Shown: piece by piece, positions 1 to 64,000 of the stretch | How positions within the stretch are numbered: the first letter of the stretch is position 1 | Layout of the letters: every line of letters begins with the position of its first letter | Source of the DNA: Verrucomicrobiota bacterium | GTDB taxonomy: Bacteria > Verrucomicrobiota > Verrucomicrobiia > Verrucomicrobiales > Akkermansiaceae | Assembly: GCA_004294095.1 (NCBI GenBank) | Contig: RDZR01000026.1 | Location: 16,411-80,410 of the forward strand | Direction of reading: 5' to 3' | Length of the DNA stretch: 64,000 bases | The notes under the pieces: generated by a model | What the model saw: only the letters and a program-made list of their open reading frames with translations | Told to the model about the DNA's origin: nothing | The model's database searches: none | Translations under genes and position numbers: made by a program

Positions 1-396
1 CATTTGCGCCAGCAGCTTGAGTTGCTTTCGCGCGCGAGGCTCGCTCATTCGCAGGCGCGGCTTGCACAACTCAGCTCTCGCCATCTCGCGCAACGTCCAG
101 ACCAAGTGCTTGATCGCAGAGAGCGAGCCTTCAACGACCTACGCCATCGCTTGCAGCGCAGTGCCCGCGATCGTCTAGCGGTCTATCAACAAACATTGCA
201 CCAGCAGCATGCCATATTGCGCGCACTAGGGCCCATTTCTGTTTTTCAACGTGGATTTTCTATTACCTTAGATCGTGAGGGGAAATTAATCCGTTCCGCC
301 AAGCAGCTCGCTTCAAATACCGAGATGATTACCCAATTCGCGGATGGGCGAGTCACGAGCCATGTGACCGATGTCTTTTTACAACATAAGCCCTAG
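1..396 (+). CDS. xseA: Exodeoxyribonuclease VII large subunit, C-terminal fragment (5' end lies outside the window)
   Basis: The frame is open from the window edge to TAG at 394-396. A Q/R/L-rich coiled-coil segment is followed by 'GPISVFQRGFSITLDREGKLIRSAKQL...ITQFADGRV', which is typical of XseA C-termini. Confidence 0.7.
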   Translation, partial: HLRQQLELLSRARLAHSQARLAQLSSRHLAQRPDQVLDRRERAFNDLRHRLQRSARDRLAVYQQTLHQQHAILRALGPISVFQRGFSITLDREGKLIRSAKQLASNTEMITQFADGRVTSHVTDVFLQHKP

Positions 397-766
397 TCGT
401 CTTAGGTCGTTTTTTATTAAATGATTTAATATCAACAATTTACATTATTTTTTAATTTATAAATATAAGTGGAAAATTTGCTTTATTTTTTTAATTTGTA
501 ATCGATGGCGGTGATTTTCTCTGGAAGTTCCGTTCGCAGCATGCATCAACATGCCAGAGGCAATTCAGGATCCAACTCTCTTCCGCTGCTAGCATCTCGT
601 TGGAGTGAGTCGAAGAAGGCGATCAGCTCGTTCAACGCACGCTCATTGTGTTCAAGCGATGCTTAGGTTGGCAGAAGGATTACCGACGGCGGCGGAAGAT
701 GGCTGCCACTTTGAATCCGCGTTTTGAGCCAATCAATCTCTGTGGATGCTTTTCAAAAAGCAGGAT

Positions 767-1468
767 TCAGCGTTGATCGATGCTGCGCAACAAAATGTCT
801 CCGACTTCTACGTGATCGGGCGCTTCGAGAATCGTGAGAATGGCGTGGGCAACGTCGATGGGCTGCAGCATTCGCATCGCCGAGCGGGTTTGGGCGAGAG
901 TTTCTTCGCGCCCGCGAAAGTAGCCATCTAACAGCGGGGTATCCACAAAACCGGGCGAAACTGAGGCGACTTGGATTGGCAAATTCGCTTCCTTGAGCTC
1001 CAAGCGCAGGGCATCGGTGATGGCGCGGACGGCAAATTTCGTCGGCGAATAGAATCCGCCAGAAGGAGGCACGCGGTGGCCGCTCATCGAGCTGACATTG
1101 ACGATGCGCCCGCCATGGTTGGGAAAATGTTTGAGCGAAAGTTGGCAGCATAAGCTCAGTGCCATCACGTTCACGCGGAACATTTCCTCCCAATCCGCTG
1201 GATTTCCGTCCATGATTCGCGAGAGGTATGCCACGCCCGCGCAATTGATGAGGCCATCGATTTTTCCTAACTGTTGGAAAATATTGTGGATTTCACTGCG
1301 CTGGGTGAGATCCGCTTCGATTGGGAAGATGGATGCCGGTAGCGCGGAGGGCCGCCTCGTGACTCCCAGCACGTGCGCCCCGCGGCCGACGAGCTCAATG
1401 CACAGCGCTCGCCCGATGCCGCTCGACGCGCCAGTGACGAGGAAAGTTTTATCATGCAAACGACTCAT
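767..1468 (-). CDS. Short-chain dehydrogenase/reductase (SDR) family oxidoreductase
   Basis: N-terminal 'TGASSGIGRA' Rossmann motif (TGxxxGxG), 'NCAG' motif and 'YSPTKFAV' (YxxxK catalytic motif); 233 aa. Confidence 0.85.
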   Translation of the reverse strand: MSRLHDKTFLVTGASSGIGRALCIELVGRGAHVLGVTRRPSALPASIFPIEADLTQRSEIHNIFQQLGKIDGLINCAGVAYLSRIMDGNPADWEEMFRVNVMALSLCCQLSLKHFPNHGGRIVNVSSMSGHRVPPSGGFYSPTKFAVRAITDALRLELKEANLPIQVASVSPGFVDTPLLDGYFRGREETLAQTRSAMRMLQPIDVAHAILTILEAPDHVEVGDILLRSIDQR

Positions 1469-2445
1469 GCAGAAACTGTTTCACCGCTCGTTGCTTCAGG
1501 CAATTTTACGAATAGCTCTTTGACGTTTGGGAGCTCGGCTGCTGAGCGCGCGCGTTGGCTGGAAATGATTTGACCATTGCGAAACAAAAATGCGCCTGGC
1601 ATCTGCAATCCATCCCCTGCGAGGTGTCCGACCCCGCAGCCTTGGATAATGGAAATCGCACCTCGCCACCAAACTTGCGGGCCAAATAACTCGAGAAAAC
1701 CACCTTTGCCGAGGCCGAAGGCACGGTAGAGCTCGCAGCGAGGATCTGCGATGCGTGGGATGCCGCTGCGCTCGCCAAGGTATTTCGTTTCCGCGCCGCG
1801 TTGGAGCATGTGCACCAGCACCAAGGTGGCACCATTTCGCTTCGCATCATTATCAATGGACTCGAGCCCACGCAGGATTTGCCGAGTGAATGTGCAGCCA
1901 AAATGACGGAGAAATACGATCGCAAGCGTTTTATTTTCCGACGCTTGGGCAAGTGTCTGGCCAGTCGAGAGCAAGTAAACTTGTGATGCCTCCGCCGGAC
2001 TATACGGCTCATTGCGCGATGGCGGCACGCCTGCATGCGCCTTCAAGCAAGCCCATGCAATCACGAAAAATGCGGGCAGCCAAATCAGCGAATCCGTGAC
2101 CAACCACCACAAGCACGAGGTGCAAATGAAGCCATTGACGATTTCTACGAAAAACAAAATCCCGCAGGCTAAAAATTTAAATAGGGTGATGATGACGACC
2201 GGCCAGTTTTTAATCGGATCTTTGGATCCCACGACCAAAATGATGCCGAGCACGCCGAAACCGATGCCAATCACTCGAATTAACAACAAATGATTCGGAG
2301 AATCCACACTCATCCACTGGAACCACATCGTCGGCCAACAATTGATCCACAGAGCGAGGGCGAGATGATACAATCCGGCGAGTAGCAGAACTTTCTTAAT
2401 CCACAGCGGTATTTTACATTCTCCATTCTCGCAACTTGAAAGCAT
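1465..2445 (-). CDS. Membrane-anchored peroxiredoxin-like (AhpC/TSA, thioredoxin-fold) protein
   Basis: The N-terminal ~140 aa are multi-TM hydrophobic. The C-terminal half ('LAIVFLRHFGCTFTRQ...MPGAFLFRNGQI') resembles the AhpC/TSA-like redox family. There is a 4-nt overlap with the downstream SDR gene. Confidence 0.6.
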   Translation of the reverse strand: MLSSCENGECKIPLWIKKVLLLAGLYHLALALWINCWPTMWFQWMSVDSPNHLLLIRVIGIGFGVLGIILVVGSKDPIKNWPVVIITLFKFLACGILFFVEIVNGFICTSCLWWLVTDSLIWLPAFFVIAWACLKAHAGVPPSRNEPYSPAEASQVYLLSTGQTLAQASENKTLAIVFLRHFGCTFTRQILRGLESIDNDAKRNGATLVLVHMLQRGAETKYLGERSGIPRIADPRCELYRAFGLGKGGFLELFGPQVWWRGAISIIQGCGVGHLAGDGLQMPGAFLFRNGQIISSQRARSAAELPNVKELFVKLPEATSGETVSA

Positions 2446-2496
2446 GGGAAAGAGTTTAGTGCCGCCAATCGATCGCGCAAGAGACGGAATTTCTGT

Positions 2497-3282
2497 TCAC
2501 TGTGGAAGGTGATCTTCGCAGTATTCCTTGCCATCCGCTGCGATTCGAAATTCCAAATGGCGATCTGTTAGTTCGGTGCGACCGCACACTTCGCAGCGGT
2601 GAAATGACGTTTCAGGAACCTCCGCATGTTTGCGCGAAATATTTTCCGAGAAATGCGTTCTATCAGATTGTTTGTATGAGCGCCACGCGGGCCATGCGGC
2701 AAATAACAGAAAATTTCCGAGAGCAAATGGCGCATAGAGCAAGAGCACTGGATTTCCGAGCGCTTGCAATACCATGAGTCCGCCAAGAACCAGCGCGATG
2801 ATACGAATTTGCACCGGGATAACGAGGAAAAGGTGCAGCTCAGTTCTCGGATAGAGCGTCGCGTAGGCGAAGAATGCGGAAAAATAAAGCGCGAGCCCGC
2901 CCATTCCAGCGCTGCTTGGGAAAATAAAATTTCCTAACAGAACCAACAGCATCCCGCTGTAGCAAAAGAGCGAAGTGCGGAATGCGCCCCATGCTTGTTC
3001 CAGCCCGTCGCTCATCATGAAGCAAAACTGCACCGCAAAAAAGAAAAACAGCAGACTGATGATTGAAGGTTTTCCAAAAATGGAATACGCAAAAAATCCA
3101 GTAATCACGCGCCAAACTTCACCTTGAAGGATTTTTCCTGTATCGAATTGCAGCACCTCGGCGAGCTCAGGCCTGATCCATAACAGCCCAAAAACCAAGG
3201 CATGCAGCAGCGAATAGTAGCGTAAAATTCCCGGAAATGCCAATGCGCCCACGCGGCGCTCGAGGCGGTCAATAAAAGTCAT
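2497..3282 (-). CDS. Polytopic membrane protein, rhomboid-like fold, with a C-terminal CxxC zinc-ribbon tail
   Basis: 'GEVWRVITGFF' resembles the rhomboid WR/loop-1 motif. A GxSG catalytic serine is not evident ('AGMGG' instead). The C-terminus reads 'CEVCGRT...CEDH'. Confidence 0.4.
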   Translation of the reverse strand: MTFIDRLERRVGALAFPGILRYYSLLHALVFGLLWIRPELAEVLQFDTGKILQGEVWRVITGFFAYSIFGKPSIISLLFFFFAVQFCFMMSDGLEQAWGAFRTSLFCYSGMLLVLLGNFIFPSSAGMGGLALYFSAFFAYATLYPRTELHLFLVIPVQIRIIALVLGGLMVLQALGNPVLLLYAPFALGNFLLFAAWPAWRSYKQSDRTHFSENISRKHAEVPETSFHRCEVCGRTELTDRHLEFRIAADGKEYCEDHLPQ

Positions 3283-3346
3283 GTGCTAGCTATCGCTCAT
3301 ATGCACAGATTGACAAGTGCACACAGCTTATTACTTTCCTCGCGTC

Positions 3347-4450
3347 ATGGAATTACTCAGGCATTCACCGCTCGAAGCTTCTCACCTCGCCCTCGGAGCA
3401 AAATTGACGAACTTCGCCGGTTGGCAAATGCCGATTCAATACACGTCGATCATGGATGAGCATGCGGCGGTGCGAAATGCCGTGGGTGTGTTCGATATTT
3501 CACATATGGGCCAATTCATCGTCAGCGGCAGCGGGGCCTGCGCATGGCTCGATGGCATGCTGACCAATTCCGTGGCAAGCTTGGCCGTTGGCGAAGGGCA
3601 ATACACGCTGTTGCTCAATGAAAGGGGAGGGGTGATTGACGATTTGATTTTGTATCGTTGGTTAGAAGACACCTATTTTCTCGTCGTCAATGCTTCCAAA
3701 ATCGATGAGGATTTCACGTGGCTTTCGCAGCATCTAGCAGCCGGCGTTTTACTGCGCAACGAGAGTGATGCGTGGGCTGGGCTCGCCGTGCAAGGGCCGC
3801 TCGCCGCAAGTCTCTATCAGAAAATTTATCCGCACGAATTACTTCCACCGCGCAATGGAATTCACGCCCTAGCTTCTGGAGAAATCGTCTGCCGCACTGG
3901 ATATACAGGCGAGGATGGATTTGAAATTTTCATCCCGGTGGGACATGCCGCAAGCGTCTGGCAAGCCATGCTCGATGGCGGTGCGAAACCATGCGCGTTG
4001 GGTGCGCGCGATACCTTGCGGCTCGAAATGGGCTACCCACTTAACGGCAATGATCTCTCACCAGACCGCACTCCGCTCGAAGCGGGTCTCGGGTTTTTCT
4101 GCGATCTAACCAAAAATGATTTCATCGGGCGCGAAGTGCTTTTACAGCAAAAAAGTGAGGGCCTTAGCGTTCGTCTAACAGCCATTGAAACCATCGAAAA
4201 AGGACCACCTCCTCGCGCTCACTATCCGGTGCTTGCTTCAGATGGAACGCAGCTCGGCGAGTTATCCAGCGGCGTGCTTTCGCCAACCTTGATGGCTGGC
4301 ATTGGCATGGCCTATTTGCCAACCGCGTTCTCAAAAATTGGCACGTCTTTGTTCGTTGAAGTCCGCGGAAAAAAAATCGCAGCCAAGGTTGTCAAAAAGC
4401 CATTTCTCACATCTCATCGTTCTCAATCCACTACCCCAACTCCACTCTAA
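3347..4450 (+). CDS. gcvT: Glycine cleavage system aminomethyltransferase T protein
   Basis: '[33 protein letters not shown]', '[14 protein letters not shown]' and '[18 protein letters not shown]' are classic GcvT motifs. I chose the ATG at 3347 over the upstream GTG at 3317. Confidence 0.92.
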
Positions 4451-4458
4451 CATCGATC

Positions 4459-4839
4459 ATGTCCACTCCTGCAGATCTTTACTACGCCACCAGCCACGAA
4501 TGGTTACGTCTTGAAAATGACATCGCCACCATTGGCATTTCCAACCATGCACAAGAAGAACTCACCGATGTCGTCTTTGTCGAATTGCCAGAAATCGGCC
4601 GCTCGGTAGATGCGGGAGATCCCACGGCCGTTGTCGAATCGGTCAAAGCGGCAAGTGATATTTATGCGCCCATCGGCGGCGAAGTATGCGGGGTGAATCC
4701 GGAAGTCTCGGCGGACCCGTCATTGGTCAATACCGATCCTTACGGCAGCGGTTGGATTTTTAAACTCAAAGTCAAAAATCCGGCGGAGTTAAGTTCTTTG
4801 TTAGATGCCGAAGCCTACGCCAAGCACATCGGTCATTGA
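4459..4839 (+). CDS. gcvH: Glycine cleavage system H protein (lipoyl carrier)
   Basis: 'YATSHEWLR', the lipoyl-lysine motif '[15 protein letters not shown]', and '[11 protein letters not shown]'; it lies directly after gcvT. Confidence 0.93.
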
Positions 4840-4883
4840 GCATTGCATCTCATCCGAGGTGGCTAACATGCAACTTTGATTTC

Positions 4884-5705
4884 ATGAAATCGCCACCGCC
4901 TCTTGCCATCACGATCGCTGGCTCAGATTGCTCTGCTGGCGCAGGTGCTCAGGCGGATTTGAAGACGTTCCAACACTTCGCTGTTCATGGTCTAACCGTT
5001 TTTACCTGCATCGTAGCGGAGACCGCGGACGAAGTGAGCGCGGTGCGTGTTCTTCCGGTGGAGTGGATGATCGAGCAGGCACAATTATTGTTAGAAAATT
5101 TTCACATCACGGCAATCAAGACCGGCATGCTTTGTTCTGCGGAGCATGTCATGGCTGTGGCGAAATTGTTAGACCAATCACCCCAAGTGAAATGCGTCGT
5201 AGATCCGGTGATGGTCGCATCTTGTGGCGCACGCTTGCTGGCGGATGACGCGCTTAGTGCGTATCAAAATTTCCTACTTCCCAGAGCATTTCTCATCACG
5301 CCAAATTTGCCAGAGGCCGAAGTTTTGTTAGGTGAAAAAATTTCTAACATCGATGCATTGAAGTTGGCAGCGTTGAGCTTATCGAACCGATACGGCACCG
5401 CGGTTCTGCTCAAAGGTGGGCACTTGGAGGGAGATGCATGTGTTGATTGCTTGGCCCATGATGGCACGTTGCAAGAATGGTCGGCAGCACGCATCGACGT
5501 CGCAGCCTCGCACGGCACTGGCTGCACTCTTTCTGCAGCGATCACCGCCGGTCTCGCTCATGGCCAAGATTTGCCAGCAGCCATCGGTGCTGCAAAGCAA
5601 TACCTCGGGCAATGCCTCATAGAAAGTTATGGCTTCCAACAATCCAGCGGGCAGCTCGGGCATTATTTAAATCAAGGAACCACCTGGGCGCGCGGAATCA
5701 GCTGA
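4884..5705 (+). CDS. thiD: Hydroxymethylpyrimidine/phosphomethylpyrimidine kinase
   Basis: 'ITIAGSDCSAGAGAQADLKTF', 'IKTGML', 'VVDPVM', 'ITPNLPEAEVL', 'VLLKGGH' and 'HGTGCTLSAAITA'. I chose the ATG at 4884; the track ORF begins at a TTG at 4836. Confidence 0.9.
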   Translation: MKSPPPLAITIAGSDCSAGAGAQADLKTFQHFAVHGLTVFTCIVAETADEVSAVRVLPVEWMIEQAQLLLENFHITAIKTGMLCSAEHVMAVAKLLDQSPQVKCVVDPVMVASCGARLLADDALSAYQNFLLPRAFLITPNLPEAEVLLGEKISNIDALKLAALSLSNRYGTAVLLKGGHLEGDACVDCLAHDGTLQEWSAARIDVAASHGTGCTLSAAITAGLAHGQDLPAAIGAAKQYLGQCLIESYGFQQSSGQLGHYLNQGTTWARGIS

Positions 5706-5719
5706 GGCTTTGCTAACCC

Positions 5720-6460
5720 ATGCTCGATTCGCCATGGACTTTTGCCCTCGCATGTTTCTGCGCATGCTTGATCGGCCTTTCCAAATCCGGCTTCACCGGC
5801 CTGTCGTGGATTTACATCATCGCCTTTGCGGAAATTTACGGAGCGAAGCAATCCGTTGGCCTGATTTTACCACTGCTCATCGCGGCAGACTGCATGGCTT
5901 ATCCGGCATTCCGCCAGCATGGCTCGTGGCGGCCAGTTTGGGCATTGATTGGTCCTGCGTGTGTGGGAGTTCTGTTAGGCTGGGCGAGCTTGGCTTATAT
6001 TTCAGATGAAATCGCGCGCAGTCTCATCGCCGCATGCGTGCTGCTGATGGTCGTGATTCATCTCGCGCGGCGATGGCAATTTTTGCCTTGGGACCGATGG
6101 CTCGAATCCTCTGGATTCCAATTTGGCAGCGGCCTCTTCGGCGGATTTGCGAGCATGTTGGCCAACGCTGCGGGGCCGATCATCCAACTTTACTTGCTGG
6201 CAAAACGTTTGCCTAAAATGGAGTTGTTAGGAATCAGCGCGAGATTTTTTCTGCTCCTCAATTTGATCAAATTACCGATCAGTGTGCGCTTGGATATGAT
6301 CCATACTGCCAGTTTGTTAGAAAATCTTAAACTGCTGCCATTCCTGCTGCTCGGTGTGGTCTGCGGCAAATGGCTCATCCAAAAAGTCCCTCAGCGTGCT
6401 TTCGAATGGATGCTGCTGGTCTTTGCCATCCTCGCCGCCGCTCGCATGCTTTTTTCATAA
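5720..6460 (+). CDS. TauE/SafE family sulfite/anion exporter-like membrane protein
   Basis: A 246-aa polytopic protein with the N-terminal 'GLSKSGFTG' and internal 'ANAAGPIIQLYLL' repeats typical of TauE/SafE (DUF81). Confidence 0.7.
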   Translation: MLDSPWTFALACFCACLIGLSKSGFTGLSWIYIIAFAEIYGAKQSVGLILPLLIAADCMAYPAFRQHGSWRPVWALIGPACVGVLLGWASLAYISDEIARSLIAACVLLMVVIHLARRWQFLPWDRWLESSGFQFGSGLFGGFASMLANAAGPIIQLYLLAKRLPKMELLGISARFFLLLNLIKLPISVRLDMIHTASLLENLKLLPFLLLGVVCGKWLIQKVPQRAFEWMLLVFAILAAARMLFS

Positions 6461-6467
6461 TCCACTC

Positions 6468-7106
6468 TCAGCGCCTGCCTTGTTCCTGCAGTGCTTGGAA
6501 TGATTGCCATGCGAACATGCCCAAGAAAATTGGGAATAAAATGGACCCCGTTTTCATAAAAATCAAGACTGCTGCGACCACTGCGGTGGCAATGCTAATT
6601 TGCAAGGTCATGCGGATTCGCTGTGGTCCCATCATCGCATTGAGCAAGTGCCCGCCATCTAACGGAAGCACTGGCAGCAAATTGAGAATCGCCCAGACGA
6701 AGCTAATGATGATCATCACCCTCAAAAAATGCAGCCCGTTTTCATTCGCTTGGCCATCGATTGCCAGAAAAAGAACATAAACCAGTGCTCCAAAAATCAT
6801 TTGAAATGCCGGACCTGCTGCGGTGATGGCAAATGACTGCTTGCGCGAAATTTTGGCACCCGTGTAGGCCGCATACCCGCCAAATGCTTCTAACACCACA
6901 TGCACTTGGGCCCCAAATTTTTTGGCTGTTAGAGCGTGGCCCATTTCGTGCACGAGGATCGAAATAAAACCTGCAATCACAAACAAGCCGAGCGCCAGTA
7001 GTTCTTGCTGGGTATCCGCTCTGAGTGCTCCGCCGATAAGTGCCATCGTCAGCCAGAAAAATGGATGCACCTGAATTGGAATCCCAAACATCGAAAATCG
7101 AATCAT
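6468..7106 (-). CDS. Site-2 protease (peptidase M50) family membrane metalloprotease
   Basis: 'HEMGHAL' HExxH sits in a TM helix and 'NLLPVLPLDGGH' is the second M50 motif. The start at 'MIRFSMFGIPIQVHP' (7106) matches family N-termini. The track ORF extends to 7178. Confidence 0.8.
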   Translation of the reverse strand: MIRFSMFGIPIQVHPFFWLTMALIGGALRADTQQELLALGLFVIAGFISILVHEMGHALTAKKFGAQVHVVLEAFGGYAAYTGAKISRKQSFAITAAGPAFQMIFGALVYVLFLAIDGQANENGLHFLRVMIIISFVWAILNLLPVLPLDGGHLLNAMMGPQRIRMTLQISIATAVVAAVLIFMKTGSILFPIFLGMFAWQSFQALQEQGRR

Positions 7107-7771
7107 CTGGCATCTGGTTAGCCGATCCATTTTCCGCTGGCAAGGCATTGACCAAAAAATGAGTGAGGATTCAGACACCTGCCGCAGAAGTCACGCTTGC
7201 GAGGTGTAATTTGCACGATGCGATTCCCGTTCAGGATCTCTCGTCGCCCATGGTTACGAATCTCTGAAATTTTTTGACTTCATAGCGTAGGAATCGTTCT
7301 TCATCACGCTTGAAAATAGTAATCATACGGGCGTGATAACTCTGGATGAATTATTTTAGAAATCGACCGTCGACGAACTTCGTTGTGTGATCATGGAATA
7401 TGTCGCCACTTTGGGGTTGGTGGACATCGCTTACAAAACTCCGGACGGATGTCGTAATGTCGAAAATTGGGGGATGGATTGGCATGGGCCGAGAATGGTG
7501 GTGCCGTGCGGCGCTCGGGTGGGGCGCTTCTTTTCGAGTGCTGCGATGCTCGCACCGCGGAGCTCATTTCCGCCTGCAAAGAGTTGTCGAGCATTTGTTA
7601 TCGCGTAGGAAATACCTCTCTCGTTATTCGCGAAGAGGGACTTCCTAAGTTCCAAAAACAGGTGCGGACGCTCGGTTTTGGCATTCGGTGAAGATGCCTT
7701 GCTCAGCAGTGGTCAATAAGAGTTGCCGCCAGAAGATTGACATGATCCCTAATCTTAAATAAAACACTGCT

Positions 7772-8566
7772 ATGGAAGAAAAGCCGCCTGCACCAGCACC
7801 GATTTCCGATCAATCTGACGCATGGTTTTACACTCTGAATGGGGAACAACATGGGCCTGTTGCCAAAAGCCATTTAGCGATCTTGGCAGAGCAAGGCTCA
7901 CTTCATCCACGCCAAGATATGGTTTGGAAATCGGGCATGAATGAGTGGCAGCCCGCGGGCGAAATCGAAGGGCTATTCAAGCGCCGGGAAATTGTTTTAC
8001 CGCCACCAAGTGCGGCGGCCACAGCGCCTGCGGCCAATCCATATTCACCGCCGGGCCATCGCTCGATTCACGATTCGATGCGCCAGCTTGGTGATTGGCC
8101 GGGAGCACGCCGCCGCAGTTATATTTTAGTGACGATTGTTTTCGCTTTGCTTTGGGCATTTGGCATCGGCTTAGCCACGCCATTTTTGATTCAAACATTC
8201 GGTGAAAAGATGGTGAATCAGGTGCTGCCTTTTAACTTCGTCGTTCCATTTCTGGTTTCCATATACGTCACGCTGCAACGCTTCACAAACCTTGGTATGT
8301 CGCGTTGGTGGATTTTAGGGAATTTCGTCCCGGTCCTAAATTTCTGGGTTGGCTACCGCCTATTTGCCTGCCCCGCTGGGTTTGCCTTGCATAAAAAACT
8401 GGATGGCAAAGGGATTTTCTTAGCCATCATTTATTGGTTAATGATCGCGTTTGTTATCCTCACGATCCTCGCGGTGATCGCTCTTTTATCAAATCTCATT
8501 GGCAGCCCTGAACTCCAAGAAGAAATCCGAAAAATTATTGAGCAGGCCCAAAGAGCGCAGCGCTAA
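7772..8566 (+). CDS. GYF_2-domain protein with a C-terminal multi-TM (DUF805-like) region
   Basis: 'WFYTLNGEQHGPVAKSHLAILAEQGSLHPRQDMVWKSGMNEWQPAGEIEGLF' fits the bacterial GYF_2 (DUF4339) pattern. The C-terminal half has 4 hydrophobic helices and 'RFTNLGMSRWW'. Confidence 0.6.
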   Translation: MEEKPPAPAPISDQSDAWFYTLNGEQHGPVAKSHLAILAEQGSLHPRQDMVWKSGMNEWQPAGEIEGLFKRREIVLPPPSAAATAPAANPYSPPGHRSIHDSMRQLGDWPGARRRSYILVTIVFALLWAFGIGLATPFLIQTFGEKMVNQVLPFNFVVPFLVSIYVTLQRFTNLGMSRWWILGNFVPVLNFWVGYRLFACPAGFALHKKLDGKGIFLAIIYWLMIAFVILTILAVIALLSNLIGSPELQEEIRKIIEQAQRAQR

Positions 8567-8617
8567 CTCTTGATTCAAATCCGTAAAGAAACCGACGAGC
8601 GGCAGGAAGCCGGCCCA

Positions 8618-9352
8618 ATGGAATGCTGGTGCCTGCATGGCTCAGTTGGCCTCGCATCCGATTGGCGAACCTTTGGAAAATCCCTCGCTGGCAATGGATT
8701 TAGCAGCCGCGCGGTGGATTTATGGAGGTTTCTTGCTTGCGAATCACTGCCATTAGGTGCGTTCGGCGCGGTGTTGAATGCAGAGGTGGGTGGCCAAGTT
8801 TTTCGTGGCAATGGCCGTGTGCTCATCGGCTATTCCATGGGCGGGCGGCTGGCTCTCCACTCGCTGTTAGAAAAAAATCATCCATGGCAAGCGGCAGTCA
8901 TCATTTCGGCTCATCCGGGCCTGGAGGATGCCGCGCAGCGCGCTGAGCGAAGAACCAAGGACGCAGAGTGGGCCGCGCGCGCGCTGACGCTGCCGTGGCA
9001 AGAATTTCTAACCGCATGGGAAGCACAGCCGGTGCTCGCGAATGCGAATGTTCGCGATGCCGCGGCGGCAGCTCGCTTGCAACAACAACGGCGGGAAATT
9101 GCGCGTAGTTTTGTCGATTGGTCGCTCGGTGCGCAGCAACCGTTATTGGCGCGCTTGGCATCGATTGACGTTCCAGTGCTATGGCTCGCGGGTGAAAATG
9201 ATCCAGTTGCTTGCGATCTCGGCAAACAGGCCGTGGCGAAGCTGCCAAAAGGAGTGTTAGAAATCGCGCCAGCCGCAGGCCATCGTTTGCCGTGGCAAGT
9301 GCCTGAATGGTTTGCACAGCGTGTCTGCCATTTTCTGCATCTAGGCGCATAA
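8618..9352 (+). CDS. menH: Alpha/beta hydrolase, probable SHCHC synthase
   Basis: 'HG' oxyanion motif, 'GYSMGGR' nucleophile elbow, C-terminal 'AGHRLPW', and a position directly upstream of menB-menA. Confidence 0.65.
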   Translation: MECWCLHGSVGLASDWRTFGKSLAGNGFSSRAVDLWRFLACESLPLGAFGAVLNAEVGGQVFRGNGRVLIGYSMGGRLALHSLLEKNHPWQAAVIISAHPGLEDAAQRAERRTKDAEWAARALTLPWQEFLTAWEAQPVLANANVRDAAAAARLQQQRREIARSFVDWSLGAQQPLLARLASIDVPVLWLAGENDPVACDLGKQAVAKLPKGVLEIAPAAGHRLPWQVPEWFAQRVCHFLHLGA

Positions 9353-9404
9353 GCGATAGATCAAGGGTTGCGGCAGCCGGAATCTGCATCCAGACTGCTC
9401 CGCC

Positions 9405-10220
9405 ATGTGGACTGAAGCTCGCACCTTTGAGGATATCCGATACGAAATAACCGACGATGGACAGATTGCAAAAATCACCATCAATCGCCCAGAAGTGCGC
9501 AATGCCTTCCGCCCGAAGACGGTGACGGAAATGTTAGAAGCCTTCGATCTTGCCCATCAGGATCCGAAAGTGGGCGTGATCATTCTAACAGGCGAAGGCG
9601 ACTTGGCATTTTGCTCCGGTGGCGATCAAAAAGTCCGCGGCCACGCTGGCTACATCGGCGATGACGGCGTGCCGCGCCTCAATGTGTTAGATTTGCAAAA
9701 AAAGATTCGTTCACTGCCGAAGCCCGTCGTCGCCATGGTCGCTGGCTATGCGATCGGCGGCGGGCACGTCTTGCATGTGGTGTGTGATCTCACGATTGCC
9801 GCGGATAACGCGCGTTTCGGGCAAACAGGCCCGCGAGTGGGATCATTTGATGGAGGTCTTGGATCGAGCTATTTAGCACGCATCGTCGGCCAGAAAAAAG
9901 CGCGGGAAATTTGGTATCTTTGCCGCCAATACGACGCGCAACAGGCATTGGCCATGGGCTTGGTCAACACCGTCGTGCCACTGGCGGATTTAGAAAAAGA
10001 AACGCTGCAATGGTGCCGAGAAATGTTAGCGCATTCACCACTCGCGCTGCGGTGTTTGAAGTCTGCCTTAAATGCGGATTGCGACGGGCAAATTGGCCTG
10101 TTAGATTTAGCGGGCAATGCGACGTTGCTTTACTACATGAGTGAAGAAGGGCGCGAAGGAAAGCAGGCGTTTCTGGAAAAACGTGCGCCGGATTTTTCTC
10201 AATTTCCACGCGTGCCCTAA
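9405..10220 (+). CDS. menB: 1,4-dihydroxy-2-naphthoyl-CoA synthase
   Basis: Crotonase fold with '[14 protein letters not shown]', '[11 protein letters not shown]' and '[20 protein letters not shown]...[13 protein letters not shown]', which is highly characteristic of MenB. Confidence 0.93.
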
Positions 10221-10227
10221 TGCCCAA

Positions 10228-11106
10228 ATGATCCGCGCTTGTTGGTTGGCAATTCGCCCAAAGACACTGCCCGCAGCCATCGTGCCGGTTTGGTGCGGTT
10301 GCGTTTTATCTTGGAAATTATCGGGTGAGTTCAATCAATCACTCGCATGGGCAACTCTGTTAGGCGCGATATTGATTCAAATGGCGACGAATTGCTTCAA
10401 CGATGCGATCGACGCACGCAGCGGAGCGGATACCGAAAAACGCCTTGGCCCGCGACGCGTCACTGCCTCGGGCATGCTTTCTTTCAAGCAAGTGATGGCG
10501 ATGGGCGCGGGCTTCGTTCTGTTAGCAACTTTATGCGGTGGCTATTTATATCTGCATCGCGGCTGGCCTGTGCTTGCCATCGGAGTGCCATCGTTGATCT
10601 TGGCCTATGCCTACACCGGCGGGCCATTTCCACTCGCATCGAATGGCTTGGGCGAGGTTTTTGTCCTGCTTTTTTTTGGTTGGGTGGCGGTGGCAGGAAC
10701 TGTCTTTATGCAGATGGGGACTTGGCCGATCGAAAGTTGGCTGTTAGGCGCGCAAGTAGGCTTGCTTTCTGCCGTGCTGATTTCCATCAATGCCTTTCGC
10801 GATCAAGCGGAGGATGCCGCTACTGGCAAGCGGACCTTGGCCGTGCGCTTGGGGCCGAAGTGGATGCTTCTGATTCTTTGGTTGGAAATTAAGCTCACGG
10901 TTTTCGTCGGTTTATTGTGGGCACCTCTTGGCTTTCCGATGTGGGTGCTGGCTGGCGGCGTGATCTGGTTGCTCGGCATTCGCATTTTATGGGGCGTGAT
11001 GACGCAGCCGCCCGGACCTTCGATGAATCGCCTGTTGGCACTCGCTGGGGTGCAGTTGATTCTCTTCGCGGCCGCATTTCATGGGCTCGCCCTGATTAAG
11101 ATGTGA
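10228..11106 (+). CDS. menA: 1,4-dihydroxy-2-naphthoate polyprenyltransferase
   Basis: UbiA-family membrane protein with 'NCFNDAIDARSGAD' (NDxxD motif). The ATG at 10228 gives the typical 'WLAIRPKTLPAA' N-terminus. It follows menB. Confidence 0.88.
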   Translation: MIRACWLAIRPKTLPAAIVPVWCGCVLSWKLSGEFNQSLAWATLLGAILIQMATNCFNDAIDARSGADTEKRLGPRRVTASGMLSFKQVMAMGAGFVLLATLCGGYLYLHRGWPVLAIGVPSLILAYAYTGGPFPLASNGLGEVFVLLFFGWVAVAGTVFMQMGTWPIESWLLGAQVGLLSAVLISINAFRDQAEDAATGKRTLAVRLGPKWMLLILWLEIKLTVFVGLLWAPLGFPMWVLAGGVIWLLGIRILWGVMTQPPGPSMNRLLALAGVQLILFAAAFHGLALIKM

Positions 11107-11180
11107 GTTGTTAGGCGCGCTGGGTGGAACTTCGCCTTGTCGAACGAGCGGCATCGACCTATGAACGACTCCACCGGATT

Positions 11181-12824
11181 ATGATTTTATCAACTCGTTT
11201 CTTCGCATCGCTCACGGTCATCATTTTGGCTCACTTGTTTTTTTTGGGTATTTCCACCGCGACTGACTTTAAGCCCGCCTATCCTGAGCTAGCAGATGGC
11301 TCCAAACAATATGCCACGATCCCAATTCCGTTAGAAAAGTATCCTGAAGTCGATGGTGGCCTGTTCGAGGTGCTCAAAGCACGGGCTGCAATGGATCCAT
11401 TTAATTTGGCGGCTTCAATCATTTTTTTACTCGCCATCGTGCATACCTTTCTTGCCGGATTTTTCAACAAGCTGGCGCACCATTATGAGCATGAGCATCA
11501 GCGCCGGATCGCCGAACACGGGCCAAAAGATGAGGCTCATCCAGATGGCGAGCCCGATGTTTCATTTCGCGCCACGCTATTCCATTTTCTTGGTGAGGTA
11601 GAAGCGATTTTCGGAATTTGGACGATCGCCCTCGCGGCCGTGGCAACTTATTATCACACTTGGTTGGATTTCGAATTATACGTGAGCAAAGACCGAGTTT
11701 ACACGGAACCTTTATTCGTCGTCGTGATCATGGCAATCGCGGCAAGTCGGCCTGTTCTACGCTTTGCTGAACGTTTGATGGCTGTGGCTGCTTCAATCGG
11801 TGGCGGCACTCCTGGCGCGTGGTGGTTGAGCGTGCTGATCATCGCGCCAACTCTCGGATCATTCATTACCGAGCCCGGGGCGATGACGATTGGGGCTTTG
11901 CTCTTGGCGAAAAAATTCTATCAATTCAAGCCATCTCCCAAGCTGGCTTATGCGACGCTTGGCTTGCTTTTTGTCAACATTTCTGTGGGTGGCACGCTCA
12001 CTCACTTCGCGGCGCCACCGGTGCTCATGGTCGCTGGCAAATGGGGCTGGGATATGCTATTTATGGTAGAGCATTTTGGCTGGAAGGCCTTCGTAGGGAT
12101 TTTAATCTCCAGCAGTCTTTACTGGATTTTCTTCAAAAAAGAATTGAGCAATCTGCGTCTCCACAACGCCAATGAAGAAGGCTCGCCGACCATGGTGCCA
12201 TGGACTGAACGCGAGACGGACATCCCGTGGTGGATCACCTTGGTGCACGTTTCATTTCTGGGATGGACCGTTTACACCGCCCATTTTCCGGCACTCTTCA
12301 TCGGTGGATTTTTGTTTTTCTTGGCCTTTCTCATGGCCACTCGTCACCACCAAAACTCGGTCTCGATGCGCAGCCCAATGCTCGTCGGCTTTTTCCTCGC
12401 CGGCTTAGTCATTCACGGTGGATTGCAAGCATGGTGGATCGCACCGGTCATTCAATCTCTCTCTGATCAATCACTGATGTTAGGAGCCACGATTCTAACA
12501 GCCTTCAACGACAATGCAGCCATTACTTACTTAGCATCACAAGTGGAAGGCATCTCGATTGGTGCCAAACATGCGGTGGTGGCAGGTGCCGTCACAGGTG
12601 GTGGCCTCACGGTGATTGCCAACGCCCCGAATCCCGCTGGGCAAAGCATTCTTAGCAAATACTTCAACAATGGTGTTTCACCGCTCGGATTGTTTTTAGG
12701 AGCGTTGATTCCGACGCTTGTGGTCTATGCATGTTTCGTTTTTCTGCCAAGCGGACCAGCCAAAGTGCATGATCCGCATGCTGCATCGCAGGCACCCGCC
12801 GCGCTGGAAATGACTAGCAAATAA
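11181..12824 (+). CDS. Large polytopic membrane transporter, putative Na+/H+ antiporter-like family (DUF1504-like)
   Basis: About 12 hydrophobic helices and a 'FNDNAAITYLA' motif that I associate with the putative Na+/H+ antiporter family. The family assignment is from memory and has not been searched. Confidence 0.5.
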   Translation: MILSTRFFASLTVIILAHLFFLGISTATDFKPAYPELADGSKQYATIPIPLEKYPEVDGGLFEVLKARAAMDPFNLAASIIFLLAIVHTFLAGFFNKLAHHYEHEHQRRIAEHGPKDEAHPDGEPDVSFRATLFHFLGEVEAIFGIWTIALAAVATYYHTWLDFELYVSKDRVYTEPLFVVVIMAIAASRPVLRFAERLMAVAASIGGGTPGAWWLSVLIIAPTLGSFITEPGAMTIGALLLAKKFYQFKPSPKLAYATLGLLFVNISVGGTLTHFAAPPVLMVAGKWGWDMLFMVEHFGWKAFVGILISSSLYWIFFKKELSNLRLHNANEEGSPTMVPWTERETDIPWWITLVHVSFLGWTVYTAHFPALFIGGFLFFLAFLMATRHHQNSVSMRSPMLVGFFLAGLVIHGGLQAWWIAPVIQSLSDQSLMLGATILTAFNDNAAITYLASQVEGISIGAKHAVVAGAVTGGGLTVIANAPNPAGQSILSKYFNNGVSPLGLFLGALIPTLVVYACFVFLPSGPAKVHDPHAASQAPAALEMTSK

Positions 12825-12829
12825 CCATT

Positions 12830-13447
12830 ATGTTTACCGGCCTCATCGAAGCCATTGGCGCGGTGCGTCACATCCAACAGTTAGGCGAGCAAGCAAAACT
12901 CAGCCTCGATTTACCATTCCGCGATGAACTCGCACTCGGTGATTCCGTCGCGATCAACGGCTGCTGTCTCACGGTAAGTCGTTTTGCCGAAGATGCCGTG
13001 GAGTTCGATTTGTTAGAGCAAACTTTGCGCGTGACTGCACTCGGATCTCTAACCGCTGGCTCTCACGTCAATCTCGAACGCGCCATGATTCTCGGCGGGC
13101 GCATGGGCGGCCACTTGGTGCAAGGACATGTCGATGGCGTTGGCATCATCGAGAAAATCGAAGCCCGCGGCCAAGATCACATCATCCATGTCCGCCTGCC
13201 GCATGAGATCGCTACCCTCTGCATCGAAAAAGGCTCACTCGCCGTCGATGGCATCTCCCTTACCATCGCCGAGCTCGCCGATACGCTCGCCACATTTTGG
13301 ATCACCCCCCACACATGGCAAATGACCCACCTCGCCCACACCCGCGAACAAAGCCAAGTCAACCTCGAAGCCGATATGCTCGCAAAAATGGTCTATCAAT
13401 TCATGACCGCCCGCCAACTCACGCCAGCGAAAGATCAGAACCCCTGA
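12830..13447 (+). CDS. ribE: Riboflavin synthase alpha chain
   Basis: 'MFTGLIEAIG', 'GDSVAINGCCLTV', 'NLERAM..GGRMGGHLVQGHVDG' and 'GSLAVDGISLTI' form the duplicated lumazine-binding repeats. Confidence 0.93.
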   Translation: MFTGLIEAIGAVRHIQQLGEQAKLSLDLPFRDELALGDSVAINGCCLTVSRFAEDAVEFDLLEQTLRVTALGSLTAGSHVNLERAMILGGRMGGHLVQGHVDGVGIIEKIEARGQDHIIHVRLPHEIATLCIEKGSLAVDGISLTIAELADTLATFWITPHTWQMTHLAHTREQSQVNLEADMLAKMVYQFMTARQLTPAKDQNP

Positions 13448-13768
13448 CCTCATGCGAGTCGGAACGCAGCGAATGTCTTTAAAATCAAGGGGTTTGATCC
13501 TCTGAGCGGTTGGAGATCAAATTTGGTGAAAATGATACCGAAGTCGGCTCGGTGAATGACGACCTCAGCATGCCCCCCAGAGTTACAGGATTGCGCAAGC
13601 CCGTGGCAGTGTGGCAGCTTTGCTCATGCCGAAGATGCAATTGCCCATTTTTCTCCAATGAATCCATCTCATCACGCCGCACCTCGGCTATCAGCGCGAT
13701 GGCATCGTTTACCTCCACGGCATGATGCCCGTTTTCCTTCACCACTGCAATTCGCGGCCTCTTTCAAA

Positions 13769-14032
13769 ATGATCGTCAGCCAGTTCTATATTAACGGCAA
13801 CGCAAAGCAGGCGGAGTTAGTCCGCATGTTCGGCATCCAACCTCTCGCCCTCAAACGTTGGGTAAAAAGATACCGCACCGATGGTCCCAAGGCGTTTTTT
13901 GAAACCTGCCGCAAACGACATCCAACGCCCAAAAAAAGTCTCTGGACCAAGCTCACTCGCCAGACCCAGTCACCGCCCAACCCGCCGCCCCGCGAGGCAT
14001 CGCCGCCACCGACGAAAACAGGCGAGTGCTAG
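13769..14032 (+). CDS. Transposase-type helix-turn-helix fragment (N-terminal DNA-binding part only, low-complexity P-rich tail)
   Basis: 'AELVRMFGIQPLALKRWVKRYRTDGPKAFFE' matches the HTH + 'W..RY...G' pattern of IS630/IS481-type transposase N-termini. No DDE domain follows. It sits at the left island edge. Confidence 0.45.
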   Translation: MIVSQFYINGNAKQAELVRMFGIQPLALKRWVKRYRTDGPKAFFETCRKRHPTPKKSLWTKLTRQTQSPPNPPPREASPPPTKTGEC

Positions 14033-14358
14033 CCAGTCTCGGCAAAATCGCCGACCCCCAATTCGGCAGATGGTATTAACCTAAAAAACTAACGGGGTAA
14101 CATGCGTTTCAAATCAGTATCATCTTAAAGTCACCCCAACTCTGCCGAGGTCAGGTGTTCTCAAAATGCCTAACATGCCATGGCTTTAGGCAAGAAATTA
14201 TGCGGCCAGTATTCGTTAGCTGTTTGAATTCACGGCAGATACAATGGCTTCCGCGGAATGTGATTGTTGATCCTCCCGACTAACTTGAATGTCATGCGGC
14301 GGTGGGACAGAACGATTAGTAAGGTGGTCATTCCGCGCAGGGAAGCATGACCCATTCC

Positions 14359-15609
14359 TCAATTCTGTTTGGCCACGTTTGCGTCGACAATTCGGAGAAC
14401 CACTCTCCGGTTTGCGGATGGCGAGCCCTCCTGTGGCCTCACATACAAAGGCCTGGAGGATCCATGACCGATCGCAGAGACGCGACTGGCGTCTACGCCA
14501 GAGCGAATCAAAGCGTCACGCACAGAACCCGCCCGTCTTTCAGAGAGCCGTTGGTTGTGTTGTGCAGTACCTTCCGCTGATGTGTGACCCTCCACCACAA
14601 ACTTTGTAAATTGATAGCTTGGGTCGCGGAGCGCGGCTGCCGCTGACTCCAGCAGGGGAGTGCTTTCCTCACGAATTTTGGCAGAATCGAGATCGAAAAT
14701 GATCAGTAACGATACCTCCCTCAACGCTTTGAGGGACTCTCTTATCCCATCGGTTTGCTTAGGTTCCGGGGCCGCAGGTGCCGACGGCATGCTTGGCTGT
14801 CTTACAACCCGCACTGATCTTGTCGGAGCAACCCGCATTTCGACGGTTGTGTCCTGAGAATCCAAAGCGACTGGGCGCTCTGTGGCAAGTGAGCCATACT
14901 GGATCGAGGCACCCTGCCCTTGTATCCAGGCCGTGACGAATCTACGCACTGACGCTCTGTGGATGTCGTTCATGAAATCTGCGTCCACCGAGGTGTCATT
15001 CCACACAACACTGACATTGGATAACAGATCTCCCCTCGTGGCGAACGGCGTCTCATTGATTGTGGCTTGAAGATGCCCATCACTGGGAAAACGGCCTTCG
15101 TTGAAGGAAAACGCGGGCTCCTCACTATCCTGATTGAGCGTAGAGGAAGTGATCATCACCCTGCGAGTGTCGCTAGACATGTTTTCCCTGATTAGCGTGA
15201 ACAATTTCGGCAGGCTAATGATGGGTGCTTGATCATTAGCTATGGCTTTGATCAATTTCATAGCCGCGGCGACTTCCTCGTTAGCGGAAGCAAGGTCAAC
15301 CCTGTTTTCACCCGACTGCAATGCGAGCTGAGGCGTAATTGTGAACGCCGCAGTGCTCGCCAAAGGACCAGAAATCAAGGTGATCGTATCTCCGGCACCA
15401 CCGTTAATCAGGCAATCTTTCCATTGTTTAAAACTGATCGCCCTTGGCACTGTCTCATTAAAGACCAGCAGAACACTTCCCTGTGCAGGAGTTGCCTTGG
15501 CGTTATCATGATCCTTGCCACCACAGGAAACCATGAAGAGTGACGCTGCGGCGATGAGCAATGTAGTGATGCTGGTTTTCATAGGGGTTGTGGTGGTTTG
15601 TTGATTCAT
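14359..15609 (-). CDS. OmpA-domain lipoprotein (peptidoglycan-binding C-terminus, unknown N-terminal domain)
   Basis: Lipobox-like 'LLIAAASLFMVSCGG'. The C-terminus 'FDLDSAKIREES...VEGHTSAEGTAQHNQRLSERRAGSVRDAL' is the canonical OmpA_C motif. The start is ambiguous (15582, 15609 or the TTG at 15627). Confidence 0.8.
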   Translation of the reverse strand: MNQQTTTTPMKTSITTLLIAAASLFMVSCGGKDHDNAKATPAQGSVLLVFNETVPRAISFKQWKDCLINGGAGDTITLISGPLASTAAFTITPQLALQSGENRVDLASANEEVAAAMKLIKAIANDQAPIISLPKLFTLIRENMSSDTRRVMITSSTLNQDSEEPAFSFNEGRFPSDGHLQATINETPFATRGDLLSNVSVVWNDTSVDADFMNDIHRASVRRFVTAWIQGQGASIQYGSLATERPVALDSQDTTVEMRVAPTRSVRVVRQPSMPSAPAAPEPKQTDGIRESLKALREVSLLIIFDLDSAKIREESTPLLESAAAALRDPSYQFTKFVVEGHTSAEGTAQHNQRLSERRAGSVRDALIRSGVDASRVSAIGHGSSRPLYVRPQEGSPSANRRVVLRIVDANVAKQN

Positions 15610-15648
15610 ATTGGCTATGCGTGACAAAAAGAGTCCTGCGCGTGATAA

Positions 15649-16740
15649 CTACGCACGCTCCTGAAGACCATAATGGTAGATGGTGATACCTTCAGAGATG
15701 AAAAGGTCTCGCTCATGCTGGATCATCTGAAGACGCCCCTCGGCACTACCATGCTGGTTTGCCCTATCATGGAAATCGACATGAAGTTTATCCAAATCTC
15801 TTTTTACATTACCGTGGTGAGGATTCTTGATTTTTCCACTGTGATACCGTTTTGTAAGCATGAGGATCACACAGGATAGCGAAAGGGCTCCGGCGCTCAG
15901 CTCAAACAAGATCCACTTTTGTGTCAAATTACCACCCCGCATCAATTCGGATACGGATTCTTCCGGTGCTATTGCCAGCTTTTGTTCGGCCGTTAGTCCG
16001 TTGCGGACAGTCATAACTCCAAGTCCAAGAATGAAATTGCCGAAAGCAAAAGCAAATGGGATCAAGATCAATACGAGCAGCAGTTTCTTGAACCGATTGC
16101 TGGTTACAATATGCAACAAAACCTCCCCAACCATTCCGGCGATTAACAGAATCGCTCCCATGCCGTAGGTAAGAAACGGGTGATTGGTAAAAAGTGGTGA
16201 GTGAGTACCCTCGAAATGGGCCTTCATCGTTAACGGCGATAAAATCACCAGAATCGCGAGTGCCACAGCAGGAATGACCAGCATTATCCAATCTCCCGGG
16301 GTGAATGGCTTCTTTTCTACGTCGTCATTCAAAAACTGCGGCGTATTTGCAAGCTCCTTTGAGACGCGGAGCAATTCCTTCCTTGTTGCCAAACAGTTGC
16401 TCTTTTTGACTTCAGTGATTCTTGTAAGCGGCCCGACTAGCGGTGCGTAGTGCCGGTCAAAGACGGAACTCACAATCGCTTTGACGTTTTCAACGCTTCC
16501 GCTCTTATTCACGACCTGTTGCTGGATCGCGGCATACGGCATCATCGGCTTTTCATAAGTCTGATAGAAACGCTCGAAAGTATCTTTGTCGGGGATGCTT
16601 GAAGGCAAATAATCGACTTCGATTTGATCATCATCCGTATCAACAGCATCAGATGCACCACCCACAGAGTTTGTGACTTCACTGAGATCTTCAGTATTGA
16701 GATCGGCTTCTTTGTTCGCGTTGTTTTTCTGAGTGCTCAT
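15649..16740 (-). CDS. Hypothetical 4-TM membrane protein (acidic N-terminal cytoplasmic domain, C-terminal helical tail)
   Basis: A 363-aa ATG-initiated ORF with four clear hydrophobic helices between about aa 150 and 290. I recognise no family. Confidence 0.6.
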   Translation of the reverse strand: MSTQKNNANKEADLNTEDLSEVTNSVGGASDAVDTDDDQIEVDYLPSSIPDKDTFERFYQTYEKPMMPYAAIQQQVVNKSGSVENVKAIVSSVFDRHYAPLVGPLTRITEVKKSNCLATRKELLRVSKELANTPQFLNDDVEKKPFTPGDWIMLVIPAVALAILVILSPLTMKAHFEGTHSPLFTNHPFLTYGMGAILLIAGMVGEVLLHIVTSNRFKKLLLVLILIPFAFAFGNFILGLGVMTVRNGLTAEQKLAIAPEESVSELMRGGNLTQKWILFELSAGALSLSCVILMLTKRYHSGKIKNPHHGNVKRDLDKLHVDFHDRANQHGSAEGRLQMIQHERDLFISEGITIYHYGLQERA

Positions 16741-16819
16741 GGTGTTGGTGTCTGGTTTCTGTAGTTAGTGCGTTCGATGATCGGTCTTGCTTGTGACGAA
16801 AGTTGTTTATGGAGATGGA

Positions 16820-16850
16820 GATTCTGTTGCCAGGCTCACAGTGCCCCGAT
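16820..16850 (-). repeat. Copy 1 of the conserved leader/promoter motif (minus-strand sense ATCGGGGCAC-N3-GAGCCTGGCAACAGAATC)
   Basis: The 18-nt core GATTCTGTTGCCAGGCTC is identical in all three copies, and GTGCCCCGAT is conserved. It lies 80 nt upstream of the ATG at 16740. Confidence 0.8.
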
Positions 16851-16873
16851 ACTTAGTAAGTCCCGTTGAACGG

Positions 16874-16891
16874 CTAGCCAAAGTCTCCCAT
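16874..16891 (-). CDS. Mini-ORF MGDFG* with its own Shine-Dalgarno (AAAGGAG at 16900-16906)
   Basis: Minus-strand sequence ATG GGA GAC TTT GGC TAG. Its paralog at 17981-18004 keeps the peptide while all four third positions differ. It overlaps the 3' end of the 108-aa ORF 16874-17200. Confidence 0.45.
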   Translation of the reverse strand: MGDFG

Positions 16892-17200
16892 AGTATTTTC
16901 TCCTTTCATAAGTATTGCATGACAGAATTGGGAACCACCGTGACGGAGTTCGTCTCGGGATTGCGAACCCGAAGTAACGAGCGGTTTGTTTCCAACTAGT
17001 TTCACGTCGAAGTGCTCGACGTGCCCATCCATGTGGTGGATCTCGGCGAACTCATCGGGCTTGGCTATGCAGAGCTTGACGCCGCTCCAATAAGCCTTTG
17101 CTGCTGGATTGCTACGAGTCATGGTGATGCTGGCTTTCATGGCAGAGGCTGACTGGATCTTCTTGCGAGAGTAGCTTTTGATTTTCACTCTGGTGCTCAA
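16874..17200 (-). CDS. Hypothetical 108-aa ORF (TTG start); reality uncertain
   Basis: An ORF sits at the position expected downstream of repeat copy 2, 76 nt from the motif. There is no family match and no convincing SD. Its last 5 codons coincide with the conserved mini-ORF. Confidence 0.35.
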   Translation of the reverse strand: MSTRVKIKSYSRKKIQSASAMKASITMTRSNPAAKAYWSGVKLCIAKPDEFAEIHHMDGHVEHFDVKLVGNKPLVTSGSQSRDELRHGGSQFCHAILMKGENTMGDFG

Positions 17201-17275
17201 TGTTTGATGTGTGACTGACTACCCCCCTTCCGTGACGACCTCTGTTTTGGTTCACTCCTCTTTATCGAGATTTTG

Positions 17276-17307
17276 GATTCTGTTGCCAGGCTCCTATGCG
17301 CCCCGAT
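17276..17307 (-). repeat. Copy 2 of the conserved leader/promoter motif
   Basis: The same 18-nt core is followed by CTATGCGCCCCGAT. It lies 76 nt upstream of the TTG at 17200. Confidence 0.8.
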
Positions 17308-17398
17308 GCTGGATTAGTTGATTCGTTATTAATTCTTTATTCTGTATTACCTCCGTTCTTATGATCACTGCGTGACGCTATCCGAGTTTTCCGTGACA

Positions 17399-17869
17399 TC
17401 ATTCGTTTATATGCTTCCATTCCGGTATCGTTAGGAAATGCTCAAATGCGATTGGCCACCCTCCTGATGCACATATCGCATAGTGATAATCTCGTATTTT
17501 CCCATCACGCACGATTGTCTCAGGAGTGTCATCGAGAAATTCGATGCATTCTTCTTGCTTCGAAACCGTTATTCCCAGAGCCGACAAGTTGATCATGCCA
17601 CATTGACAGCAGATTTGAGGTTTGTGCGGCGGAGTTGTATATTCATGCGCCGTGTGGTAATACACGTTAGCAAGTGAAGGCAGTGCGTGAATGCAATCTG
17701 ATGTTCTCGCAGACACATGCAACAAGTCTTTCTTCACTTGACGTAATGCAATGTCTAGTGATGCGCCTTCTATCAAACAGATGAAGTATTTATGCCAAGT
17801 AGGCCGCTCTGGCAGCGTGTAGGAAAATGACACGATCCATTTTTGGTTTCTTTCTGTATGGTTTTTCAT
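17399..17869 (-). CDS. Hypothetical 156-aa protein, paralog of 18089-18550
   Basis: Alignable blocks shared with the 153-aa neighbour: 'FICLIEGASLDIAL' vs 'FLSCLVQGTSLREAL', 'ALPSLANVYYH' vs 'SLPSGAKVYLH', and 'YAICASGG..IAFEHFLTIPE' vs 'YAIRNSDGRIIRLEPFLILPD'. Confidence 0.65.
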   Translation of the reverse strand: MKNHTERNQKWIVSFSYTLPERPTWHKYFICLIEGASLDIALRQVKKDLLHVSARTSDCIHALPSLANVYYHTAHEYTTPPHKPQICCQCGMINLSALGITVSKQEECIEFLDDTPETIVRDGKIRDYHYAICASGGWPIAFEHFLTIPEWKHINE

Positions 17870-17926
17870 ATAATTCTAGCGTAATAGAATATCGTTCATT
17901 CGAACGGATGATATTTGGTAAATTGA

Positions 17927-17958
17927 GATTCTGTTGCCAGGCTCTCTAGTGCCCCGAT
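17927..17958 (-). repeat. Copy 3 of the conserved leader/promoter motif
   Basis: The same 18-nt core is followed by TCTAGTGCCCCGAT. It lies 58 nt upstream of the ATG at 17869. Confidence 0.8.
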
Positions 17959-17980
17959 TCTTAATCAGTGTTTCAGCGTA

Positions 17981-18004
17981 TTAGTCGCCTCCGAAATCGC
18001 CCAT
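17981..18004 (-). CDS. Mini-ORF MGDFGGD* with a strong Shine-Dalgarno (AAAGGAGGA at 18012-18020)
   Basis: Minus-strand sequence ATG GGC GAT TTC GGA GGC GAC TAA, with a 7-nt spacer after the SD. It lies in a 220-bp stretch otherwise lacking any ORF. Confidence 0.45.
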   Translation of the reverse strand: MGDFGGD

Positions 18005-18053
18005 ATTGATGTCCTCCTTTCGTGTGTATTGCGTGACCTCTGGCGAGTTGATC

Positions 18054-18070
18054 GTGACAGCAAGTGTCAC
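18054..18070. promoter_or_regulatory. Inverted repeat GTGACA-N5-TGTCAC just after the stop of 18089-18550
   Basis: Perfect 6-bp arms that share the GTGAC core recurring in all intergenic regions of this sub-cluster. Confidence 0.4.
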
Positions 18071-18088
18071 GTTCCAAATATCCCCATC

Positions 18089-18550
18089 CTAACGAAGGTC
18101 CGGAAGTATGAGGAATGGTTCTAGGCGAATGATTCGACCATCGCTGTTTCGGATCGCGTAGGGATTATCCCGTTTCAACCCATCCGGGATGAGTGGTTCG
18201 GGACAAGTGAAAATCGGAATGATGTCTTCCTCGCAATCGGGAATATCGATGCCGATTGTCTTCATGTCCATAGTGCCACTCATGAATAGGCATGATGCAT
18301 CCGTCGTCATTGCTCCAATCTCGACTGTCTGATGGAGATACACTTTCGCTCCCGAAGGAAGTGAATGCTCATTTTCTTTATCCTCGATATACATCTTTCG
18401 GATCGTAGTCTTGAGCTCTAAGAGGGCTTCACGCAGAGAAGTCCCTTGAACAAGGCACGATAGGAACGTGTTTACCTTGGCATTGTCGGGAGCAACGAGT
18501 GCAAGTTGCGCTAGCCAAATTCTCGACGATTTCGTGGATGGTTTCTTCAT
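18089..18550 (-). CDS. Hypothetical 153-aa protein, paralog of 17399-17869
   Basis: See the paralog alignment blocks above. ATG start at 18550. Confidence 0.65.
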   Translation of the reverse strand: MKKPSTKSSRIWLAQLALVAPDNAKVNTFLSCLVQGTSLREALLELKTTIRKMYIEDKENEHSLPSGAKVYLHQTVEIGAMTTDASCLFMSGTMDMKTIGIDIPDCEEDIIPIFTCPEPLIPDGLKRDNPYAIRNSDGRIIRLEPFLILPDLR

Positions 18551-18582
18551 ACCTATAGTGCATGACAGGAACTCGTTGGCTT

Positions 18583-18599
18583 GTGACGATTCTCGTCAC
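18583..18599. promoter_or_regulatory. Perfect palindrome GTGACGA-TTC-TCGTCAC, 33 nt upstream of the ATG at 18550
   Basis: 7-bp perfect arms. The left arm is part of GCTTGTGACGA, which is also present at 16788-16798 upstream of 15649-16740. Confidence 0.5.
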
Positions 18600-18622
18600 T
18601 GTATTCATAACATATTTAGTAT

Positions 18623-18643
18623 TTAGCAGATGTCATCTGCTAA
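18623..18643 (-). terminator. Hairpin TTAGCAGAT-GTC-ATCTGCTAA downstream of the receiver gene (terminator or operator)
   Basis: A perfect 9-bp stem with a 3-nt loop lies about 30 nt after the stop at 18672. It is followed by AT-rich sequence but has no clean U-tract. Confidence 0.35.
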
Positions 18644-18671
18644 CCGTCATCTCTTTCTTGCTCAGATCAAG

Positions 18672-20021
18672 TTATGAAATAGTCCACTCCACTCCGCTTG
18701 GAGGGTGGTAGGACCAAGCACCGCTTGTGGATGAAAGATAAGCTTCGAGGTGTGCAGCAAAGGCGGCGAAACCATTCTCACGTAAGCAGTCTCTGCATCG
18801 ACTCATGCGGGCCCGGAATGCCATTGCCGTTGGCGAATCTTCGCCCCATCCTCCTTGTCTTGACGTGTAATTGCCACCTTGGGGGTGAAGATCATTCTGT
18901 GCCATTTTTGGGATGTCGACCGAAGAGTCCTCTGGTGCGTTCTCTTCGCTTTCATCCGTTGGCACCTCTACTGGCAAATCATTTGCTCCTGACATCCGTG
19001 AGTATTGTTTCTCCGCAATCGAGGCTAAAGGACCAAGCTCGCTAACAATCACAGCGAGCTCCTCTTCTTCATTCGCGGAGAGATCCTCCTCCTCTTCGAG
19101 TTCTCTGAGTTCGACATATCTGGTAAAGCGATGCGCTAGTGCAACCCGAATGAGATTCTCCTGGGCTTCCTCTGACATCTCGTTCCAAGGAACCCCTTTG
19201 GATACGAAGTAGTCCCTGACGGGATCTTCGACTTCCCCAGCATCGCCACTCCCAGCCTGATCGGGCTTTTCGTTTTTTGGTTCGAGGAACAAAGCTGCCT
19301 CTGGATTCAATGACTCGCCACGTTCCATTGACAAAATGTGATGCAACGTCTTGAAGCCGGTTTTGTGCGGAAGTGTCCGGATGTCCCCACAATCGAAGCG
19401 GATTTGCCAATGAAGCGACGTGGTCTCAATGAACTTTCGGGCTCCCTTTTTGTTCTTGTCTTCCTTTGCCGCCTTGACTCGTTCGAGGCTCTTCACTTCG
19501 ATCGGTCTGAAGATGTAACGCAACCTTCCCACCTCGCCGAAAACAAGAGCGATCTGCTCGATGCGATTGTGGAGAAGCGTCTGCGCCTCCTCCTGAGGTA
19601 GAAACCGTGAAGGCTTCTCGACCACCAACAGCCGCTCTGCCGGGAATTTCCGGTAGGCGGCGCTGCGTAAACTCTTCCTCAGCCTATCGCCCTCTTCCGC
19701 ACCCATAATCGTGTCGATACTGGCGTCGGTCTCTACACCAGTCAGCAAGGATACCATCCATGCGGATTGAAATCGTTTCAATGAGGCCAGGACATCGAGG
19801 CCCGACAGGTCGGCATCTCCAAGATTCACGTCCAAAGAGACCAGATCGTAAGGATGCGCTTGGGCCTGCCTGGCCAGATCACGAGCCTCTTCCACCGTGG
19901 ATGCGGTTTCGATCGTGATTGAGGTGTATCCCTGTGCAATGAAAACCTCGCGATAGGTCTTTTTTAAAAGAGCAAGCAAATCGGCTTCGTCTTCAACAAT
20001 GAGCATTCGGATGGATTTCAT
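18672..20021 (-). CDS. Orphan response-regulator receiver protein with a non-canonical output region (REC-A)
   Basis: Receiver signature 'LIVEDE' ... 'DLVSLDVNL' ... 'VSLLTGV' ... 'VVEKPS'. This is followed by 'WQIRFDCGDIRTLPHKTGFKTLHHIL', acidic linkers and a helical C-terminus. It is a paralog of 21995-23401. I chose the ATG at 20021; the track ORF runs to 20168. Confidence 0.8.
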   Translation of the reverse strand: MKSIRMLIVEDEADLLALLKKTYREVFIAQGYTSITIETASTVEEARDLARQAQAHPYDLVSLDVNLGDADLSGLDVLASLKRFQSAWMVSLLTGVETDASIDTIMGAEEGDRLRKSLRSAAYRKFPAERLLVVEKPSRFLPQEEAQTLLHNRIEQIALVFGEVGRLRYIFRPIEVKSLERVKAAKEDKNKKGARKFIETTSLHWQIRFDCGDIRTLPHKTGFKTLHHILSMERGESLNPEAALFLEPKNEKPDQAGSGDAGEVEDPVRDYFVSKGVPWNEMSEEAQENLIRVALAHRFTRYVELRELEEEEDLSANEEEELAVIVSELGPLASIAEKQYSRMSGANDLPVEVPTDESEENAPEDSSVDIPKMAQNDLHPQGGNYTSRQGGWGEDSPTAMAFRARMSRCRDCLRENGFAAFAAHLEAYLSSTSGAWSYHPPSGVEWTIS

Positions 20022-20041
20022 GGAGATTGGGTGGTTTGAAT

Positions 20042-20800
20042 TCAACGCAGCAGTGAGGGAATCTCCCCGCGCAGTGCCTCTGTAACTTCTTGCGTGACGC
20101 CTGTGGTCACAAGCAGTCGAAGGGTGGTTCTGAGCCGATTTCCAGTAGGGTGGCACGGTTGGGAACAAAACAGGTCGAGGTCGTATTCGTTGTCCTCAAA
20201 CACCTTCCGAACTTCCGTTGCAGCCGCAATCATTTCGCTCGCGCTGCCGGAGATTGCAGCCATTTTTAGAGCGGCCAGGGCAATCCGCCGCTTGTCAGCT
20301 CTCCGGCGGCCATTGAAGAAGACGAGATCCTTAGGCACAAGCTTCCCGAGCACCAAAAGCAAATCGGACAAAGACTCGGCTGAACGCCACACGCCATTGG
20401 CATTTGAAACAGGATCCAGAAAGTCCAAAGCCATTCCAGAAGCCAGAGAGGATTCAAATCCAGAGGGCGCGCCGGAAGGCAGGACGTGAATAAAGGCCAG
20501 TTGATGGCAGTCTCCGGCTGGAGAAAGCTTCTCCACCCACTTCCAAACCTCTTCGAAGCCGCTCAAATGATCCGAAGCGGACATCTTCAAGTCGGCCACC
20601 AAGAAGACATGAGTGAGTTCGTCCAGAGGCTTTTTCGAGAATACGCCACCGTCGCCCGGTTCCGGACCTGCCATAATCGACGGGTAGTCCAAGGTCGCGG
20701 CATCAAAAATCAAAGTCAGCGCCCTGGCCATAGGGCCGCTGCCAATCACCAAGGAATGAGGAGGAAAAAGTTCCCAGGATTGAGGAATTGCGGTGGGCAT
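20042..20800 (-). CDS. Hypothetical 'GSGP' protein, partner A (paralog of 23406-24107)
   Basis: 'LVIGSGPMARALTLIFDAA' and 'HVFLVADL' match 'IILGSGPVASVLAQVFDAL' and 'HVFQVATA' in partner B. I chose the ATG at 20800 over the TTG at 20836. No known family. Confidence 0.6.
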   Translation of the reverse strand: MPTAIPQSWELFPPHSLVIGSGPMARALTLIFDAATLDYPSIMAGPEPGDGGVFSKKPLDELTHVFLVADLKMSASDHLSGFEEVWKWVEKLSPAGDCHQLAFIHVLPSGAPSGFESSLASGMALDFLDPVSNANGVWRSAESLSDLLLVLGKLVPKDLVFFNGRRRADKRRIALAALKMAAISGSASEMIAAATEVRKVFEDNEYDLDLFCSQPCHPTGNRLRTTLRLLVTTGVTQEVTEALRGEIPSLLR

Positions 20801-20863
20801 GGGTCTCGGGCTTTTCGAGGAAGGAGTGCTGGGCAATGATGAAAGGAATGAACGTCGCCGTCA

Positions 20864-21457
20864 TCAAAGCACGGAATCAGGCACGGGAACTACCGCTTTT
20901 TTCCAAAAATCCATGGTCTTGGGCTCCAACAAGCCCTCTTCGTGGTCCCCAAACTCCAGGAGAGCATCAAGAAATGAAAGCGCGAGTTCGTGCCTTCCAA
21001 GGAGAGTCATTGACCGCAACATTCGGGTAATCCGCAGCTGATTGTGGTTACCCTTGCGAAGCCACGGATGGTAGTGAAGGGGCCAATTGTCCGATTCGTC
21101 ATATTGGCCAATCACCCTGAAGAGGACTTCTTTCACTTCGGGGCGGGCGGGATCGAGGCCAGGCATAAACCCAAAAAAATTCAGCATCTTGGAAATGGAT
21201 TTTTCGAAATTGTCCTGAAGCTTCGAATAACCAGCATGAGCTGGATCTAGGAAAATTTCCCTAATCTCGTCCGTAAGCACTGGAGCGTGGGGATTGAATC
21301 GACTGCTCACATAGAGCGGGAAAAGCCATTGGATGTAGTCGTGAGTTTCTTCAAGCCAAAGCTTATCCTTGGACAAAATCTCCTCAAGACTCCGCCCCAT
21401 GTGATCAGTGCCTGTGCCGAGGTAGAAATCGAGCAGCAACGTGTCTTCTTCGTTCAT
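20864..21457 (-). CDS. Opioid-growth-factor-receptor (OGFr_N)-like domain protein
   Basis: 'HDYIQWLFPLYVSSRFNPHAPVLTDEIREIF...MLNFFGF' matches the OGFr conserved-region signature (H.(Y/F)IQWLFPL...LT..EI..F). Confidence 0.75.
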   Translation of the reverse strand: MNEEDTLLLDFYLGTGTDHMGRSLEEILSKDKLWLEETHDYIQWLFPLYVSSRFNPHAPVLTDEIREIFLDPAHAGYSKLQDNFEKSISKMLNFFGFMPGLDPARPEVKEVLFRVIGQYDESDNWPLHYHPWLRKGNHNQLRITRMLRSMTLLGRHELALSFLDALLEFGDHEEGLLEPKTMDFWKKAVVPVPDSVL

Positions 21458-21990
21458 CTTAACTCATCCTCTCTGGCGAGAACTAATTCCATTTTGGCAT
21501 GGAGATCCGAAATCGAATCCATTCGGTCCAAAAACATTTTTCCGTCCAAGTGGTCGAGTTCGTGGAGGAAAACCCTTGCGGCGAGGTCGCGCAATTCACT
21601 TTCGATCAGCTCGCCATAACGATTCTGCCAACGGGCCAGAATTTTGGCAGGCCGAGTGATCAATGCTTTGTATCCGGGCATGCTGTAACAGGATTCCCAC
21701 GCCCGGTCGAGCTCTTCGGACTCCGAGAGAACTTCCGGATTGATAACCTCCATGGGCGGAACATCGGGAGCATTAGGGAAAAGTTCTCCTTTTCGCGACT
21801 GCATCACAAACAACCGGACGGATTCATTGACTTGAGGAGCGGCCAAACCGACGCCATTCACTCCGCCCATTGTTGCGAGGAGGTCATTGATAAGAATTTG
21901 AATCCGAGGATCTTCCGGATTGGGCACTTCGGGCGCACGTTCGCGAAGGATTGGATTTCCTATCAGAGCTACTTGGAGGATACGGGACAT
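21454..21990 (-). CDS. def: Peptide deformylase paralog
   Basis: All three PDF motifs are present: 'GVGLAAPQV', 'ESCYSMPG' (an EGCLS variant) and 'HELDHLDG'. There is an ATGA overlap with the OGFr-like gene. Confidence 0.85.
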   Translation of the reverse strand: MSRILQVALIGNPILRERAPEVPNPEDPRIQILINDLLATMGGVNGVGLAAPQVNESVRLFVMQSRKGELFPNAPDVPPMEVINPEVLSESEELDRAWESCYSMPGYKALITRPAKILARWQNRYGELIESELRDLAARVFLHELDHLDGKMFLDRMDSISDLHAKMELVLAREDELR

Positions 21991-21994
21991 TGGC

Positions 21995-23401
21995 TTAATA
22001 AGTGTTCCAGACAATGGATCCCTTTTCTACTGCATAGCAGAACTTGAAGTTACGTATCTTGATATTAGTGAATAGGTGGTCTGCCAACTCCACCTGCCCT
22101 GCCTCTCGGAGTTCGGCGATTGCTCTAGATTTATGTTGTTTGATCGTCTCGTGTGAACGGCCGCCCACGGTATTTCTGCGCACGTCGCCCAATGCCTTCC
22201 GAAGGGCTGCGATCTCGGTTTCGAGTATCGAGCGCAAGCGTCGATTGGCTGAGGCGAGCTGCGCCTCTTTTCGTTGAATTTCCCTTCGATACACGGCATG
22301 CGTTTCCTTAGCCGTGTCATCCGTATTCAGATTTTCCTGGATTGCTCGGTTGTTGTCGTAATCCCTACGATTCCCCCCATTTTCCCTTTGGAATGGATCC
22401 TCGTCGTCATCTTCGCCGTCCTCATCATCTTCGGCGTCTGACATGTCACCATCACCAGGGTTTTGATGAAGGAAGCCGACAGCCTCCTGGCCAATATCAG
22501 CAGCTTCACCACCAATCTGGTGTGCGGCAAACTCTTCATCTGGATGACGCAGCAACCACGCGATCGTTTCAAAATTCGGATTGTCCGGCAGGGAAATCAC
22601 TTCTCCACATCCGAAACTGATCTGCCATAGCGTGACTGTATCATCTGCCCATTGCGCGGGCGCAAGTTTGCTCCCATTCTTCTTCAACATGTCTAACTCT
22701 ATTTCCATTTCGTAGTCGCCTAGGCGTTTCGAATCGGAACAAGTAGAGGGACCTTTGGGGTACTTTTTGTTAAACGCTTTGACAAAATCCATGGCCTTTT
22801 TGGCCCGATTGAACTCTGGCGAGTTTCTTTTGATCCATTGTCCGTCAATCAACTCGTGAACAGCGATCTGGCAAGGCTCCTTCAAGCGACGGAAACGGTT
22901 GCGCCCGATACGACTCTGACGCAGGTACAGACAAACCTGGCGCAAGCGTTTGGCCAGCAGCTCCGTGTTGGATAGATCCGGCTTCTCCCTCACCATCAAT
23001 CGTTCCGGTGGAAAAGTCGCCGATGCACGAGAATGGAGCTCAAATTGGAGGAGTCGCGCCCGGTGCTCTCCGTAAGTGTCGTCCACGGTCGTGTCGCTTT
23101 CCACTCCGGTCAGAATCGAAACCAACCAAGCCGCCTTCCATTGACTAATGATGCCAAGAAGCGCGAGACCGTCGATGGGGTCTTCTGCCGCATCATTGCT
23201 AAAACTGATGTCGAGCGAAATCAGGTCGTAGGGAATCTCCGCTGCGCGACGGATCGCCTCCCGGCACTTCTGGATAGTGTCCGGGGCTTCAATGGTGCAG
23301 GGAAGCTTTAGATCATTGAAAATCTCCAAGAAGTTGCTTTTGATGGCTTGAGCCCATTTGGGTTCGTCTTCGACAATGAGGATGCGGAGAGGTTGTGACA
23401 T
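21995..23401 (-). CDS. Orphan response-regulator receiver protein with a non-canonical output region (REC-B)
   Basis: 'LIVEDEP' ... 'DLISLDISF' ... 'VSILTGV' ... 'MVREKPD'. This is followed by 'WQISFGCGEVISLPDNPNFETIAWLLRHPDEEF', a poly-acidic 'DAEDDEDGEDDDED' stretch, a coiled segment and 'ETIKQHKSRAIAELRE'. Confidence 0.8.
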   Translation of the reverse strand: MSQPLRILIVEDEPKWAQAIKSNFLEIFNDLKLPCTIEAPDTIQKCREAIRRAAEIPYDLISLDISFSNDAAEDPIDGLALLGIISQWKAAWLVSILTGVESDTTVDDTYGEHRARLLQFELHSRASATFPPERLMVREKPDLSNTELLAKRLRQVCLYLRQSRIGRNRFRRLKEPCQIAVHELIDGQWIKRNSPEFNRAKKAMDFVKAFNKKYPKGPSTCSDSKRLGDYEMEIELDMLKKNGSKLAPAQWADDTVTLWQISFGCGEVISLPDNPNFETIAWLLRHPDEEFAAHQIGGEAADIGQEAVGFLHQNPGDGDMSDAEDDEDGEDDDEDPFQRENGGNRRDYDNNRAIQENLNTDDTAKETHAVYRREIQRKEAQLASANRRLRSILETEIAALRKALGDVRRNTVGGRSHETIKQHKSRAIAELREAGQVELADHLFTNIKIRNFKFCYAVEKGSIVWNTY

Positions 23402-23405
23402 AGTC

Positions 23406-24107
23406 TTATGGAGTGAGGATGATCTGGCGAAGGAGCGATTCTCCTTCTACAAACCATTGCGTGACGGGGTCTGTATCCGGGGCGAGAAGCCACTCACGGA
23501 TGCGATTCGCCAACTCATGATCGGCCAGTGGGCAGTATCGCTCCCAGCGGAGTGGCAGTAAGTTGCTCGCAAGCTTCAAAATTCGACTCCGGTTCTCTTC
23601 GGTATGCTCGCCCTTGCAGACTAGCTGGAGAATTTCCTTCCTGAGCGCGACCTGTTCATCAGTGAGTTGGGAATTGAGCCATTCCGTGAACTGATGCGGG
23701 CGCGCCTCGTTGCAGGCTTCGAGAATACTGAATAGGCCTACCTCCACGGAAACTGGGAGGCAATACGGCGAGGGTGTGGCCCCGCATCCTCGGTCGCCAT
23801 GGTGGCAATCGAGAAGCAGCCACTTCAAGCCGGGGTCGCTTTTGATGTCTCTGCCACCCTTCGCGCCATAGAGCCGCCAGAACGCGTCATGCCGCCATCG
23901 CGTCTGCGCTGAAGACTCTGTGGCGGTAGCAACTTGAAAAACATGCCGACAGCCGATCAGTGGTGATTCGAAAGGGGTGGATAGCCCCCACTTCTGCCTG
24001 ATCAGCCGCTCGTCAGGAATCGGCAATGCGTCAAAAACCTGCGCCAGTACGCTCGCCACCGGGCCGGAGCCAAGGATGATTCGTTGTCGATGCGGGCTTG
24101 CGGGCAT
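23406..24107 (-). CDS. Hypothetical 'GSGP' protein, partner B (paralog of 20042-20800)
   Basis: See partner A. 233 aa, with a 4-nt gap to REC-B and a 3-nt gap to the 875-aa gene. Confidence 0.6.
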   Translation of the reverse strand: MPASPHRQRIILGSGPVASVLAQVFDALPIPDERLIRQKWGLSTPFESPLIGCRHVFQVATATESSAQTRWRHDAFWRLYGAKGGRDIKSDPGLKWLLLDCHHGDRGCGATPSPYCLPVSVEVGLFSILEACNEARPHQFTEWLNSQLTDEQVALRKEILQLVCKGEHTEENRSRILKLASNLLPLRWERYCPLADHELANRIREWLLAPDTDPVTQWFVEGESLLRQIILTP

Positions 24108-24110
24108 GAC

Positions 24111-26738
24111 TTAGAAAAGCCGCTTAAACTCTGATCCCGTCAGACACTCATCCCACTTGCTGGCACTTTTACGAAGAAAACGTTCTGCAAGATAGCTGGT
24201 CGCAAGCCTATCGACTGGAGTCAACGAAACGCCACGCATGTGATTGATCGCTTCGACATTGTCTTTCATTGCGCAAGCCCGGAACAAAGAATTGAATGGC
24301 TCCTGAACTACTTGAATATAGCCACTACTAAACCATTCATTTGCCGATGCAGGAAGATCGTTCGGTCGATACAGAGCAATACGAGCTACCCAATCGGCCA
24401 GATAATGGATCTGCTTGGGATCAACCCGGTTTGGGGCAAAAAGCTGATTGCGGACACGCTGCAACATTTGTGGCCCTCGTCGGAAATTGTTGATAATATC
24501 CTCAAAATCGTTCAAAACCGCGCCTCTTGCAGTTCTCACATCTGGTCTTCCATCCAGAACCCCCCGATCTTTCAAGATTCCTCGCACAATCCTGTGAACG
24601 CCATCGCAATCTAAACTAGTATAGTTCCAATTGCCGGCTCGCTCTTTAAACTCTATACCGTAGGCAGCGTGCCAAGTGCTTCGCGTTGCAAAGTCGGCTA
24701 GCTTTTGCTGCCGTGTGGCGGCATGAACATAAACAGCATCAACAGATATATTAATCCATGGGTGCTCAAACAACAGCATCTCAAGGTTCTGCCTTAGCAG
24801 CGTGTGGTAGATGTTGTCCAACGCATTTTCATCGAAGAGAATCGCGCTGTCGATCACCCTGTCGCGGCTGAACCTAAGCAACTCGGGATCAAGAATGGAA
24901 AAGGCTGCAATTCGACTTCCGCTACCCCTCGCAGCATCAATTGCAAGCTGGAAACCCGCGACTTCGTCCTCCGAACCGGGAACTGGTTTTTTAGGAAAGT
25001 AACAAATACTATTGAGTCGATTCTCTCCACCAGGCCGGATTTGGTCAGGTCCGTAGTCCGAGACACCCCATTTTCTGGGCGCATGATTGACGGACCGATG
25101 GAATGCTTCCATGGCATCTTTGTTCTCATGTGACACAACAATGCCGCCCACGGAAAAGCCCGGATCCCTTTGATTGAACGGGTCTCCAGACTCGTCGATG
25201 TAGATCTCGATAAACCGCTTTGGACGTCCTGTATTTTCGTTCTCGCAAATCGCCCGATCCAGCCGAAACGAGGCCAAGGCTTTTCGCGTGTCCATAATCT
25301 TGCAAGCATGATCGACAGCCGAGGAAAAATCCGACCTAATCTCGCCCACCATCTCGCTCCATGAACTACATAGTCCAGCGAGAATCGGCTTACGGAAGGT
25401 GGTGATGATATTTCCATAATCACGGAAAGGGGCAATCAATTCGCTGCGGTGGGTAGATGAAAAAACGATGATTGGCAGCGTTGGATCAATCAGTGCGACC
25501 AATCGTGGCAATAGCGTTTCGTCGGTGTTGGCCGCGTTAAGTTCGGCCAACAATGCCTGTTTTCCCTCTATCGTCACCCAAGGAAGATTCCTAGTTGAGT
25601 TCAAGAGAGTCCGGCCTAAGTCCTCAAGTTGAGATTGGAACTCCCTACCTAACTCCAAGCGAAGATCCAACAGAAGAACGAAATTCGAGTCGGCATGATG
25701 TGGTTCGCCAGTCAAATCAGACGGGTTGAGTGGTTTTTCGCTGGCTATCACAGCCGTGAGACGTTCGCAGAGGTTGCCCATTTTTGCGGGAAACTCTCGT
25801 GAGGGGATAGTGATGAATTCCGAGCTCCCCTCCCTGATCAGTCCGAAGGCAAACTGAACAAACCAGCTCCAAAGATCGGCCATATCGTCAATCATGACAA
25901 TCGAGGAAAACGCTTGCTGTTGTTGCTCAGAGATCCACCACTGAGAATTAGCATCGTTGTCATCTGCGAGCCTATTCGTGTTGGATTTGACTCCGCAAGC
26001 CGTAGCCAACTCCAAGAGGTAAGGAGCGATGGGGAAGTGCGTATTGAGTTGATTGACAAATTCAGAAATACACCCCGGAGCGGCTTGAAAGGGCAGTAAG
26101 AAAGCCCCAAGAACATTGCTCAAGGCGTGATGCTGCTCGCGGTTGGAGGTGAGTTCGCTCCAGATGGTGGATTTAAGGAGGCCACAGAGATGGGGCGTGT
26201 CTTTGAACATACTGCGCTTATCTAATTTGGAATCAGAAAGCCACTTGCAGATCGCTTCCAAGCCGGGAGCATTCAAGACTGCGGCACGGGGGACGAGGGG
26301 CTGGCCCAAGACGTTGCGGGCACCAAGGATCGTCTGCAGCGCACGCGCCGTGCCGCTGGCGGGGCACAGCTCCTGAGGGTCGATGACAGCGATAGCAGCT
26401 TTAGCATCAGGAAACTTCACTTTCCAGGCGGCAAGCCAAGAGGTGGCGGTGAAGTGATCGCGGAAGTTTATCTTCGTGAGGCTGGGAACATCCGTTTCAA
26501 AGACTCCATCCGGCGGATGGTTGCCTATGATCAGGATTTGCTTATACGCATCAGTGAGGTCAATTTCTCGTCCACAAATGGTTGACTTGCCAGTTTCGAG
26601 AGCCTGTATCCAGAGGGCAGAGAAGGTAATCGTGTCGTTGTAGTCGAGAAGAGAGATAGCTGGATTCGCTGTCTTCCCGGGGCCGTGTAGGATCCGCCCG
26701 AGAGCCTCGAAGAATGGTGATGTCTCGATGTTCTTCAT
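24111..26738 (-). CDS. 875-aa multidomain protein: unknown N-terminal domain + receiver-like domain + DUF3800-like C-terminal domain
   Basis: The central region carries 'VMIDDMAD' ... 'VLLLDLRLE' ... 'IIVFSSTH' ... 'TTFRKP', the receiver D-D/D/S-T/K-P pattern. The C-terminal region starts with 'IEIYIDESGDPF' and contains 'QIHYLADWVA', like DUF3800 (from memory). Confidence 0.6.
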   Translation of the reverse strand: MKNIETSPFFEALGRILHGPGKTANPAISLLDYNDTITFSALWIQALETGKSTICGREIDLTDAYKQILIIGNHPPDGVFETDVPSLTKINFRDHFTATSWLAAWKVKFPDAKAAIAVIDPQELCPASGTARALQTILGARNVLGQPLVPRAAVLNAPGLEAICKWLSDSKLDKRSMFKDTPHLCGLLKSTIWSELTSNREQHHALSNVLGAFLLPFQAAPGCISEFVNQLNTHFPIAPYLLELATACGVKSNTNRLADDNDANSQWWISEQQQQAFSSIVMIDDMADLWSWFVQFAFGLIREGSSEFITIPSREFPAKMGNLCERLTAVIASEKPLNPSDLTGEPHHADSNFVLLLDLRLELGREFQSQLEDLGRTLLNSTRNLPWVTIEGKQALLAELNAANTDETLLPRLVALIDPTLPIIVFSSTHRSELIAPFRDYGNIITTFRKPILAGLCSSWSEMVGEIRSDFSSAVDHACKIMDTRKALASFRLDRAICENENTGRPKRFIEIYIDESGDPFNQRDPGFSVGGIVVSHENKDAMEAFHRSVNHAPRKWGVSDYGPDQIRPGGENRLNSICYFPKKPVPGSEDEVAGFQLAIDAARGSGSRIAAFSILDPELLRFSRDRVIDSAILFDENALDNIYHTLLRQNLEMLLFEHPWINISVDAVYVHAATRQQKLADFATRSTWHAAYGIEFKERAGNWNYTSLDCDGVHRIVRGILKDRGVLDGRPDVRTARGAVLNDFEDIINNFRRGPQMLQRVRNQLFAPNRVDPKQIHYLADWVARIALYRPNDLPASANEWFSSGYIQVVQEPFNSLFRACAMKDNVEAINHMRGVSLTPVDRLATSYLAERFLRKSASKWDECLTGSEFKRLF

Positions 26739-27466
26739 GGCCGAAGTGTATTAAGGAAATCCAGTTTCTCGGAGAGCGCCTTGGATGCGGATACCAGATT
26801 TTGCCCGCTCTTTGACGCTTTTACGACCTCCGCCGCCAATTTGGTGAGATCGTCCGGTGGTTTAACAATCGTGATGCGGTTGCATTCTTCTGTCTCGATT
26901 CCAGACGCCTCCATCAAAAGCCTTGCAGCCATAACTACCTCGTTGAGCCATGCGATGTCGGTTGATGCGCATGCACCTGCCTCGTCCCGAAGTGTCCGGA
27001 GCACTTGAAGCTCTTGATTCACAACTTGTTTTAGGAAATCCGCGTCGCATCGAGGAGGCAGAACGCCTGCATAAAATCTGACACGTAAAGACGGATAGCC
27101 TTCCAGTGGTCCTCCTTTACCAGTTGCGGCTAAACACCACTCGCTTCTTGTTGCCAATTTTGTGTCGCCCCCAGAGTAAAGAATAACGTAAGGCTCGGAA
27201 CCCGCCGGGCAATTCCTCAGGCACTTTATAAACCCTTGAATCTGGACAGAGTGCGAGTACTCGTTCTCCCAGTTCGTTAGAGTAAGGTCAGGATGTTCAC
27301 CTCGCTCATGCTCGTGTGTATGAGCGAAGACAAGATCAACTGGATCGAATGTTGGTGGGAAACTGCTGTCATGCTCGTGTGCAAAAACAATCTCAGTCAG
27401 ACCACCAGTGGGAAATGCATTCTTCCACGCTTCAACGCGACAGGTATCAATAATGTAGATCTTCAT
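26735..27466 (-). CDS. Hypothetical 243-aa protein (possible degenerate flavodoxin/receiver-like N-terminus)
   Basis: An ATG ORF with an ATGA overlap onto the 875-aa gene. The strand pattern 'KIYIIDT', 'DLVFAH', 'YVILYSGG' is suggestive only, and there is no K-P. Confidence 0.5.
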   Translation of the reverse strand: MKIYIIDTCRVEAWKNAFPTGGLTEIVFAHEHDSSFPPTFDPVDLVFAHTHEHERGEHPDLTLTNWENEYSHSVQIQGFIKCLRNCPAGSEPYVILYSGGDTKLATRSEWCLAATGKGGPLEGYPSLRVRFYAGVLPPRCDADFLKQVVNQELQVLRTLRDEAGACASTDIAWLNEVVMAARLLMEASGIETEECNRITIVKPPDDLTKLAAEVVKASKSGQNLVSASKALSEKLDFLNTLRP

Positions 27467-27470
27467 GTTT

Positions 27471-30335
27471 CTATTTTTTATCGAATGTAATTGTCTGTTC
27501 GTCTCTGTTCACCGTGAATTTGAAAGCTAGCTCTAAATGCCCATACAAAGATATTGGGGCCGTAGTCTCAAATTCGGTGATTTTGCAGAATGCATCCAGC
27601 AGGACTGATGCTTCTTCGCACTTATTGCCGCCCACTTTCTCCGAAAGCGATTTTTTCAGCTTCAGTGTTACACTGAAGCTCTTACTGTTAAAGTTACCTT
27701 CATAATTCAGTATGATCTTTTCTAGCAACGATTGACTTCGCAAACTGTGCGCGAGCTCGGCAAGAACGATGGAAGGGTCTTTGTCGCTGAAAAACGCACT
27801 CGATGGAAAATCGGCAGGCTCATCAAACTCTTCATTCCCAGATACAACAATAATCGGGATTTCCGTATTCATCCCACTCTCAGTCATCTTTACTGTGGCC
27901 GCCTGCAGCAGCCTATGTAGTCGTCCTGAGGTAAACCGAACTCCAACTCCCTTGTTAGCTCGCGTCTTGCAGAAAACAGCTTTCAGATTGGCAAAGGGGC
28001 CTTTTGTGCGCGGGCAGGCTTGTGCAAAATTTGGATCGCAATCGACATTTCTCTTCAAGCAGTCTGATTGGACATCGTTTAGCTGAGACAATTGCGCGAT
28101 CATCCAAACAAAAAGAAAATGATCAAGGGTGCTCTGCCCGAAGTAATCGCAGACAACTTTCGATGATGACTTTTTTCCATTTCTCAGAAATGCCAAAGCT
28201 GCGGGAAGCCATGATTCATCAATTCCGCTTTTCAGATCGCCAGAATAACCAAGGATTCGGAACATAGCCCGAAGACGATCCAAGTGATGATTGCAAAACC
28301 AAGCTTCGTGACCACTCACACCTCCAGGAACGTCTTCGAAAAATCTGCCCTCCTCAAACCACAGCGAGATTCGAAGTGCTGAATCGAGAATAGCGACTTT
28401 CTTCTCCTTTTCCCAAATAGATCGCAAGCGTGAGTTCATAGCTTTGACAGCAGCCATCTCTTTGATGGGATAAGAAGGAAGTCCCAGAACCCATGATTTC
28501 CATTCGCGTCCGAGAACTCCGCCGGTGCGCTGTGTTGAATCGCCCAGCCAATAATCCTGGGGAGTAGACTCAGTTTTTTCCCGGCCAAACAAATATCGGT
28601 CAACGATTTCCAGCTTGGAGCTGACATCCCTATACCTGGGGAAATTGGACCAATCAGCTTCCAAACAGGCTTGGATCCAGGGACGAACAATCGTTATTCT
28701 CACAGATTCGTCAGTTAGCAGAACAAGGATGTCGTCGTGAAGGGACTTGAGGGTTGAGTAAAAGACATCAAAGGAAGTAGTTTTGGGATCAAATGGCTTC
28801 GGAAACTTGAGCGCGAGGCAAAACAATGGCAGACTGCCAAAATAGATGGGAAGCATGAAGTAACTCGGATAGTCCGTCTCATCTCCCCAGCACCCCCGTT
28901 TAAGCTTTTTGTTCTTACTGTCTGAGGAATTCAGTCCAAAGACTTCTAATTCAAGTTCTTCAAGAGCAATATCGACAGCGGTTAACTGGTAGTCCGAAGC
29001 CCATTGCGTAGCAAAGGCCTGAACGCTGCTGGATCGGGCGAAGCATGTCTGAAAAACGCCATTTGCACTTGGATAATGAGTTTGCGCACGACTGGGATGC
29101 TCAATCAGCATGGGGTGCGTGGAGATAGTGGTATCAAGCCCTCGGAACAACGGCACGATCCGGGCAAACACAAGGCAAGGGTCGAAAGGAAGAATAACCA
29201 ATGCCTCTCTGCTCCCGGACGTAGATCCTTTTTGGTTTTTCGGATCATCGAACAATGAAATCATCATTGAGATTCGTTCGGAGTTCGAAACCACCGATTC
29301 GTTGATCGAACCTTCTATTACTGAAAAAAATGCATCGTTTAGAATTCCCGCCAAGGGATCGCGAGAGACAAGCACATGGCAGTCCATGGCTCCCCATCCC
29401 GTCTCATGATGTAGGGACAATTGCCGAATGTAACTGACGTCTTTGTTCTCCCCATCCTTCCGAACAAGCATTCCATTTGTTCGCCCCTCCTTTAGTACCT
29501 TATCGGCTTGTTCGCGGGTGAATCTAAGCCCGGATGGCATACCCTCAACGCCGCCAAATAGCTCGGTGGTTGTGTACGCCGCCTGGGTAGATTTAAAGAA
29601 CCATCCATCCTTTCGATTTGCGGGTGGCGGCTCTTCCCAAATTCCTCGTCTAAGTAGCCTATCTGCGATCTTCTCCGTCTTGAGCCATAAGGTTTTACCG
29701 TCCTCCGGAGGCCGTCCATGTTCTAAATAAATGGCACCCACTTTGCTAAGATTACTAACAACTGAGTCCCATGTAGAATAGACATCGACCAGAAGAATTG
29801 AAGGGCGAAGATCCAGAATAGCGTTAGTCAAGCATTGCTGGTCAAAGTGAAACCAGGTGTGAGCCATGATCAGAAGAGCCGTTGTCCCCCAAGCGTCCTC
29901 ATTATCTTCCTTATCGAATAGACTTCTCAATGCATGATCGGGGCATGGATCACATACACTGAATTGAGCTTTAGACTTGGCAGTTTTGGCGCTACGATTC
30001 GCCTGCTCAATTGCAGCTGGAGAACAATCCAGCCCGTAGAACTCCAATTTTGTTTTTGATGCGAATTTCGTGAGGTGATTCAGGAAACTTCCCTCTCCAC
30101 ATCCGTAATCGACGACCCGCGTGATATGAGGCAGGGCGGGATCACTGCCACATCTAGATAAAACTCGACACCATATCTGCTCTGCAGATTGTTTTTGCTT
30201 GTCTTCGAAATCGGGGAAAAGCTTGCTGAACATCTTCTGTGCATAAAGCATCTTCCCATAGTCATGGGGTTCGTCCCTTTCAAGTGTTAGAGTATCACAC
30301 ATAATATTATTTAAATAGATGTAGGGATGCTTCAC
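27471..30335 (-). CDS. 954-aa protein: N-terminal class-I SAM-dependent methyltransferase fused to ~750 aa of unknown function
   Basis: 'VVDYGCGEGSFLNHL' (motif I) is followed by 'LEFYGLDCSPAAIEQA' (motif II acidic residue). I recognise nothing in the remainder. The GTG at 30335 overlaps the upstream gene by 29 nt. The alternative ATG at 30302 leaves a 4-nt gap. Confidence 0.65.
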   Translation of the reverse strand: MKHPYIYLNNIMCDTLTLERDEPHDYGKMLYAQKMFSKLFPDFEDKQKQSAEQIWCRVLSRCGSDPALPHITRVVDYGCGEGSFLNHLTKFASKTKLEFYGLDCSPAAIEQANRSAKTAKSKAQFSVCDPCPDHALRSLFDKEDNEDAWGTTALLIMAHTWFHFDQQCLTNAILDLRPSILLVDVYSTWDSVVSNLSKVGAIYLEHGRPPEDGKTLWLKTEKIADRLLRRGIWEEPPPANRKDGWFFKSTQAAYTTTELFGGVEGMPSGLRFTREQADKVLKEGRTNGMLVRKDGENKDVSYIRQLSLHHETGWGAMDCHVLVSRDPLAGILNDAFFSVIEGSINESVVSNSERISMMISLFDDPKNQKGSTSGSREALVILPFDPCLVFARIVPLFRGLDTTISTHPMLIEHPSRAQTHYPSANGVFQTCFARSSSVQAFATQWASDYQLTAVDIALEELELEVFGLNSSDSKNKKLKRGCWGDETDYPSYFMLPIYFGSLPLFCLALKFPKPFDPKTTSFDVFYSTLKSLHDDILVLLTDESVRITIVRPWIQACLEADWSNFPRYRDVSSKLEIVDRYLFGREKTESTPQDYWLGDSTQRTGGVLGREWKSWVLGLPSYPIKEMAAVKAMNSRLRSIWEKEKKVAILDSALRISLWFEEGRFFEDVPGGVSGHEAWFCNHHLDRLRAMFRILGYSGDLKSGIDESWLPAALAFLRNGKKSSSKVVCDYFGQSTLDHFLFVWMIAQLSQLNDVQSDCLKRNVDCDPNFAQACPRTKGPFANLKAVFCKTRANKGVGVRFTSGRLHRLLQAATVKMTESGMNTEIPIIVVSGNEEFDEPADFPSSAFFSDKDPSIVLAELAHSLRSQSLLEKIILNYEGNFNSKSFSVTLKLKKSLSEKVGGNKCEEASVLLDAFCKITEFETTAPISLYGHLELAFKFTVNRDEQTITFDKK

Positions 30336-31170
30336 ATTCCGCTATAAGAGTTGCCTCACTTTCGACTCCGGCAGAAGGGAATCCAAGATTCAAAATGGAC
30401 GTGGTCCTGGCCCCAAAAATTTCAACGGCGCGCATTGATCCCAATTCAACGTAATGCCTACAAACAGATGGAAAAAGGCTAACAAAGGCAGTGGCGCCTG
30501 TTCGAGTGGTTGCCTCGTATATCATTTCTGCAACTTCTCCTGTGCAATCCGCTGACTTTCCCGTGCAATACGCTTCCTGCAATGCTCCGGAAAGATCCGG
30601 AAGTAAACAGACGACATTCCCATTTGACTCCTCTATCCGTGCAGATGGAGGAAGCTTGCCGTCCGCAATCAACTGTGCCATGCGATTTTTGTGACGATTT
30701 CGTAAGTTCATTTCACCATAAAACGGTGCGGTCGATACGGCGTTCGATACAGGAGGCTTCGGCTCTAGCAACGCAACGCTGTCAGAGTGTAAAGCGAGCG
30801 TTTCAGAATAGACCTGTGGTAACCCTATTTGGCCCGTATAGAAGCTGGACCGATTCACGTCTTTCGGGACGTATTGCCAATCGTTTACCGCAATCATCAC
30901 ATGCTTTTGTGGGGTCTCAAGTTCCGCCATCAGTTTCAACGCGAGTTTCCAAGTAAGAATGGGAAAGTGACCATAAGCCTCGAAAAATGGTTCTATAACC
31001 GGGGTTATGGGCTCACCTTGAACGCAGGAAACGAGGCAACCTTTTGACTTGTCATACATCAGCAGAAAATGCCCTGCCTGGAAAACAACGGATTGCGCAT
31101 CCCCTACAGCCGCGATCGTCAAATCGCGAAGAGCTTCGTAGTCTTTAGGAAAATGGTGCGTAAGATTCAT
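30307..31170 (-). CDS. Hypothetical 287-aa protein translationally coupled to the cysteine desulfurase
   Basis: An ATG ORF with an ATGA overlap onto the desulfurase stop. It contains a Cys pair, 'CTGKSADCTGE'. No known family and no PP-loop SGGxDS. Confidence 0.55.
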   Translation of the reverse strand: MNLTHHFPKDYEALRDLTIAAVGDAQSVVFQAGHFLLMYDKSKGCLVSCVQGEPITPVIEPFFEAYGHFPILTWKLALKLMAELETPQKHVMIAVNDWQYVPKDVNRSSFYTGQIGLPQVYSETLALHSDSVALLEPKPPVSNAVSTAPFYGEMNLRNRHKNRMAQLIADGKLPPSARIEESNGNVVCLLPDLSGALQEAYCTGKSADCTGEVAEMIYEATTRTGATAFVSLFPSVCRHYVELGSMRAVEIFGARTTSILNLGFPSAGVESEATLIAECEASLHLFK

Positions 31171-32303
31171 TGGCTGGTGGCTGGAGTGAGATTAAACGCC
31201 TGCTCCACCATTGTGGCGGCAGCGACAATCTCTTCTGAGGTGGTATGGCAACTGAGGCTGAAACGCAAAGTGCCGTTGGCACGTTCCTCCGAAAAGCCCA
31301 TCAATCTGATAACATGTGAGGACTTCCCCCCACTGGAACAGGCGGCCCCTGCCGAAACTGCCACACCAAAACGGTTGAGAGCGGCGACTAGATCCGCAGC
31401 GTTGCGTCCGGGACAGTAGAGGCTAATGGTATTTGAAAGGCGAAGGCTGAGACGGCCATGGACCTCAGAGCCGGGGATTTTCTCCAATAGATTGATCTCC
31501 AGCTGATTTCGGAGCGATTCTACACGAGACCCTGCTTCGAGACTTCGCTGGAGCAGGCTTGCGGCAACACCGCAACCGACAATGGAAGGTAGGTTCTCGG
31601 TCCCGGCCCGAAGTCCCTGTTGTTGATGGCCTGGAGCGGGAATGCGGCGGTGGAAATCACCAACGGGGCGCTGTTTCAGGAAGAGGATTCCGCAGCCTGG
31701 GGGTCCGTGAAACTTGTGAGCTGACAAGCTGGCCGCAGCACAGTCGAGGCTATCAAGATGCAATGGTAATTTTCCCACTGCCTGGATCGCATCCACGTGG
31801 AGTAGCGATCCGGCCTCACGGCAAATTGCTGAAACGGATGCGATGTCGGCAATGACACCTGTTTCATTATTGGCGAATCCGACGGAAACCAAAGAAGGCA
31901 GTTTGCTTGCCGCCCATCTCAAATAATCTAGATCGAGGGCACCCTCGGCATCAACTGGCACGCACAACACTTTTCTCCCATCTGCCCAACGCTCGGCCGC
32001 CCGAAGGACAGCACTGTGCTCCACTGAGGAAATTAGAATTTGGCGGATGTCGGGCGACAACAAACATGAAAAACCCAAGTTGATGGACTCTGTGCCGGAT
32101 GCCGTGAATACCAGACTGGCTGGTGAGGCAATACCGCATGCGGAAGCGGTGGTGTAGCGCGCACTCTCAAGGGCTTCCCTTGCGTTCCGGCCCATTTCGT
32201 GGGCGCTGGAGGGGTTGCCCCAGTTCTGACTGAGCGTATTCGTAACTGCGTCGATAACCTCGGGCAGCGGTGCGGTCGTTGAATTGTTGTCCAAGTAAAT
32301 CAT
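31167..32303 (-). CDS. Cysteine desulfurase (NifS/IscS-type class-V aminotransferase)
   Basis: 'IYLDNNSTTAP', 'GNPSSAH', 'FTASGTESIN', PLP-lysine 'SAHKFHGPPGCG', and the active-site loop 'SAGAACSSGG'. I chose the ATG at 32303. Confidence 0.88.
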   Translation of the reverse strand: MIYLDNNSTTAPLPEVIDAVTNTLSQNWGNPSSAHEMGRNAREALESARYTTASACGIASPASLVFTASGTESINLGFSCLLSPDIRQILISSVEHSAVLRAAERWADGRKVLCVPVDAEGALDLDYLRWAASKLPSLVSVGFANNETGVIADIASVSAICREAGSLLHVDAIQAVGKLPLHLDSLDCAAASLSAHKFHGPPGCGILFLKQRPVGDFHRRIPAPGHQQQGLRAGTENLPSIVGCGVAASLLQRSLEAGSRVESLRNQLEINLLEKIPGSEVHGRLSLRLSNTISLYCPGRNAADLVAALNRFGVAVSAGAACSSGGKSSHVIRLMGFSEERANGTLRFSLSCHTTSEEIVAAATMVEQAFNLTPATSQ

Positions 32304-32968
32304 TTTTGATGCAAAAAAGCCAGAGTGTGTTTCCGAATCGAATCTCGGTAGCTGATTTCGTCTGCGCGTTTGTCTGGGATTTGGTGGAAAATTGCTGAGG
32401 GAAAGCAGCACGCTAAGTGTTTAGAGAATGAGATTGGATGAAGTTCATCATTTGGCATTCCCAAGATCATTACGGGTTGTTGAATAGACCGCAGTTCGGT
32501 AAGGCTAAACCCCGGATCGAGGCCCAATAGAGAATGAAGCTGTTTGGGAATCTCTGATTTAGCGGAGGCAAAATCCACACTACATTCAGGCGTAGGCCAT
32601 GCGGGCCTGAGAAGTATGAGTTTGGTTACCATTGAAATGCTGGCTAAAGCGAGTTTGACGGCTACAAGGGCTCCGAGTGAAAGGCCACCCATTGCATGCG
32701 GTTGTTGAACCACCTGTTTGGAGAACCAAACTTGATCTTCAAGTAATTGAGATAACGTTGGCGATGTACAATCAGTCATTTCGGTGCTTCCATGCCCCCG
32801 GAAATTCATACTGTAGAGACATATTCCCGGCAGCGGCGAGAGAACTTCGAACACCTGATTTGCTGATCCACCCAATCCATGCTGAAAGACTAACGGATTT
32901 CCTTTACCTTCTTGGAGATACCTATGCGCATCACCAAATTCATGTTTTGTAGATTTCCAGGAAGGCAT
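32300..32968 (-). CDS. Alpha/beta-fold hydrolase
   Basis: 'LVFQHGLGGS' (HG oxyanion), 'GGLSLGALVA' (GxSxG), and a C-terminal Asp/His region 'NDELHP'. There is an ATGA overlap with the desulfurase. Confidence 0.7.
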   Translation of the reverse strand: MPSWKSTKHEFGDAHRYLQEGKGNPLVFQHGLGGSANQVFEVLSPLPGICLYSMNFRGHGSTEMTDCTSPTLSQLLEDQVWFSKQVVQQPHAMGGLSLGALVAVKLALASISMVTKLILLRPAWPTPECSVDFASAKSEIPKQLHSLLGLDPGFSLTELRSIQQPVMILGMPNDELHPISFSKHLACCFPSAIFHQIPDKRADEISYRDSIRKHTLAFLHQK

Positions 32969-32999
32969 TTTCAGAACTGACTGTATCGAACAACATCAA

Positions 33000-33122
33000 C
33001 TACTTATCTATTACCTTGGAATCTTCATGGAGGTATTTCACGAAGCGGATCACAGAGACAAGACTTGCTACTCCACTGATAATGGCGATCAACGGAAAGA
33101 GATAGATTGAGATTTGGAGCAT
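33000..33122 (-). CDS. 40-aa single-TM peptide downstream of the symporter (possible symporter small accessory protein)
   Basis: Minus-strand ATG at 33122 to TAG at 33000 gives MLQISIYLFPLIAIISGVASLVSVIRFVKYLHEDSKVIDK. It begins 12 nt after the symporter stop. It is absent from the ORF track, which lists no ORF shorter than 60 aa. Confidence 0.4.
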   Translation of the reverse strand: MLQISIYLFPLIAIISGVASLVSVIRFVKYLHEDSKVIDK

Positions 33123-33134
33123 TGATGAGTTTGG

Positions 33135-34535
33135 TTAAATTGGTTGACTCTCGGTTGTGGTCACTTTCGATCTGCCTAGCAATTGCCCTATCCCAAAGCA
33201 GACTAGCGAGGCCGCAATCCCAATTAGGATAGCTGGCACTGCACCCGGCTCCTTAGCTGCCTGCCACGCCCACGATGCTGCGCCGCCCCCAAGGATGGAT
33301 AGCCACCCTGCAAGGGGCTTAGCTTTATCGAGATAAAGCGCTGCGATTAACGGAACAATCATGCATGGAGCCCATATCGCATACAGGAAGAGGAGCCCAT
33401 CAATTATTGAGGGAGCGAATTGAGCCACGAAAATGGCCAAGGCAGCAAGCACGAGCGTTCCGCCCTTCGCAAGCAGCAATGACCATTTTTCTCCAGGGTG
33501 AATGAAAATGCTGATGATGTCGCGAACCAGTGAACTGGCGGCGGCATTCAGGCAAGCTTCCTGACTCGACATAACGACCGCCACAATCGTGGCGAGTAGC
33601 AGGCCGAACACACCAACCGGCAGAATAGCCTGTCCAGCTTTTACAAAGACGTCATCTGGGGCTGTGTCCGCAGGCAGTATGCCGTGCGCAACGATTCCAA
33701 AGGCTGCAACTATGGCCAGCCAGACTACCACGAAAACCCCAGCCATTAGAAACCCTGATTTGGATGCTGCTTGGGTTTTTGCCGAAAGAGCCCGGTTGGC
33801 ATACGGTGGAATTAGGACTTCACCCAACATGAAAGAGATGGCGATGCCAAACATCTGCCATGCAGTCATGCCTTTGAAGCTAGCAGAGGTAAGTTCAGAT
33901 GCTTTGTCGGAGAGTTCCGCCATACTCAGTGAGGACTGTCCGACTCCTAGCAGCAGTGTAATAGGAATTACAATGGCGATCATGGAAAACTGCATCCCTT
34001 CGGTGGCAATGGTTGCGCGCAAGCCTCCAGCGAAAGTCAACAGGGCGGTGGTTCCGGTGACGGCAATTAGGCAATACATCAACGGCCATCCAGTGATCAT
34101 GTGCAGCATCGAGCCGCCCACTTTGCCCATTATTGCGGTGAAGCCAACACACAAGCCGACTGAGAGAATTCCGGTGAGCAAATGGCTGAATGCGCCATAG
34201 CGTTTCCTCATGACATCACCCAGCGTGTTGCAATCCCGGTGTTGAGCGAGGCGAGGCGCGAATAGAAGGCCAGTAATAAGAATCTGGATCGAGAAAGTGA
34301 CCGCGAGGAAGTAAAATAAAAAGCCTTGGTCCCAGCTTTTGCTGCTGACGCCCACCGAAAAGCCCGGCCCAACAATGGTCGCTGCAAGGCTCGCGAAAAC
34401 CATAACCGCTGGAACCGAGTGCTTGCCCGTGGCAAATTCGCTGAAGGTCCTCGTTCGTCGTGTAAAATATCCCAGCACTCCCATGAGGACGAAGTATCCG
34501 GCTACGGCTGCGAGATCGAGAGGATGAAGGGACAT
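33135..34535 (-). CDS. Sodium:solute symporter (SSS) family transporter
   Basis: About 13 TM helices, and the N-terminus 'LDLAAVAGYFVLMGVLGYFTRR' is typical of the SSS family. I chose the ATG at 34535. The longer GTG ORF would swallow the palindrome at 34563-34587. Confidence 0.8.
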   Translation of the reverse strand: MSLHPLDLAAVAGYFVLMGVLGYFTRRTRTFSEFATGKHSVPAVMVFASLAATIVGPGFSVGVSSKSWDQGFLFYFLAVTFSIQILITGLLFAPRLAQHRDCNTLGDVMRKRYGAFSHLLTGILSVGLCVGFTAIMGKVGGSMLHMITGWPLMYCLIAVTGTTALLTFAGGLRATIATEGMQFSMIAIVIPITLLLGVGQSSLSMAELSDKASELTSASFKGMTAWQMFGIAISFMLGEVLIPPYANRALSAKTQAASKSGFLMAGVFVVVWLAIVAAFGIVAHGILPADTAPDDVFVKAGQAILPVGVFGLLLATIVAVVMSSQEACLNAAASSLVRDIISIFIHPGEKWSLLLAKGGTLVLAALAIFVAQFAPSIIDGLLFLYAIWAPCMIVPLIAALYLDKAKPLAGWLSILGGGAASWAWQAAKEPGAVPAILIGIAASLVCFGIGQLLGRSKVTTTESQPI

Positions 34536-34562
34536 TGGAGAACAGGCTATGTGTTGATTATT

Positions 34563-34587
34563 GGGCGTGACAGGATCGGTCACGCCC
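34563..34587. promoter_or_regulatory. Perfect palindrome GGGCGTGAC-N7-GTCACGCCC, 28 nt upstream of the symporter ATG
   Basis: 9-bp perfect arms with the same CGTGAC core seen upstream of the other island transcription units. Confidence 0.55.
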
Positions 34588-34780
34588 ACATTTGGGATCT
34601 TCGCGACAGAGCCTTTTACACGGCAATTCGTTGATATTCAAGCTTTCTTACCCGCTTTGGAACACACGGAAGGGAGAGGGAATTCAGCGTAAATTGGAAA
34701 CTCAAGGTGTTTTTTCCATCCACGATGCTTTCGATGATCTCAATTTTGTCGTGTGTTGCGGCGATCCCGCAGGAGAAAAT

Positions 34781-35377
34781 TTAGGTATTCAGTCGATCAA
34801 GTGCCCGGCGGAGTTCCTCGGTTAACTCGTGTTTGAAAAACCAATCGCGGAGTGCCTCATCGCCGACTTCGGTGGAGAGATTTTCAGCAGCGCCCACTTG
34901 TTCGGGGTAGCACTCTCCCGCCTTGAATCCATGGAGTCCATCCGCCGCACGGATGGTGAAATGCTCGGTGACTCCTTCATAGAGATCACGGAGGGATTCG
35001 TTCGCATGGACTTCGCGGAGCGTCTCCGGGTGGGTCATCCGGTGAAGATCTTCATGGATGAGGGTGGCGATTTCCTGGCCGACATCTGCTTTCAGAACGT
35101 GGGCGGGGTCTTCAAGATAGGTCGAATACCCGAGAATGCCTTCTGTCGATTTGATCCCGGCCTCGCGGGCGCTCTCGACGAAATCGTCTCGTTTTTCGAG
35201 GAGATCGGGGATTTCCCGGAGTTTTTCGAATTTCTCGGGGGCTATTGAGTTCGCATACTCTGCATGAAGCCGTCTTTCCGCGATTTCACGCGGGATGTCG
35301 TCCAGCGTTTCAAGCCGACGATCCGACATTTGAGATTCGCTGGCTTCGGAACTGAGTTCGCTGGACTGGGTTTTCAT
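34781..35377 (-). CDS. Hypothetical HExxH protein (putative zincin-like metallopeptidase/effector)
   Basis: 'TLIHEDLHRMTHP' with a downstream 'EGVTEHF'. There is an ATGA overlap with the HerA-like ATPase stop. I chose the ATG at 35377. Confidence 0.55.
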   Translation of the reverse strand: MKTQSSELSSEASESQMSDRRLETLDDIPREIAERRLHAEYANSIAPEKFEKLREIPDLLEKRDDFVESAREAGIKSTEGILGYSTYLEDPAHVLKADVGQEIATLIHEDLHRMTHPETLREVHANESLRDLYEGVTEHFTIRAADGLHGFKAGECYPEQVGAAENLSTEVGDEALRDWFFKHELTEELRRALDRLNT

Positions 35378-37839
35378 GGTTTCGGTTTGTAGGCGTGGGT
35401 TTGAAACGCTTCCCGGAGACGAGTCAACGTGCCGCGACTCAGGCCGGCAGCCGTTCCAAGAGAGATCAGAAAACACAAGGGGCCAGCGGGAAGTGATGAA
35501 ATCATTCCCGGTTGATCGCAGATCTCACGAGTAGCCCAGTCCCAAGTGGCGGACTCGCTTTCCTGGAGAACGCGCTGAAGCTCGGCGAGGCGGCGTTGCA
35601 GGTGGGCGGGGTTGGCTCCCGAGAGTTGGGCGGAACAATTTACGGTGGTGCAGACCGGGCAGGCTGAGATTTTACACACCGGATTTTCCACAGAAGGCAG
35701 CGGCAAATGAGGCAAGGGAAGCCTCCCGTAGGTGATGGCTGGATTTGGCAGGCGCAGGCGGAATGGGCGAGTCCTGCGATCCGAGCGGAGGATGGCATCA
35801 CCCACAGGCAGAGCACCGAGTAGGTCGATCTGGTTGGCTGGGAGTCCGGCGGCCCGTCCGGCGAGTTCGCGGTCGGCGGGATGGTCAAGGCGATGAAGAA
35901 TCTTCGTGCCGGTATTGGCAATTACAGATGGAACAAGTGCCGACGGGGTTTGATCGACGATGATCATGCCGACGCCCAGACCGCGCATTTCGGCAAGCAT
36001 GTTGGCCAAGCTTTCGACGGCTTGATTGCGGGAGGCGTTGGCGGCGGTTTCGGGCACGGCTTTCAAGAGGCGGTGAGCTTCCTCAATCAGGAGGGCGTGA
36101 CGAAGTGAGTCACTCTGCCCCTCAAGCCTCCAATGATGCCGCAATTGCAGAGTGATCAATCCCATGATCAGGGCTTGGGACGGCGCATCCGTGAGGGCTG
36201 ACAACTCGATAATGGTGGGACGTTTCACCAAGCTGGCGATGTCGAGCCCCAGAGATGATTTAAGTTCGGGAGCCAACGGCCCTTCGAGCAACCGACGCAT
36301 ACGAAGCAGTAAACCGGCACGAATATTTCCCGTGATTTCAGCGCCGTATCCAAATTTTGACGCACTGCGGTCAATTTCATCGACCAGATCAGCGAGAGTG
36401 GGCGGCGGTCCATGGGGAACCAACCCGGCGAGGTTCCAGCCATGGTTTCGATAGGTCTGCTCAATCGCGGTGGCCAATACCTCCGGCATGGGAGCAACCA
36501 ACTCGAAAGCGGATGCAAACACCGTGAAGAGGGCGGTCGTGTGCTCAGCAAGTCCGACGCCGGGGGGCAAGGCCATCGGGTTCAACGAGAGGCGTCGGGA
36601 CTTCGGATCGCCGATGGCCCACACGTCAAGGTCTGCTCCAATCTCGCTATTCAGAAGCCGGCGATAGCCGGTTTTCAATCCGGGTTCGATGACCAGCCAT
36701 GGGATCTGGTGTTCACGCCATAATTCAAGCAACAGGTGTTCGCAGGTCACACTCTTGCCGGATCCCGTCATGCCGGCCACGAGCAAATGGCGACAAAGTT
36801 CATCAACGCCGATTTCAAGCCAAGCTCCAGGCTTACCTTGATCGTTGAGGATTTTGCCGGAAACGATGGTCCGACTCTCGGTTCCCGGAACTGTGGCTGT
36901 CGCGAATATGGCCTGCATCACAGGACCGTGTGGAGAACTGGTCTCTCTGATGCTTGTTTCCACGACAAAGCCGGGCATCTCCCGACGAGGTGGACGAGTG
37001 AGTGCAGCGGCCTCAGATGTCCGAAGGAAAGTCAAAGACCTTGGGTCACTGGCATTCTGCCATCTGATCGGCTCCGGTTGTCCTCCATCCGCTGAGTAGC
37101 AACCATGAATGAGTGAGCATGCCTGATTAAAGACTCTCTGGTCGGACGCCGCGACCAGAGTGCGCACCAGCCAACCGCCTTCCTGAAAGGATGAGGTGGC
37201 CCGGGACTTAGCCGCCTCCACAAGTTTAAGGTAGCGACTCGATCCAGTATGATTGTCCTTCTCCAAACCGCCTCGTGACAGATACTCGTCCCGGATATAC
37301 TGCTCATCGCGGCACAAGCGACTCCACTCGGCTTCAATCGAAGTTCTGGGTAACGCTTTAGCAATCACAAGAACCATGAATTCATGGCCTAAAAGCGTGC
37401 GTATGACAGGCTCAAGTCTGGCCGAAGGCCCGAGACCTGAATGCCCACCCATGGCACCACGAAAGGTAAGCGCATTGATTCGCTTGTCCAAACTGGAAAA
37501 ATCACCAGAAGGTTCAAGAATGGCACCCGTTATGTGAGTGCCAACCGATTCGGAAGCACCTAAGACAAGATCTGGCAGAACCAGTTTCCACGAAACTCCA
37601 TCTTCTTCTGCAACGGCGCAAACTCCCCAAGTCAGGCCAAGAGCCCACCATGAGCGCACCACTGACTCCCATGCCAGATCCGAGTCAAGTTCAGCATGTC
37701 CTGGGGCTGCGGCGAGTCCTCTCAACCGCCATGCAGACAAGCCATCGACCGGAAAGAAATTGGGCCAAATGTTAGACGGAATTTCACCTCGCAGCATGGA
37801 GGTGGCATCGGCAAGAGATTGGTTCAAAAGCAGGCTCAT
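35374..37839 (-). CDS. HerA/FtsK-like (DUF87-type) P-loop ATPase, 821 aa
   Basis: Walker A 'VAGMTGSGKS', Walker B-like 'HALLIEEAHRLL', and 'GMIIVDQTPSAL...TKILHRL'. A long N-terminal non-ATPase region and a Cys-rich C-terminus 'CKISACPVCTTVNC' flank the ATPase core. Confidence 0.75.
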   Translation of the reverse strand: MSLLLNQSLADATSMLRGEIPSNIWPNFFPVDGLSAWRLRGLAAAPGHAELDSDLAWESVVRSWWALGLTWGVCAVAEEDGVSWKLVLPDLVLGASESVGTHITGAILEPSGDFSSLDKRINALTFRGAMGGHSGLGPSARLEPVIRTLLGHEFMVLVIAKALPRTSIEAEWSRLCRDEQYIRDEYLSRGGLEKDNHTGSSRYLKLVEAAKSRATSSFQEGGWLVRTLVAASDQRVFNQACSLIHGCYSADGGQPEPIRWQNASDPRSLTFLRTSEAAALTRPPRREMPGFVVETSIRETSSPHGPVMQAIFATATVPGTESRTIVSGKILNDQGKPGAWLEIGVDELCRHLLVAGMTGSGKSVTCEHLLLELWREHQIPWLVIEPGLKTGYRRLLNSEIGADLDVWAIGDPKSRRLSLNPMALPPGVGLAEHTTALFTVFASAFELVAPMPEVLATAIEQTYRNHGWNLAGLVPHGPPPTLADLVDEIDRSASKFGYGAEITGNIRAGLLLRMRRLLEGPLAPELKSSLGLDIASLVKRPTIIELSALTDAPSQALIMGLITLQLRHHWRLEGQSDSLRHALLIEEAHRLLKAVPETAANASRNQAVESLANMLAEMRGLGVGMIIVDQTPSALVPSVIANTGTKILHRLDHPADRELAGRAAGLPANQIDLLGALPVGDAILRSDRRTRPFRLRLPNPAITYGRLPLPHLPLPSVENPVCKISACPVCTTVNCSAQLSGANPAHLQRRLAELQRVLQESESATWDWATREICDQPGMISSLPAGPLCFLISLGTAAGLSRGTLTRLREAFQTHAYKPKP

Positions 37840-38726
37840 GGTGATTGGGGGTCAATGATGGTTTGAAAATGCGGTTGGTGCAGAGAATCACGAACTTTAT
37901 TGAGTTCACGATTCACCCAGGGAACACCGGCAAAGTATAGCCAGAGAACAGCAAATAAAAGAGAGCAGGATCCAATGATCGCCAAGCGGCGTGCATTGGG
38001 CTGACAGGGACAAATCGAGGCTCCAGTTCGCTGACAAACAATCGCATTCACGAGGAAGACTCCCCTGCGCCAAGATCCGATCGCACGGATCCGGTCGCCC
38101 TCCATCAAAGAGCCACCGTGCAGGTGCCCTTTCAATCTGAGTTGAGTTTCGCGCTCGTCGATTTCCCGCAGTCTCGCCATCACTACAGGCATCGGTTCTA
38201 CGACGTGACGCCCGTTGAGCGCCGCAGTGAGGTGCCAACTCTGCATCAAACGGTTTGAAAAAATGAAGCGAAGCACCATTAACGCAACTACAGAAAAGCC
38301 TAGTGCCATTAAAAATCCATAAGTCTGCCACACCACGATAGCTATCGCACAAGGAGTGGTCAAAAGTGCTAGACCCCAAACCGGGATCGCAAGCCAACGC
38401 CACGGATCAAAGTCCATCGGTTCGTGCGGAGCTTGACGGACAATGATTACTCGCCCCTCGATTTCTGCTGACTGAAGAAAAGATCCACTCTTTCTGCTGC
38501 GCGACGATCCAAGAGCCAGAGTGGTCGGTGGCTGAGTAGCAGTCAAAGCCTGCGATTCGCTGGGAAAGAGCGAATTTCTTAGGTTTCCAGCCGCGTCAGG
38601 TGACCTTGTTAGGCTGTCCAGCGGAACGTGTGAGTCATGGCCACACTCCGAGCACAATCCTTCGATGGCCGACCGTCGCCCACAAGAGGAACACCGGATT
38701 GCGATGCGTGGACGATCAGTGGTCAT
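37836..38726 (-). CDS. Zinc-ribbon membrane protein (296 aa)
   Basis: A strong SD (GAAGGAGGGG) lies 5 nt before the ATG at 38726. It has 'CSSCGRR...CSECGH' and 3 TM helices. There is an ATGA overlap with the ATPase start. Confidence 0.6.
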   Translation of the reverse strand: MTTDRPRIAIRCSSCGRRSAIEGLCSECGHDSHVPLDSLTRSPDAAGNLRNSLFPSESQALTATQPPTTLALGSSRSRKSGSFLQSAEIEGRVIIVRQAPHEPMDFDPWRWLAIPVWGLALLTTPCAIAIVVWQTYGFLMALGFSVVALMVLRFIFSNRLMQSWHLTAALNGRHVVEPMPVVMARLREIDERETQLRLKGHLHGGSLMEGDRIRAIGSWRRGVFLVNAIVCQRTGASICPCQPNARRLAIIGSCSLLFAVLWLYFAGVPWVNRELNKVRDSLHQPHFQTIIDPQSP

Positions 38727-39033
38727 ACCTGCCCCTCCTTCTATTTCGACGATCATGATGCGGAGGCCATGGCTCGGACGAGCTACAGTCCTGGTATCTG
38801 ATATTTGATCTTCCAAAGATGCCACGCCAAAGAATAGAAAGACCCAAAAAACTTATAGCCAGTGCCAACAGAGGGACTGAAATCTCGTCGAGCATCGACA
38901 ATGCGACTAATCCCAACGGATGACTCGACGTTAGCAGAACCATCAGCAATACCGTTGGCCAACGCATAAAACGCGGACCACGACCGAGCCAACACCAGCA
39001 GGAAAGAGAGATAGTAAGGATGATTGGGAGCAT
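38716..39033 (-). CDS. Small hydrophobic protein (105 aa), first ORF of the HerA module
   Basis: An ATG ORF with 2-3 hydrophobic helices. It overlaps the next gene by 11 nt. A GGCGTGACGGG site sits ~24 nt upstream of its ATG. Confidence 0.4.
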   Translation of the reverse strand: MLPIILTISLSCWCWLGRGPRFMRWPTVLLMVLLTSSHPLGLVALSMLDEISVPLLALAISFLGLSILWRGIFGRSNIRYQDCSSSEPWPPHHDRRNRRRGRYDH

Positions 39034-39083
39034 AAATATTTCTGGTTCGATATTAAGGCGTGACGGGAATTGTAATCGGGTAA

Positions 39084-39359
39084 ATTATTAACTCGCGCAG
39101 TATTTACTATGCGCATGGCATAAGAATTGCTGGATATACTTTTCTATGGAAAAACGAGACGCGAGGAAACCGCGGTCCAGATCTCAATCCTGACGAATAT
39201 TTCAACCGCGACGTGAAGACCGAACTCGCCAAACGCCCGGAACGTCGAACCAAAGGAAAGTGGCGGGAGAGTGTGGAGGGCGCGCTCGAAAGTATCGCAA
39301 ATCAGCCTGAGCGGATAGTCAGCTACTTCAAGTCCAGACATATAAAATATGCCATTTAA
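39084..39359 (+). mobile_element. 3' remnant of an IS630/Tc1-mariner-type DDE transposase gene
   Basis: The frame ending in TAA at 39357-39359 translates as '...RGNRGPDLNPDEYFNRDVKTELAKRPERRTKGKWRESVEGALESIANQPERIVSYFKSRHIKYA'. This matches the conserved C-terminal 'P.LNP.E' block of IS630-family transposases. There is no start codon and no upstream DDE part. Confidence 0.6.
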
Positions 39360-39361
39360 AT

Positions 39362-40240
39362 ATTGCGCGGGTTAATATCAGGCAGTGTTTCTCCGCGCGA
39401 ATCATTCAAGGCAATAGCGAGAGTCTAGCTGGACGGGTTGCAACTTTGGAAATCGGAGGGTTCGATTTGGATGAAACAGGAACCGAAAATTGGGAACGCC
39501 TCTGGCTACGTGGAGGGCACCCGCCCTCTTTCTTGGACGTTACCGACGAGGGCGCGATGGAGTGGAGAGCCAACTATCTGGAACGGTTATTCGGACGGGA
39601 TCTTCGGATTTGGTCAAATCTGAGCCTTCACCCCGCACAAACTCGGAAGTTGATGACTCTGATAGCGGACTGCACAGGCAGGGCGTGGAACCATTCCGCC
39701 GCAGCGAAGATCCTAGATTTGGATGTGAAGACGATCCAACGCTATGTGGATATTTTGGAAGCCGCCTATCTGGTGAGACTCTTGCCTCTGTTAGAAGTCA
39801 ATATACGCAAACGCCTTCGTAAAGCTCCTACCATCCATGTCCGCGACAGTGGAATCGCTCATGCCATGCTTGCAATTCAAACCCGCGAACGTTTGGAAAT
39901 TCATCCGCGTATGGGCCAAACATGGGATAGTTTCTGCATTGATCAGATCATACGGCTCACAGAAACGCGGCCTGAATACTGTCACACCTTTTCGGTTCAA
40001 AGCGGATCTGAGATCGATTTGATTTTGGATCGACCGGACGGACGCTATGGATTTGAAATTAAAAGTTCGGAGCACAGTCGTCCAAAAGCGGCAGACAAAG
40101 AGTGGATCAATCTGTTAGATCTCTGCTGTCTTCACCAAGTGAGACGCGGAAAGGGCAGCTACGATTTGGGCGATGGATTGTTTTCAACAGGAATAGAGCA
40201 AATACCTCAGATCGCGGCGAAAATTCGCGGAGGAATTTAG
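39362..40240 (+). pseudogene. N-terminally truncated DUF4143/COG1373 AAA+ ATPase gene (P-loop domain missing)
   Basis: The open frame begins mid-domain with 'SESLAGRVATLEIGGFDL...RANYLERLFGRDL...TIQRYVDILEAAYLV...GSEIDLIL'. The AAA+ N-terminal half is absent, and homology starts immediately after the transposase remnant. Confidence 0.6.
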
Positions 40241-40243
40241 AAC

Positions 40244-42022
40244 TCACGCAGCAGGCAGCTGGAGGATAAAAACGGCCCCGTTGTTTGGTTGAGATGGGGC
40301 TTGGCAAGTGAGGTCTCCGCCTTGTTCGCGGGCGAGGCGGCGTGAAAGTGCGAGGCCGAGGCCGACGCCGGGCCGAGTCTCGGCTGCGTCTCTTGCCGAT
40401 TTGTGGAAGGCGCGGAAAATCCGAAATCGCTCGCTCTCGGCAATGCCTGGCCCGTGGTCTCGGATGAGCAGAAATATGGATTTGCTGTTAGATTTCGTAT
40501 CGATTTGAATGGTCACCATCGGCGGCTGGCCTTGGCTTGCGTATTTGGCTGCGTTATCGATCAGATTGAAAAGAATATGCTCGGTGGCGGCGGTATCCAC
40601 GCGAACTTGCAAGTCCAATAGGCCATCCATGTGTAACGTCATGCCAGCAGTGGCGAGGCGGGCTTCGAGGCGTTCACGCGATTGATCTAACAATTCACTA
40701 ACAGAAATAGTGCAGACATTCGAGCGCGCGTTGCCCCGCTCAATACGGGAAAATGCGAGCACGTTTTCCACCAAGTGGGACAAACGATCCGCTTCGCGGG
40801 AAAGCACGCGCAGATAGTCTCCGCGCTTTTCAGGTTTTACCGCGCCGCTTTCGAGCATGTCTGAATACAAGCGAAAGGTGGTGAGCGGTGTGCGCAGCTC
40901 GTGAGTCACGGCGGAGACAAATGAAGCACGCCGCTCGCTCAGGCGGATGATGCCGTGAGCGAGCAACGTGGTGGCAACTACCGCAAGAATCACGGCGGCC
41001 CATGCGACGAGCAATGGAATATTCAATAGCAGTCCCACTGTGAATGGCACGGCTGCGGCTTGTGCAATGGCCTCATTTCTTTGCAGGCGAAATGGAAAGG
41101 AGACCATGATCAGCGGATCATCGACAGCGCGTTGACCTTCTGCCGGGCTGAGCGTTGCATGCGGGAGTAGATCGCGTATTTCTTCTAACAGGCGTTGGCT
41201 TAACGCATCTCGATTCAGCCACACACCTTGCACGGCGATTGGTGTTTTCGCGTTTGTTTGAGTTTGAGAATCAAAAATTTGCCTCAGTAGAAATAGCTCC
41301 TTGCCGAACCATCGGGAGCGCATTTCTCCTATGTCTAATATCTCGTTAGATGTTTCATCCGCTAAATGATCTACTGTTGCCAAATCTGCCAATTCCGCTG
41401 TTGGCGGCGATCCACTCGAAAAGTTTTCAACGCTTTTCTGAACGGCTGCGGCGCGTTTGCTGCGCTCGATGATATTACTACTTTTCTGGTAGGTATCTTC
41501 TCGCTGGCGGTTGGCCGGTTTGCTGGGCGGTTCAATCTCGATTTTGGGAATGGCATTCCATGCATTTTCCTCGTTTTGGATAGCGATGTTGAGTTGATTC
41601 CAAAAATCTTCGGGCGATGCATTATCTAACAAATGACGTTTTAATTGAATCATCTCATTGGTTAGAGATTCTGATTTGTTAGATAATACCTGCGGTGATT
41701 TTAGGGCCGAGTATTGATCAATTTCAAAATACAGGCGGATTTCCGGTTGGAGAGGTTGCTCAGTTGGTTTCTGATAGAAATCGATGGGCATCCGATTCTC
41801 CCGAGAAATGATGGCGGCCCCTGCCGCATCCATGCGCCACAGCGCGAGACGGGTGCGTTCTTCCAAAAACGCGCGGCTTTCAGCAGCATTCCGCTCGACT
41901 TCAGCGGCGATTCTAAAATGTTCTGCGGCGACCACGCCTTGGGTCATCCACGCCATGGCGCCGAGCACCATTGCGGCGCATAAAACCAAGCCACACCAGA
42001 CCCAGATGACGCTCGGCTTCAC
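40244..42022 (-). CDS. Sensor histidine kinase
   Basis: Two TM helices, HisKA 'FVSAVTHELRTPLT', and HATPase_c N/G boxes 'NLIDNAAKY', 'RDHGPGI' and 'GVGLGLA'. Confidence 0.9.
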   Translation of the reverse strand: MKPSVIWVWCGLVLCAAMVLGAMAWMTQGVVAAEHFRIAAEVERNAAESRAFLEERTRLALWRMDAAGAAIISRENRMPIDFYQKPTEQPLQPEIRLYFEIDQYSALKSPQVLSNKSESLTNEMIQLKRHLLDNASPEDFWNQLNIAIQNEENAWNAIPKIEIEPPSKPANRQREDTYQKSSNIIERSKRAAAVQKSVENFSSGSPPTAELADLATVDHLADETSNEILDIGEMRSRWFGKELFLLRQIFDSQTQTNAKTPIAVQGVWLNRDALSQRLLEEIRDLLPHATLSPAEGQRAVDDPLIMVSFPFRLQRNEAIAQAAAVPFTVGLLLNIPLLVAWAAVILAVVATTLLAHGIIRLSERRASFVSAVTHELRTPLTTFRLYSDMLESGAVKPEKRGDYLRVLSREADRLSHLVENVLAFSRIERGNARSNVCTISVSELLDQSRERLEARLATAGMTLHMDGLLDLQVRVDTAATEHILFNLIDNAAKYASQGQPPMVTIQIDTKSNSKSIFLLIRDHGPGIAESERFRIFRAFHKSARDAAETRPGVGLGLALSRRLAREQGGDLTCQAPSQPNNGAVFILQLPAA

Positions 42023-42717
42023 GCCACACCTCCAGCGTGTAACTGGTAGCCCTTGCCGCGGATGGTCGTCAGAAGGGATTGGTTTTGTTGGCCTAACTTA
42101 GTGCGCAGATGCATGATGTGCATGTCGATCGTGCGTGTCTGAGTGCGATCTGGATCCAGATTCCAAAGATTGCGCAAAATTTCCTCACGCGTCACTATTC
42201 GTCCGTTAGAATCTAACAGATACTTCAAAAGCTGGGCCTCTTTTTCTGAAAGTTCCTGAGTTGTGCCATCGTCATGGGCGATCGTATTGAGACGAAAGTC
42301 CACCTGCGCATTTGGCAAGCGGCGCTCGTCCGCTGGTGCCGCGCGCTCGCAGGTGCGGCGGAGCACGGCATCCACGCGGGCGAGCAGCTCTTTCATGCTG
42401 AATGGCTTGACCACATAATCGTCAGCACCGTGAACGAGGCCGCGGACGCGATCATTCTCCTCGCCTCGTGCGGAGAGAATGATCACGGCTTGGCCCGGGC
42501 GTTTGCGTTTGAGTGCCGCGAGAATTTCAAATCCCGATGGCCCAGGCATGACCAAATCTAACAGGATAAGCCGATAATGTGCCTTGAGTGCCATTTCCAT
42601 GCCGATATGCCCGTCTGCCGCTTCGAGGGTTTGGTAGCCGGCATATTCGAGCACATCGACGATGCCTCGGCGCACGGCGGGATCGTCTTCGATGACGAGG
42701 ATAACAGGGCCATTCAT
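42019..42717 (-). CDS. OmpR-family response regulator
   Basis: 'ILVIEDDP' ... 'LILLDLVMPG' ... 'KPF' receiver plus the winged-helix output 'TRTIDMHIMHLRTKL...IRGKGY'. I chose the ATG at 42717. It overlaps the HK start (GTGA). Confidence 0.9.
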   Translation of the reverse strand: MNGPVILVIEDDPAVRRGIVDVLEYAGYQTLEAADGHIGMEMALKAHYRLILLDLVMPGPSGFEILAALKRKRPGQAVIILSARGEENDRVRGLVHGADDYVVKPFSMKELLARVDAVLRRTCERAAPADERRLPNAQVDFRLNTIAHDDGTTQELSEKEAQLLKYLLDSNGRIVTREEILRNLWNLDPDRTQTRTIDMHIMHLRTKLGQQNQSLLTTIRGKGYQLHAGGVA

Positions 42718-42769
42718 GTCGTTCAAATTATCGGGATTTGTTGGAAAAGGCAAATGGCGAAACAGCTTC

Positions 42770-43927
42770 TCAGTTCTCGAAGGTGTAGCCGAGTTTGATC
42801 GCTTGCTTGCGAGTGGTTTCGACCATGACTTGATCCAGTGTTTTGTCTCCGGACTTCGCTTGTTTTTGCTGCTCGGCTTCGACAAAGGCGGTGCGCTCTG
42901 CGTTGAGCGTGTTGATTTGTGATTGAATTTCTAACCGTTTTCTAGCAGCTTCATCTACGCGTTGTTGAATCTCTTCTGGCTTCAAATTTTTCAGCTCCGC
43001 TGGTAACTCGCTGGCGGGGAGTTTGCTAAGATCCACCTTTTTTTCGCGCACGGCATCCACCAGATCCCAGCCACTATTATGGTAGTTTCTGCTAGATTTC
43101 GAGATCGCCCGTTCCACCGCAGCACCAGCTTCGCTTTCGAGAGCGGCGGCTTCATCGGCTTGTCTTTGCTTGGCTGCACCAGCTTTGAAGTGAACTCCGT
43201 AACCGAGGTATGTTTTATTGAGCTCTAGGCCAAGATCGCTGATTTTTTGATCTTGTGGAGCGACGATGTGACAAACGGCGCGGTCTTGATCGATGATCAT
43301 GAAGTCGCCATTTGCGAGTGCAGCACCATCATGCCATGAGCCGGAAATGCCCTCATCGCGCGGTCCACAGTGAATGGTATTGATGATAACTCCTTTGGAA
43401 AATCCTTCTTTGCAAGCATCTCTAACATCGACTGAACCTTGGGTAAATTCCTCATTACCGGCGATGAAAATGGCTTTGTAAGTCTTTGCGTCTTGATCCC
43501 ATTTTAGATCCGTGATGGCACGCTGAATCACCGCACCGCAGTATTCTTCACCACCGTTGGTGGAAAGGGCATTGAGTTGCTTGCTCACTTCATCGAGGTC
43601 TCGTGTGAGTGGTTGCACTTGCCGGATGTATTGGCTGCGGGCGGATTGATTATTATTTCCATATTCATACAATGCCACCTCTACGAAGGGCGCTTCCCCA
43701 TCGCGGCGTGCATCGATGAAGGTGTTGACGACTTTCCATAATTGCGATTTCGCTTGATCGATGAGTCCGTCCATACTGTTAGAAGTATCTAACAAAAGGG
43801 CAATTTGCACTTTATGATTGGCGGCCGGTGTGTCCACCGTTGGTTGATCCACTGGAGCTTTGGCAACCAATGATTGAGTGAGGGTGATGATGCTGATGAT
43901 ACCTAACAGAGTTGTTTTTGTTTTCAT
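42770..43927 (-). CDS. Secreted von Willebrand factor type A (vWA) domain protein
   Basis: A signal peptide, the MIDAS motif 'LLLDTSNSMDG', and a C-terminal coiled region. Confidence 0.8.
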   Translation of the reverse strand: MKTKTTLLGIISIITLTQSLVAKAPVDQPTVDTPAANHKVQIALLLDTSNSMDGLIDQAKSQLWKVVNTFIDARRDGEAPFVEVALYEYGNNNQSARSQYIRQVQPLTRDLDEVSKQLNALSTNGGEEYCGAVIQRAITDLKWDQDAKTYKAIFIAGNEEFTQGSVDVRDACKEGFSKGVIINTIHCGPRDEGISGSWHDGAALANGDFMIIDQDRAVCHIVAPQDQKISDLGLELNKTYLGYGVHFKAGAAKQRQADEAAALESEAGAAVERAISKSSRNYHNSGWDLVDAVREKKVDLSKLPASELPAELKNLKPEEIQQRVDEAARKRLEIQSQINTLNAERTAFVEAEQQKQAKSGDKTLDQVMVETTRKQAIKLGYTFEN

Positions 43928-44022
43928 AACACCTCTCTTTTAACCCGTGATTTCGCAGCGGTCTGTAAAGGCTCGGTAAATTTTCTTTTTGAGATTATGG
44001 AAACCACTCTTAAAATGGATTA

Positions 44023-44643
44023 ATGAAGCGATATTTCTTTTGTTTCTTTTGCCTGCTCGTTTCCGCTTTTGCGGATGAGAATGGGCGTCCTGCGACGCTC
44101 AAGCCTGAGCAATTGCGAAGTTTTTTCCTGCTACCGATGGAGCGGCAGATTCTTTTGCGGCAGGCATTGGAACTGAGCCAACCGCCGAGGTGGCTGAAAT
44201 ATGTGGAAGGAGGTGCCGATCCTGCTGCGGGTGGCTTTGATTGTTCCGGAGCGATGGTTTTTGTGATGAAATCTGCCAAACTCGACCCACCGCGGACATC
44301 GCAAGATCAGTGGGACTGGCTGAAGCGCGAGGGGCGTTTGAATCTCGTTTCTAACAGCGTCAAAACACTCGATGATCCATGTTTTTCAAAACTAAGGCCC
44401 GGCGATTTACTTTTCTGGGCGATTGGCGATCGAGTTCATCATGTGGCAATGTTTCTTGGCAACGAAGCGGGCGATAACCACGCGGTGGCGCTTCATTCGA
44501 CCGATGGACGATCCTACCGCGGTGTGAAAGCGAATGGTTACGGAGTTTTTGATTTGAAAGTTCCATCAGAGAAAAGTGAATCCAAGCTCGTCGGCTATGG
44601 CACGCCGCCTGGATTGTCATTGATGGCGGAAAAATTGCCTTGA
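44023..44643 (+). CDS. NlpC/P60 (C40) family peptidase
   Basis: A signal peptide, the catalytic Cys motif 'GGFDCSGAMVFV', and the 'HHVAMFLG' His motif. Confidence 0.8.
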   Translation: MKRYFFCFFCLLVSAFADENGRPATLKPEQLRSFFLLPMERQILLRQALELSQPPRWLKYVEGGADPAAGGFDCSGAMVFVMKSAKLDPPRTSQDQWDWLKREGRLNLVSNSVKTLDDPCFSKLRPGDLLFWAIGDRVHHVAMFLGNEAGDNHAVALHSTDGRSYRGVKANGYGVFDLKVPSEKSESKLVGYGTPPGLSLMAEKLP

Positions 44644-44854
44644 GGGTTGCGTTTCTTTTTTCGAGACGTTAAAAAAATCCCGCGATGAAGTGGTCCTTTG
44701 TATTTTTTATAGTTGCGGTAATTGGAAATGTGTCGTGTGAGCGCCATGAATTTGAGGGCCCAAATGGCACCAAGCAGCTGCACATCAAGCATACGAAAGC
44801 TCACGGTGATGCACACGCTGAGGGCGATCATGCCGAGGATAAATCAGAAGCTGC

Positions 44855-45502
44855 TCATTGAGCTGGATCAGCCGCGGCGCGTTGATAGTGCAAAAAGCAC
44901 TCGCTTTCGTCTTGCATGATTTGGCACTCGCGTAATTGAAAGACCAATTTGCTCGGCAAAAAATCGCTGAGCAGCCCAGTCAACGTCGGCGCTTGGCCAC
45001 CACTGAATAATGTGTGACCGGCAAGTGTTAGAAAAATTTCGTCGATCGCATCCAACTCTGCCAGCGCGCGGACGAGCCCGCCGCCACCTTCGCAGTGCAG
45101 CGTTTGCACGTTGTAAGAATCGAAGAGCGTGGTGAGAAAATCAGCCAGTGATTCATAATGCAGTGCCGCGCCGGGAATGCCTTGGCTTTGCGTTTTTGAC
45201 TCCGTCACCAATAAATGAATCGGGCCGCCGCGCTTGGAAAATAGCGGGTGCTTCTCATTCCACCCCCCACGCCGCGAGACGATGCAGCGCAGGGGCTGAA
45301 TTTTTTGTCCGGGCACGGTGAGCGTCATTTGATCACTTTCCAGCGTGCCACGGCCGATCAGCAATGCGTCTTTTCCCGCACGCAAATCCAGCAATCGCCT
45401 CGAATCGGCTTGGCTCGTCCAACGGCTCGGAATGTGCCCGGCAGAGGAAATTTTTCCATCCGCAGAAATTGCCAAATTGACGGATATGTGTGGCCTCCGC
45501 AT
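44855..45502 (-). CDS. RibD C-terminal domain / DHFR-like reductase family protein
   Basis: 'RPHISVNLAISADGKIS', 'RAGKDALLIGRGT' and 'TLHCEGGGGL'. I chose the ATG at 45502. Confidence 0.75.
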   Translation of the reverse strand: MRRPHISVNLAISADGKISSAGHIPSRWTSQADSRRLLDLRAGKDALLIGRGTLESDQMTLTVPGQKIQPLRCIVSRRGGWNEKHPLFSKRGGPIHLLVTESKTQSQGIPGAALHYESLADFLTTLFDSYNVQTLHCEGGGGLVRALAELDAIDEIFLTLAGHTLFSGGQAPTLTGLLSDFLPSKLVFQLRECQIMQDESECFLHYQRAAADPAQ

Positions 45503-45627
45503 GTGGCGATGATTCAAAATCGATTCACCCAAGAAGCAAGTATCGATTCGTCATGCACTCTTTTACCTCTTACGCTTGCCATCCTATCTCAACTGGTTCA
45601 TTTCCGTCGTGAGCCTTTAGCCACATT

Positions 45628-47460
45628 ATGAATCTGGAAATTGCACTGACTCTTTTAGTGATCGCGATCACCTTGGTCGCCTTCATTCGAGAGTGGGCCG
45701 CACCGGACGTGCTAGCACTTTCAATTTTGTGCTTGGTCGTGGTCCTTGGCTTGGTGGACATGAAGGACATGTCCAGCGTCTTCCGCAATGAGGCGCCGCT
45801 GACAATTGCCGCGCTGTTTGTCATTGGAGGAGCGTTAGAATCCTCTGGTGCGATTGATCACATCGGGCGTTTATTGCGGGATCGGCTTTCGGGAAATGTG
45901 CGATGGGCGATTCTCGCTTTTTCGGTGATGACGGCCTTTTTCAGCGCATGGATGAATAACACCGCCATCGTCGCCATTTTATTGCCAGTCACACTTGGCT
46001 TTGCGCGCTCCAAGGAAATCCCGGCATCGCGACTTTTGATGCCGCTTTCCTATGCATCGATTTTAGGCGGCTGCTGCACGATGATTGGCACATCGACCAA
46101 TCTGTTAGTCAACGGCGCGTTGCGCGATCTTGGGGAAAAGCCGATGACGATGTTTGAACTCGCTCCGCTGGGCATCCCAATGGCGATTGCAGGGATTGGA
46201 TATCTCGCAATTTTTGGGCCAAAGTTGATCCCCGCGCGGGCATCGATCACGGGCAGTCTGGAAATTTCCAATCGGACTTCACCATTGCATCATTTGTTGA
46301 TCGGAGAAGGCTCGCCAATCATTGGGAAAAAATTGTTAGAAACACCACTTGCGGATCACGCCAATGGCTCCCACATCATGGAAATTCGTCGCTCGGGTGC
46401 TCGCTTGATGTCATCGCTCAGCCAGATTGTGGTGCAAAAAAACGATCGCTTTCTAGTGGCCTTGCATCGGCGGCGTGGCGGAGCGGTGAAATCAGATGCT
46501 TTTTTCCAAGAGCTTGGCGCGCAGGAATTATCCACCGTCGATGGCATCGTTTCGGAGCTCGTCATCCGCGATGAATCATCCTTGGTCGGCCGCAGTTTGG
46601 CTAAATCTGATTTCCGCCAGCACTACAATTGCGTGGTGCTTGCGGTTCACCGCGGCGGCGTGAACATCACCAGCCAAATTGCCAACATCGCCCTCGAGCC
46701 TGGCGATACATTGCTGGTGATCACTGCATTGAATAACTTGGAATCACTGGCCGCGACGCGTGATTTTATCCTCACCGATACCACCGAGGATACGACTCCG
46801 GGTGCGAAATTCAAAAAACCCAAGGCCCACGTCATTCTAGCGTGGACCTCATTGATCGGCGTGATTGCGGTGGCGACGCTGAGCGATGCGCTCAATCGTG
46901 TCTATCCTGCGATTCCCGAGGTGCCGATTCACTTCGCGGCAATCGTCGGAGCGCTGGCACTTTTGTGGCTAAAAGTCGTCACTCCGCGCGAGGCGTATAG
47001 CAGCATCGATTGGCAAGTATTGATCATGCTTTACGGGCTGTTAGGGCTTGGCATGGCGATGCAAAATACTGGCACGGCGACTTATTTGGCCCAAGAAATG
47101 GTCGCTCTATCAGAAAAATTTTTACCGCGCGAGTATCTTCCCATGGTGTTGCTTTGGTTGTTATTTTTGCTCACGCTACTGCTCACCGAAGTTCTATCTA
47201 ACAATGCGACGGCTGTGATGATGGTGCCAATCGCACTCAATTTGGCTCACACGCTCGGCATTGATTCGCGCGGTTACATCATGGCGGTGACGGTTGCGGC
47301 ATCCACCGCTTTTGCACTGCCGATGGGCTACCAAACGCACATGATGGTCTATGGCCCAGGAGGTTATAAATTTAATGATTTCCTGCGCGTCGGCATCCCA
47401 CTGAATGTGATTTGTTGGGTGACTTCCTGTTTGTTGATCCCACTGATTTGGCCATTTTGA
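45628..47460 (+). CDS. SLC13/DASS-family permease with two central TrkA-C domains
   Basis: The N- and C-terminal transporter halves carry 'SAWMNNTA' and 'SNNATAVMMVPI' hairpin motifs. The central ~200 aa show TrkA_C-like repeats. Confidence 0.85.
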   Translation: MNLEIALTLLVIAITLVAFIREWAAPDVLALSILCLVVVLGLVDMKDMSSVFRNEAPLTIAALFVIGGALESSGAIDHIGRLLRDRLSGNVRWAILAFSVMTAFFSAWMNNTAIVAILLPVTLGFARSKEIPASRLLMPLSYASILGGCCTMIGTSTNLLVNGALRDLGEKPMTMFELAPLGIPMAIAGIGYLAIFGPKLIPARASITGSLEISNRTSPLHHLLIGEGSPIIGKKLLETPLADHANGSHIMEIRRSGARLMSSLSQIVVQKNDRFLVALHRRRGGAVKSDAFFQELGAQELSTVDGIVSELVIRDESSLVGRSLAKSDFRQHYNCVVLAVHRGGVNITSQIANIALEPGDTLLVITALNNLESLAATRDFILTDTTEDTTPGAKFKKPKAHVILAWTSLIGVIAVATLSDALNRVYPAIPEVPIHFAAIVGALALLWLKVVTPREAYSSIDWQVLIMLYGLLGLGMAMQNTGTATYLAQEMVALSEKFLPREYLPMVLLWLLFLLTLLLTEVLSNNATAVMMVPIALNLAHTLGIDSRGYIMAVTVAASTAFALPMGYQTHMMVYGPGGYKFNDFLRVGIPLNVICWVTSCLLIPLIWPF

Positions 47461-47549
47461 GTAAAAAGAGGCTCGGGAAAAATCGGCTCAGCATTCTGTG
47501 CATTCCTTGTCTTGCTTGATCGCGCATCTCGCGTCATGATCTGCGCATC

Positions 47550-47843
47550 ATGCAAGCAATGACTGAGCAGTTAAAAAATTTGCTGCAATATTTAGCTCTC
47601 CAATTGATCGACGATCCGAAAGTCGCTCAGCTCAAAGTAGCCGAATTGGGGCCGAAGCGATTGCGCTTCAAATTGATTTTATCCAAGCCGGACGTGGCGA
47701 TGTTGATCGGGCGCAATGGATTCACCGCCTCGGCGATTCGCAATTTACTCAAAGCCGCGGCGGATAAGGAAGACGTGCAAATTTCCCTCCACATTCATTC
47801 CCACGAGGAAGAGGATGAGATGCTCAAGAGCGGCGATTCCTGA
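47550..47843 (+). CDS. KH-domain RNA-binding protein (UPF0109/YlqC-like)
   Basis: 'LIDDPKVAQLKV...LSKPDVAMLIGRNGFTASAIRNLLKAA', the GxxG-type KH core. Confidence 0.7.
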   Translation: MQAMTEQLKNLLQYLALQLIDDPKVAQLKVAELGPKRLRFKLILSKPDVAMLIGRNGFTASAIRNLLKAAADKEDVQISLHIHSHEEEDEMLKSGDS

Positions 47844-47911
47844 AGATTTTTTGATTTTTTCTGAGGAGATACCGCTTGGATGTTGCGGATTCCTGCTTCA
47901 TGATTTGCCTC

Positions 47912-48796
47912 ATGCATTTCTCGGGCACACACACCGCTTTGATCACCCCATTTCGCGATGGGAAAATTGATACGATTGCTTTCAAAGCCCTCATCGATAG
48001 GCAAATCGCGGGCGGAATCGATGGAATCGTCCCCGTCGGCACCACGGGAGAATCGCCCACGTTAGATACCGCGGAGCACATTGAAGTGATCCGCTTGGCG
48101 GTTGAGTTTGCCGCTGGGCGTTGCCAAGTCATCGCTGGCACGGGCGCGAATTCGACGACGGAAGCCATCGAGCTCACCCAAGCCGCGGAGAAGCTGGGTG
48201 CCACTGCTTCGTTGCAAGTTTGCCCGTATTACAACAAGCCATCGCAAGAAGGCCTGTATCTTCATTACAGAAAAATTGCCGAAGAAACGTCGCTGCCGAT
48301 CATGCTTTACAGTGTGCCGGGTCGCTCAGTCGTTGAGATCGCCGTGGAGACTGCGGCGCGGCTCGCTGCGGATTGCCCGAATGTGGTCGCGATCAAAGAA
48401 GCGGGCGGATCAGTCGATCGCGTCAATCAGCTCGTGCAGGCACTTCCTGCGGATTTTGGGATCTTATGCGGCGATGATCCACTGACATTGCCGTTCATGG
48501 CGAGCGGGGCGATTGGCCTCGTTTCCGTGGCCTCGAATTTGATTCCTGAAATCATGGTCAAACTGGTGCAAGCATGCGCGAAGGGCGAATTTGCCGAAGC
48601 ACTGGCGATGCAGAAAAAATTCTACCCGCTGATGCGTGGGCTGATGACGCTCGATGTCAATCCGGTGCCGATTAAATCAGCCGTTGCGATGCAAGGCCAC
48701 TGCTCCGGCGAGTTCCGTCTGCCACTCGCTCCTCTAACAGATGACGCCTCACAAAAGCTCGGCTCGCTACTGCGCTCCTATCAGCTCCTCGCATGA
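47912..48796 (+). CDS. dapA: 4-hydroxy-tetrahydrodipicolinate synthase
   Basis: 'GTHTALITPF', 'GIVPVGTTGESPTL', 'VIAGTGANST', 'YYNKPSQEG' and 'VAIKEAGG' (Schiff-base Lys). Confidence 0.93.
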   Translation: MHFSGTHTALITPFRDGKIDTIAFKALIDRQIAGGIDGIVPVGTTGESPTLDTAEHIEVIRLAVEFAAGRCQVIAGTGANSTTEAIELTQAAEKLGATASLQVCPYYNKPSQEGLYLHYRKIAEETSLPIMLYSVPGRSVVEIAVETAARLAADCPNVVAIKEAGGSVDRVNQLVQALPADFGILCGDDPLTLPFMASGAIGLVSVASNLIPEIMVKLVQACAKGEFAEALAMQKKFYPLMRGLMTLDVNPVPIKSAVAMQGHCSGEFRLPLAPLTDDASQKLGSLLRSYQLLA

Positions 48797-48841
48797 TGCG
48801 TCTTTGATGAAAAAATTTCTAACCTGCTTCTAACATCTAAC

Positions 48842-49915
48842 ATGCCATATCCAAAACTCTTTAATCCAGGCCCAGTGGATGTCTCACCGGAGACATTTGC
48901 AGCCATGTCCCAAACCATGATCGGCCACCGCGGTGGTGATTTTGAGGTTCTATACGCATCCATGCAGCCGGGACTTCAGGAAATTTTCGGGACCGCGCGG
49001 CCAGTTTTTCTATCCACCTCATCGGCTTGGGGCGTGATGGAAGGCGCACTGCGCAACCTCGCTCGTAAAAAAGTGCTCTGCCTCTGCTGCGGCGCGTTTT
49101 CGGATAAGTGGCTCGATGTCGCCCGCAAGTGCGGCTACGAGGCGGATGCGGTGCAAGCCGAGTGGGGGATGCCGATCGATGCTCAAGAGGTGCAAAGCAA
49201 ACTCGCAGAAGGTGGCTATGATACGGTGACGTTTATCCACTCGGAGACGTCCACCGGCGTGCTCAATGATCTTGCGGCGATTTCCAAAGTAGTGAAATCA
49301 TTTCCAGATACGATGTTTATCGTAGATACTGTTTCTTCGCTTTCCACGGTGCCTGTTGAGATGGATGCGCATGGAGTGGATGTGATGCTCGCCGGCGTGC
49401 AAAAGGCGCTCGCGTTGCCTCCGGGCTTGGCCTTGTTTGCCGTTTCTGAAGCAGCGATGGAGCGCGCGAAGACGATTCCTAACCGAGGCTATTATTTTGA
49501 TTTCATCGAGTTTGCTAAAAATGCGGCGGTCAATAATACACCTTCCACACCGGCGATTTCGCTGCTTTTCGGCCTGCAATACATGTTGCAGCAAATTGCC
49601 AAGGAAGGATTTCTCGCTCGCCAAGCTCGCCATGCGCAGACCAATGCAATGATCGCCGCTTGGGGCGCCAAGCACGGCTTCCAACACTTTGCGCCGGATG
49701 GATTCCGCTCGCGTGCGCTCACCTGCTTCGCAACGCCAGACGGATTTGATTTATCCTCCTTCATCAAGCGATTGAAAAATGAACATCACTTTTTAATCAA
49801 TGGGGGATACGGAAAAATTAAGGGGAAAACCTTCCGTATTTCTAACATGGGCAATGAAACTCCAGAGACGATGCAGGCACTTATCGAGGCGATGGATGCG
49901 GTGCTAGCAAGCTGA
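48842..49915 (+). CDS. Class-V PLP-dependent aminotransferase (serine-pyruvate/alanine-glyoxylate or SerC-like family)
   Basis: 'LFNPGPVDV', 'IHSETSTGV', 'DTVSS' and 'GVQKALALPPGL' (PLP Lys). Confidence 0.8.
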   Translation: MPYPKLFNPGPVDVSPETFAAMSQTMIGHRGGDFEVLYASMQPGLQEIFGTARPVFLSTSSAWGVMEGALRNLARKKVLCLCCGAFSDKWLDVARKCGYEADAVQAEWGMPIDAQEVQSKLAEGGYDTVTFIHSETSTGVLNDLAAISKVVKSFPDTMFIVDTVSSLSTVPVEMDAHGVDVMLAGVQKALALPPGLALFAVSEAAMERAKTIPNRGYYFDFIEFAKNAAVNNTPSTPAISLLFGLQYMLQQIAKEGFLARQARHAQTNAMIAAWGAKHGFQHFAPDGFRSRALTCFATPDGFDLSSFIKRLKNEHHFLINGGYGKIKGKTFRISNMGNETPETMQALIEAMDAVLAS

Positions 49916-49995
49916 GCGGGTGTTTTATCCCGCTCTGAGATTGAGAGTTGGCAAAGCTCATTGGCTTGGTGCATAGTGCAGCTCTTCGATGAGTC

Positions 49996-50709
49996 ATGAG
50001 TTTAGCCCTGCTATTTAGTTGCGAGAATGCAACGTGCGCCATCCCCGAGGCGTATCGTGAATTTTTTGTTGGATCAGAAGAGGTGGTGACATCGACTCAG
50101 GGCTGGGAACCAGGTGCCTTGAATCTTGCGCAGGCATGTGCGATGCGCTTCCGCACGCCGCTCGTGCATGGCGAAGTCACGCGTTTGTTGCTCAATTATG
50201 AAGAGCCGGCTGATGACCACTGGAGCGAGATTGCAATGAAGCTGCCGGAGGCAACTCGAAAAAAATTGATCGATCGCCACTGGCGGACTTACCGCCAACT
50301 ACTGCGCAACCGCATCGCAGAAGATCTCCGCCGCCATACGATTCTGTTGCATTGCATGATTCATACTTCGCCTCACGAGGAAGGTTTGATTCTGTTAGAA
50401 AGCGGACGCTCAGCGCCACTCGCAGAGGCCATCGCTGCGGCATGGGTCAAACAAATGAGTTCGCTTGATTTGGATATTCGCGCCGTTCCAAATTCGGATT
50501 TATCCGATCTTTCAAATGATCTATTTAAAGATCAATCAGCCACTCGCTACGCCCAAATTCACCTGCGTGTGGCGCAATCATTTTTTCTGGAAGGCAAGCC
50601 GTGGCGATGGGAAACACTCAAGAAAAAATTGCTCGATGCGTTGGCGACCATCACTCAGGATCCCGAGTCGTTCAGCGGCCTAACAGCCCCTTCGTCTGAT
50701 CCACGCTGA
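49996..50709 (+). CDS. N-formylglutamate amidohydrolase (FGase) family protein
   Basis: The N-terminal 'LLFSCENATCAIPEAY' resembles the family's 'TCEH..n.iP' start, and the size of ~237 aa fits. Assigned from memory. Confidence 0.5.
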   Translation: MSLALLFSCENATCAIPEAYREFFVGSEEVVTSTQGWEPGALNLAQACAMRFRTPLVHGEVTRLLLNYEEPADDHWSEIAMKLPEATRKKLIDRHWRTYRQLLRNRIAEDLRRHTILLHCMIHTSPHEEGLILLESGRSAPLAEAIAAAWVKQMSSLDLDIRAVPNSDLSDLSNDLFKDQSATRYAQIHLRVAQSFFLEGKPWRWETLKKKLLDALATITQDPESFSGLTAPSSDPR

Positions 50710-51265
50710 GCTTGCGCTGCTCTTGCCAATCGATGATGTCAGGTTGCACAAAACTGGCCCGTTCATTTTCGATCAGAGCGTTATTCTTGCGCTCAATTCC
50801 GCTTCGGCGCGTCTCATTTGCAGCATTGGTGGCAAATTCAGGGGTGTCGTAGTTGTTCGGTAAATCCATGTTTTTTCCAGCTTCACGAGAGCGGAGCTGG
50901 CCTAACTTAGATGGTTTTTGAAAACGACTGCCGTCCGTATCACCCTGGAAAGCTTTCTTCTCGTAATCCGTCTTTCCCCACCAAGATTCTTTTTTGAAAT
51001 CGCCAGTGCGGTATTCTTTTTTATCCGCTTTTTTGCTGAAGTAGGCACTCTCGCCCTGTCCTTCAAATGAACTGCGGCGGTCCACCTTCGGCATCCATTT
51101 GCCATCGGCATCTTGCTTGAATCCAGCTTGCTCATTGACGCGCTCGCTCAAGCTGAGGCGTTTCTCTGGTTGAGCGCTGTTAGAAGAAGATTGTTTATCA
51201 TCTAACAGCGAACACGAGCTGAGGCCTAACAGCAAAATTGCTATGATGGATGAGCCTAATTTCAT
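50672..51265 (-). CDS. Hypothetical lipoprotein
   Basis: Lipobox 'LLLGLSSCS' and a lysine/acid-rich mature part. There is a 4-nt overlap with the upstream TPR gene. Confidence 0.6.
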   Translation of the reverse strand: MKLGSSIIAILLLGLSSCSLLDDKQSSSNSAQPEKRLSLSERVNEQAGFKQDADGKWMPKVDRRSSFEGQGESAYFSKKADKKEYRTGDFKKESWWGKTDYEKKAFQGDTDGSRFQKPSKLGQLRSREAGKNMDLPNNYDTPEFATNAANETRRSGIERKNNALIENERASFVQPDIIDWQEQRKLSVDQTKGLLGR

Positions 51266-53451
51266 GGTTGGTGGATTTTTTCTTCAAGCGCGGTATCTGG
51301 CATCGCGCCGCGCTCGAGGGCTTGTTGATAATAGCTGCGTGCTTCCTCAAGCCTGCGATCGTTGGCGCATAGAAGCGCTAAATTGAAATACGGCTCGCTG
51401 AGCATTGGATCCGCGGCAATCGAAGATTTGTAGAACTGCTCCGCATCGCCTAAGCGGCCCATGCGGTAGCTGAGAGTGGCGAGCAGCGTATAGCTCAACG
51501 CATCGGATGGATTCAGTTCGATGGCGCGGCGCAGTGCCTCTTCCGCCGGCGGATATTCACCGATGCTCATTTGCGCAAAGCCTAACATACGATGCGCAAA
51601 CGGATTATCGCGTTCCATTTCGGTGGCGCGGCGGAACATATCAATTGCTGAAATGGGATCCTCGAGCTTCAGGTGAATCACGCCTAATTTACACATGGCT
51701 GATGTGCGGCCGGGATTTTCCTCAACGACCATTTGCATCAACTCGCGCGCGGGTGCGAATCGACCTGTTAGAAACGCCTTATCCGCGGTGCGCTCAAAAA
51801 CGGCGATGTCTCGGTTCAGCTCGCGTGTATTGCGGCCCACCGTTTCTCGATCTTGCGCGAATGGGGAAATGAACTCGCCATCGACATCGCGGCTTGCAAG
51901 AAGCCGTTGCTCTTCGGGCGACATTTCAATTTCCAATCCATCAAATAGTTTCATCGCCTGTGCCAATGGTTCATTTTCTTGGCTTAAATTTTTCACTGCC
52001 TTGACTAGCAGATCTCGCGCTTGCAGGCGGCGCTTCTGGACCAGTTGCTGGCGTTTGATGATGTCGCGCAGCACTTCGACTTCTGCGGCGCTGACCGCGC
52101 TTTTGCCTTGCACGAGATGATCTTCTTCGCGCTTTAGCTGAGCTTTGTATTCTTCGATGCGTTGGTCTTGCTCGCGTTTTTCTTGGTGCAGGCGATTGAT
52201 TTGGGATTTGGCGATGGCCATGTTGCGCATGGCGAGGGCGAGGTCATCTTTGGTTGCGTTGTTATCGCGATTCAGGCGGTCGAGCTTTTCCGAAGATTCG
52301 CGCAAGTCTTTGGCGAGTCCGATGTTTTGCTCGACGAGTTGTTGGATGCGGCCCTCTTCGTTGAGTTTGAGCAGCGCACTCATTTGGTCGCGCTCTAACA
52401 AAAGTGCATCGTGCTCTTGCCGGAGTTGGCCAAACGCTTCGCGGCTTTGATCAAGCTCGGTGATGAGTTGGGTTATTTTTTGGTTGGCTTGATTGAGTGC
52501 CGCACTTTTTTCAGCCAATTCCTTTTCGAGTGTTTGCAGTTGGCTGCGCTGTCCGGCGACGACGGCGTTGGCCACGTTGCGCTCGGCTTTTAAATCCCGA
52601 TCTAGATCGGCATATTGCTGGCGCATTTTGGCGAGTTCCGTTTCCAATGCATCGCTGCGTTCTTTGGCATCTTGATGCGACCCGCGGCTTTGCTCGAGGG
52701 CTGCGGACATGGCGCGGCGTTCTTGCTCGAGGGTTTGAATTTTTTGATTCAGAGCGGTGACCTCGGAGGCGACCGGCTGGCTGGCCATGCGGGAACGCAG
52801 CGCTTCGAGCTTGGCCTCGGCTGCTTGAAGTTGGGCATTTGCACTATCGCGTTGCTTTGCGATGTCCTCCACGCGCGATGCATTGCGAGACGCTTCATTG
52901 GCATTCGTGGGATTGCGACTAAGCTGCTCGCGGAGTCTTTCGACTTCGGCTCGGGCATCCGCGAGGCGGCGAGCTTGCAGTGGATCGACTTGTAGGATGC
53001 CGGGTGTGAGTGGAGTCACGCCCTGCGTAGGATCGATGAGATTCCCAGAAACTTGCGCCCCGCCTTCGAGTTCGGCAATCGCGCGGCGGTCTTTATTGAG
53101 TTTTTCAGTGGCCAACGGCTCGATGCGTGCGATGGTTTCATTGTTTTTTCGCGTGCGCGTTTGCAGCATTTCCGGTTTCCACTCCGGATAAAACTGAGCG
53201 ATGGCATCGAGCATTTTGCGTGCGCTGCGAAGTTTTTCCAAGGCCCCAACGTGATCGCCTTTGGCCTCAAGATCTTCGGCGGCACGAGTGGCTAAGTAGC
53301 CTTGGAAATAGACATCCGAGGGATCAAATTGCGATGGTTGCAATGGCGGGGACGATGTTTGTGCATCTGCGCGCGGTGAGCTAACCCAAAACAACGCGAC
53401 CCCGAGCATTAGCGCGGCGAGTCGAAATGAAGTGGCGATCAATCGTTGCAT
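51262..53451 (-). CDS. Secreted/anchored coiled-coil + TPR-repeat protein
   Basis: An N-terminal hydrophobic helix, ~350 aa of heptad-rich Q/E/R/L sequence, and C-terminal TPR-like repeats ('AEEALRRAIELNPSDALSY...'). I chose the ATG at 53451. Confidence 0.7.
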   Translation of the reverse strand: MQRLIATSFRLAALMLGVALFWVSSPRADAQTSSPPLQPSQFDPSDVYFQGYLATRAAEDLEAKGDHVGALEKLRSARKMLDAIAQFYPEWKPEMLQTRTRKNNETIARIEPLATEKLNKDRRAIAELEGGAQVSGNLIDPTQGVTPLTPGILQVDPLQARRLADARAEVERLREQLSRNPTNANEASRNASRVEDIAKQRDSANAQLQAAEAKLEALRSRMASQPVASEVTALNQKIQTLEQERRAMSAALEQSRGSHQDAKERSDALETELAKMRQQYADLDRDLKAERNVANAVVAGQRSQLQTLEKELAEKSAALNQANQKITQLITELDQSREAFGQLRQEHDALLLERDQMSALLKLNEEGRIQQLVEQNIGLAKDLRESSEKLDRLNRDNNATKDDLALAMRNMAIAKSQINRLHQEKREQDQRIEEYKAQLKREEDHLVQGKSAVSAAEVEVLRDIIKRQQLVQKRRLQARDLLVKAVKNLSQENEPLAQAMKLFDGLEIEMSPEEQRLLASRDVDGEFISPFAQDRETVGRNTRELNRDIAVFERTADKAFLTGRFAPARELMQMVVEENPGRTSAMCKLGVIHLKLEDPISAIDMFRRATEMERDNPFAHRMLGFAQMSIGEYPPAEEALRRAIELNPSDALSYTLLATLSYRMGRLGDAEQFYKSSIAADPMLSEPYFNLALLCANDRRLEEARSYYQQALERGAMPDTALEEKIHQP

Positions 53452-53571
53452 CGGGACCAGCAAGCTAGCCGCATCTCGATGGCTCGGCAAGCGAGGAATC
53501 ATCCATCGCAAACGGGGATTGACGCTGCGGAAGATGCGCACGAATACTCGGCACAGAAACATCTAATCTTC

Positions 53572-54498
53572 ATGGAACAAGTTATCATCATCGGCACCGG
53601 CTGCGCAGGATACACAGCAGCCATTTACACCGCGCGGGCCAATCTCCAACCCCTTCTCCTCTCTGGCACACAACCCGGTGGCCAATTGACAACCACCACC
53701 GAGGTAGAAAATTTTCCAGGCCATCCAGACGGCATCATGGGTCCGGAACTCATGATGCGCATGCAAGCGCAAGCTGAAAAATTTGGCTCGCGCATCGCCT
53801 TCGCACAAGTCGATTCCGTGCAACACATGGACGATGGAACATTCACTCTAACCGCTGGCTCGGAGACCTATCAAACACAGACGCTCATTGTCGCGACGGG
53901 TGCTGCACCACGCCATCTTGGCCTGCCGAATGAAAAAAGTTTGATCGGGCATGGTCTCACATCGTGTGCGACGTGTGATGGGGCTTTTTATCGCAACGTG
54001 CCGGTCTGCGTGATCGGCGGCGGGGACAGCGCGTGCGAAGAGGCGAGTTTCCTCACCCGCTTCGCCAGCAAAGTGTATTTGATCCACCGCCGAGAGGAAC
54101 TCCGCGCGTCCAAAATCATGGCGGACCGAGCTCTTGCGAATCCCAAAATCGAGCCAATCTGGAACTCGACTGTTAGAGAATACCTCACCGATGAGCGAGG
54201 AGAAATGCGCGCCGTTTTGTTAGAAAATTTGATCAATGGTGAGACTCGCGAGCTCGAAGTCGCCTGCGTCTTCGTTGCCATCGGCCACGTGCCTAACAGC
54301 AAGTTTTTAGGCGAGTTGGTAGATCTTGATGAAAATGGCTACATCATCCAGCATGCTGGGCGCACAGCCACCAAAACACCTGGGCTTTTTGCTGCGGGCG
54401 ATGTCGCAGATCACTACTACCGCCAAGCAATCACTGCGGCAGGGCAAGGCTGCGCCGCAGCACTCGAAGCTGAGCGCTACTTGGCGGATATGGAATGA
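53572..54498 (+). CDS. trxB: Thioredoxin-disulfide reductase
   Basis: 'IIIGTGCAGYTAAIY', redox-active 'SCATCDG', 'VIGGGDSACEEA' and 'GLFAAGDV'. Confidence 0.93.
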   Translation: MEQVIIIGTGCAGYTAAIYTARANLQPLLLSGTQPGGQLTTTTEVENFPGHPDGIMGPELMMRMQAQAEKFGSRIAFAQVDSVQHMDDGTFTLTAGSETYQTQTLIVATGAAPRHLGLPNEKSLIGHGLTSCATCDGAFYRNVPVCVIGGGDSACEEASFLTRFASKVYLIHRREELRASKIMADRALANPKIEPIWNSTVREYLTDERGEMRAVLLENLINGETRELEVACVFVAIGHVPNSKFLGELVDLDENGYIIQHAGRTATKTPGLFAAGDVADHYYRQAITAAGQGCAAALEAERYLADME

Positions 54499-54682
54499 CC
54501 GATACCTAACTTTATCTTTTAGGGATCGTGGCACTGCCGCGTGCAATTCTCAACGCGGAGTGCTGCTTATTTGCTTATTATTTCTTTAAAAAGCATCATG
54601 CATTTTCTTTAGCAAGTTTTACAAAGCGGTTCTGGACAGAATGGCAACTCAACCCTAATTTACCCCTCAATTCCTATAAACT

Positions 54683-55507
54683 ATGATTCAAAAATTGATT
54701 CCTTTCGCATTAACTGCAAGCTTCGTGGTTTGCTCCCCAATCCTTCATGCAGAAGCTGAAGCCGAGACCAGTGGGCAACCAGAAACTCCTACTTCTGTTG
54801 CAGAAACCCCACCTCCACTCGATCCTGAAGTTGTCAAAACCAATGCTTCTTACGCCCTCGGCTATCAGACAGCAAAGCGCTTAGGAGATCAGTTTGGCAT
54901 TACGGCCGATGACATCTATGCAACCCATTTTATCAAAGGATTTAATGGGGCGTTGAACGGGGACGACACGGCCATTCCGAAAGAAGATCTTGATAAGGCG
55001 ATGAACGCTCTCGGTGATTCGCTCCAAATGCGCGAACAGGAAAAGGCAAAGAAAAATCTGGAGGAGGGTGAAAAATTTCTAGCAGAAAATGCCAAGCGCG
55101 AGGGCGTGACTACCACCGCGAGTGGTCTTCAATACGAGATCATCAATAAAGGTGGCGAAGAAAAATATGTGGCTCCTAAAGAAGGGGAAAAGGACAATAA
55201 GCAATTTCTCGTCAATTACAAAGGGACCTTGATCAATGGCAAACAGTTTGATGCTTCACCAGAAGGCAAACCCGTTCCGATGACGCTGCAAGTAGTTCCG
55301 GGATTTAAAGAAGCGTTGACCATCATGCCAGTGGGCGCGAAGTGGAAACTTTTTATCCCTAGCAAATTGGCATACGGGGAAACACGCCGCAGTGCAGACA
55401 TCGCGCCGAACACTGCGTTGATCTTCGAGCTGGAGTTGGTGAAAATCGAAGAAGGCCCTGAAATGCCGGACATGCCGATGCCAATGCCTGTGCCGCAAGG
55501 ACAATAA
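54683..55507 (+). CDS. FKBP-type peptidyl-prolyl cis-trans isomerase (FkpA/Mip-like, secreted)
   Basis: A signal peptide, an N-terminal dimerisation helix region, and the FKBP core 'YKGTLINGKQFD...VPGFKEAL..MPVGAKWKLFIPSKLAYG'. Confidence 0.88.
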   Translation: MIQKLIPFALTASFVVCSPILHAEAEAETSGQPETPTSVAETPPPLDPEVVKTNASYALGYQTAKRLGDQFGITADDIYATHFIKGFNGALNGDDTAIPKEDLDKAMNALGDSLQMREQEKAKKNLEEGEKFLAENAKREGVTTTASGLQYEIINKGGEEKYVAPKEGEKDNKQFLVNYKGTLINGKQFDASPEGKPVPMTLQVVPGFKEALTIMPVGAKWKLFIPSKLAYGETRRSADIAPNTALIFELELVKIEEGPEMPDMPMPMPVPQGQ

Positions 55508-55532
55508 TCCGGCTGATCTAACTGATTTCTAA

Positions 55533-55566
55533 CCACCAACTTGCTTCGTGCAGTTGGTGGTTTTTT
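55533..55566 (+). terminator. Rho-independent terminator after the FKBP gene
   Basis: CCACCAACT-N10-AGTTGGTGG is followed by TTTTTT. It overlaps the stop codon of the convergent DUF1501 gene. Confidence 0.75.
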
Positions 55567-57040
55567 ATGCAATCAAAGCGCCAATCACCTTGCTTCCCGG
55601 TTTGGTGATGTTCGTTAGCCGTTGATTCGCACCTTGCGAGGGATAGGTTAGCTTTTCATGATCGAAGCCTAACAGCTTGAGAGTAGTCGCATGAAAATCA
55701 TGCACGCTCACCGGATCTTTGACGACTTGGTAGCCCATCGCATCCGTCTCTCCGTAGGCCAAACCTGCTTTCACGCCGCCGCCGGCCATCCATAAGGTAA
55801 AAGCACCCGGATTGTGATCGCGCCCGACAAAATCCATGACCACGCCGCCGCGATTTTCCCTCATCGGAGTGCGCCCAAATTCGCCACCCCAGATGACCAG
55901 AGTTTCTTCTAACAGGCCGCGTTGCTTGAGGTCTTTGAGCAACGCCATGATGGGACGATCGATCTGCCGGCATTTATCGACAAATCCTTGTTTGAGATCG
56001 GTCTTTGCATCAGTTCCGTGCGAGTCCCAGCCCCAATCGAATAATTGAATAAAGCGCACCCCGCGCTCAGCGAGGCGGCGGGCTAACAGACAGTTGTTGG
56101 CGAAGGATTCTTTGCCCGGCTCGGTGCCGTAAAGCTCGTGCATGGCGGCGGGCTCAGACTCGATTTTGAATGCATCTGAGGCATGAATTTGCATGCGGTA
56201 TGCCATCTCATATTGAGCAATACGCGTCACGGTCTCAGCATCTCCCATCCATTGCGATGTCTCGTGATTGATCTTTGAAATAGCATCTAAAGTGCGCCTT
56301 CTAACAGATGATGAAACGCCGGATGGATTGGTTAGATAAAGCACGGGATCTCCCTCAGAGCGGCATTGCACGCCTTGATAAACGGAGGGTAAATAACCGG
56401 CGCCCCAAACGGATTTTCCCGCATCTGGATTGCTCCCACCCGATGTTAGAACGATGAAGCCGGGTAAATTTTGGTTCTCAGATCCTAAGCCGTAAGTGGC
56501 CCATGAGCCCATCGATGGATGGCCAAGATTTTGGCTGCCCGTATGCAGTAACAACTGCGCTGGGCCATGATTGAATTGGTCGGTAAACATCGATTTGACG
56601 ATGCACAGCTCATCGATCACAGACTCCAGGTGAGGCAAACGGTCCGAGATCCATTGGCCACTTTCACCCGTTTGATGAAATGGAAATAACGAGCCTAACA
56701 TTTTTGGCACCCCTTGAATGAATGCGAATTGTTTTCCGGCCAAGAATTCGGGTGGGCAATCTTGACCATCAAGGCGCTTCAAGTCTGGCTTGTAATCGAA
56801 CATCTCAAGTTGGCTCGGTGAGCCGGCCATGTGCAGGTAAATCACGCGCTTTGCCTTTGGTGCAAAGGCAGGTAAATCCGGTGCCAGTGGATTGGCTGGA
56901 TCTTTGGTCAGCAGTCGAGTGGCAGCCTGACTTTGCGAAGCGAGCCAGATCCCGCCGAGACCCATGGCACAGCGTTGCAAAAAATGCCTGCGAGTGCTGA
57001 GCTGCGCACGATCTAGGAAAAGTTGTTCGTAGAGATTCAT
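55565..57040 (-). CDS. DUF1501 domain protein (sulfatase-like fold, Tat signal)
   Basis: The twin-arginine leader 'STRRHFLQRCAMGLGG', 'WDSHG', 'GGEFGRTP' and 'GRDHNP' are characteristic of PVC DUF1501 proteins. Confidence 0.85.
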   Translation of the reverse strand: MNLYEQLFLDRAQLSTRRHFLQRCAMGLGGIWLASQSQAATRLLTKDPANPLAPDLPAFAPKAKRVIYLHMAGSPSQLEMFDYKPDLKRLDGQDCPPEFLAGKQFAFIQGVPKMLGSLFPFHQTGESGQWISDRLPHLESVIDELCIVKSMFTDQFNHGPAQLLLHTGSQNLGHPSMGSWATYGLGSENQNLPGFIVLTSGGSNPDAGKSVWGAGYLPSVYQGVQCRSEGDPVLYLTNPSGVSSSVRRRTLDAISKINHETSQWMGDAETVTRIAQYEMAYRMQIHASDAFKIESEPAAMHELYGTEPGKESFANNCLLARRLAERGVRFIQLFDWGWDSHGTDAKTDLKQGFVDKCRQIDRPIMALLKDLKQRGLLEETLVIWGGEFGRTPMRENRGGVVMDFVGRDHNPGAFTLWMAGGGVKAGLAYGETDAMGYQVVKDPVSVHDFHATTLKLLGFDHEKLTYPSQGANQRLTNITKPGSKVIGALIA

Positions 57041-59922
57041 CGCGTTAAATTGGCATCCAAGTTGAGCAACGTGTTCGCAACCAATACCCAGGCGACGTGC
57101 TCTGCATCGTTGGATAATTTGGCAGCATTTTCTGGATCAGCAAGATAGGCGTGTTGCAAATCATCTAACAGACTTTTTAGGTTTTCCAAAGTTTGTTGGC
57201 TCGGCTCGCGCAAGCGTAACATGCGATAGCCAGCTCTCAATCGTTCATCAGAATCAGCGGAGCTTTGAATCATGCGTTGCGCATAGGCTTGGGCAAATTC
57301 AATCTGCGCTGGATCATTTAACGTCACCAACGCTTGCAGTGGCGTATTGGTCACCATTCGTCGTGCGCTGCATAAATCGCGTGTTGTTCCGTCAAAGGTA
57401 AGCATCGCCGGATGGCCACTGGTGCGCTTGACATAGGTGTAAATTGCGCGGCGATAGCGGTCCGCTCCCGTAGATGTCTGCCATGCAAGCTGGCCAAATG
57501 CTTGCTTCCAAATCCCCTCCGGCTGCGGTGGAAAAACCGGCGGCCCGTAGAGGCGTGGCGTCAGCAATTGGGCAACTAACAGTCCTTGATCTCGGGTCAT
57601 TTCCGCAGTGAGACGCTGGCGTGGCCCGCGCGCTAACCATCGATTTTTCGGATCGCGCTCGCCCAACTCCGGAGAGGTTTTGGCAGTTTGCCGATAGGTT
57701 GCGGATAAAACGATCTCGCGTAAAAATGGTTTTAAATGCCACCGGTGATGTTGAGAAAAACGGATGGCTAAATGATCTAACAGTTTTTGATTACTCGGAA
57801 CGGATCCGGAGGTGCCGAAATCTTCCAATGTTTCCACAATGCCCAGCCCAAATAATTCTGCCCACAGCCGATTTGCCATCACGCGCGCCGCCATCGGATT
57901 CGCATCGCTCATCAGCCATTGAGCAAGATCGAGGCGATTCATCCGGCGCTCAATCACAGGAGGGTTCACAATTTCCGGAATGCCCGGTAGCACAGATTGC
58001 TCGGGAGTCATTCGGTTGCCGCGAGCAAACATGCGCGTGTCTCGCTGGGCACTCGGAGCGCGCTCAATGAGCGTTGGCACCATCGTTCCCAAAATTTTCT
58101 CATACTCTTGCTGCGTCTCTTCATAGCGCCGCCAGTTGGTTGCACGCTCATCATTCGCAAACCACGCGGGCAGCGTAGGATCATGAATCGCGCGAATACG
58201 GAATTTTCTAACAATGCAATTTTGTTGATCTCCGTGGCAGCGTTTGCCGTGCTTCAGACGAATTTCAAGCCGTTCCCCAGCTTGCGGCACCAAGGGTTGT
58301 TTGAAAATAATCCACGATTGATGAGGCCCTCGCAGCATCGGATAGCTGCCAAAACCTCCTAAATTTTCAGATCCTTCCTTCGGCTCTTTGATCGCATCAT
58401 TTGGCTCAAGCGGTCCAGCCAGTGAATCACTCAACACTTCCCGTAAATCGATGCGGCTTCGCTGCCCAGATGGCTTGATCAAATCCACTTCGATGCCCGT
58501 GATCACCGCGCCAATCTCTAACCACTTTTTGCGATCATCGCTCTGTGGCAGTATTTCGATGGAAAGGGCACCCATGGCCGTTGCCTCGCCAATAACGCGA
58601 AAGACCGTGTCCTTTGGATGCGTGCCGTGCGCGACGATGATGCCGTCATCAAGTTGCTCAAGGCGGCTCTCCGGCCCTGATGAATCCAATGTGTGTGAAT
58701 GAATAATGGAGGATTCATTGGACTTCCTCACACGCTCCAACGCTCGCTCATTGATTGAAGTGCGCTGTGATCTAACAGATTTTTCTAACTGATATGCACG
58801 TTCGCGTTGTGATGGTTCATGAGCCCATTTTGTTTTCGGAAAATCTGAGCTTAGATCATTATCTTCGGTTTGATCAAAAAATGCCATAAACCGGTAGTAA
58901 TCTTCATGCGGAATCGGATCGTATGGGTGAGAATGGCATTGCACGCAGCTAAACGTCGTCGCTTGCCATGCTGTCCACGTCGTGCTCACGCGATCCATCA
59001 CCGCCGCAACGCGAAATTCTTCATCGTCAGTGCCGCCTTCCGTATTGGTCTGAGTGTTGCGATGAAATGCCGTCGCCAATTGATCATCCGCAGTTGGATT
59101 TTCTAACAAATCACCGGCGAGTTGTTTGATCGAAAATGCATCATAGGGCATATCTTGGTTGAATGCACGAATCACCCAATCACGATACGGCCAAGCATCG
59201 CGATGAAGGTCTTTTTCAAAACCCGTGCTATCCGCATAACGCGCCAAATCTAACCAAACGCTCGCCCACCTCTCGCCGTAACTCTCCGAGGCGAGCAAAT
59301 GATCGACGATTTTTTCCATCGCCGCCTTGCGATCGACTTTTGCGTCACGCTCCAGTGCCTCGAGTTGTGCGGTCGTCGCAGGCAAACCTGTTAGATCGAG
59401 AGAAACGCGGCGCAGCCACTCAGCCAAGTCAGCTTCATCTGCTGGCTTCAGACCATGATCTCGATGGGCGATTTCCACCCAAGCATCAAGCGGAGTTAGA
59501 CTCCAATCGCTCGCAGGCGGCACCGGCACATTTTCCGGCAAAACAAAAGACCAATGCTCCTGCCATTTTGCGCCTTGAGCAATCCACTCGCGAATGGTCT
59601 CAACTTCTCTATCAGATAGTTTAGGCCCGTGTTTTGGTTTTGGCATGACCTCGTCAGGATCATCGCTGGTGATGCGCGCCACCATTTCAGAAAGCTCAGG
59701 ATGCCCTGGCACAACCGCGCGTTTTCCAGATTCGGTCTCACCCAATACCCGCTCGCGGAAAATGAGAGAAAGCCCGCCCGCTTCTTTGACTCCACCATGG
59801 CAGGCGGTGCAGTGCTGCGTGAAAATCGGGCGGATATGGCGATTAAATTCAATAGGCGATTCTGCCCTCGCCCAAAGAGCGAGTGCGATCAATGACACAT
59901 AGATTCTCAAGCAAGTGGGCAT
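57037..59922 (-). CDS. PSCyt1/DUF1549/DUF1553 (PSD1) planctomycete-type cytochrome-c domain protein
   Basis: The N-terminal 'CTACHGGVKEAGGLSL' heme-binding CxxCH motif, 'VRITSDDPDEVMPP'-like block, and large DUF1549/DUF1553-type regions. There is an ATGA overlap with the DUF1501 gene. Confidence 0.85.
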   Translation of the reverse strand: MPTCLRIYVSLIALALWARAESPIEFNRHIRPIFTQHCTACHGGVKEAGGLSLIFRERVLGETESGKRAVVPGHPELSEMVARITSDDPDEVMPKPKHGPKLSDREVETIREWIAQGAKWQEHWSFVLPENVPVPPASDWSLTPLDAWVEIAHRDHGLKPADEADLAEWLRRVSLDLTGLPATTAQLEALERDAKVDRKAAMEKIVDHLLASESYGERWASVWLDLARYADSTGFEKDLHRDAWPYRDWVIRAFNQDMPYDAFSIKQLAGDLLENPTADDQLATAFHRNTQTNTEGGTDDEEFRVAAVMDRVSTTWTAWQATTFSCVQCHSHPYDPIPHEDYYRFMAFFDQTEDNDLSSDFPKTKWAHEPSQRERAYQLEKSVRSQRTSINERALERVRKSNESSIIHSHTLDSSGPESRLEQLDDGIIVAHGTHPKDTVFRVIGEATAMGALSIEILPQSDDRKKWLEIGAVITGIEVDLIKPSGQRSRIDLREVLSDSLAGPLEPNDAIKEPKEGSENLGGFGSYPMLRGPHQSWIIFKQPLVPQAGERLEIRLKHGKRCHGDQQNCIVRKFRIRAIHDPTLPAWFANDERATNWRRYEETQQEYEKILGTMVPTLIERAPSAQRDTRMFARGNRMTPEQSVLPGIPEIVNPPVIERRMNRLDLAQWLMSDANPMAARVMANRLWAELFGLGIVETLEDFGTSGSVPSNQKLLDHLAIRFSQHHRWHLKPFLREIVLSATYRQTAKTSPELGERDPKNRWLARGPRQRLTAEMTRDQGLLVAQLLTPRLYGPPVFPPQPEGIWKQAFGQLAWQTSTGADRYRRAIYTYVKRTSGHPAMLTFDGTTRDLCSARRMVTNTPLQALVTLNDPAQIEFAQAYAQRMIQSSADSDERLRAGYRMLRLREPSQQTLENLKSLLDDLQHAYLADPENAAKLSNDAEHVAWVLVANTLLNLDANLTR

Positions 59923-60128
59923 GTTCTTGGCTCAATACGCTAGGGTATTCCGACACCTATCAGAAATCCAACTTTCTTTCGGATGCCGCGATGGGGGATA
60001 TGTGTATGTGTAAGAAACTTTGAATATCTAACAAAACAGTATTATGATCATTTAACATGTAAAAACGGGCGAATTCTATCATCGCGAGCTAGATTGACGC
60101 GCATAAAATTTCGCGGCACGCTTTGCGC

Positions 60129-60638
60129 ATGCAGCAAGAGCCACAAATCGGAATCATCATGGGTAGCACATCAGATTGGGCGACCATGGAGCACGCAGCG
60201 CGTATTTTGAGTGATTTTGAGATTCTGTGGGAAGCGGAGGTGGTGAGCGCTCATCGCACGCCAGACAAATTAGTCTCATACGCACGGGCGGCCAAAGGGC
60301 GCGGCATGCAATGTGTGATTGCTGGTGCCGGCGGAGCAGCGCACTTACCGGGGATGACGGCCGCACTCACCGAATTACCCGTGCTTGGCGTGCCGGTGGA
60401 GTCGAAGACACTACATGGTGTGGATTCGCTGCTATCGATTGTGCAGATGCCGGCTGGCGTGCCGACCGCGACCTTTGCAATCGGCAAAGCAGGCGCGATC
60501 AACGCCGCGCTGTTTGCCGTTTCCATTTTAGCCCTCAATGATGAAAAATTAGCAGAGAAGTGGGAAAAATACCGCACCGAGCAAACGGAAACGGTCAACC
60601 GTGCGAAGTTGCCACCTTTGATGGATGGTCCGGTGTGA
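60129..60638 (+). CDS. purE: N5-carboxyaminoimidazole ribonucleotide mutase
   Basis: '[11 protein letters not shown]', '[10 protein letters not shown]', '[13 protein letters not shown]' and 'VLGVPV'. Confidence 0.93.
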
Positions 60639-60710
60639 TTCGGGGTTGAAACGTAAGCCACGACCGTGTATTGCCTGCGCCCCGCGTTGCGGGATGTGAT
60701 TTATTTTCCC

Positions 60711-61865
60711 ATGTCATCCATCATTCCACTTCATTTTCCCGGCTGCGCGATCGGCGTGATCGGTGGTGGCCAATTAGGCCGCATGTTGGCACTTGCGGCG
60801 CGTCGTCTGGGCGTGCGCGTGGTCGTTTGGACAGGTGGTCTGGAGGCTCCGGCGGTGGAAGTGGCCAATGAGGTGATCGACCGCGGCTTCGACGATCCAG
60901 AAGCGATGCGTGATTTTTGTGAACGCGTCACGGTGGCGACGGTGGAGTTTGAAAATATTCCCTACCAGACGCTCAGCCAAGTGGCCAGCCTGGTGCCGGT
61001 GCATCCTTCGCCCCATGCCATTTCAATTTGCCAAAATCGCGAACGGGAAAAAAAGTTTTTGCGCGAACATCAAATCCCTCACGCAGCGAATTGGGTGGTC
61101 GCGAATGCCGCAGAGCTGACGCAAGCGATGCGCGAGTTGGGCGGCGCTGGCGTGCTGAAAACGGCGGACTTCGGCTACGATGGAAAAGGCCAAATCAAGC
61201 TTCGCGGAGATGAAAATCCTGCGGAAATCTGGCAGAAATTTGATTCTGCGCGTGGAGTGTTAGAAGCATGGGTGCCATTTATCAAAGAACTTTCCATCAT
61301 CGTTGCCCGTGGCGCAGATGGCCAGATGGTGACGTTTGACGTGGCGGAAAATCGTCACCGCGAGCATATCCTCGATGTCTCGATCGTGCCAGCAAGCGTC
61401 GCGCAGGAGATCGCCGAGCAAGCGGCGAGCATGGCAAGCCGCATCGCGCTGGCGTTGGATTATCGTGGGGTGTTTGGCGTGGAATTTTTTCTCAAAGCGG
61501 ATGGCGAATTGTTGGTCAACGAAATCGCCCCGCGCCCGCACAACTCCGGGCATCACACACTGGATGCATGTGTAACTTGCCAATTCGAGCAACAACTTCG
61601 AGCAGTGCTCGGAATGCCGCTGGGCTCGACTCGTCTGATGAGCCCGGTAGTCATGCTCAATTTGTTAGGCGATTTTTGGCCGGAAGAGACGACGCCACCC
61701 GACTGGGCGCTTCTTCTAGCAGATGGAGAAACCAAACTTCATTTGTATGGCAAGCGGCATGCTCGCGGGCGTCGTAAAATGGGCCATGCAAATTTCTTGG
61801 GAACCACGGTGGAAGACGCCTTGGAACGTGCCGAAGCGTTTAAGGCAAGTTGTCTCCAAAAGTAA
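60711..61865 (+). CDS. purK: N5-carboxyaminoimidazole ribonucleotide synthase
   Basis: ATP-grasp with 'IGVIGGGQLGRM', 'TVEFENI', 'VLKTADFGYDGKGQ', 'NEIAPRPHNSGH' and 'GKRHARGRRKMGH'. Confidence 0.9.
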   Translation: MSSIIPLHFPGCAIGVIGGGQLGRMLALAARRLGVRVVVWTGGLEAPAVEVANEVIDRGFDDPEAMRDFCERVTVATVEFENIPYQTLSQVASLVPVHPSPHAISICQNREREKKFLREHQIPHAANWVVANAAELTQAMRELGGAGVLKTADFGYDGKGQIKLRGDENPAEIWQKFDSARGVLEAWVPFIKELSIIVARGADGQMVTFDVAENRHREHILDVSIVPASVAQEIAEQAASMASRIALALDYRGVFGVEFFLKADGELLVNEIAPRPHNSGHHTLDACVTCQFEQQLRAVLGMPLGSTRLMSPVVMLNLLGDFWPEETTPPDWALLLADGETKLHLYGKRHARGRRKMGHANFLGTTVEDALERAEAFKASCLQK

Positions 61866-61937
61866 TCGCGGGATTTGCCATTTTTTTGCAGACAAACACA
61901 TGGCCCATCGGTTTTTTAACAAGCAGAATACAAACAC

Positions 61938-63650
61938 ATGACGGAATTGTTGATCGAACCTGCCCGCCGCAGTGGATGTGCTGACCTTGGTCCTGTGGAG
62001 GAAGTTCTGCGTTCGGCATCGCAGCGCCAGTGCTCACCGATCGAAGATTTGTTAGACTCGAGTTTGATCGATGAGGAAAGTTATTTGCGAGAAATTGCTT
62101 ACGACCTTGGGCTTGAGTGGATTGATGTGATTCCGGTGGCCGAAGTGCCGTTGCCACTGCGCCAAGCGTGTGGCCCGCGGTTGGCACTGCGGCATCGTTT
62201 GTTGCCGATCGAGATCAAAGAAGTGGGTGGTGCCAAGTGCTTAAAATTGGCGACGTTTGATCCGCTCAATCTCATTGCGCGCCAAGCGGCGGCACAAGAA
62301 CTTGAGCTACCCATCGAGTGGTGCATGACCTCGCGCAAGCGCTTACACGAGGCGCTGCGGCGTTTGTATGGAGTTGGCGCGGATACGTTTGAACAAATTT
62401 TGGAAGGTCGTGATTTTGATTACGATCATCTTGATTCAAGAGAAGACGAGGCCAACGTCATCGACCAAGATGATGATGAAGAGGCGAGTGTGGTGAAATT
62501 CGTCAACCAAATCATTCGCGAAGCATTGGATCAGCGGGCGACGGATATTCACGTCGAGCCGTTGAGCACGAACCTCCGGATTCGCTACCGCATCGATGGC
62601 CGCTTAATTGAAATTGCCGTGCCGGAAAACATCAAGGCACTGCAAAGCTCGGTCATCGCACGGCTTAAAATCATGGCGCGTCTGGACATTGCAGAGCGCC
62701 GCGTGCCTCAAGATGGCCGCATCAATTTACAATTCGAAGGTGCCACCATCGACGTCCGGGTGGCAACGGTGCCGACCGTCGAGGGTGAAAGTGTTTCGCT
62801 GCGTTTGCTCAACCAAGAGCGCTTCAACATCGCCAAACTCGGGATGGAGCCGTTTGTGCAGAAAAAAATTGAATCGCTGCTGCACCTATCTAACGGAATT
62901 ATCCTCATCACTGGGCCCACAGGCTCTGGTAAATCCACCAGTCTTTATTCTTTCCTCAGCGAGATCAATCACCCGGAGCGGCGCATCGTCACCGTGGAGG
63001 ATCCGGTGGAAAATAAACTCACCGGCGTCATGCAAATCGCGGTGAAAAATGAAATCGGCCTTACCTTCGCCGCGGCGTTGCGCTCGATCCTGCGGGCCGA
63101 TCCAAACATCGTCATGATCGGGGAAATTCGCGATTTGGAAACAGCGGAAATCGCGATTCGCGCATCACTTACTGGACATTTAGTATTTTCAACACTCCAC
63201 ACCAATGATGCGCTCGGTGGCATCAGCCGCCTCGTCGATATGGGAGTCGAGCCTTTCCTCGTCTCTGCCGCAGTGCGCGCGTTCTTGGCACAGCGCTTGG
63301 TGCGGAAACTTTGCACAAGTTGCAAAACCCCAAGAGTAGTGACCGACCAAGACCGCCGTGATTTCCAAATCCCACTCCATCTCACAGGCCAAGCGTATTC
63401 TCCGGGTAGTTGCGATCGCTGCCGTGGCACGGGATACAGTGGCCGCCTCGCAATTTACGAAGTGATTTTACTAACTCAAGCGATGCAAGAACTCGTCGCC
63501 CATCGTGCGCAGTCCAACGATTTGAAAGCCCAAGCAATACTCGACGGCTACGTCTCGATGCGGGATTACGGTTGGTTCAAAGTGATGAGTGGTGAGACCA
63601 CGATTGAGGAAGTGATTTCGGTGACGACTTCAGACATTGGCGGAATGTAA
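61938..63650 (+). CDS. gspE: GspE/PilB-family type II secretion / type IV pilus assembly ATPase
   Basis: N-terminal T2SSE_N-like domain, 'ASDIH'-like 'RATDIHVEP', Walker A 'GPTGSGKST', 'DPNIVMIGEIRD', and the tetracysteine motif 'CTSC...CDRC'. Confidence 0.88.
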   Translation: MTELLIEPARRSGCADLGPVEEVLRSASQRQCSPIEDLLDSSLIDEESYLREIAYDLGLEWIDVIPVAEVPLPLRQACGPRLALRHRLLPIEIKEVGGAKCLKLATFDPLNLIARQAAAQELELPIEWCMTSRKRLHEALRRLYGVGADTFEQILEGRDFDYDHLDSREDEANVIDQDDDEEASVVKFVNQIIREALDQRATDIHVEPLSTNLRIRYRIDGRLIEIAVPENIKALQSSVIARLKIMARLDIAERRVPQDGRINLQFEGATIDVRVATVPTVEGESVSLRLLNQERFNIAKLGMEPFVQKKIESLLHLSNGIILITGPTGSGKSTSLYSFLSEINHPERRIVTVEDPVENKLTGVMQIAVKNEIGLTFAAALRSILRADPNIVMIGEIRDLETAEIAIRASLTGHLVFSTLHTNDALGGISRLVDMGVEPFLVSAAVRAFLAQRLVRKLCTSCKTPRVVTDQDRRDFQIPLHLTGQAYSPGSCDRCRGTGYSGRLAIYEVILLTQAMQELVAHRAQSNDLKAQAILDGYVSMRDYGWFKVMSGETTIEEVISVTTSDIGGM

Positions 63651-63659
63651 CCTAAGCCC

Positions 63660-64000
63660 ATGCCGATCTTTTCCTACAAAGCTCTATCTGCTCGAGGCGC
63701 CGTTTCTACTGGCGAATTGGACGCGGCGGACCGTCCAGAAGCCTTGCGGGTGTTAGATCGAAAAGGACTGCAACCCGTGCAACTCCGCGAGCAAGCAGCA
63801 CCTAACAAATCCAAGCCTGCTGCCACTTCGATCACGGCTGATGCGAATGACAAGAATGCCATTCCAGATGGGCCAATCAAACTCAAGCGGGCGGAAGTCG
63901 TGCTCTTCACCGAAGAACTTGCCGATATGTTAGGCGCAGGTTTGCAGTTAGAGCCAGCTCTCAAATCAATGGAGATGCGCCAGGAGCTCGGAAATCTCAA
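63660..64000 (+). CDS. gspF: GspF/PilC-family platform protein, N-terminal fragment (runs off the window)
   Basis: The ATG at 63660 is followed by an open frame to the window end: 'MPIFSYKALSARGAVSTGELDAADRPEALRVLDRKGLQPVQL...FTEELADMLGAGLQLEPAL', the typical GspF/PilC N-terminus. The minus-strand track ORF 63674-64000 is its shadow. Confidence 0.8.
   Translation, partial: MPIFSYKALSARGAVSTGELDAADRPEALRVLDRKGLQPVQLREQAAPNKSKPAATSITADANDKNAIPDGPIKLKRAEVVLFTEELADMLGAGLQLEPALKSMEMRQELGNL

Follow-up and report, generated by a model that had tools for sequence, protein, structure and literature searches.

Response regulators are among the best-catalogued bacterial signaling proteins, and in Verrucomicrobiota and allied phyla regulation has, to our knowledge, almost never been studied experimentally. 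A 64,000-nucleotide stretch of contig RDZR01000026.1 from a Verrucomicrobiota bacterium (hereafter the window) encodes two receiver-containing proteins, R1 and R2, each directly behind a gene for a "GSGP" protein. The locus raises the question of what controls these receivers, what the region following them acts on, and what the surrounding island is for. We propose that R1 and R2 are partner-controlled, response-regulator-type transcription factors with a winged helix split by an insertion, that R dimers act on GTCAC(G), and that the island probably serves as the control module of an accessory system. We put the chances of this reading at about even.

Two Gene Pairs and Their Distribution

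The four open reading frames were confirmed, all on the minus strand. GSGP1 (23406-24107, 233 aa) starts 3 nt past the stop of a gene for an 875-aa protein, and its partner R1 (21995-23401, 468 aa) starts 4 nt past the GSGP1 stop. GSGP2 (20042-20800, 252 aa from the ATG at 20800, with an alternative TTG start at 20836) precedes R2 (18672-20021, 449 aa), the commoner type, whose ATG at 20021 is backed by homolog alignment. Both regulators combine a receiver with a split output that appears winged-helix-like. As the initial annotation held, these are paralogous pairs in the same order. R1 and R2 align by BLASTP at E=4e-29, with 28% identity across the receiver and the 'WQI.F.CG' block, and GSGP1 and GSGP2, which show weak direct similarity (E=1e-4; N-terminus, 'GSGP' and 'HVF.VA'), are securely joined in family alignments.

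The accompanying description "tandemly duplicated", which suggests a recent local event, has to be abandoned. Each pair type has its own orthologs in other genomes (50-58% identity), and a further metagenome contig (L002/L003) carries the two types next to each other. The duplication into two pair types is therefore ancient, and the types split before the genomes that carry them. Direct adjacency of the two pairs is ruled out, since genes for a peptide deformylase (21454-22014, minus strand; Pfam Pep_deformylase, E=3e-43) and a 197-aa OGFr_N-domain protein (20864-21457, minus strand; Pfam OGFr_N, E=9e-14) intervene. The deformylase gene is probably a passenger and was not found between the pairs in other loci; OGFr_N homologs, recurrent neighbors of the pair, occur in L001 and directly upstream of the pair in L004. 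A long co-directional gene string in the window ends with the two pairs.

The pairing itself is widely conserved. The GSGP gene lies directly upstream of the regulator gene in all 14 related loci (12 of them distinct; L003 is a duplicate locus), and the GSGP stop and regulator start codons often overlap. The partners also match by type: G1-type genes precede R1-type regulators and G2-type genes precede R2-type regulators, with a third type in L004. GSGP2 orthologs (26-38% identity) stand upstream of every R2-type regulator in L002 and L005-L010. The "two-gene module" first described is nevertheless too small. The order large protein, GSGP, regulator is found in 10 of the 12 distinct related loci, and the conserved unit usually comprises these three genes within a larger island. 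The three-gene loci come from Verrucomicrobiota, Phycisphaerales, Hydrogenedentes and unclassified metagenome contigs, while the regulator family as a whole spans about 150 sequence clusters, mostly from Verrucomicrobiota and allied phyla.

Receiver Domain and Partner Protein

The description of the receivers as canonical is borne out, as the phospho-acceptor residues that had been named are all present. Among 14-15 family sequences, E11/D12, D64 ('SLD'), T98 ('LTG') and K140-P141 ('EKP') are invariant. R2 matches Pfam Response_reg (PF00072) with 35.0 bits, above the cutoff of 30.2, and R1 alone reaches 19 bits against the same cutoff; the receiver profile of the R family aligns with E. coli receivers at an hhalign probability of 98% (E=1.8e-13). 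The AlphaFold2 model of R (pLDDT 73) predicts a receiver fold, with values mostly of 73-89 in residues 1-140 and of about 60 at 101-110. Foldseek matches to the whole model fall on the receiver only, with the ComE receiver (TM 0.82 to the target) and Rcp1 among them. The receivers are complete and presumably phosphorylatable.

No histidine kinase is encoded within about 15 kb of the pairs in the window, and no HisKA/HATPase_c kinase was found in the 14 related loci (±10 kb where the contig allows). Locally, the receivers are thus orphans, as had been noted. Orphan response regulators with distant kinases are common, and R1 and R2, with their phospho-acceptor residues intact, might be ordinary two-component regulators whose kinases are encoded elsewhere. 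The GSGP protein would then be a co-transcribed accessory or target that does not control the receiver. One kinase does exist in the window (40244-42022), but it already has its own adjacent OmpR-type regulator (together 40244-42885). The consistent lack of a kinase in the related loci also argues against this explanation, as do the GSGP-R adjacency, the start/stop overlap and the co-divergence into three matching types across three phyla, which indicate that GSGP is more than a passenger gene. We therefore regard remote kinases as a rather unlikely explanation and favor control of each receiver by its own GSGP partner.

GSGP1, the partner of R1, retrieved 11 clusters only at E≤1e-3 among 5.8 billion proteins, none of them named, and gave no match in Pfam, NCBIfam, PADLOC or the PDB. 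Its AlphaFold2 model is poor (pLDDT 54.6) and suggests alpha/beta structure in the N-terminal half and helices in the C-terminal one; Foldseek with this model returned nothing significant.

Output Domain

Behind the receiver, the two halves of the output domain are separated by an insertion of 110-190 aa, composed of a disordered acidic stretch and a coiled coil or helical hairpin. In the AlphaFold2 model, a disordered acidic segment (302-362) is followed by a predicted helical hairpin (361-406), terminal helices (417-446) and a beta-hairpin. The initial annotation placed both the output region and the GSGP proteins outside known families, and indeed none reaches a curated Pfam, NCBIfam or PADLOC cutoff; the output region yields sub-threshold, non-recurring matches only. 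When the insertion is excised, at splice points that we picked by hand, the output aligns with the DNA-binding domains of nine real OmpR-family proteins (hhalign 78%, P=1.7e-5, score 32.8). The match covers 65 columns in the expected register of beta-sheet, helix 1, helix 2 and recognition helix. Controls scored 9.9 for the reversed alignment, at most 14.9 for 39 column shuffles, and 11-17 for unrelated real families. Subsets of receiver-only (P=5.8e-4) and receiver-less proteins (P=9e-6) both fall in the same OmpR register, which is also that of the top match in a PDB sequence search (177,635 entries), the AdeR DNA-binding domain (E=0.34).

Because the insertion-excised module aligns in register with OmpR/PhoB winged helices, the output is probably a derived domain of this class and not a new fold; the profile similarity gives this assignment moderate, not decisive, support. 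In part, this is an outcome that the initial annotation had named as counting against its reading, although the domain is too derived and interrupted for a standard family member. Native R1 and R2 give no match to Trans_reg_C (PF00486, cutoff 26.2 bits), against which the best single spliced construct reaches 12.1 bits (E=0.21). GerE-type HTH domains (NarL/FixJ) give no match at E≤0.1 with the native proteins or at E≤10 with the spliced constructs. Compared with OmpR/PhoB regulators, R has the same receiver with all catalytic residues. However, where those regulators have an uninterrupted domain of about 100 aa whose loop between helix 2 and helix 3 is short, R carries its insertion at the site of that "transactivation loop", and an extra conserved helix ('LA.HL') precedes the wing. 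R further differs from them in having an obligate upstream partner gene and no adjacent kinase.

The OmpR similarity could also be spurious, the post-receiver module being a coiled-coil scaffold or protein-interaction domain that does not bind DNA. The hhalign probability is just 78%, and the Pfam and PDB sequence searches were non-significant. Across the wider family, the 'LA.HL' helix, which follows the putative recognition helix, and the terminal Y/W residues hardly vary, as would befit a structural or protein-binding surface; for a specificity determinant, such near-invariance of the helix is odd. Yet two non-overlapping subsets and a separate PDB search all gave the same register, with all controls low, and the predicted succession of elements (beta-sheet, helix, helix, insertion, helix, helix, beta-hairpin) agrees with a winged helix. 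A weak Sigma70_r4 match, obtained with the R1 construct only (E=0.011, 15.7 bits versus a cutoff of 24.1) and confined to the last helix, falls on the same helix and may also point to DNA binding. We consider a pure scaffold improbable and retain the derived winged helix as the working assignment.

The module is not restricted to receiver proteins. A profile search with the output region alone found 134 proteins, essentially all the full-length ones being about 430 aa long and of the receiver-output type. An exhaustive HMM search detected the module also in receiver-less proteins, several with N-termini of unrecognized type and one (P0205) with TPR repeats. This upholds the earlier suggestion that other regulators contain the 'W.I.F.G...LL..P' block. 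SARP/AfsR-type and large TPR/ATPase regulators resemble this arrangement in the receiver-less occurrence and the single TPR association. In contrast to them, the module here is C-terminal and always carries the long insertion, and no BTAD or AAA domain was detected in the proteins that contain it.

GTCACG Motif

The initial annotation had singled out CGTGAC sites as possible targets. Such sites are not enriched window-wide (33 versus 24.8 ± 4.9 expected), but pairs spaced 21 nt apart are highly non-random. Five boxes of the form GTCACG-N15-GTCACG with at most one mismatch occur in the window, all sense-strand and all within 15.6-18.1 kb, where 0.26 would be expected by chance; none of 100 shuffles reached five. 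On the minus strand, an exact box joined to a palindrome (CGTGAC-N7-GTCACG-N15-GTCACG, 18032-18071) lies upstream of a mini-ORF and a 156-aa gene, and a second exact box lies at 17371-17397. The three boxes with one mismatch, on the same strand, are GTCACG-N15-GTCACA (17210-17236), GTCACG-N15-GTCATG (16918-16944), upstream of the mini-ORF MGDFG and a 363-aa membrane-protein gene, and ATCACG-N15-GTCACG (15620-15646), at the head of an OmpA-family gene (14359-15627). A further palindrome, CGTGAC-N7-GTCACG (34566-34584), marks the head of the co-directional gene string that ends with the two pairs.

The motif also occurs inside the partner genes. Within the 3' end of GSGP1, a GTCACG hexamer (23460-23465, minus strand) encodes Val-Thr some 60 nt before R1 begins; within that of GSGP2, an inverted repeat, GTGAC-N8-GTCACG (20093-20110, minus strand), encodes VT..VT some 75 nt before the start of R2. 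The palindrome CGTGAC-N7-GTCACG is found at the position of the GSGP2 repeat in L002, L005, L006 and L008. Among 12 aligned GSGP genes, all 10 with VT at this place encode it as GTC ACG followed by C, against background codon usage of 0.25 for GTC and 0.27 for ACG. The site lies about 60-100 nt before the R start.

New here are the GTCACG-N15-GTCACG boxes upstream of neighboring genes, which the window shares with five distinct related loci. These loci hold 11 exact boxes (13 in six loci with the duplicate L003), all intergenic and sense-oriented, whereas 82% of 127 random metagenomic matches lie inside ORFs. An OmpA-like protein homolog is encoded two genes downstream of the L010 box. Six of the 12 distinct pair-bearing loci have no 21-nt box in the DNA examined around the pair, and a motif-first metagenome scan gave no island genes among the first 120 matches listed.

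The boxes lie 10-280 nt upstream of neighboring genes, with the second hexamer 10-40 nt from most start codons. At such positions they could be promoter elements or RNA signals instead of operators: -35/-10-like elements of a promoter read by a sigma factor, or signals in which CGUGAC-N7-GUCACG folds as a 6-bp hairpin and affects translation of the next gene downstream. The 21-nt start-to-start spacing is near promoter geometry, the boxes are all sense-strand and the palindromes could form hairpins. The putative recognition helices of R1- and R2-type proteins differ strongly, yet both types accompany the same GTCACG boxes, which speaks against binding by R. On the other hand, a pair of identical hexamers does not look like a sigma -35/-10 pair, the island has no conserved sigma factor or RNA-binding protein, and neither an Rfam match nor covariation was found for the boxes. 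Direct repeats on one DNA face are what tandem dimers of the OmpR/PhoB type classically bind, and they recall pho boxes, although the spacing is 21 bp here and 10-11 bp there. The island yielded no other conserved candidate for DNA binding. We hold a promoter or RNA role to be possible but doubtful, and prefer R as the protein that reads the boxes.

The 875-aa Neighbor and the Island

The usual first gene of the three-gene unit encodes the 875-aa protein (24111-26738, minus strand), whose family we call C2. Its homologs lie directly upstream of GSGP and R in L001, L002, L003, L005-L010, L023 and L024, split into two genes in L002, L003 and L006. The protein has an N-terminal domain of no assigned type, a central region whose motifs follow a receiver-like order (DDM / LLLDLRL / IVFSST / FRKP), for which hhalign gives no significance, and a C-terminal DUF3800-like region ('IYIDESGD', 'QIHYLADW'). 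The 'DES(G)' and 'Q.HYLAD' motifs are conserved in the C2 alignment. DUF3800 domains are predicted to be nucleases of the RNase H fold, carry DE and QxxD motifs and have been linked to type VII retrons and Cas12a2 loci (PMC7736814, PMC10910872). Set beside the DUF3800 proteins of the retrons and the Cas12a2-associated TPR-DUF3800 proteins, the 875-aa protein shows an N-terminal 'DESG', a C-terminal 'Q.HYLAD' and a weak match to the Pfam model. It differs from them in that it scores below the cutoff (PF12686, 18.1 bits versus 21), the window protein is the only one of 11 C2 members to match, and no retron, reverse transcriptase or CRISPR lies near its gene.

The unit could on this basis be an anti-phage or inter-genomic conflict system, in which the 875-aa protein is a receiver-gated DUF3800 (RNase H-like) nuclease effector with DE and Q..D-like motifs, GSGP the sensor, and R the transcriptional arm for further island genes. 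The island is rare and patchy across Verrucomicrobiota, Phycisphaerales and Hydrogenedentes, and receiver-less relatives of the output module adjoin a SIR2_2 giant protein, a LexA-like repressor, a serine recombinase and a phage integrase. In L023, a TCAD9 kinase-like protein follows R. However, PADLOC-DB v2 gave marginal receiver matches to PDC-M60B/C (E=0.01-0.04) and one MTase match only, and for the L007 island proteins nothing beyond a trivial AAA ATPase. No relatives were found in viral contigs. The L026 pair has no homolog of the 875-aa gene, and the sub-cutoff DUF3800 score and the unsupported receiver-like region weaken the assignment of the effector. In addition, many related loci share one position, adjoining Opp-like ABC permeases, which looks like vertical inheritance. 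Detocs-type receiver-coupled defense systems encode a histidine kinase and a phosphotransfer protein. The present island, likewise a rare accessory one, resembles them in linking receivers to an effector or regulatory output, but it has neither of these two proteins and matches no PADLOC model. A conflict role is, in our judgment, a tentative minority reading. Given its rare and patchy occurrence, the island is probably the control module of an accessory system, possibly of a conflict or defense system.

Proposed Mechanism and Implications

In the mechanism that we favor, each R would consist of an intact receiver and a derived winged helix of the OmpR/PhoB class, with the insertion taking the place of the loop that normally joins helix 2 to the recognition helix. 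Each would be produced alongside its own GSGP partner, which has diverged with it and most likely controls it; the partner gene lies immediately upstream and is tightly or translationally coupled, and the unit has no histidine kinase. We infer that R dimers bind GTCAC(G) hexamers, and the coiled-coil insertion is a plausible spacer or dimerizer. Candidate sites fall into three classes: those within the last ~100 nt of the GSGP coding sequence, which would allow R to regulate its own gene; the palindromes; and the direct repeats 21 bp, or two helical turns, apart. In the window, the direct repeats would target three genes that follow R2 closely, the 156-aa, the 363-aa and the OmpA-like gene. 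The pair usually travels with the large protein, whose DUF3800-like C-terminus is a putative RNase H-fold nuclease. The analysis establishes the paralogy, the order of the genes, the nature of the receiver, the profile similarity of the output to OmpR-type domains and the statistics of the motif, whereas DNA binding by R, the part played by GSGP and the use of the island are inferences.

A more specific version can be formulated, which we consider unlikely as a whole. GSGP would be a novel partner that replaces the kinase, as phosphodonor, phosphatase or allosteric switch, perhaps ligand-gated through a GxGxxA alpha/beta domain. R would read hexamers two helical turns apart, with the spacing set by the coiled coil in the winged helix, and an operator within the GSGP coding sequence would fix the codons for Val-Thr. 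With the putative nuclease gene added, the result would be an undescribed kinase-less receiver signaling system.

The family unites three oddities: an OmpR-class domain predicted to be split by a coiled-coil insertion at the loop that contacts RNA polymerase, a strictly linked partner without recognizable relatives in place of a kinase, and a short DNA motif kept both in the promoter regions of neighboring genes and, within the partner gene, in the choice of codons. These features make the proposal testable through defined candidate binding sites, protein pairs and a target gene set. Control of the receiver by its partner would mean a new input mechanism for two-component-type signaling, and a conflict role of the island would mean a new regulated nuclease system. 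If neither holds, R would be an ordinary orphan regulator, albeit an unusual one.

Results and Discussion

Four minus-strand open reading frames form two paralogous pairs, each consisting of a GSGP protein (named after its motif) followed by a receiver-type regulator: GSGP1 (23406–24107, 233 aa) with R1 (21995–23401, 468 aa), and GSGP2 (20042–20800, 252 aa, with an alternative TTG start at 20836) with R2 (18672–20021, 449 aa). The coordinates and paralogy proposed in the initial annotation were confirmed. R1 and R2 are clearly paralogous (BLASTP E = 4e-29, 28% identity over the receiver and the 'WQI.F.CG' block). The pairwise likeness of GSGP1 and GSGP2 is weak (E = 1e-4), and they are joined by family alignments. 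Two genes separate the pairs, one for a peptide deformylase and one for an OGFr_N-domain protein. Since the genes from at least 30335 to 18672 overlap or abut, this string is very likely one transcript.

Relatives of these proteins are few. In a search of 5.8 billion protein clusters, R1 had just 14 relatives and GSGP1 had 11 at E ≤ 1e-3, named 'CheY-like' or 'hypothetical' at most. Looking up genomic contexts and scanning one genome per species yielded 14 related loci (L001–L010, L023, L024, L026, L027), 12 of them distinct, as L003 duplicates L002 and L027 duplicates L026. Their hosts are Verrucomicrobiota (Brevifollis, Phragmitibacter and others), Phycisphaerales, Hydrogenedentes and unclassified metagenome contigs. 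In all 14 loci, the regulator has a GSGP gene immediately before it, and the stop codon of the first frequently overlaps the start codon of the second. The types also match: a G1-type partner always precedes an R1-type regulator and a G2-type partner an R2-type regulator. Both types adjoin in L002/L003, and L004 carries a third pair type. Between genomes, orthologues within each type share 50–58% identity, compared with ~28% between the two types, and this divergence therefore indicates that the duplication of the pair is ancient. The pairs described earlier as tandemly duplicated are indeed paralogous, but the duplication is old and two genes lie in between.

The description as a two-gene module holds for the GSGP–regulator adjacency but has to be widened to a three-gene core, because a homologue of the 875-aa protein (24111–26738, family C2) precedes the pair in 10 of the 12 distinct loci, sometimes as two genes. 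It is absent from L026, and none was seen on the short contig of L004. Most verrucomicrobial loci contain extra conserved genes, namely families C3, C12/13 and C4 upstream of the pair and C5, C6, C7, an AAA ATPase and a DegT-like protein downstream; the further conserved island genes of these loci have no family assignment. Many of the verrucomicrobial loci adjoin Opp-like ABC permeases. At the upstream ends of L001, L007–L010, L023 and L026, the island starts directly after Opp-like permease genes (BPD_transp_1), with no ABC ATPase genes in between; L026 has an SBP_bac_5 gene at this end. In the window, the positions held by C3 and C4 in other loci are taken by two proteins of 954 and 243 aa (26735–30335, minus), the larger with a SAM-methyltransferase domain at its N-terminus (Methyltransf_31, E = 6e-8). 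They were considered as diverged C3 and C4, and BLAST, HMM and hhalign comparisons found no similarity.

Several neighbors were noted alongside. An OGFr_N-domain protein lies near the pair in three loci (window 20864–21457, L001 18922–19455, L004 1273–2052), and in L001 its gene is preceded by one for a weakly dual-specificity-phosphatase-like protein (DSPc, E = 0.003). Two proteins encoded at 35374–38825, an 821-aa HerA/FtsK-like ATPase and one of 329 aa, are syntenic with the Brevifollis locus L007 (19029–20702) at 39–44% identity, which points to a related verrucomicrobium as the origin of the window. Literature searches returned nothing on a receiver with DUF3800, nor on bacterial OGFr_N in such islands.

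When R1, R2, GSGP1 and GSGP2 were compared with Pfam, NCBIfam, PADLOC and PDB sequences, the receiver alone reached a curated cutoff. The receiver is genuine, as originally claimed. Its residues E11/D12, D64, T98 and K140–P141 are invariant in 14–15 homologues, the R2 receiver scores above the Pfam cutoff, and the family profile aligns with E. coli receivers (hhalign 98%, E = 1.8e-13). The AlphaFold2 model of R1 (pLDDT 73) superposes on the receivers of ComE and Rcp1. Separately, another kinase-less receiver protein of this island type is encoded directly downstream of the regulator in L023 (11725–15696). It is 1323 aa long and comprises a region weakly matching a receiver, a TCAD9 kinase-like domain (E = 4e-18) and a region resembling glycosyltransferase 3.

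The ~300 residues after the receiver gave nothing significant in Pfam, NCBIfam, PADLOC or PDB sequences, and Foldseek of the whole R1 model returned receiver matches alone. An output-only profile found 134 proteins, nearly all ~430-aa full-length proteins with the same receiver–output architecture. This output module consists of two conserved blocks, 'W.[IV]R[FY].G.E...L.D..G...[IL]A.LL..P...F....L' and '..R..[IV]..R.I..LRE.G...LA.HL...I......Y.P....W', with 110–190 variable residues between them, predicted to be disordered and acidic and then to form a helical hairpin. By eye, the blocks resemble the two halves of the OmpR/PhoB winged helix. We joined the blocks of 36 family members, leaving the insertion out, and aligned them with nine OmpR-family DNA-binding domains (eight from E. 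coli K-12 and the window's own regulator at 42019–42885). The hhalign probability was 78% (P = 1.7e-5, score 32.8, 65 columns), in exactly the register expected for OmpR-family domains. By comparison, the reversed template scored 9.9, 39 column-shuffled templates at most 14.9 and unrelated real families 11–17. The receiver-containing (P = 5.8e-4) and receiver-less (P = 9e-6) subsets each gave the same register. A profile search of all PDB sequences placed the AdeR DNA-binding domain first, again in this register, at a non-significant E = 0.34. The R1 recognition helix also matched Sigma70_r4 weakly (E = 0.011).

On these alignments, the output is likely to be an OmpR-class winged helix of derived form, with a long insertion in place of the loop between helix 2 and helix 3. 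This loop contacts RNA polymerase in OmpR and PhoB. The module falls outside Pfam membership for the OmpR-type domain, and its wing, in contrast to that of OmpR and PhoB, is preceded by an additional conserved helix; these differences make it a variant and not a standard member of the class. The output domain was called unusual at the outset; it is most likely a heavily modified winged helix of the OmpR class.

The GSGP partner has no match among families, PDB entries or defense-system models (Pfam, NCBIfam, PADLOC, PDB). Its low-confidence model (pLDDT 54.6) has an alpha/beta N-terminal half, starting with a strand-'GxGxxA' motif, and a helical C-terminal half. All Foldseek matches of this model (SLFN14, FabG4, flavodoxin-like, SIS) were at E ≥ 0.02, and we rely on it for no more than the alpha/beta character of the N-terminal half. 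Residues G13, G15, V56, W77, H197, N201, R204, L207 and T212 are invariant in the first alignment of 15 sequences. A degenerate receiver was considered for GSGP, as was kinship to every other island family, the 243-aa and 875-aa proteins included, and hhalign was negative throughout. Because linkage to the regulator is strict and the two proteins have co-diverged, we argue that GSGP may act on, or with, its own regulator.

The 875-aa protein carries 'DESG' and 'Q.HYLAD' motifs and a sub-threshold match to DUF3800. This domain is described as a predicted nuclease of RNase H-like type that occurs in type VII retrons and alongside Cas12a2 (PMC7736814, PMC10910872). The motif order in the central region of the 875-aa protein fits a receiver; hhalign was not significant, and this is at best a hint. 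Among 1.84 billion representatives, an exhaustive HMM search found 226 proteins at E ≤ 1e-3, some of which have the output module with other N-termini: TPR repeats in P0205 and unassigned regions in P0210, P0232, P0240, P0267, P0273 and others. The settings of P0232 and P0240 are mobile or defense-like. The receiver-less P0232 (L021, 3391–10350) is flanked by a LexA-like S24 repressor with a 388-aa protein and by a 1269-aa SIR2_2 protein; the group, which adjoins a serine recombinase, looks like a mobile defense cassette. P0240 adjoins a phage-type integrase. These settings, together with the rarity and patchy distribution of the island, make it possible that the island is a conflict system. 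However, no PADLOC model matches, relatives of the output module are absent from viral contigs, and a chromosomal position is common to many loci. A conflict role thus ranks below the regulatory core claim, as a possible rival or extension of it.

CGTGAC sites had been named as possible targets of the regulator. The single hexamer shows no significant enrichment across the window, but 21-nt-spaced direct repeats, GTCACG-N15-GTCACG, do stand out. Two exact and three one-mismatch copies of this box occur, all on the sense strand and all at 15.6–18.1 kb, just downstream of R2. Chance predicts 0.26, and a count of five was not attained in any of 100 shuffles. Five distinct related loci (L001, L002, L007, L009, L010) contain 11 exact boxes in total, and including the duplicate L003 brings this to 13 in six loci. 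These boxes are always intergenic and sense-oriented, mostly 10–40 nt before start codons (two at about 200–280 nt), and the genes downstream include the conserved C5 and C6. Half of the loci have no box within the DNA examined. A motif-first scan of metagenome contigs (TGTCACG-N15-GTCACGC) gave 127 matches at its first 120 loci, none of which contained island genes. As 82% of the matches lie inside ORFs, as expected by chance, the scan mostly returned chance matches; it is uninformative on the link between regulator and box and useful as background.

The motif also occurs within coding sequence. Among 12 aligned GSGP genes, ten have a conserved Val-Thr near the C-terminus, encoded in all ten as GTC ACG and followed by C (background usage GTC 0.25, ACG 0.27). 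G2-type genes have a further Val-Thr upstream, encoded as GTG ACC, which completes an inverted repeat ~60–100 nt before the regulator start. In further loci, the codon motif is kept in L023, reads GTA ACG in L024 and is absent from L026. A perfect palindrome, CGTGAC-N7-GTCACG (34566–34584), lies at the 5' end of a sodium:solute symporter gene that heads a long co-directional gene string.

We infer that the regulator binds these candidate GTCACG sites, because it is the sole conserved DNA-binding candidate in the islands. Binding at the site inside the GSGP gene would result in autoregulation, and binding at the boxes would control neighboring genes. A dimer whose subunits are spaced by the inserted coiled coil would match the two-turn spacing of the box. 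The same geometry is compatible with a promoter or RNA signal, and the recognition helices of R1 and R2 differ, yet the box is the same.

The region downstream of R2 contains further repeated elements. A ~150-nt intergenic module occurs in three copies (16740–18090, minus), each with a GTCACG box, a strong Shine-Dalgarno sequence and, later, an invariant 18-mer, GAGCCTGGCAACAGAATC (17927–17944, 17276–17293 and 16820–16837, minus), which is preceded by ATCGGGGCAC. The 18-mer follows the position of a mini-ORF, MGDFGGD (17981–18004, minus) in one copy and MGDFG (16874–16891, minus) in another; the middle copy has none. The same layout is seen in L004 (5178–5340), with the mini-ORF MQDS and '..AGCCTGGCAACAGAAG'. 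The module contains no Rfam family above threshold and no tRNA (ARAGORN), and RNAalifold gave a 5-bp hairpin with no covariation. A sub-threshold alpha_tmRNA match (17269–17366, minus; 21 bits, where the gathering score is 50) overlaps the 18-mer region in one copy; it is probably due to chance, since ARAGORN finds no tmRNA. Two paralogous small proteins are encoded just downstream of R2, at 18089–18550 (153 aa) and 17399–17869 (156 aa), both minus (BLASTP E = 1e-21, 28% identity), with no Pfam, NCBIfam or PADLOC match. The 156-aa gene lies behind a GTCACG box.

Conclusions

The reading of these genes as a signaling or regulatory pair is partly supported: they form a real, conserved signaling and regulatory unit, and are better described as an ancient set of paralogues within a three-gene core. 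The GSGP partner protein and the motif embedded in its coding sequence are the parts that could be new.

Follow-up and report, generated by a model that had tools for sequence, protein, structure and literature searches.

A divergent receiver-like domain fused to a DUF3800-like domain in a three-gene module found mainly in PVC bacteria

Results

An 875-residue protein in a tightly packed operon

The window, that is the whole stretch of 64,000 nucleotides analysed here, holds an 875-codon ATG open reading frame at 24111..26738 of the minus strand (ORF call and translation). We call its product the target and its family F0. The earlier note on this DNA gave the exact coordinates and length of this frame, which proved real, and had left out the strand. 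A plus-strand reading was rejected, as that frame is full of stops. The target's start codon overlaps the stop of the upstream gene (ccATGAag) and the downstream gene starts 4 nt past its stop, indicating that the target is embedded in a tightly packed operon. The genes around it, all on the minus strand, are as follows.

18672..20168, minus strand: wREC498, orthologue of the partner protein F1, a receiver (PF00072, E 2.2e-8) with a conserved region of ~300 aa
20042..20836, minus strand: w264, orthologue of the partner gene F2 that directly follows the target elsewhere (tblastn, 24-41% identity)
20864..22014, minus strand: peptide deformylase and OGFr_N-family protein, between the two F2/F1 pairs (Pfam)
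21995..23401, minus strand: wREC468, divergent paralogue of F1, a receiver with an uncharacterised C-terminal region (28% identity to wREC498, E 8e-29)
23406..24107, minus strand: w233, divergent member of F2, a ~250-aa family with no fold assigned (hhalign against the F2 alignment, 97.3% probability)
24111..26738, minus strand: the target gene (F0), 875 aa, with an N domain, a REC-like domain and a DUF3800-like domain (ORF, model, homologues)
26735..27466, minus strand: w243 (family F28), directly upstream of the target and translationally coupled to it (ATGA stop/start overlap)
27471..30335, minus strand: wMT954, 954 aa, with an N-terminal SAM-methyltransferase domain (Pfam Methyltransf_31/25, residues 72-129) and an uncharacterised remainder
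30307..32411, minus strand: w287, uncharacterised, and a class-V PLP enzyme (cysteine-desulfurase-like, 414 aa; Aminotran_5, E 3.6e-61)

The three-part fusion is genuine

Within the target we distinguish the following features.

25989..26738, minus strand: N domain, residues 1-~250, an alpha/beta subdomain (~1-172) and a helical bundle (~177-247) (model, conservation)
25269..25928, minus strand: REC-like domain, residues 271-490, (beta-alpha)5 with two insertions (DSSP on the model, Foldseek, residue invariance)
25665..25667, minus strand: codon of Asp358, the predicted phospho-acceptor, invariant and directly past predicted strand 353-357
24114..25226, minus strand: DUF3800-like (RNase H-fold) domain, residues ~505-875 (Pfam, BFVD fold match, conservation)

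The AlphaFold2 model of the protein (pLDDT 89.6, pTM 0.87) places the N domain at residues 1-~250, a low-confidence linker at ~258-261, a (beta-alpha)5 unit at 271-~490 and the C domain at ~505-875, matching the borders proposed earlier (~270, ~220 and ~370 aa). All motifs quoted in the earlier note are present in its order: MIDDM (residues 282-286), LLLDLRL (355-361), VFSST (425-429), FRKP (448-451), YIDESGD (513-519) and QIHYLADW (776-783). In relatives of only 21-27% identity, D358, R360, K450, P451 and E516 are invariant, and D284, D285, S427, S428, T429, D515, H778 and D782 are nearly so. Judged by this conservation in distant relatives, the motifs are not chance.

The fusion itself is genuine and evolutionarily conserved. 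Sequencing or assembly error could have joined two genes into one 875-aa frame, and in some genomes (L001, L006, L007, L009) separate, adjacent genes indeed encode the N-REC and the DUF3800-like parts. Comparative data refute such an artefact, whose probability we regard as negligible: the fused form recurs at 24-56% identity in independent assemblies from several phyla, full three-domain proteins (N-REC-C) make up 99 of 198 family proteins, with N-REC alone in 53, and the split forms have start codons of their own, making them a natural variant. The check for a frameshift or assembly join thus came out negative. A search for such fusions across genomes, advised earlier, likewise found that the REC-DUF3800 layout recurs, and the neighbourhoods were compared. 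We found no description of the N-REC-DUF3800 architecture in the literature searched, Pfam, NCBIfam or PADLOC, in keeping with the earlier remark that it was not known to have been described.

The central domain is divergent and receiver-like

In the model, five strands (DSSP: 279-283, 308-310, 353-357, 423-425 and 444-445) alternate with helices over residues 279-489 (pLDDT ~90), and the alpha2 and alpha3 regions hold additional helices. D284/D285 follow beta1, D358 follows beta3, S427/S428/T429 follow beta4 and K450-P451 follow beta5; all receiver pocket residues lie at the C-terminal ends of predicted strands. Every one of them is invariant or at least 92% conserved in our alignments of 53 (A1) and 52 more distant (A3) relatives, Asp358 being invariant in 53/53 and 52/52. 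The spacing from beta4 to the lysine is 22 residues, the same as between T87 and K109 of CheY. The best Foldseek PDB matches are receivers, with 2rdm first (probability 0.90, TM(target) 0.53, E 0.15), followed by DctD, PorX and Spo0F, and phage response regulators stand at ranks 2-3 of the BFVD search. All Foldseek E-values are weak (0.15 for the receiver, 0.018 for the DUF3800 part, with TM about 0.5 and 0.36).

Sequence profiles do not see this domain. PF00072 was found in none of 105 family members (53 relatives at E<=0.05 and 52 more distant ones at E<=0.01) and was not reported for the target itself at E<=0.1. Neither NCBIfam receiver models nor PDB sequences (phmmer and profile hmmsearch with the family profile) gave a match. 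Comparison by hhalign with the receiver of F1 and with canonical receivers, the window's own receivers among them, stayed below 1% probability. The earlier description of a canonical-looking receiver therefore stands for the fold, the strand order and the pocket residues, with the landmarks MIDDM, LLLDLRL, VFSST and FRKP in order and conserved in relatives, but not for the two insertions (about 29 and 40 residues) or for the invisibility to PF00072 and to profile-profile comparison. As modelled, the central domain is a receiver by fold, strand order and the full set of phospho-chemistry residues, and a highly divergent one.

We considered whether it might be a pseudo-receiver that keeps the CheY fold, is never phosphorylated and serves as a fixed scaffold or as a hinge operated by a ligand or partner, control coming from the N domain and from the binding of F2 and F1. 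Such a role would agree with the failure of PF00072, with insertions that reshape the alpha2 and alpha3 faces, with the lack of a cis kinase in all 15 neighbourhoods, and with the N-REC unit being the most conserved part of F0 and occurring also alone. We nevertheless find it unlikely. Pseudo-receivers usually lose some pocket residues, whereas here all five pocket positions and the proline after the lysine (D284, D285, D358, S427/S428 and K450-P451) are invariant or nearly so in more than 100 sequences, down to 21% identity, which is hard to explain without phospho-chemistry.

Receivers without a kinase and an N domain without relatives

The operon encodes three receiver proteins and zero kinases. 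We found no histidine kinase in the operon, nor in 278 kb of DNA drawn from 15 related loci, so that no phosphodonor is evident. The earlier claim of a third receiver without a kinase is borne out for the island; the window as a whole does contain one histidine kinase, at 40244-42022, paired with its own OmpR-type regulator.

The N domain had been said to match nothing, and this holds both by sequence (no match in Pfam, NCBIfam or PDB sequences) and by fold. A domain-only AlphaFold model (pLDDT 89) gave no credible PDB match in Foldseek (best probability 0.12, TM <=0.25), and hhalign against the C-terminal region of F1, F2 and F28 was negative. With no detectable PDB relative, the N domain is a candidate new fold. 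Its invariant residues are W43, W101, H204, N208 and L215, and it carries the motif R-E-Q-H-H204-A-L-S-N208-V-L-G, in which E201 and G211 are nearly invariant across the family.

These residues raise the idea of a self-contained relay, in which the N domain would be the phosphodonor, an HPt-like bundle passing phosphate between His204 and the receivers of F0 and F1 with no classical kinase. The E-x-x-H-x-x-x-N-x-L motif around His204 presumably resembles the H-box of HisKA_2/HWE kinases, it lies in a four-helix region of the model, and a relay of this kind would suit an operon with several receivers and no kinase. However, the fold search returned no kinase, DHp or HPt structure, which leaves histidine phosphotransfer unsupported; there is no Pfam HisKA, HPt or HATPase match and no recognisable ATP-binding domain, and the model puts His204 right at the beginning of its helix. 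We consider the relay very doubtful.

The C domain resembles DUF3800 proteins

The target matches PF12686 at 18.1 bits (E 0.0045; Pfam cut-off 21 bits) over profile positions 2-63 of 149. The profile also matches 9 of the 53 relatives in A1 (best E 7.6e-7), where ~29 have a C domain, and 6 of the 52 distant relatives in A3, one of which (P0185) scores 23.3 bits. The best BFVD fold match of the target is a 'DUF3800 domain-containing protein' (E 0.018, probability 0.97). The claim of a DUF3800-like C domain is thus upheld by 15 relatives and by the top fold match, while the target's own score stays under the cut-off. Weak fold matches to Argonaute/PIWI and retroviral Pol proteins were seen too (Foldseek PDB, BFVD), and the order of strands and helices in the model is compatible with an RNase H-like fold, for which the support as a whole is moderate.

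Conserved residues of the C domain are D515, E516, K583, D641, E653, T675, R676, H778 and D782. The 'QIHYLADW' hallmark pointed to in the earlier note is conserved at H778 and D782 (the latter in 49/52), but not at Q776 (21/52); three positions ahead of D782 the relatives have Y or F. From the alignment, the set D515-E516…D641…E653…H778…D782 suggests an active RNase H-type nuclease. In some relatives, C-terminal KH_5, CSD or RRM_1 domains follow (Pfam), which we count as support for a nucleic-acid substrate. From early BLAST results we had entertained a 'variable effector' idea, in which the N-REC unit is joined to different C-termini. It was dropped because a C-domain HMM showed nearly all C-termini to be DUF3800-like domains of divergent sequence, some of them extended.

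Published models give DUF3800 an RNase H/H2-like fold (PMC10910872, PMC7736814), with an N-terminal D-E motif and a C-terminal Q-x-x-D motif (PMC7736814). The F0 domain shares the D-E motif on the first strand, the conserved C-terminal Asp in an 'xLAD' helix and the predicted fold (PMC7736814, PMC10910872). It differs from PF12686 in length (about 370 aa against 149 profile positions), and the Q of the QxxD motif is Y or F, as reported for retron type VII proteins. DUF3800 proteins include accessory or fused domains of type VII retrons, Cas12a2-associated TPR-DUF3800 proteins and phage proteins. The retron and Cas12a2 systems have an adjacent reverse transcriptase with its ncRNA, or Cas12 with a CRISPR array. 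Here, the neighbouring ORFs scanned carry no RT or Cas Pfam domains, and the window gave no RNA family in Rfam at the gathering threshold, DUF3800-associated RNAs included, and no tRNAs (ARAGORN); on these searches the target belongs to neither system. In the DUF3800 literature examined we found no demonstrated activity and no mention of a receiver-DUF3800 fusion.

F0 travels with two partner genes

The order F0-F2-F1, with a ~250-aa F2 followed by a ~430-aa receiver protein F1, was found in 13 of 14 contexts with flanking sequence. In the window, a divergent F2/F1 pair (w233 and wREC468) comes directly after the target, and the orthologous pair follows after another 3 kb. Homologues of w264 directly follow the target homologue in seven loci (L002-L005, L007, L010 and L011; tblastn), and ORF clustering with alignment places the F2 gene in five more (L001, L006, L009, L013 and L015). 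F2 has four invariant residues, G20, W86, C212 and H217, and no PDB relative in a profile search. The divergent w233 is linked to w264 by BLASTP at E 1e-4 and has no Pfam, NCBIfam or PADLOC match. wREC498, whose true start is probably the ATG at 20021, is 49-57% identical to the gene after F2 in seven loci and less so in L009 and L001; wREC468 matches PF00072 weakly (E 0.0016). Against the PDB, the F1 profile found its receiver only and nothing for the remainder.

A word-index search returned 80 F0 homologues, and exhaustive HMMER searching at least 848 clusters at 50% identity, 787 of them at E<=1e-10. The family comes mainly from PVC bacteria, its loci lying in Verrucomicrobiota, Planctomycetota and other phyla. 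Phage, plasmid and IMG/VR collections yielded no relatives, and a mobile-element origin was rejected on this ground together with the uniform GC and the housekeeping flanks.

Upstream, a w243 homologue occupies the same position in L003. A weak hhalign link (58.7% probability) joins F28 to F9, the family in that position at other loci, and is the sole connection between 'type A' and 'type B' upstream genes. wMT954 has a conserved counterpart (43% identity) upstream of the target in L003, with similar-sized genes upstream in the P0003 contig and L013; a profile search of it returned the methyltransferase motif only. The pair w287/PLP enzyme keeps its synteny in L003, L013 and the P0003 contig. 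In L006, too, the target is followed by OGFr_N, and the L010 locus has a deformylase close by. A promoter and terminator scan of the operon was uninformative, since counts equalled the shuffled expectation.

No PADLOC model matches the three core genes. PADLOC gave generic matches for HerA (mad8), the methyltransferase motif (mad2) and the cysteine desulfurase (SspA/DndA), and receiver regions matched PDC-M60B/C at E>0.007. As these matches cover only generic domains, assignment to MADS or Dnd/Ssp was rejected. We found no description of this system in the literature searched on TCAD9 or on fused RNA polymerases in Verrucomicrobia.

In a rather improbable alternative, the module is a regulator and not a weapon: it would be dedicated to the transcriptional or post-transcriptional control of neighbouring uptake and modification genes, with the DUF3800-like domain processing or binding a specific transcript and F1 acting as transcription factor. 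The tight operon with an SSF transporter, a hydrolase, the PLP enzyme and the methyltransferase protein speaks for it, as do other loci that swap in ABC peptide-type transporters and a radical-SAM enzyme, or xanthine/uracil permeases. In L014 the place of F1 is taken by a sigma54 activator, L013 has an RNAP alpha-CTD protein in the vicinity, and F1 is unusually conserved (the best 120 of 188 homologues, ~430 aa long, are 51-78% identical). The housekeeping flanks and uniform GC, with no mobile-element genes seen around the target, point the same way. However, the conserved catalytic-type residues argue for cleavage over binding alone, F1 has no detectable DNA-binding domain, and the HerA-like and AAA+ ATPases, TCAD9 proteins and nucleoside-hydrolase/LOG-like genes of the neighbourhood are more typical of conflict systems.

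Discussion

A close parallel in logic is Detocs, in which a receiver gates a toxic effector and a second receiver protein acts as a buffer; its genes encode the TPR histidine kinase DtcA, the stand-alone receiver DtcB and the receiver-effector DtcC (bioRxiv 10.1101/2023.01.24.525353). Like DtcC, F0 joins a receiver to a potentially toxic enzymatic effector and has a second receiver protein in its operon, and the domain swapping that marks the logic of Detocs is a shared likeness (bioRxiv 10.1101/2023.01.24.525353). F0 differs from Detocs in having no DtcA-like histidine kinase in any of its 15 neighbourhoods, a receiver that is central rather than N-terminal and highly divergent, and a DUF3800-like effector in place of PNP. 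Furthermore, F1 is not a stand-alone receiver like DtcB, having an extra region of ~300 aa, and the F0 module adds the obligate ~250-aa F2 and an N domain without relatives. With no cis kinase, no stand-alone F1 and no PADLOC match to the core genes, the module falls outside Detocs and has only the pairing of receiver and effector in common with it.

Control of a covalently attached enzyme by a receiver fold is likewise known from PorX (REC-PglZ), CheB and RpfG, and the REC-like domain has receivers of PorX and of the CheY-like kind among its best matches in structure. The receivers of PorX, CheB and RpfG stand at the N-terminus, are recognised by PF00072 and have known kinases, in contrast to that of F0, and none of the three has a DUF3800 output or a 250-aa domain before the receiver.

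Our best explanation, which we hold tentatively, is that the target is an atypical response-regulator-like enzyme with a receiver-fold switch set between the N domain and a DUF3800-type domain. It is probably a signal-gated enzyme that cuts nucleic acid, a candidate nuclease, and gating by phosphorylation is plausible. The domain layout, the folds, the conserved residues and the linkage of the genes are shown by the analysis; that the protein is phosphorylated, acts as a nuclease and has RNA as its substrate, and what its biological role is, we infer. The family-specific N domain (1-250) probably receives the input, from a partner protein or a ligand. Phosphorylation of D358 would alter the contact between receiver and nuclease domain and so switch cleavage on or off, and the DUF3800-type RNase H-fold domain (505-875) would probably cut RNA, or the RNA strand of a hybrid. 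F0 would work as one part of an obligate three-gene module with F2 and F1, and F1 might compete for phosphate as a sink or act as a co-regulator. The wider role may be that of a conflict or defence system, or of a dedicated regulator of adjacent transport and modification genes. Counted against this explanation are the invisibility of the receiver to sequence methods, the weak Foldseek E-values, the partial, sub-cut-off DUF3800 match, and the lack of a cis kinase, of a PADLOC match to the core and of phage, plasmid or IMG/VR relatives.

A bolder proposal, which we think improbable, would place F0-F2-F1 at the heart of an undescribed conflict system of PVC bacteria, with phospho-signalling that needs no kinase. 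The N domain (His204/Asn208) would sense an invader or stress and phosphorylate Asp358, unleashing the RNase H-type RNase, while F1 buffers or relays the signal; in some genomes a dedicated RNA polymerase with fused beta-beta' and a kinase-like TCAD9 protein would be wired into the system.

If the reading of the target as a receiver-switched enzyme holds, a nuclease would be added to the outputs that receiver domains can control. DUF3800 is widespread and linked also to retrons, Cas12a2 loci and structured RNAs, and F0 would provide its first regulated, experimentally tractable context. Three receiver proteins without an adjacent kinase pose a concrete, testable question of how such receivers are charged. 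The F0 family is large, undescribed and accompanied by two partner genes, and on the same reading it would expose a large set of multi-gene loci, with at least 848 clusters of the core protein and nearly every component unannotated.

An operon gene encoding a three-part protein

The target gene (24111..26738, minus strand) is an open reading frame of 875 codons that begins with ATG; the plus strand across this interval is full of stops. An earlier note had quoted six motifs from the protein, and all were found in the translation, in the order it gave:

MIDDM, residues 282-286
LLLDLRL, residues 355-361
VFSST, residues 425-429
FRKP, residues 448-451
YIDESGD, residues 513-519
QIHYLADW, residues 776-783

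The stop of the upstream gene overlaps the target start codon (ATGA), and twelve consecutive minus-strand ORFs, overlapping or at most 28 nt apart, run from 32968 down to 18672. Thus, the target is an internal member of a long operon.

The fusion occurs naturally and is widespread

A word-index search found 80 homologues of the target, chiefly in Verrucomicrobiota metagenome bins, and exhaustive searching with the family profile in HMMER gave 848 clusters at 50% identity with E<=1e-3 (787 at E<=1e-10; 479 at E<=1e-30). Scanning species-representative genomes placed the family in Verrucomicrobiota, Planctomycetota and Hydrogenedentes MAGs, and a protein search added an Anaerolineae relative. 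Half of the family proteins in hand (99 of 198; median length 900 aa) carry all three domains, and a further 53 carry the N-terminal and receiver-like domains. [quoted passage not shown] The occurrence of both fused and split forms in nature excludes an assembly artefact, leaving next to no chance that an assembly error created the 875-aa ORF, and indicates that the two halves work together. The fusion proposed in the earlier note is therefore genuine and not the product of a frameshift. We discarded an early impression that the N-terminal and receiver-like unit is joined to unrelated C-termini, since an HMM of the C-terminal domain finds a DUF3800-like domain in almost every fused form, in some of them together with further extensions.

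The central domain is a highly divergent receiver by model and residue pattern

Sequence methods failed to recognize the central domain (residues 271-490). A Pfam scan did not report PF00072 for the window protein or any of 105 relatives, NCBIfam gave no match to this domain, PDB sequence searches with the target protein and with the family profile returned nothing relevant to it, and hhalign comparisons with canonical receivers and with the receiver of the neighbouring F1 protein (described below) were negative. The AlphaFold2 model of the target used 53 sequences, has high confidence (mean pLDDT 89.6, pTM 0.87) and shows strands 279-283, 308-310, 353-357, 423-425 and 444-445 alternating with helices, with a final long helix at 460-489. 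Searched against the PDB with Foldseek, the model is closest to receiver domains, with 2rdm first (probability 0.90, TM(target) 0.53) and DctD, PorX and Spo0F after it; no match has E<1e-3. In a viral structure library, phage response-regulator proteins ranked second and third. The positions of phospho-chemistry in CheY-like receivers are occupied in the target as follows:

D284-D285, after beta1
D358, after beta3
S427-S428-T429, after beta4
K450-P451, after beta5

These residues are invariant or nearly so, both in close relatives and in relatives at only 21-27% identity; that the domain is a pseudo-receiver that is not phosphorylated seems unlikely to us. D285 and D358 are 73 residues apart, D358 and S428 70, and S428 and K450 22, the CheY equivalents being 44, 30 and 22, which reveals two insertions of about 29 and 40 residues. 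The altered spacing of the pocket residues explains why profiles fail. By modelled structure and residue pattern the central domain is a predicted receiver, although its sequence does not identify it as one, by PF00072 or otherwise. Hence the receiver of the earlier note stands by fold and pocket, but its description as "canonical-looking" does not; the accurate label is a highly divergent receiver with an intact pocket.

The C-terminal domain resembles DUF3800

The Pfam match of the window protein to DUF3800 (E 0.0045) scores 18.1 bits, short of the 21-bit cut-off, and spans just the first 63 of the 149 positions in the profile. Relatives give firmer support: nine members of the first family alignment (best E 7.6e-7) and six of the more distant relatives, one at 23.3 bits, also match. 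Searched with the whole target model, the viral structure library returns a phage 'DUF3800 domain-containing protein' as its top hit (E 0.018, probability 0.97). Argonaute PIWI and fragments of retroviral Pol match weakly, in keeping with an RNase H-like fold for this domain, as predicted earlier for DUF3800 (PMC10910872; PMC7736814). Across the wide family D515, E516, K583, D641, E653, T675, R676, H778 and D782 are kept; we infer that the acidic residues form a set like those that hold the catalytic metals of RNase H-fold nucleases.

The earlier note had taken 'QIHYLADW' as a DUF3800 hallmark, which holds for the conserved H778 and D782 but not for Q776. At the Q position of the Pfam QxxD motif the target family has Y or F; the DUF3800 proteins of type VII retrons have been reported to lose this conserved Q in a similar way (PMC7736814). 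Together, the fold match, the D-E motif and the Pfam matches in relatives bear out a DUF3800-like domain: the target is a divergent member by fold and D-E motif, and borderline by Pfam score and QxxD motif. An additional domain that binds RNA or single strands occurs in five of the 52 distant relatives (two with KH_5, two with cold-shock, one with RRM_1) and lies C-terminal to the receiver region in the three where it was located. These extra domains point to RNA or single-stranded nucleic acid as the putative substrate.

The N-terminal domain has no detected relatives

Modelled alone, residues 1-~250 adopt a confident fold (pLDDT 89) comprising an alpha/beta subdomain and a helical bundle. 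As the earlier note had supposed, this region matches nothing in Pfam, NCBIfam or PDB sequences, and among PDB folds the best probability is 0.12, with TM <=0.25. Together with the receiver it is the best-conserved part of the protein; W43, W101, H204, N208 and L215 are invariant. The motif E201-x-x-H204-x-x-x-N208-x-L210 may resemble the H-box of HisKA_2/HWE kinases, a likeness that would make the domain a built-in phosphodonor. The fold search gave this likeness no support, and we regard such a role as very doubtful.

The target is part of a conserved gene triad

For comparison with the window we used 15 related loci and a contig (P0003) known from its gene list only. Of the 14 contexts with sufficient flank, 13 have the target family (F0) followed by a ~250-aa protein (F2) and a ~430-aa receiver protein (F1). 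The Anaerolineae locus L014 differs, with a 173-aa gene and a sigma54 activator (enhancer-binding protein, L014:8888-10690, in the F1 position) after the target homologue. In L012 the two following genes are right-sized, yet do not cluster with F2 or F1. The best 120 of 188 F1 matches are 51-78% identical and about 430 aa long; PF00072 is the only Pfam domain on record in F1, whose receiver is more ordinary than that of the target. The contigs that bear F1 matches often have the same length as contigs with F0 homologues. F2 has no detectable relative, PDB sequences included. Its invariant G20, W86, C212 and H217 include a Cys-x4-His (C212, H217), which suggests a candidate metal or catalytic site.

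The window holds a doubled triad. After the target comes a divergent pair, w233 (an F2 member by hhalign, 97% probability) and wREC468; a peptide deformylase and an OGFr_N protein are next, ahead of the orthologous pair w264 and wREC498. The proteins wREC468 and wREC498 are 28% identical. This doubling accounts for the three receivers counted in the earlier note. Features of this region are:

20042-20836 and 23406-24107: F2 members in the window; the F2 family alignment shows the motif 'DLFCRPPxHxNGNxLRxWL'
20864-22014, minus strand: peptide deformylase (second-copy-like) and OGFr_N-family protein, with an F2/F1 pair on either side; L006 likewise has OGFr_N after its target homologue, and L010 has a deformylase at its edge
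17399-17869 and 18089-18550, minus strand: paralogous ORFs of 156 and 153 aa (28% identical, E 1e-21), directly downstream of wREC498, unmatched in Pfam and without homologues in the related loci

Neighbouring genes vary and include no histidine kinase

At least two alternative gene sets lie upstream among the compared loci. The set in the window encodes an SSF transporter, a hydrolase, a class-V PLP enzyme, w287, a 954-aa methyltransferase-containing protein (wMT954) and w243; the other encodes an ABC ATPase, a radical-SAM enzyme, a peptide-type ABC transporter and proteins of ~840, ~430-540 and ~250 aa. Other recurring neighbours are HerA-like ATPases, a ~600-aa AAA+ protein and xanthine/uracil permeases; three cases also have a ~1300-aa TCAD9 protein, a fused beta-beta' RNA polymerase or both near the module. 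Further genes in the window are:

27471-30335, minus strand: wMT954, with a class-I SAM methyltransferase motif at residues ~70-130 as its sole recognisable part and ~800 aa without match
34781-38825, minus strand: 329-aa protein (Cys-rich N-terminus, hydrophobic segments), 821-aa HerA/DUF87-like ATPase (PADLOC mad8/HerA matches) and 231-aa protein
39446-40240, plus strand: DUF4143 fragment
40244-42885, minus strand: HisKA/HATPase_c kinase (592 aa) overlapping an OmpR-type regulator (288 aa)
55565-59922, minus strand: PSCyt1/PSCyt2/PSD1 protein (961 aa) and DUF1501 protein (491 aa)

L001 carries a 260-aa methyltransferase and a 554-aa protein upstream as separate genes, for which comparison with wMT954 showed no homology. 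Homologues of the HerA and 231-aa proteins also lie upstream of the module in L004, and similar-sized genes (a DUF87 ATPase and a ~200-aa protein) in L013 and the P0003 contig. The fused polymerase is compact, a single ~1850-2130-aa gene with beta (Rpb2_6/7) and beta' (Rpb1_2/5) Pfam domains, 7-10 kb downstream of the target homologue (L002:20341-23066, L003:19796-22676 and the P0003 contig). It is preceded in L002 and L003 by the kinase-like TCAD9 protein and a ~215-aa protein; the window has no counterpart of these three. In L013 an RNA polymerase alpha-CTD protein (13201-13830) directly follows the F1-position gene.

Pfam lists, and tblastn with the window kinase against 278 kb of loci (E<=1), revealed no histidine kinase in any module neighbourhood. 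The "third receiver without a kinase" of the earlier note is thus right for the neighbourhood but not for the window, whose only kinase (40244-42022) forms an ordinary pair with the OmpR-type regulator 13.5 kb away. This pair is probably unrelated to the island.

A possible receiver-gated nuclease

The best-supported reading, which we hold tentatively, is that the target is a receiver-gated nuclease; it builds on the observed architecture, functional-residue conservation and gene linkage and on the predicted folds, from which we infer phosphorylation, catalysis, substrate and role. The N-terminal domain would take the input, and phosphorylation of D358 would reposition the receiver relative to the RNase H-type domain, so that cutting of RNA, or of the RNA strand in a hybrid, is turned on or off. 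F2 and F1 would act as obligate partners, and F1 could pass the signal to transcription or compete for phosphate, as proposed for DtcB in Detocs (bioRxiv 10.1101/2023.01.24.525353). The target would work like an enzymatic response regulator or the Detocs protein DtcC; however, its module is not a Detocs system, because it lacks a kinase and a stand-alone receiver and has a different effector.

The window is flanked by PVC-type housekeeping genes (PSCyt/PSD1/DUF1501, GcvT, PurK, T2SS ATPase). The PSCyt1/PSCyt2/PSD1 and DUF1501 pair is typical of Planctomycetota and Verrucomicrobiota, supporting a PVC-group chromosomal origin. GC content is even along the window, and the scanned ORFs included no integrase or transposase. 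The target family is absent from phage, plasmid and IMG/VR collections, and none of the three core genes is covered by a PADLOC model. The evidence on a putative defensive role points both ways: the putative gated nuclease, ATPase-rich modular surroundings, faster-evolving effector domain and Detocs precedent speak for it, whereas tight coupling to transporters and metabolic enzymes, very high F1 conservation and the lack of a mobile or defence-island signature speak against it. A gene-regulatory role, with a processing or binding function, is an alternative that we consider unlikely.

The earlier note knew of no described receiver-DUF3800 architecture, and our literature search likewise found no description of this fusion or of the F0-F2-F1 triad. 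The target would be a receiver-controlled enzyme made of a domain without detectable relatives, a very divergent known domain and a poorly understood one, and it sits within a large uncharted gene system.

Follow-up and report, generated by a model that had tools for sequence, protein, structure and literature searches.

A predicted class I aminoacyl-tRNA synthetase-like protein encoded beside an accessory cysteine desulfurase in a sporadically distributed bacterial operon

A stretch of 64,000 nucleotides from a Verrucomicrobiota bacterium of the Akkermansiaceae (hereafter the window) encodes a 287-residue protein, X287, that is paired with a cysteine desulfurase and that, in this analysis, is the founding member of an uncharacterised and previously undescribed family. 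Its structural model adopts a class I aminoacyl-tRNA synthetase (aaRS) catalytic fold (HUP, Rossmann-like) with no anticodon-binding domain. The desulfurase and X287 probably make up a new type of sulfur-insertion step driven by ATP. Our best reading of the operon, put forward tentatively, is that sulfur is inserted, with ATP, into a small amino-acid-like substrate that is then methylated. The features concerned are given in the direction of transcription:

34566..34590, no strand: perfect palindrome GGGCGTGAC-N7-GTCACGCCC, some 35 nt ahead of the probable true start of the symporter gene
33135..34535, minus strand: SSF484, sodium:solute symporter family transporter that opens the conserved module; likely start ATG near 34534
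32300-32968, minus strand: alpha/beta-fold hydrolase, 222 aa; open reading frame present
31167-32303, minus strand: desulfurase CDS378, 378 aa counted from ATG; the mechanical open reading frame extends back to GTG 32411
30307-31170, minus strand: X287, 287 aa; open reading frame present
27471..30302, minus strand: MT954, downstream of X287; class I SAM methyltransferase domain (residues 1-315) plus about 630 residues of no assigned fold
26735..27466, minus strand: p243, small conserved protein after the methyltransferase; no Pfam or PADLOC match
24111..26738, minus strand: p875, large conserved protein in a slot that varies between loci
21995..24107, minus strand: p233 and the orphan response regulator RR468, which close the conserved type-1 gene order

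The initial annotation described the hydrolase, desulfurase and X287 as three genes joined by ATGA start/stop overlaps. The genes are present, as are the overlaps at the hydrolase/desulfurase junction (32300-32303, CAAAAATGATTTAC) and the desulfurase/X287 junction (31167-31170, AGCCAATGAATCTT), but the third junction, between X287 and MT954, has no ATGA overlap: a TAA at 30309-30307 is followed by TATT (4 nt) and an in-frame ATG at 30302-30300, and the sole overlapping start is GTG 30335, with a 29-nt overlap. Further ATGA overlaps lie at 26735-26738 (p243/p875) and 37836-37839 (p329/HerA). Four-base overlaps are common in operons, and tight packing is all that they indicate.

X287 had no sequence match in Pfam, the PDB or PADLOC, a profile search of the PDB returned nothing below E 0.37, and the 61 clusters of its homologues include none with a Pfam domain. 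Its AF2 model (pLDDT 94.0, pTM 0.92) matched ArgRS 6ao8 best (VIA Z 13.1, 197 aligned, 3.5 A), and the best 50 of 48,161 chains comprised 44 class I aaRS and three paralogues (MshC, GluQRS and the PyrN C-terminal domain), with ArgRS entries at Z 11.2-13.1, MshC 3c8z at Z 10.3 (214 aligned over model residues 3-278), three CysRS entries at Z 8.9-10.1 and the best unrelated chains at Z 7.0-7.6. QueC, the single PP-loop protein among the matches listed, scored Z 7.0. Similarly, Foldseek placed ArgRS first in the PDB and in viral models (giant viruses). As previously annotated, X287 has no PP-loop; a motif check of the translation found neither SGGxDS nor a Walker A motif. Sulfurtransferase and persulfide-carrier folds had been suggested as search targets, but X287 is not a rhodanese, TusA, SufE or PP-loop sulfur carrier; the fold of its model is a class I aaRS catalytic core.

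The residues G33-H34-F35, F69-P70, V95-N-D-W-Q-Y100, E153, C209, P234, C237 and G244 of X287 are invariant. In the model, G33-H34-F35 immediately follows strand 27-31, VNDWQY ends strand 88-96, and C209 and C237 each sit at the N-terminus of a helix in the fold's second half; all of these are invariant in both clades (A and B) of the family. A third Cys stands 4-6 residues ahead of C209 in clades A and B (the CTGKSADCTGE stretch noted earlier holds Cys202 and Cys209), and conservation of C188 and C49 is confined to clade A. Like MshC, CysRS and other class I aaRS (ArgRS being nearest by fold), X287 is predicted to have a Rossmann-like catalytic fold split by an insertion, with a G-H pair directly following the first strand, and it stands alone without tRNA-binding modules, as do the tRNA-independent class I aaRS paralogues (PMC5370406). 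It differs from class I aaRS in its lack of detectable sequence similarity (hhalign against 24 CysRS, probability <1%), in its much smaller size, in its own invariant VNDWQY and C-xn-C + C, and in being encoded beside a cysteine desulfurase. Of the classical signatures it retains xxGH only, as A-G-H, with no HxGH and no KMSKS-like motif. A helix follows the classical HIGH motif; in the X287 model a strand follows G-H. Clade-B relatives also match PF18830, LPD16 (polyvalent proteins of conjugative elements; E 4e-10 and 3.2e-6), in the part that corresponds to X287 residues ~96-190, and none of the 44 clade-A members, X287 included, does so even at E 1. LPD16 is an 82-position model, listed without characterisation in a passage of its source paper (PMC5512222).

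CDS378 is an accessory NifS/IscS-type (class I) cysteine desulfurase, the third copy in the genome. It matches Pfam Aminotran_5 (2.5e-61), and PLP Lys197 (SAHKFHG) and persulfide Cys322 (GAACSSGG), both motifs read correctly in the initial annotation, are kept in 43 of 43 sequences. It falls under all NCBIfam equivalog cut-offs (NifS, 315 bits vs 531; DndA, about 231 bits vs 480). Elsewhere in the genome are a SufS above its NCBIfam cut-off (492.6 bits vs 475.1) and a second NifS/IscS-type gene, 42% identical to CDS378; the concern that CDS378 might be the only housekeeping copy is thereby settled in favor of the accessory role first suggested for it. Its best PADLOC matches are SspA (317 bits) and DndA (313 bits), but such models score on any NifS-type enzyme, as the genome's own NifS-type copy outscores CDS378 on the NCBIfam DndA model (292.6 vs 231.5 bits).

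X287 was found in one of 61 related genomes and not in the other 60, and the island is sporadic, spread across phyla. The pairing of X287 with a desulfurase is obligate: a desulfurase gene lies beside or at most three genes from X287 in 22 of 22 genome loci, and among loci with enough flank the two are paired in 15/16 from clade A and 20/20 from clade B. Both clades, distant as they are, show the two genes together, and the tree of X287 shares its sub-clades with that of the desulfurase. The conserved core in clade A consists of the symporter, the desulfurase, X287 and the ~950-aa methyltransferase fusion. The symporter, the conserved first gene that the originally proposed trio omitted, is present in all 16 clade-A loci whose upstream sequence reaches 3.2 kb or more (homologues at 41-82% identity); SSF484 matches Pfam SSF (1.6e-30) and TIGR00813 (1.8e-34, under the model's cut-off), and its PDB relatives are only distant (vSGLT, 9e-8). 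The methyltransferase fusion is the regular gene downstream of X287 in clade A, present in 28 of the 30 loci that extend 600 bp or more past X287, and the two that miss it hold a member of the same cluster. MT954 matches Pfam Methyltransf_31/25, and in its AF2 model (pLDDT 78) the VIA matches (Z 17.4 to 7wzf, 17.1 to a glycine-sarcosine N-methyltransferase) fall within residues 1-328, bar two longer spans; the modelled domain is nearest to small-molecule and peptide N-/C-methyltransferases.

The desulfurase and X287 do form a unit, conserved with the methyltransferase fusion, but the hydrolase drops out of it. This protein (Pfam Hydrolase_4, 2e-9, and Abhydrolase_1, 2.1e-8, both over cut-off; nucleophile elbow GLSLG, with GxSxG at residue 95) has homologues at the equivalent position only in L031 and L034. 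Among the 16 clade-A loci that reach far enough upstream it was seen in one, and it was also seen in L034 and in the window. At other loci its place is taken by a B12-binding radical SAM enzyme or by a protein resembling CMD/AhpD. The hydrolase gene is accessory and lineage-specific, and the slot adjoining X287 takes swappable tailoring-type enzymes (hydrolase, B12 radical SAM, CMD). We read the whole as a rare, horizontally moving and self-regulated operon, with the four-gene core as its conserved part.

The favored sulfur-insertion reading builds on what the analysis shows, namely the fold and conserved residues of X287, its obligate pairing with a desulfurase, the accessory status of that desulfurase and the sporadic distribution. 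That ATP is used, that there is a metal site, that sulfur passes directly, what kind of substrate is involved and in which order the steps run are all inferred. A small-molecule context also favors it: the nearest folds of the methyltransferase domain, the swappable slot beside X287, and the surroundings of the clade-B X287 genes, which include NRPS condensation and adenylation domains, Ddl-like ATP-grasp ligases, Cys/Met-metabolism PLP enzymes and exporters. The desulfurase would convert L-cysteine to an enzyme-bound persulfide. X287, with ATP bound at the G-H motif that follows strand 1, would adenylate a small substrate, probably amino-acid-like, on a carboxylate or carbonyl oxygen; this substrate may be the solute imported by the symporter. 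The activated oxygen would then be exchanged for sulfur, probably held on a putative Fe-S or Zn site of C202, C209 and C237, to give a thiocarboxylate or thiocarbonyl compound that the neighboring MT954 domain would methylate, with the hydrolase as an optional tailoring enzyme of the lineage. The initial annotation had proposed a sulfur-dependent modification together with the adjacent methyltransferase; the module is indeed conserved, and the accompanying caution about its target still holds.

The favored reading has precedents in tRNA-independent class I aaRS paralogues such as MshC (PMC5370406) and in ATP-activating enzymes coupled to a sulfur donor, in which three Cys hold a [4Fe-4S] cluster (PMC9825150). 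The latter, PP-loop sulfurtransferases (TtuA, TtcA, NcsA, archaeal TtuI/ThiI), resemble X287 in their ATP-binding HUP-class domain and in three conserved Cys (C-x(n)-C + C) used with a sulfur donor. However, X287 lacks SGGxDS, its fold is nearer to class I aaRS than to QueC, its Cys spacing is x4-x6 rather than x2, its metal cluster is putative, and the known enzymes act on tRNA. The YcfA-YcfC pair, which makes the thioamide of 6-thioguanine, is similar in combining an ATP-dependent activator with a desulfurase-related fold-type I PLP enzyme, the two jointly placing sulfur in a small molecule; YcfA belongs to a different family from X287, and YcfC is described as a C-S lyase that acts on a cysteinyl adduct and has no persulfide Cys (PMC12494993), whereas the island enzyme keeps this residue.

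A less probable reading takes X287 as an MshC-like, tRNA-independent cysteine or amino-acid ligase that would pass an aminoacyl-adenylate to the amine of the imported solute. It is equally doubtful that the X287 cysteines would, by analogy with CysRS and MshC, hold a zinc that selects a thiol substrate, or that the PLP enzyme would process the cysteinyl adduct or give sulfur separately. Consistent with a ligase, MshC and CysRS have the longest aligned spans on the model among the best 50 of 48,161 chains, and C209 and C237 occupy the second-half position that we take to be where CysRS and MshC place their zinc ligands. The neighbors in clade B are enzymes that form amide bonds. MshC is itself a tRNA-independent CysRS paralogue that makes Cys-AMP (PMC5370406). 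Yet ArgRS entries outscore MshC and CysRS, the hhalign comparison with CysRS was not significant, and the persulfide Cys, kept in all 43 sequences, fits a desulfurase acting on free cysteine, whereas YcfC-type C-S lyases, which process cysteinyl adducts, lack it.

It is likewise unlikely that the module thiolates a base or backbone phosphate of DNA or tRNA before methylation, as the self-marking arm of a defense system analogous to Dnd/Ssp or tRNA thiolation. Class I aaRS folds bind tRNA acceptor ends, the desulfurase has SspA and DndA as its best PADLOC matches, and the sporadic spread of the island is in keeping with such a role. Defense-type genes also lie near the loci (a HerA/mad8-like ATPase in the window, GmrSD, a TmtA-like protein and an integrase with AbiEii), the terminal gene of relatives encodes either a Cad1-like adenosine deaminase or an HD-CE domain, and the methyltransferase profile finds its best PDB sequence match in the DNA methylase BseCI, though in the SAM-binding region only (E 6e-7). 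The Dnd/Ssp analogy drawn at first nevertheless breaks down over the partner genes: in PADLOC, none of the 12 island proteins was matched by a DndB-E or SspB-D model, and X287, MT954, p243, p875 and their homologues were matched by no other PADLOC model either. CDS378 resembles DndA and SspA in being an accessory NifS/IscS-type desulfurase of a mobile island, but its partner is aaRS-like, not a PAPS-reductase-like ATP pyrophosphatase. In addition, X287 lacks the PP-loop used by known nucleic-acid thiolases and, at only 287 aa, has no RNA- or DNA-binding or anticodon domain, the nearest methyltransferase folds are small-molecule and peptide enzymes, the most conserved gene of the module is a solute symporter, and clade-B relatives sit in secondary-metabolite-like clusters. 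That CDS378 is instead a housekeeping Fe-S-cluster or thio-cofactor enzyme packed by chance among unrelated neighbors is exceedingly improbable, its standard NifS/IscS-type sequence notwithstanding, and is contradicted by its conserved pairing with X287 across two distant clades, the failure to find X287 in the 60 related genomes, the sub-cut-off equivalog scores of CDS378 and the two other desulfurase genes.

Downstream of the core, p243 has homologues at 31-37% in L032, L033 and L037, and proteins at the equivalent position align weakly. Of the 15 clade-A loci that extend 7 kb or more downstream, 7 carry a homologue of p875; p875 has receiver-like sequence motifs, a reading left unsupported by hhalign against receiver domains, and a weak DUF3800 match (E 0.0045, under cut-off). 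The p233 and RR468 clusters (c11/c12 and c8) recur in L032, L033, L037 and L048. The orphan regulators and large locus-variable proteins, including the Cad1-like adenosine deaminase of relatives, point to a signalling or conflict role that plain biosynthesis leaves unexplained.

Among 83 loci, 77 have no symporter-upstream palindrome, and in the other six (L009, L031, L032, L048, L049 and L066) an identical CGTGAC-N7-GTCACG palindrome lies directly upstream of the symporter gene. The palindrome at 34566..34590 is the probable operator of the operon.

The genes considered here lie within a tightly packed row on the minus strand (21995-34590), which includes:

32300-32968, minus strand, alpha/beta hydrolase of 222 aa (Hydrolase_4, Abhydrolase_1)
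31167-32303, minus strand, class V aminotransferase-fold protein of 378 aa, the desulfurase (Aminotran_5)
30307-31170, minus strand, X287, a protein of 287 aa with no family match

The initial annotation described these genes as joined by three ATGA overlaps. Two of them stand (32300-32303 and 31167-31170), whereas the third junction reads TAA, TATT, ATG at 30302; an alternative GTG start at 30335 would give a 29-nt overlap between X287 and the methyltransferase fusion that follows it, MT954. Two further ATGA overlaps occur at 26735-26738 and 37836-37839. The hydrolase has the alpha/beta hydrolase fold, with matches to Hydrolase_4 (37.6 bits, cut-off 27) and Abhydrolase_1 (34.5 bits, cut-off 25.8) and a GxSxG nucleophile elbow (GLSLG, residue 95). 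GC content over 27-31 kb (0.465-0.49) is slightly below that of most of the window, and no tRNA gene was found in the window. Two genes flanking the island are far apart in five genomes of the same genus, so that no insertion site can be inferred.

The desulfurase has a class V aminotransferase fold (Aminotran_5, 2.5e-61, residues 2-359), and both the PLP lysine Lys197 (SAHKFHG) and the persulfide cysteine Cys322 (GAACSSGG) are kept in 43 of 43 desulfurase sequences, that of the window included. These features place it among the class I (NifS/IscS-type) cysteine desulfurases. Its best scores are with NifS (315 bits) and, in PADLOC, with SspA (317 bits) and DndA (313 bits), and it falls under every NCBIfam equivalog cut-off (NifS 315.3 vs 530.75, DndA 231.5 vs 480, IscS 215.5 vs 643.2). 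The host genome (3.0 Mb, 113 contigs, 97% complete) contains nine Aminotran_5 matches; among them are a SufS above cut-off (492.6 vs 475.1) and another gene of NifS type, which scores 404 bits, and the island desulfurase is therefore an accessory copy. It is not the only housekeeping copy, a possibility that the initial annotation had raised, and we consider a housekeeping role for it highly improbable.

A desulfurase gene lies beside, or at most three genes from, an X287 homologue in all 22 genome loci. The homologues of X287 form two distant groups, clades A and B. Among loci with enough flank, metagenomes included, the pairing holds for 15 of 16 clade-A and 20 of 20 clade-B loci, although these counts are not fully independent because some loci are near-duplicates (L012/L056, L048/L049, L052/L054). 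Clade A, to which the window belongs, includes, besides metagenomes, one unclassified MAG and others that bear the labels Victivallales, Allosphingosinicella and Bacteroidales, and clade B comprises Streptosporangiaceae, Pseudomonas sp. S31 and Pandoraea terrae. The X287 and desulfurase trees contain the same sub-clades; with one outgroup in the tree, these sequences do not distinguish a single origin of the pairing from two. The desulfurase of the window is nearer to the NifS-type gene of its own genome (42%) than to its clade-B counterparts (30-33%). X287 was found in one of the 61 genomes surveyed from the same genus and order (40 of them high-quality), namely the window's own; no hit came from the 36 other members of the genus or from the 24 genomes that represent the rest of the order.

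Of the trio of hydrolase, desulfurase and X287, the last two recur elsewhere as a pair, but the hydrolase is confined to the window, L031 and L034; in other loci its slot holds a B12-binding radical SAM enzyme or a CMD/AhpD-like protein. In clade A, the sodium:solute symporter is found in 16 of 16 loci, with up to 82% identity, and a methyltransferase fusion of 800-1300 aa directly follows X287 in 28 of 30, the two misses carrying a member of the same cluster. Neither gene occurs in clade B (0/24 each), where the neighbourhoods contain NRPS condensation and adenylation domains, Ddl-like ATP-grasp ligases, PLP enzymes of Cys/Met metabolism, a radical SAM enzyme and exporters.

When 5.8 billion proteins were searched through a word index, X287 homologues turned up in 61 clusters, all of about 285 aa, unnamed and without Pfam domains. 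A profile that took in distant relatives was run on 1.84 billion proteins and gave a broader family, with 402 clusters at 50% identity. The 150 best of these 402 measure 117-376 aa, and thus no fused form of X287 occurs among those 150. A Pfam scan of 44 clade-A members and 10 distant relatives returned nothing relevant; LPD16 was matched by 0 of the 44 clade-A members and by X287-like proteins of clade B (4e-10, 3.2e-6).

An alignment of 44 sequences gave a confident AlphaFold model of X287 (pLDDT 94.0, pTM 0.92). In an exhaustive VIA comparison with 48,161 PDB chains, its top match is ArgRS 6ao8 (Z 13.1, 3.5 A, 197 aligned), and the best 50 rows consist of 44 class I aaRS, three paralogues (MshC at Z 10.3, GluQRS and the PyrN C-terminal domain) and 4nar, KsgA and QueC at Z 7.0-7.6. 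Foldseek concurs, both in the PDB (ArgRS, E 8.6e-5) and among viral models. Judged from this model, X287 has the Rossmann-like catalytic fold of class I aaRS, and the structure search suggested by the initial annotation, for a sulfurtransferase or persulfide-carrier fold, arrived at a different answer. The motifs that the initial annotation quoted for X287 and the desulfurase are present in the translations, and its statement that X287 lacks a PP-loop is borne out (no SGGxDS motif; QueC only at Z 7.0, 125 aligned); X287 also lacks a Walker A motif. Look-ups of X287 and of MT954 residues 320-943 in the Protein Atlas gave scores of at most 0.86 with TM below 0.31, the weak leads being GAF and histidine kinase.

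Invariant in both clades are G33-H34-F35 (immediately behind the first strand), F69-P70 (where a helix begins), V95-N-D-W-Q-Y100 (closing the second strand), E153, C209, P234-x-x-C237 and G244, and a third cysteine lies 4-6 residues ahead of C209 in both. X287 has no HxGH; the strand 27-31 is followed by A-G-H at 32-34, a possible counterpart of HIGH, with G33-H34 invariant in both clades. Near the equivalent C-terminal loop the family has GFPSxG in clade A and GGSGE in clade B, and a pattern search of X287 found no KMSKS-like string. All 287 residues are used by the catalytic-type fold, leaving no anticodon-binding domain. Strict membership of the aaRS family is disfavored by the lack of sequence similarity (X287 profile against PDB sequences, best E 0.37 to an unrelated protein; hhalign against 24 CysRS, probability under 1%), of HxGH and KMSKS and of an anticodon domain, and by the segment after G-H, which is modelled as a strand. 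The CysRS of the genome itself (L087, contig C113) has HIGN in place of the canonical HIGH (PAHIGNFR).

The MT954 model (pLDDT 78) shows the fold of a class I SAM methyltransferase over residues 1-315, with Pfam matches to Methyltransf_31 (6.3e-8) and Methyltransf_25 (3.7e-7) and an invariant SAM-binding motif, G67-C68-G69-x-G71. The structures nearest to this domain are 7wzf (Z 17.4, 228 aligned), glycine-sarcosine N-methyltransferase (Z 17.1), CcbJ, DesVI, TylM1 and CypM, enzymes that methylate N or C atoms of small molecules and peptides; mRNA cap methyltransferases come close behind (Z 16.8), and the fold therefore does not fix the substrate class. VIA and Foldseek searches with the whole MT954 model matched the methyltransferase domain only, and matches of its profile to PDB chains were confined to the SAM-binding region. 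Reading the C-terminus as a histidine-kinase DHp+CA unit (invariant His665 then D/E/N) was rejected, as hhalign against five kinases of the same genome gave a probability of 0.1%.

We propose a two-enzyme sulfur insertion in which the persulfide-forming desulfurase would act with an adenylate-forming-fold partner carrying three conserved cysteines; we infer its ATP use, metal site, direct sulfur transfer and substrate. The proposal has three precedents. Certain ATP-dependent sulfurtransferases hold a [4Fe-4S] cluster on three cysteines (PMC9825150); in X287, the invariant C209 and C237 with the third cysteine nearby in sequence are candidates for such a site. The YcfA-YcfC pair is described as having a PLP partner that lacks the persulfide cysteine and works as a lyase (PMC12494993). 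MshC, which is among the structural matches of X287, exemplifies the class I aaRS paralogues that are independent of tRNA (PMC5370406). A complex prediction for the desulfurase and X287, run with no controls, gave no answer (score 0.00 in both runs, alignments A5, A1) and counts neither for nor against the proposal. Class I aaRS folds activate amino-acid carboxylates. Because of this, and because the variable tailoring enzymes, the symporter and the clade-B neighbourhoods suggest small-molecule chemistry, our favored, still tentative reading is that an amino-acid-like small molecule is thiolated and then methylated.

Thiolation of nucleic acid within a defence system, an unlikely alternative in our estimate, would be analogous to the Dnd/Ssp systems. 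PADLOC matched the desulfurase to SspA/DndA, but the likeness raised by the initial annotation goes no further: the remaining matches among 12 island proteins were HerA, mad8 and an SspH fragment on the 821-aa HerA-like ATPase, and no Dnd or Ssp model matched any of 20 proteins from related loci. Dnd/Ssp systems have a DndC/SspD-type ATP pyrophosphatase, a DndD/SspC ATPase and other core genes, none of which PADLOC matched in the island. MADS needs the full mad gene set, of which the island gave a mad8 match on the 821-aa ATPase, while MT954 matched mad2 weakly and over its SAM-binding region alone (7.5e-4). An MshC-like ligase activity of X287 appears just as doubtful. The probability left over by the favored reading, these two alternatives and the housekeeping role falls to some explanation outside them. 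The general logic of an activating enzyme with a PLP sulfur enzyme is known, and what is new here is the fold that would perform it and the conserved operon around X287. Literature searches on LPD16, on a desulfurase with an aaRS-like gene cluster, and on desulfurase/deaminase/methyltransferase/defense/symporter combinations returned no description of the module.

A perfect palindrome, GGGCGTGAC-N7-GTCACGCCC, lies at 34566-34590, approximately 35 nt ahead of the likely symporter start, and six related loci have CGTGAC-N7-GTCACG directly ahead of their symporter gene (L009:7131-7149, L031:65-83, L032:864-882, L048:7234-7252, L049:1312-1330, L066:1899-1917). This placement indicates that the unit begins with the symporter, and the palindrome is probably the operator for the orphan response regulators of the island. 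It is the palindromic arrangement that stands out, as the GTCACG hexamer is not enriched across the window (33 found, 24.8 +/- 5 expected); promoter and terminator scans were at background level. L048 has a second copy at 17726-17744, upstream of a response-regulator gene.

Upstream of the operator, a 329-aa protein, the 821-aa HerA/FtsK-like ATPase with which it shares an ATGA overlap, and a 231-aa protein are encoded at 35374-38825 (minus strand). The ATPase matches mad8 (3.1e-18) and several HerA models in PADLOC, and it and its two neighbours are not conserved in other loci; they probably form a separate defence-type unit. At the high-coordinate island border are a DUF4143 protein (39446-40240, plus strand) and a classical histidine kinase with an OmpR-type regulator (40244-42885, minus strand). 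Additionally, what looks like a second peptide deformylase (186 aa, Pfam 3e-43) and an OGFr_N-like protein (197 aa, 9e-14) are encoded inside the island at 20864-22014 (minus strand), between two copies of a small-protein/orphan-regulator pair.

Downstream, clade-A loci have a protein of about 230-300 aa followed by one of two arrangements: type 1, as in the window, with p875, a small protein and an orphan response regulator, or type 2, in which a protein of about 170 aa and a sigma-54-type AAA+ protein come before a large terminal protein. The terminal proteins of L041 (16667-20134) and L046 (15634-19374) end in an adenosine deaminase domain (Pfam 1e-38, 2e-42) that is closest to the CARF-deaminase effectors of type III CRISPR (PADLOC CARF_ADA 5e-65, 1.5e-66, deaminase part only), whereas that of L058 (16467-19316) combines a receiver with an HD-CE domain; the closing gene of the operon thus differs from locus to locus. 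The p875 HMM misses the deaminase-bearing proteins of type-2 loci, and the p875 profile had no match among PDB chains. Motifs in p875 and p243 (LFLDLRL, PIILFSSTG, FEKP, IYIID, VILYSGG) are a motif-level hint of receiver domains, which hhalign against eight receivers did not support (probabilities 0.25% and 6%). Genes of mobile or defence type near the module elsewhere (L009:4999-6698, L041:4025-6121, L011:651-4796, L058:1537-6840) include AbiEii with a phage integrase, GmrSD, a 1381-aa TmtA-like protein (PADLOC 5.9e-50), an HD-CE protein and a CYTH-nucleoside hydrolase fusion.

In a more speculative reading, to which we assign a low probability, the symporter, desulfurase, X287 and methyltransferase would be the small-molecule arm of an undescribed conflict or signalling system, whose methylated sulfur metabolite, possibly a thio-amino-acid or thio-nucleotide derivative, would serve as signal or self-mark. 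It would be read by the regulators of the operon, either the orphan response regulators on CGTGAC-N7-GTCACG or the sigma-54-type AAA+ proteins, and would control the variable terminal protein, be it the Cad1-like adenosine deaminase, the HD-CE domain protein or p875. If so, X287 would be the first known class I aaRS-fold sulfur insertase.

To our knowledge, every well-studied enzyme that inserts sulfur in an ATP-dependent reaction and partners a cysteine desulfurase has a PP-loop or an adenylation domain of the ThiF/MoeB type. A class I aaRS-fold protein that stands alone and is co-inherited with a desulfurase in two distant clades would be a third, independent solution, and the aaRS catalytic core would gain a new branch that works without tRNA. 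As the 402-cluster family is unannotated except for the partial LPD16 match, one biochemical characterization would name the whole family. The clade-A operon is a regulated, tightly conserved cross-phylum gene set without a described function and with a variable terminal gene. Characterization of a family member would moreover point to undescribed sulfur-containing metabolites in Pseudomonas, Pandoraea and Streptosporangiaceae.

The distant X287-desulfurase pairs of Pseudomonas sp. S31 (L014:7073-14214), Pandoraea terrae (L015:9788-18741) and Nonomuraea roseola (L030:4789-11978) lie in clusters that resemble secondary-metabolite pathways, with Ddl-like ATP-grasp ligases, PLP enzymes of Cys/Met metabolism, an EamA exporter, radical SAM or NRPS C-A-C genes among their contents. 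The Pseudomonas cluster is inserted amid flagellar genes.
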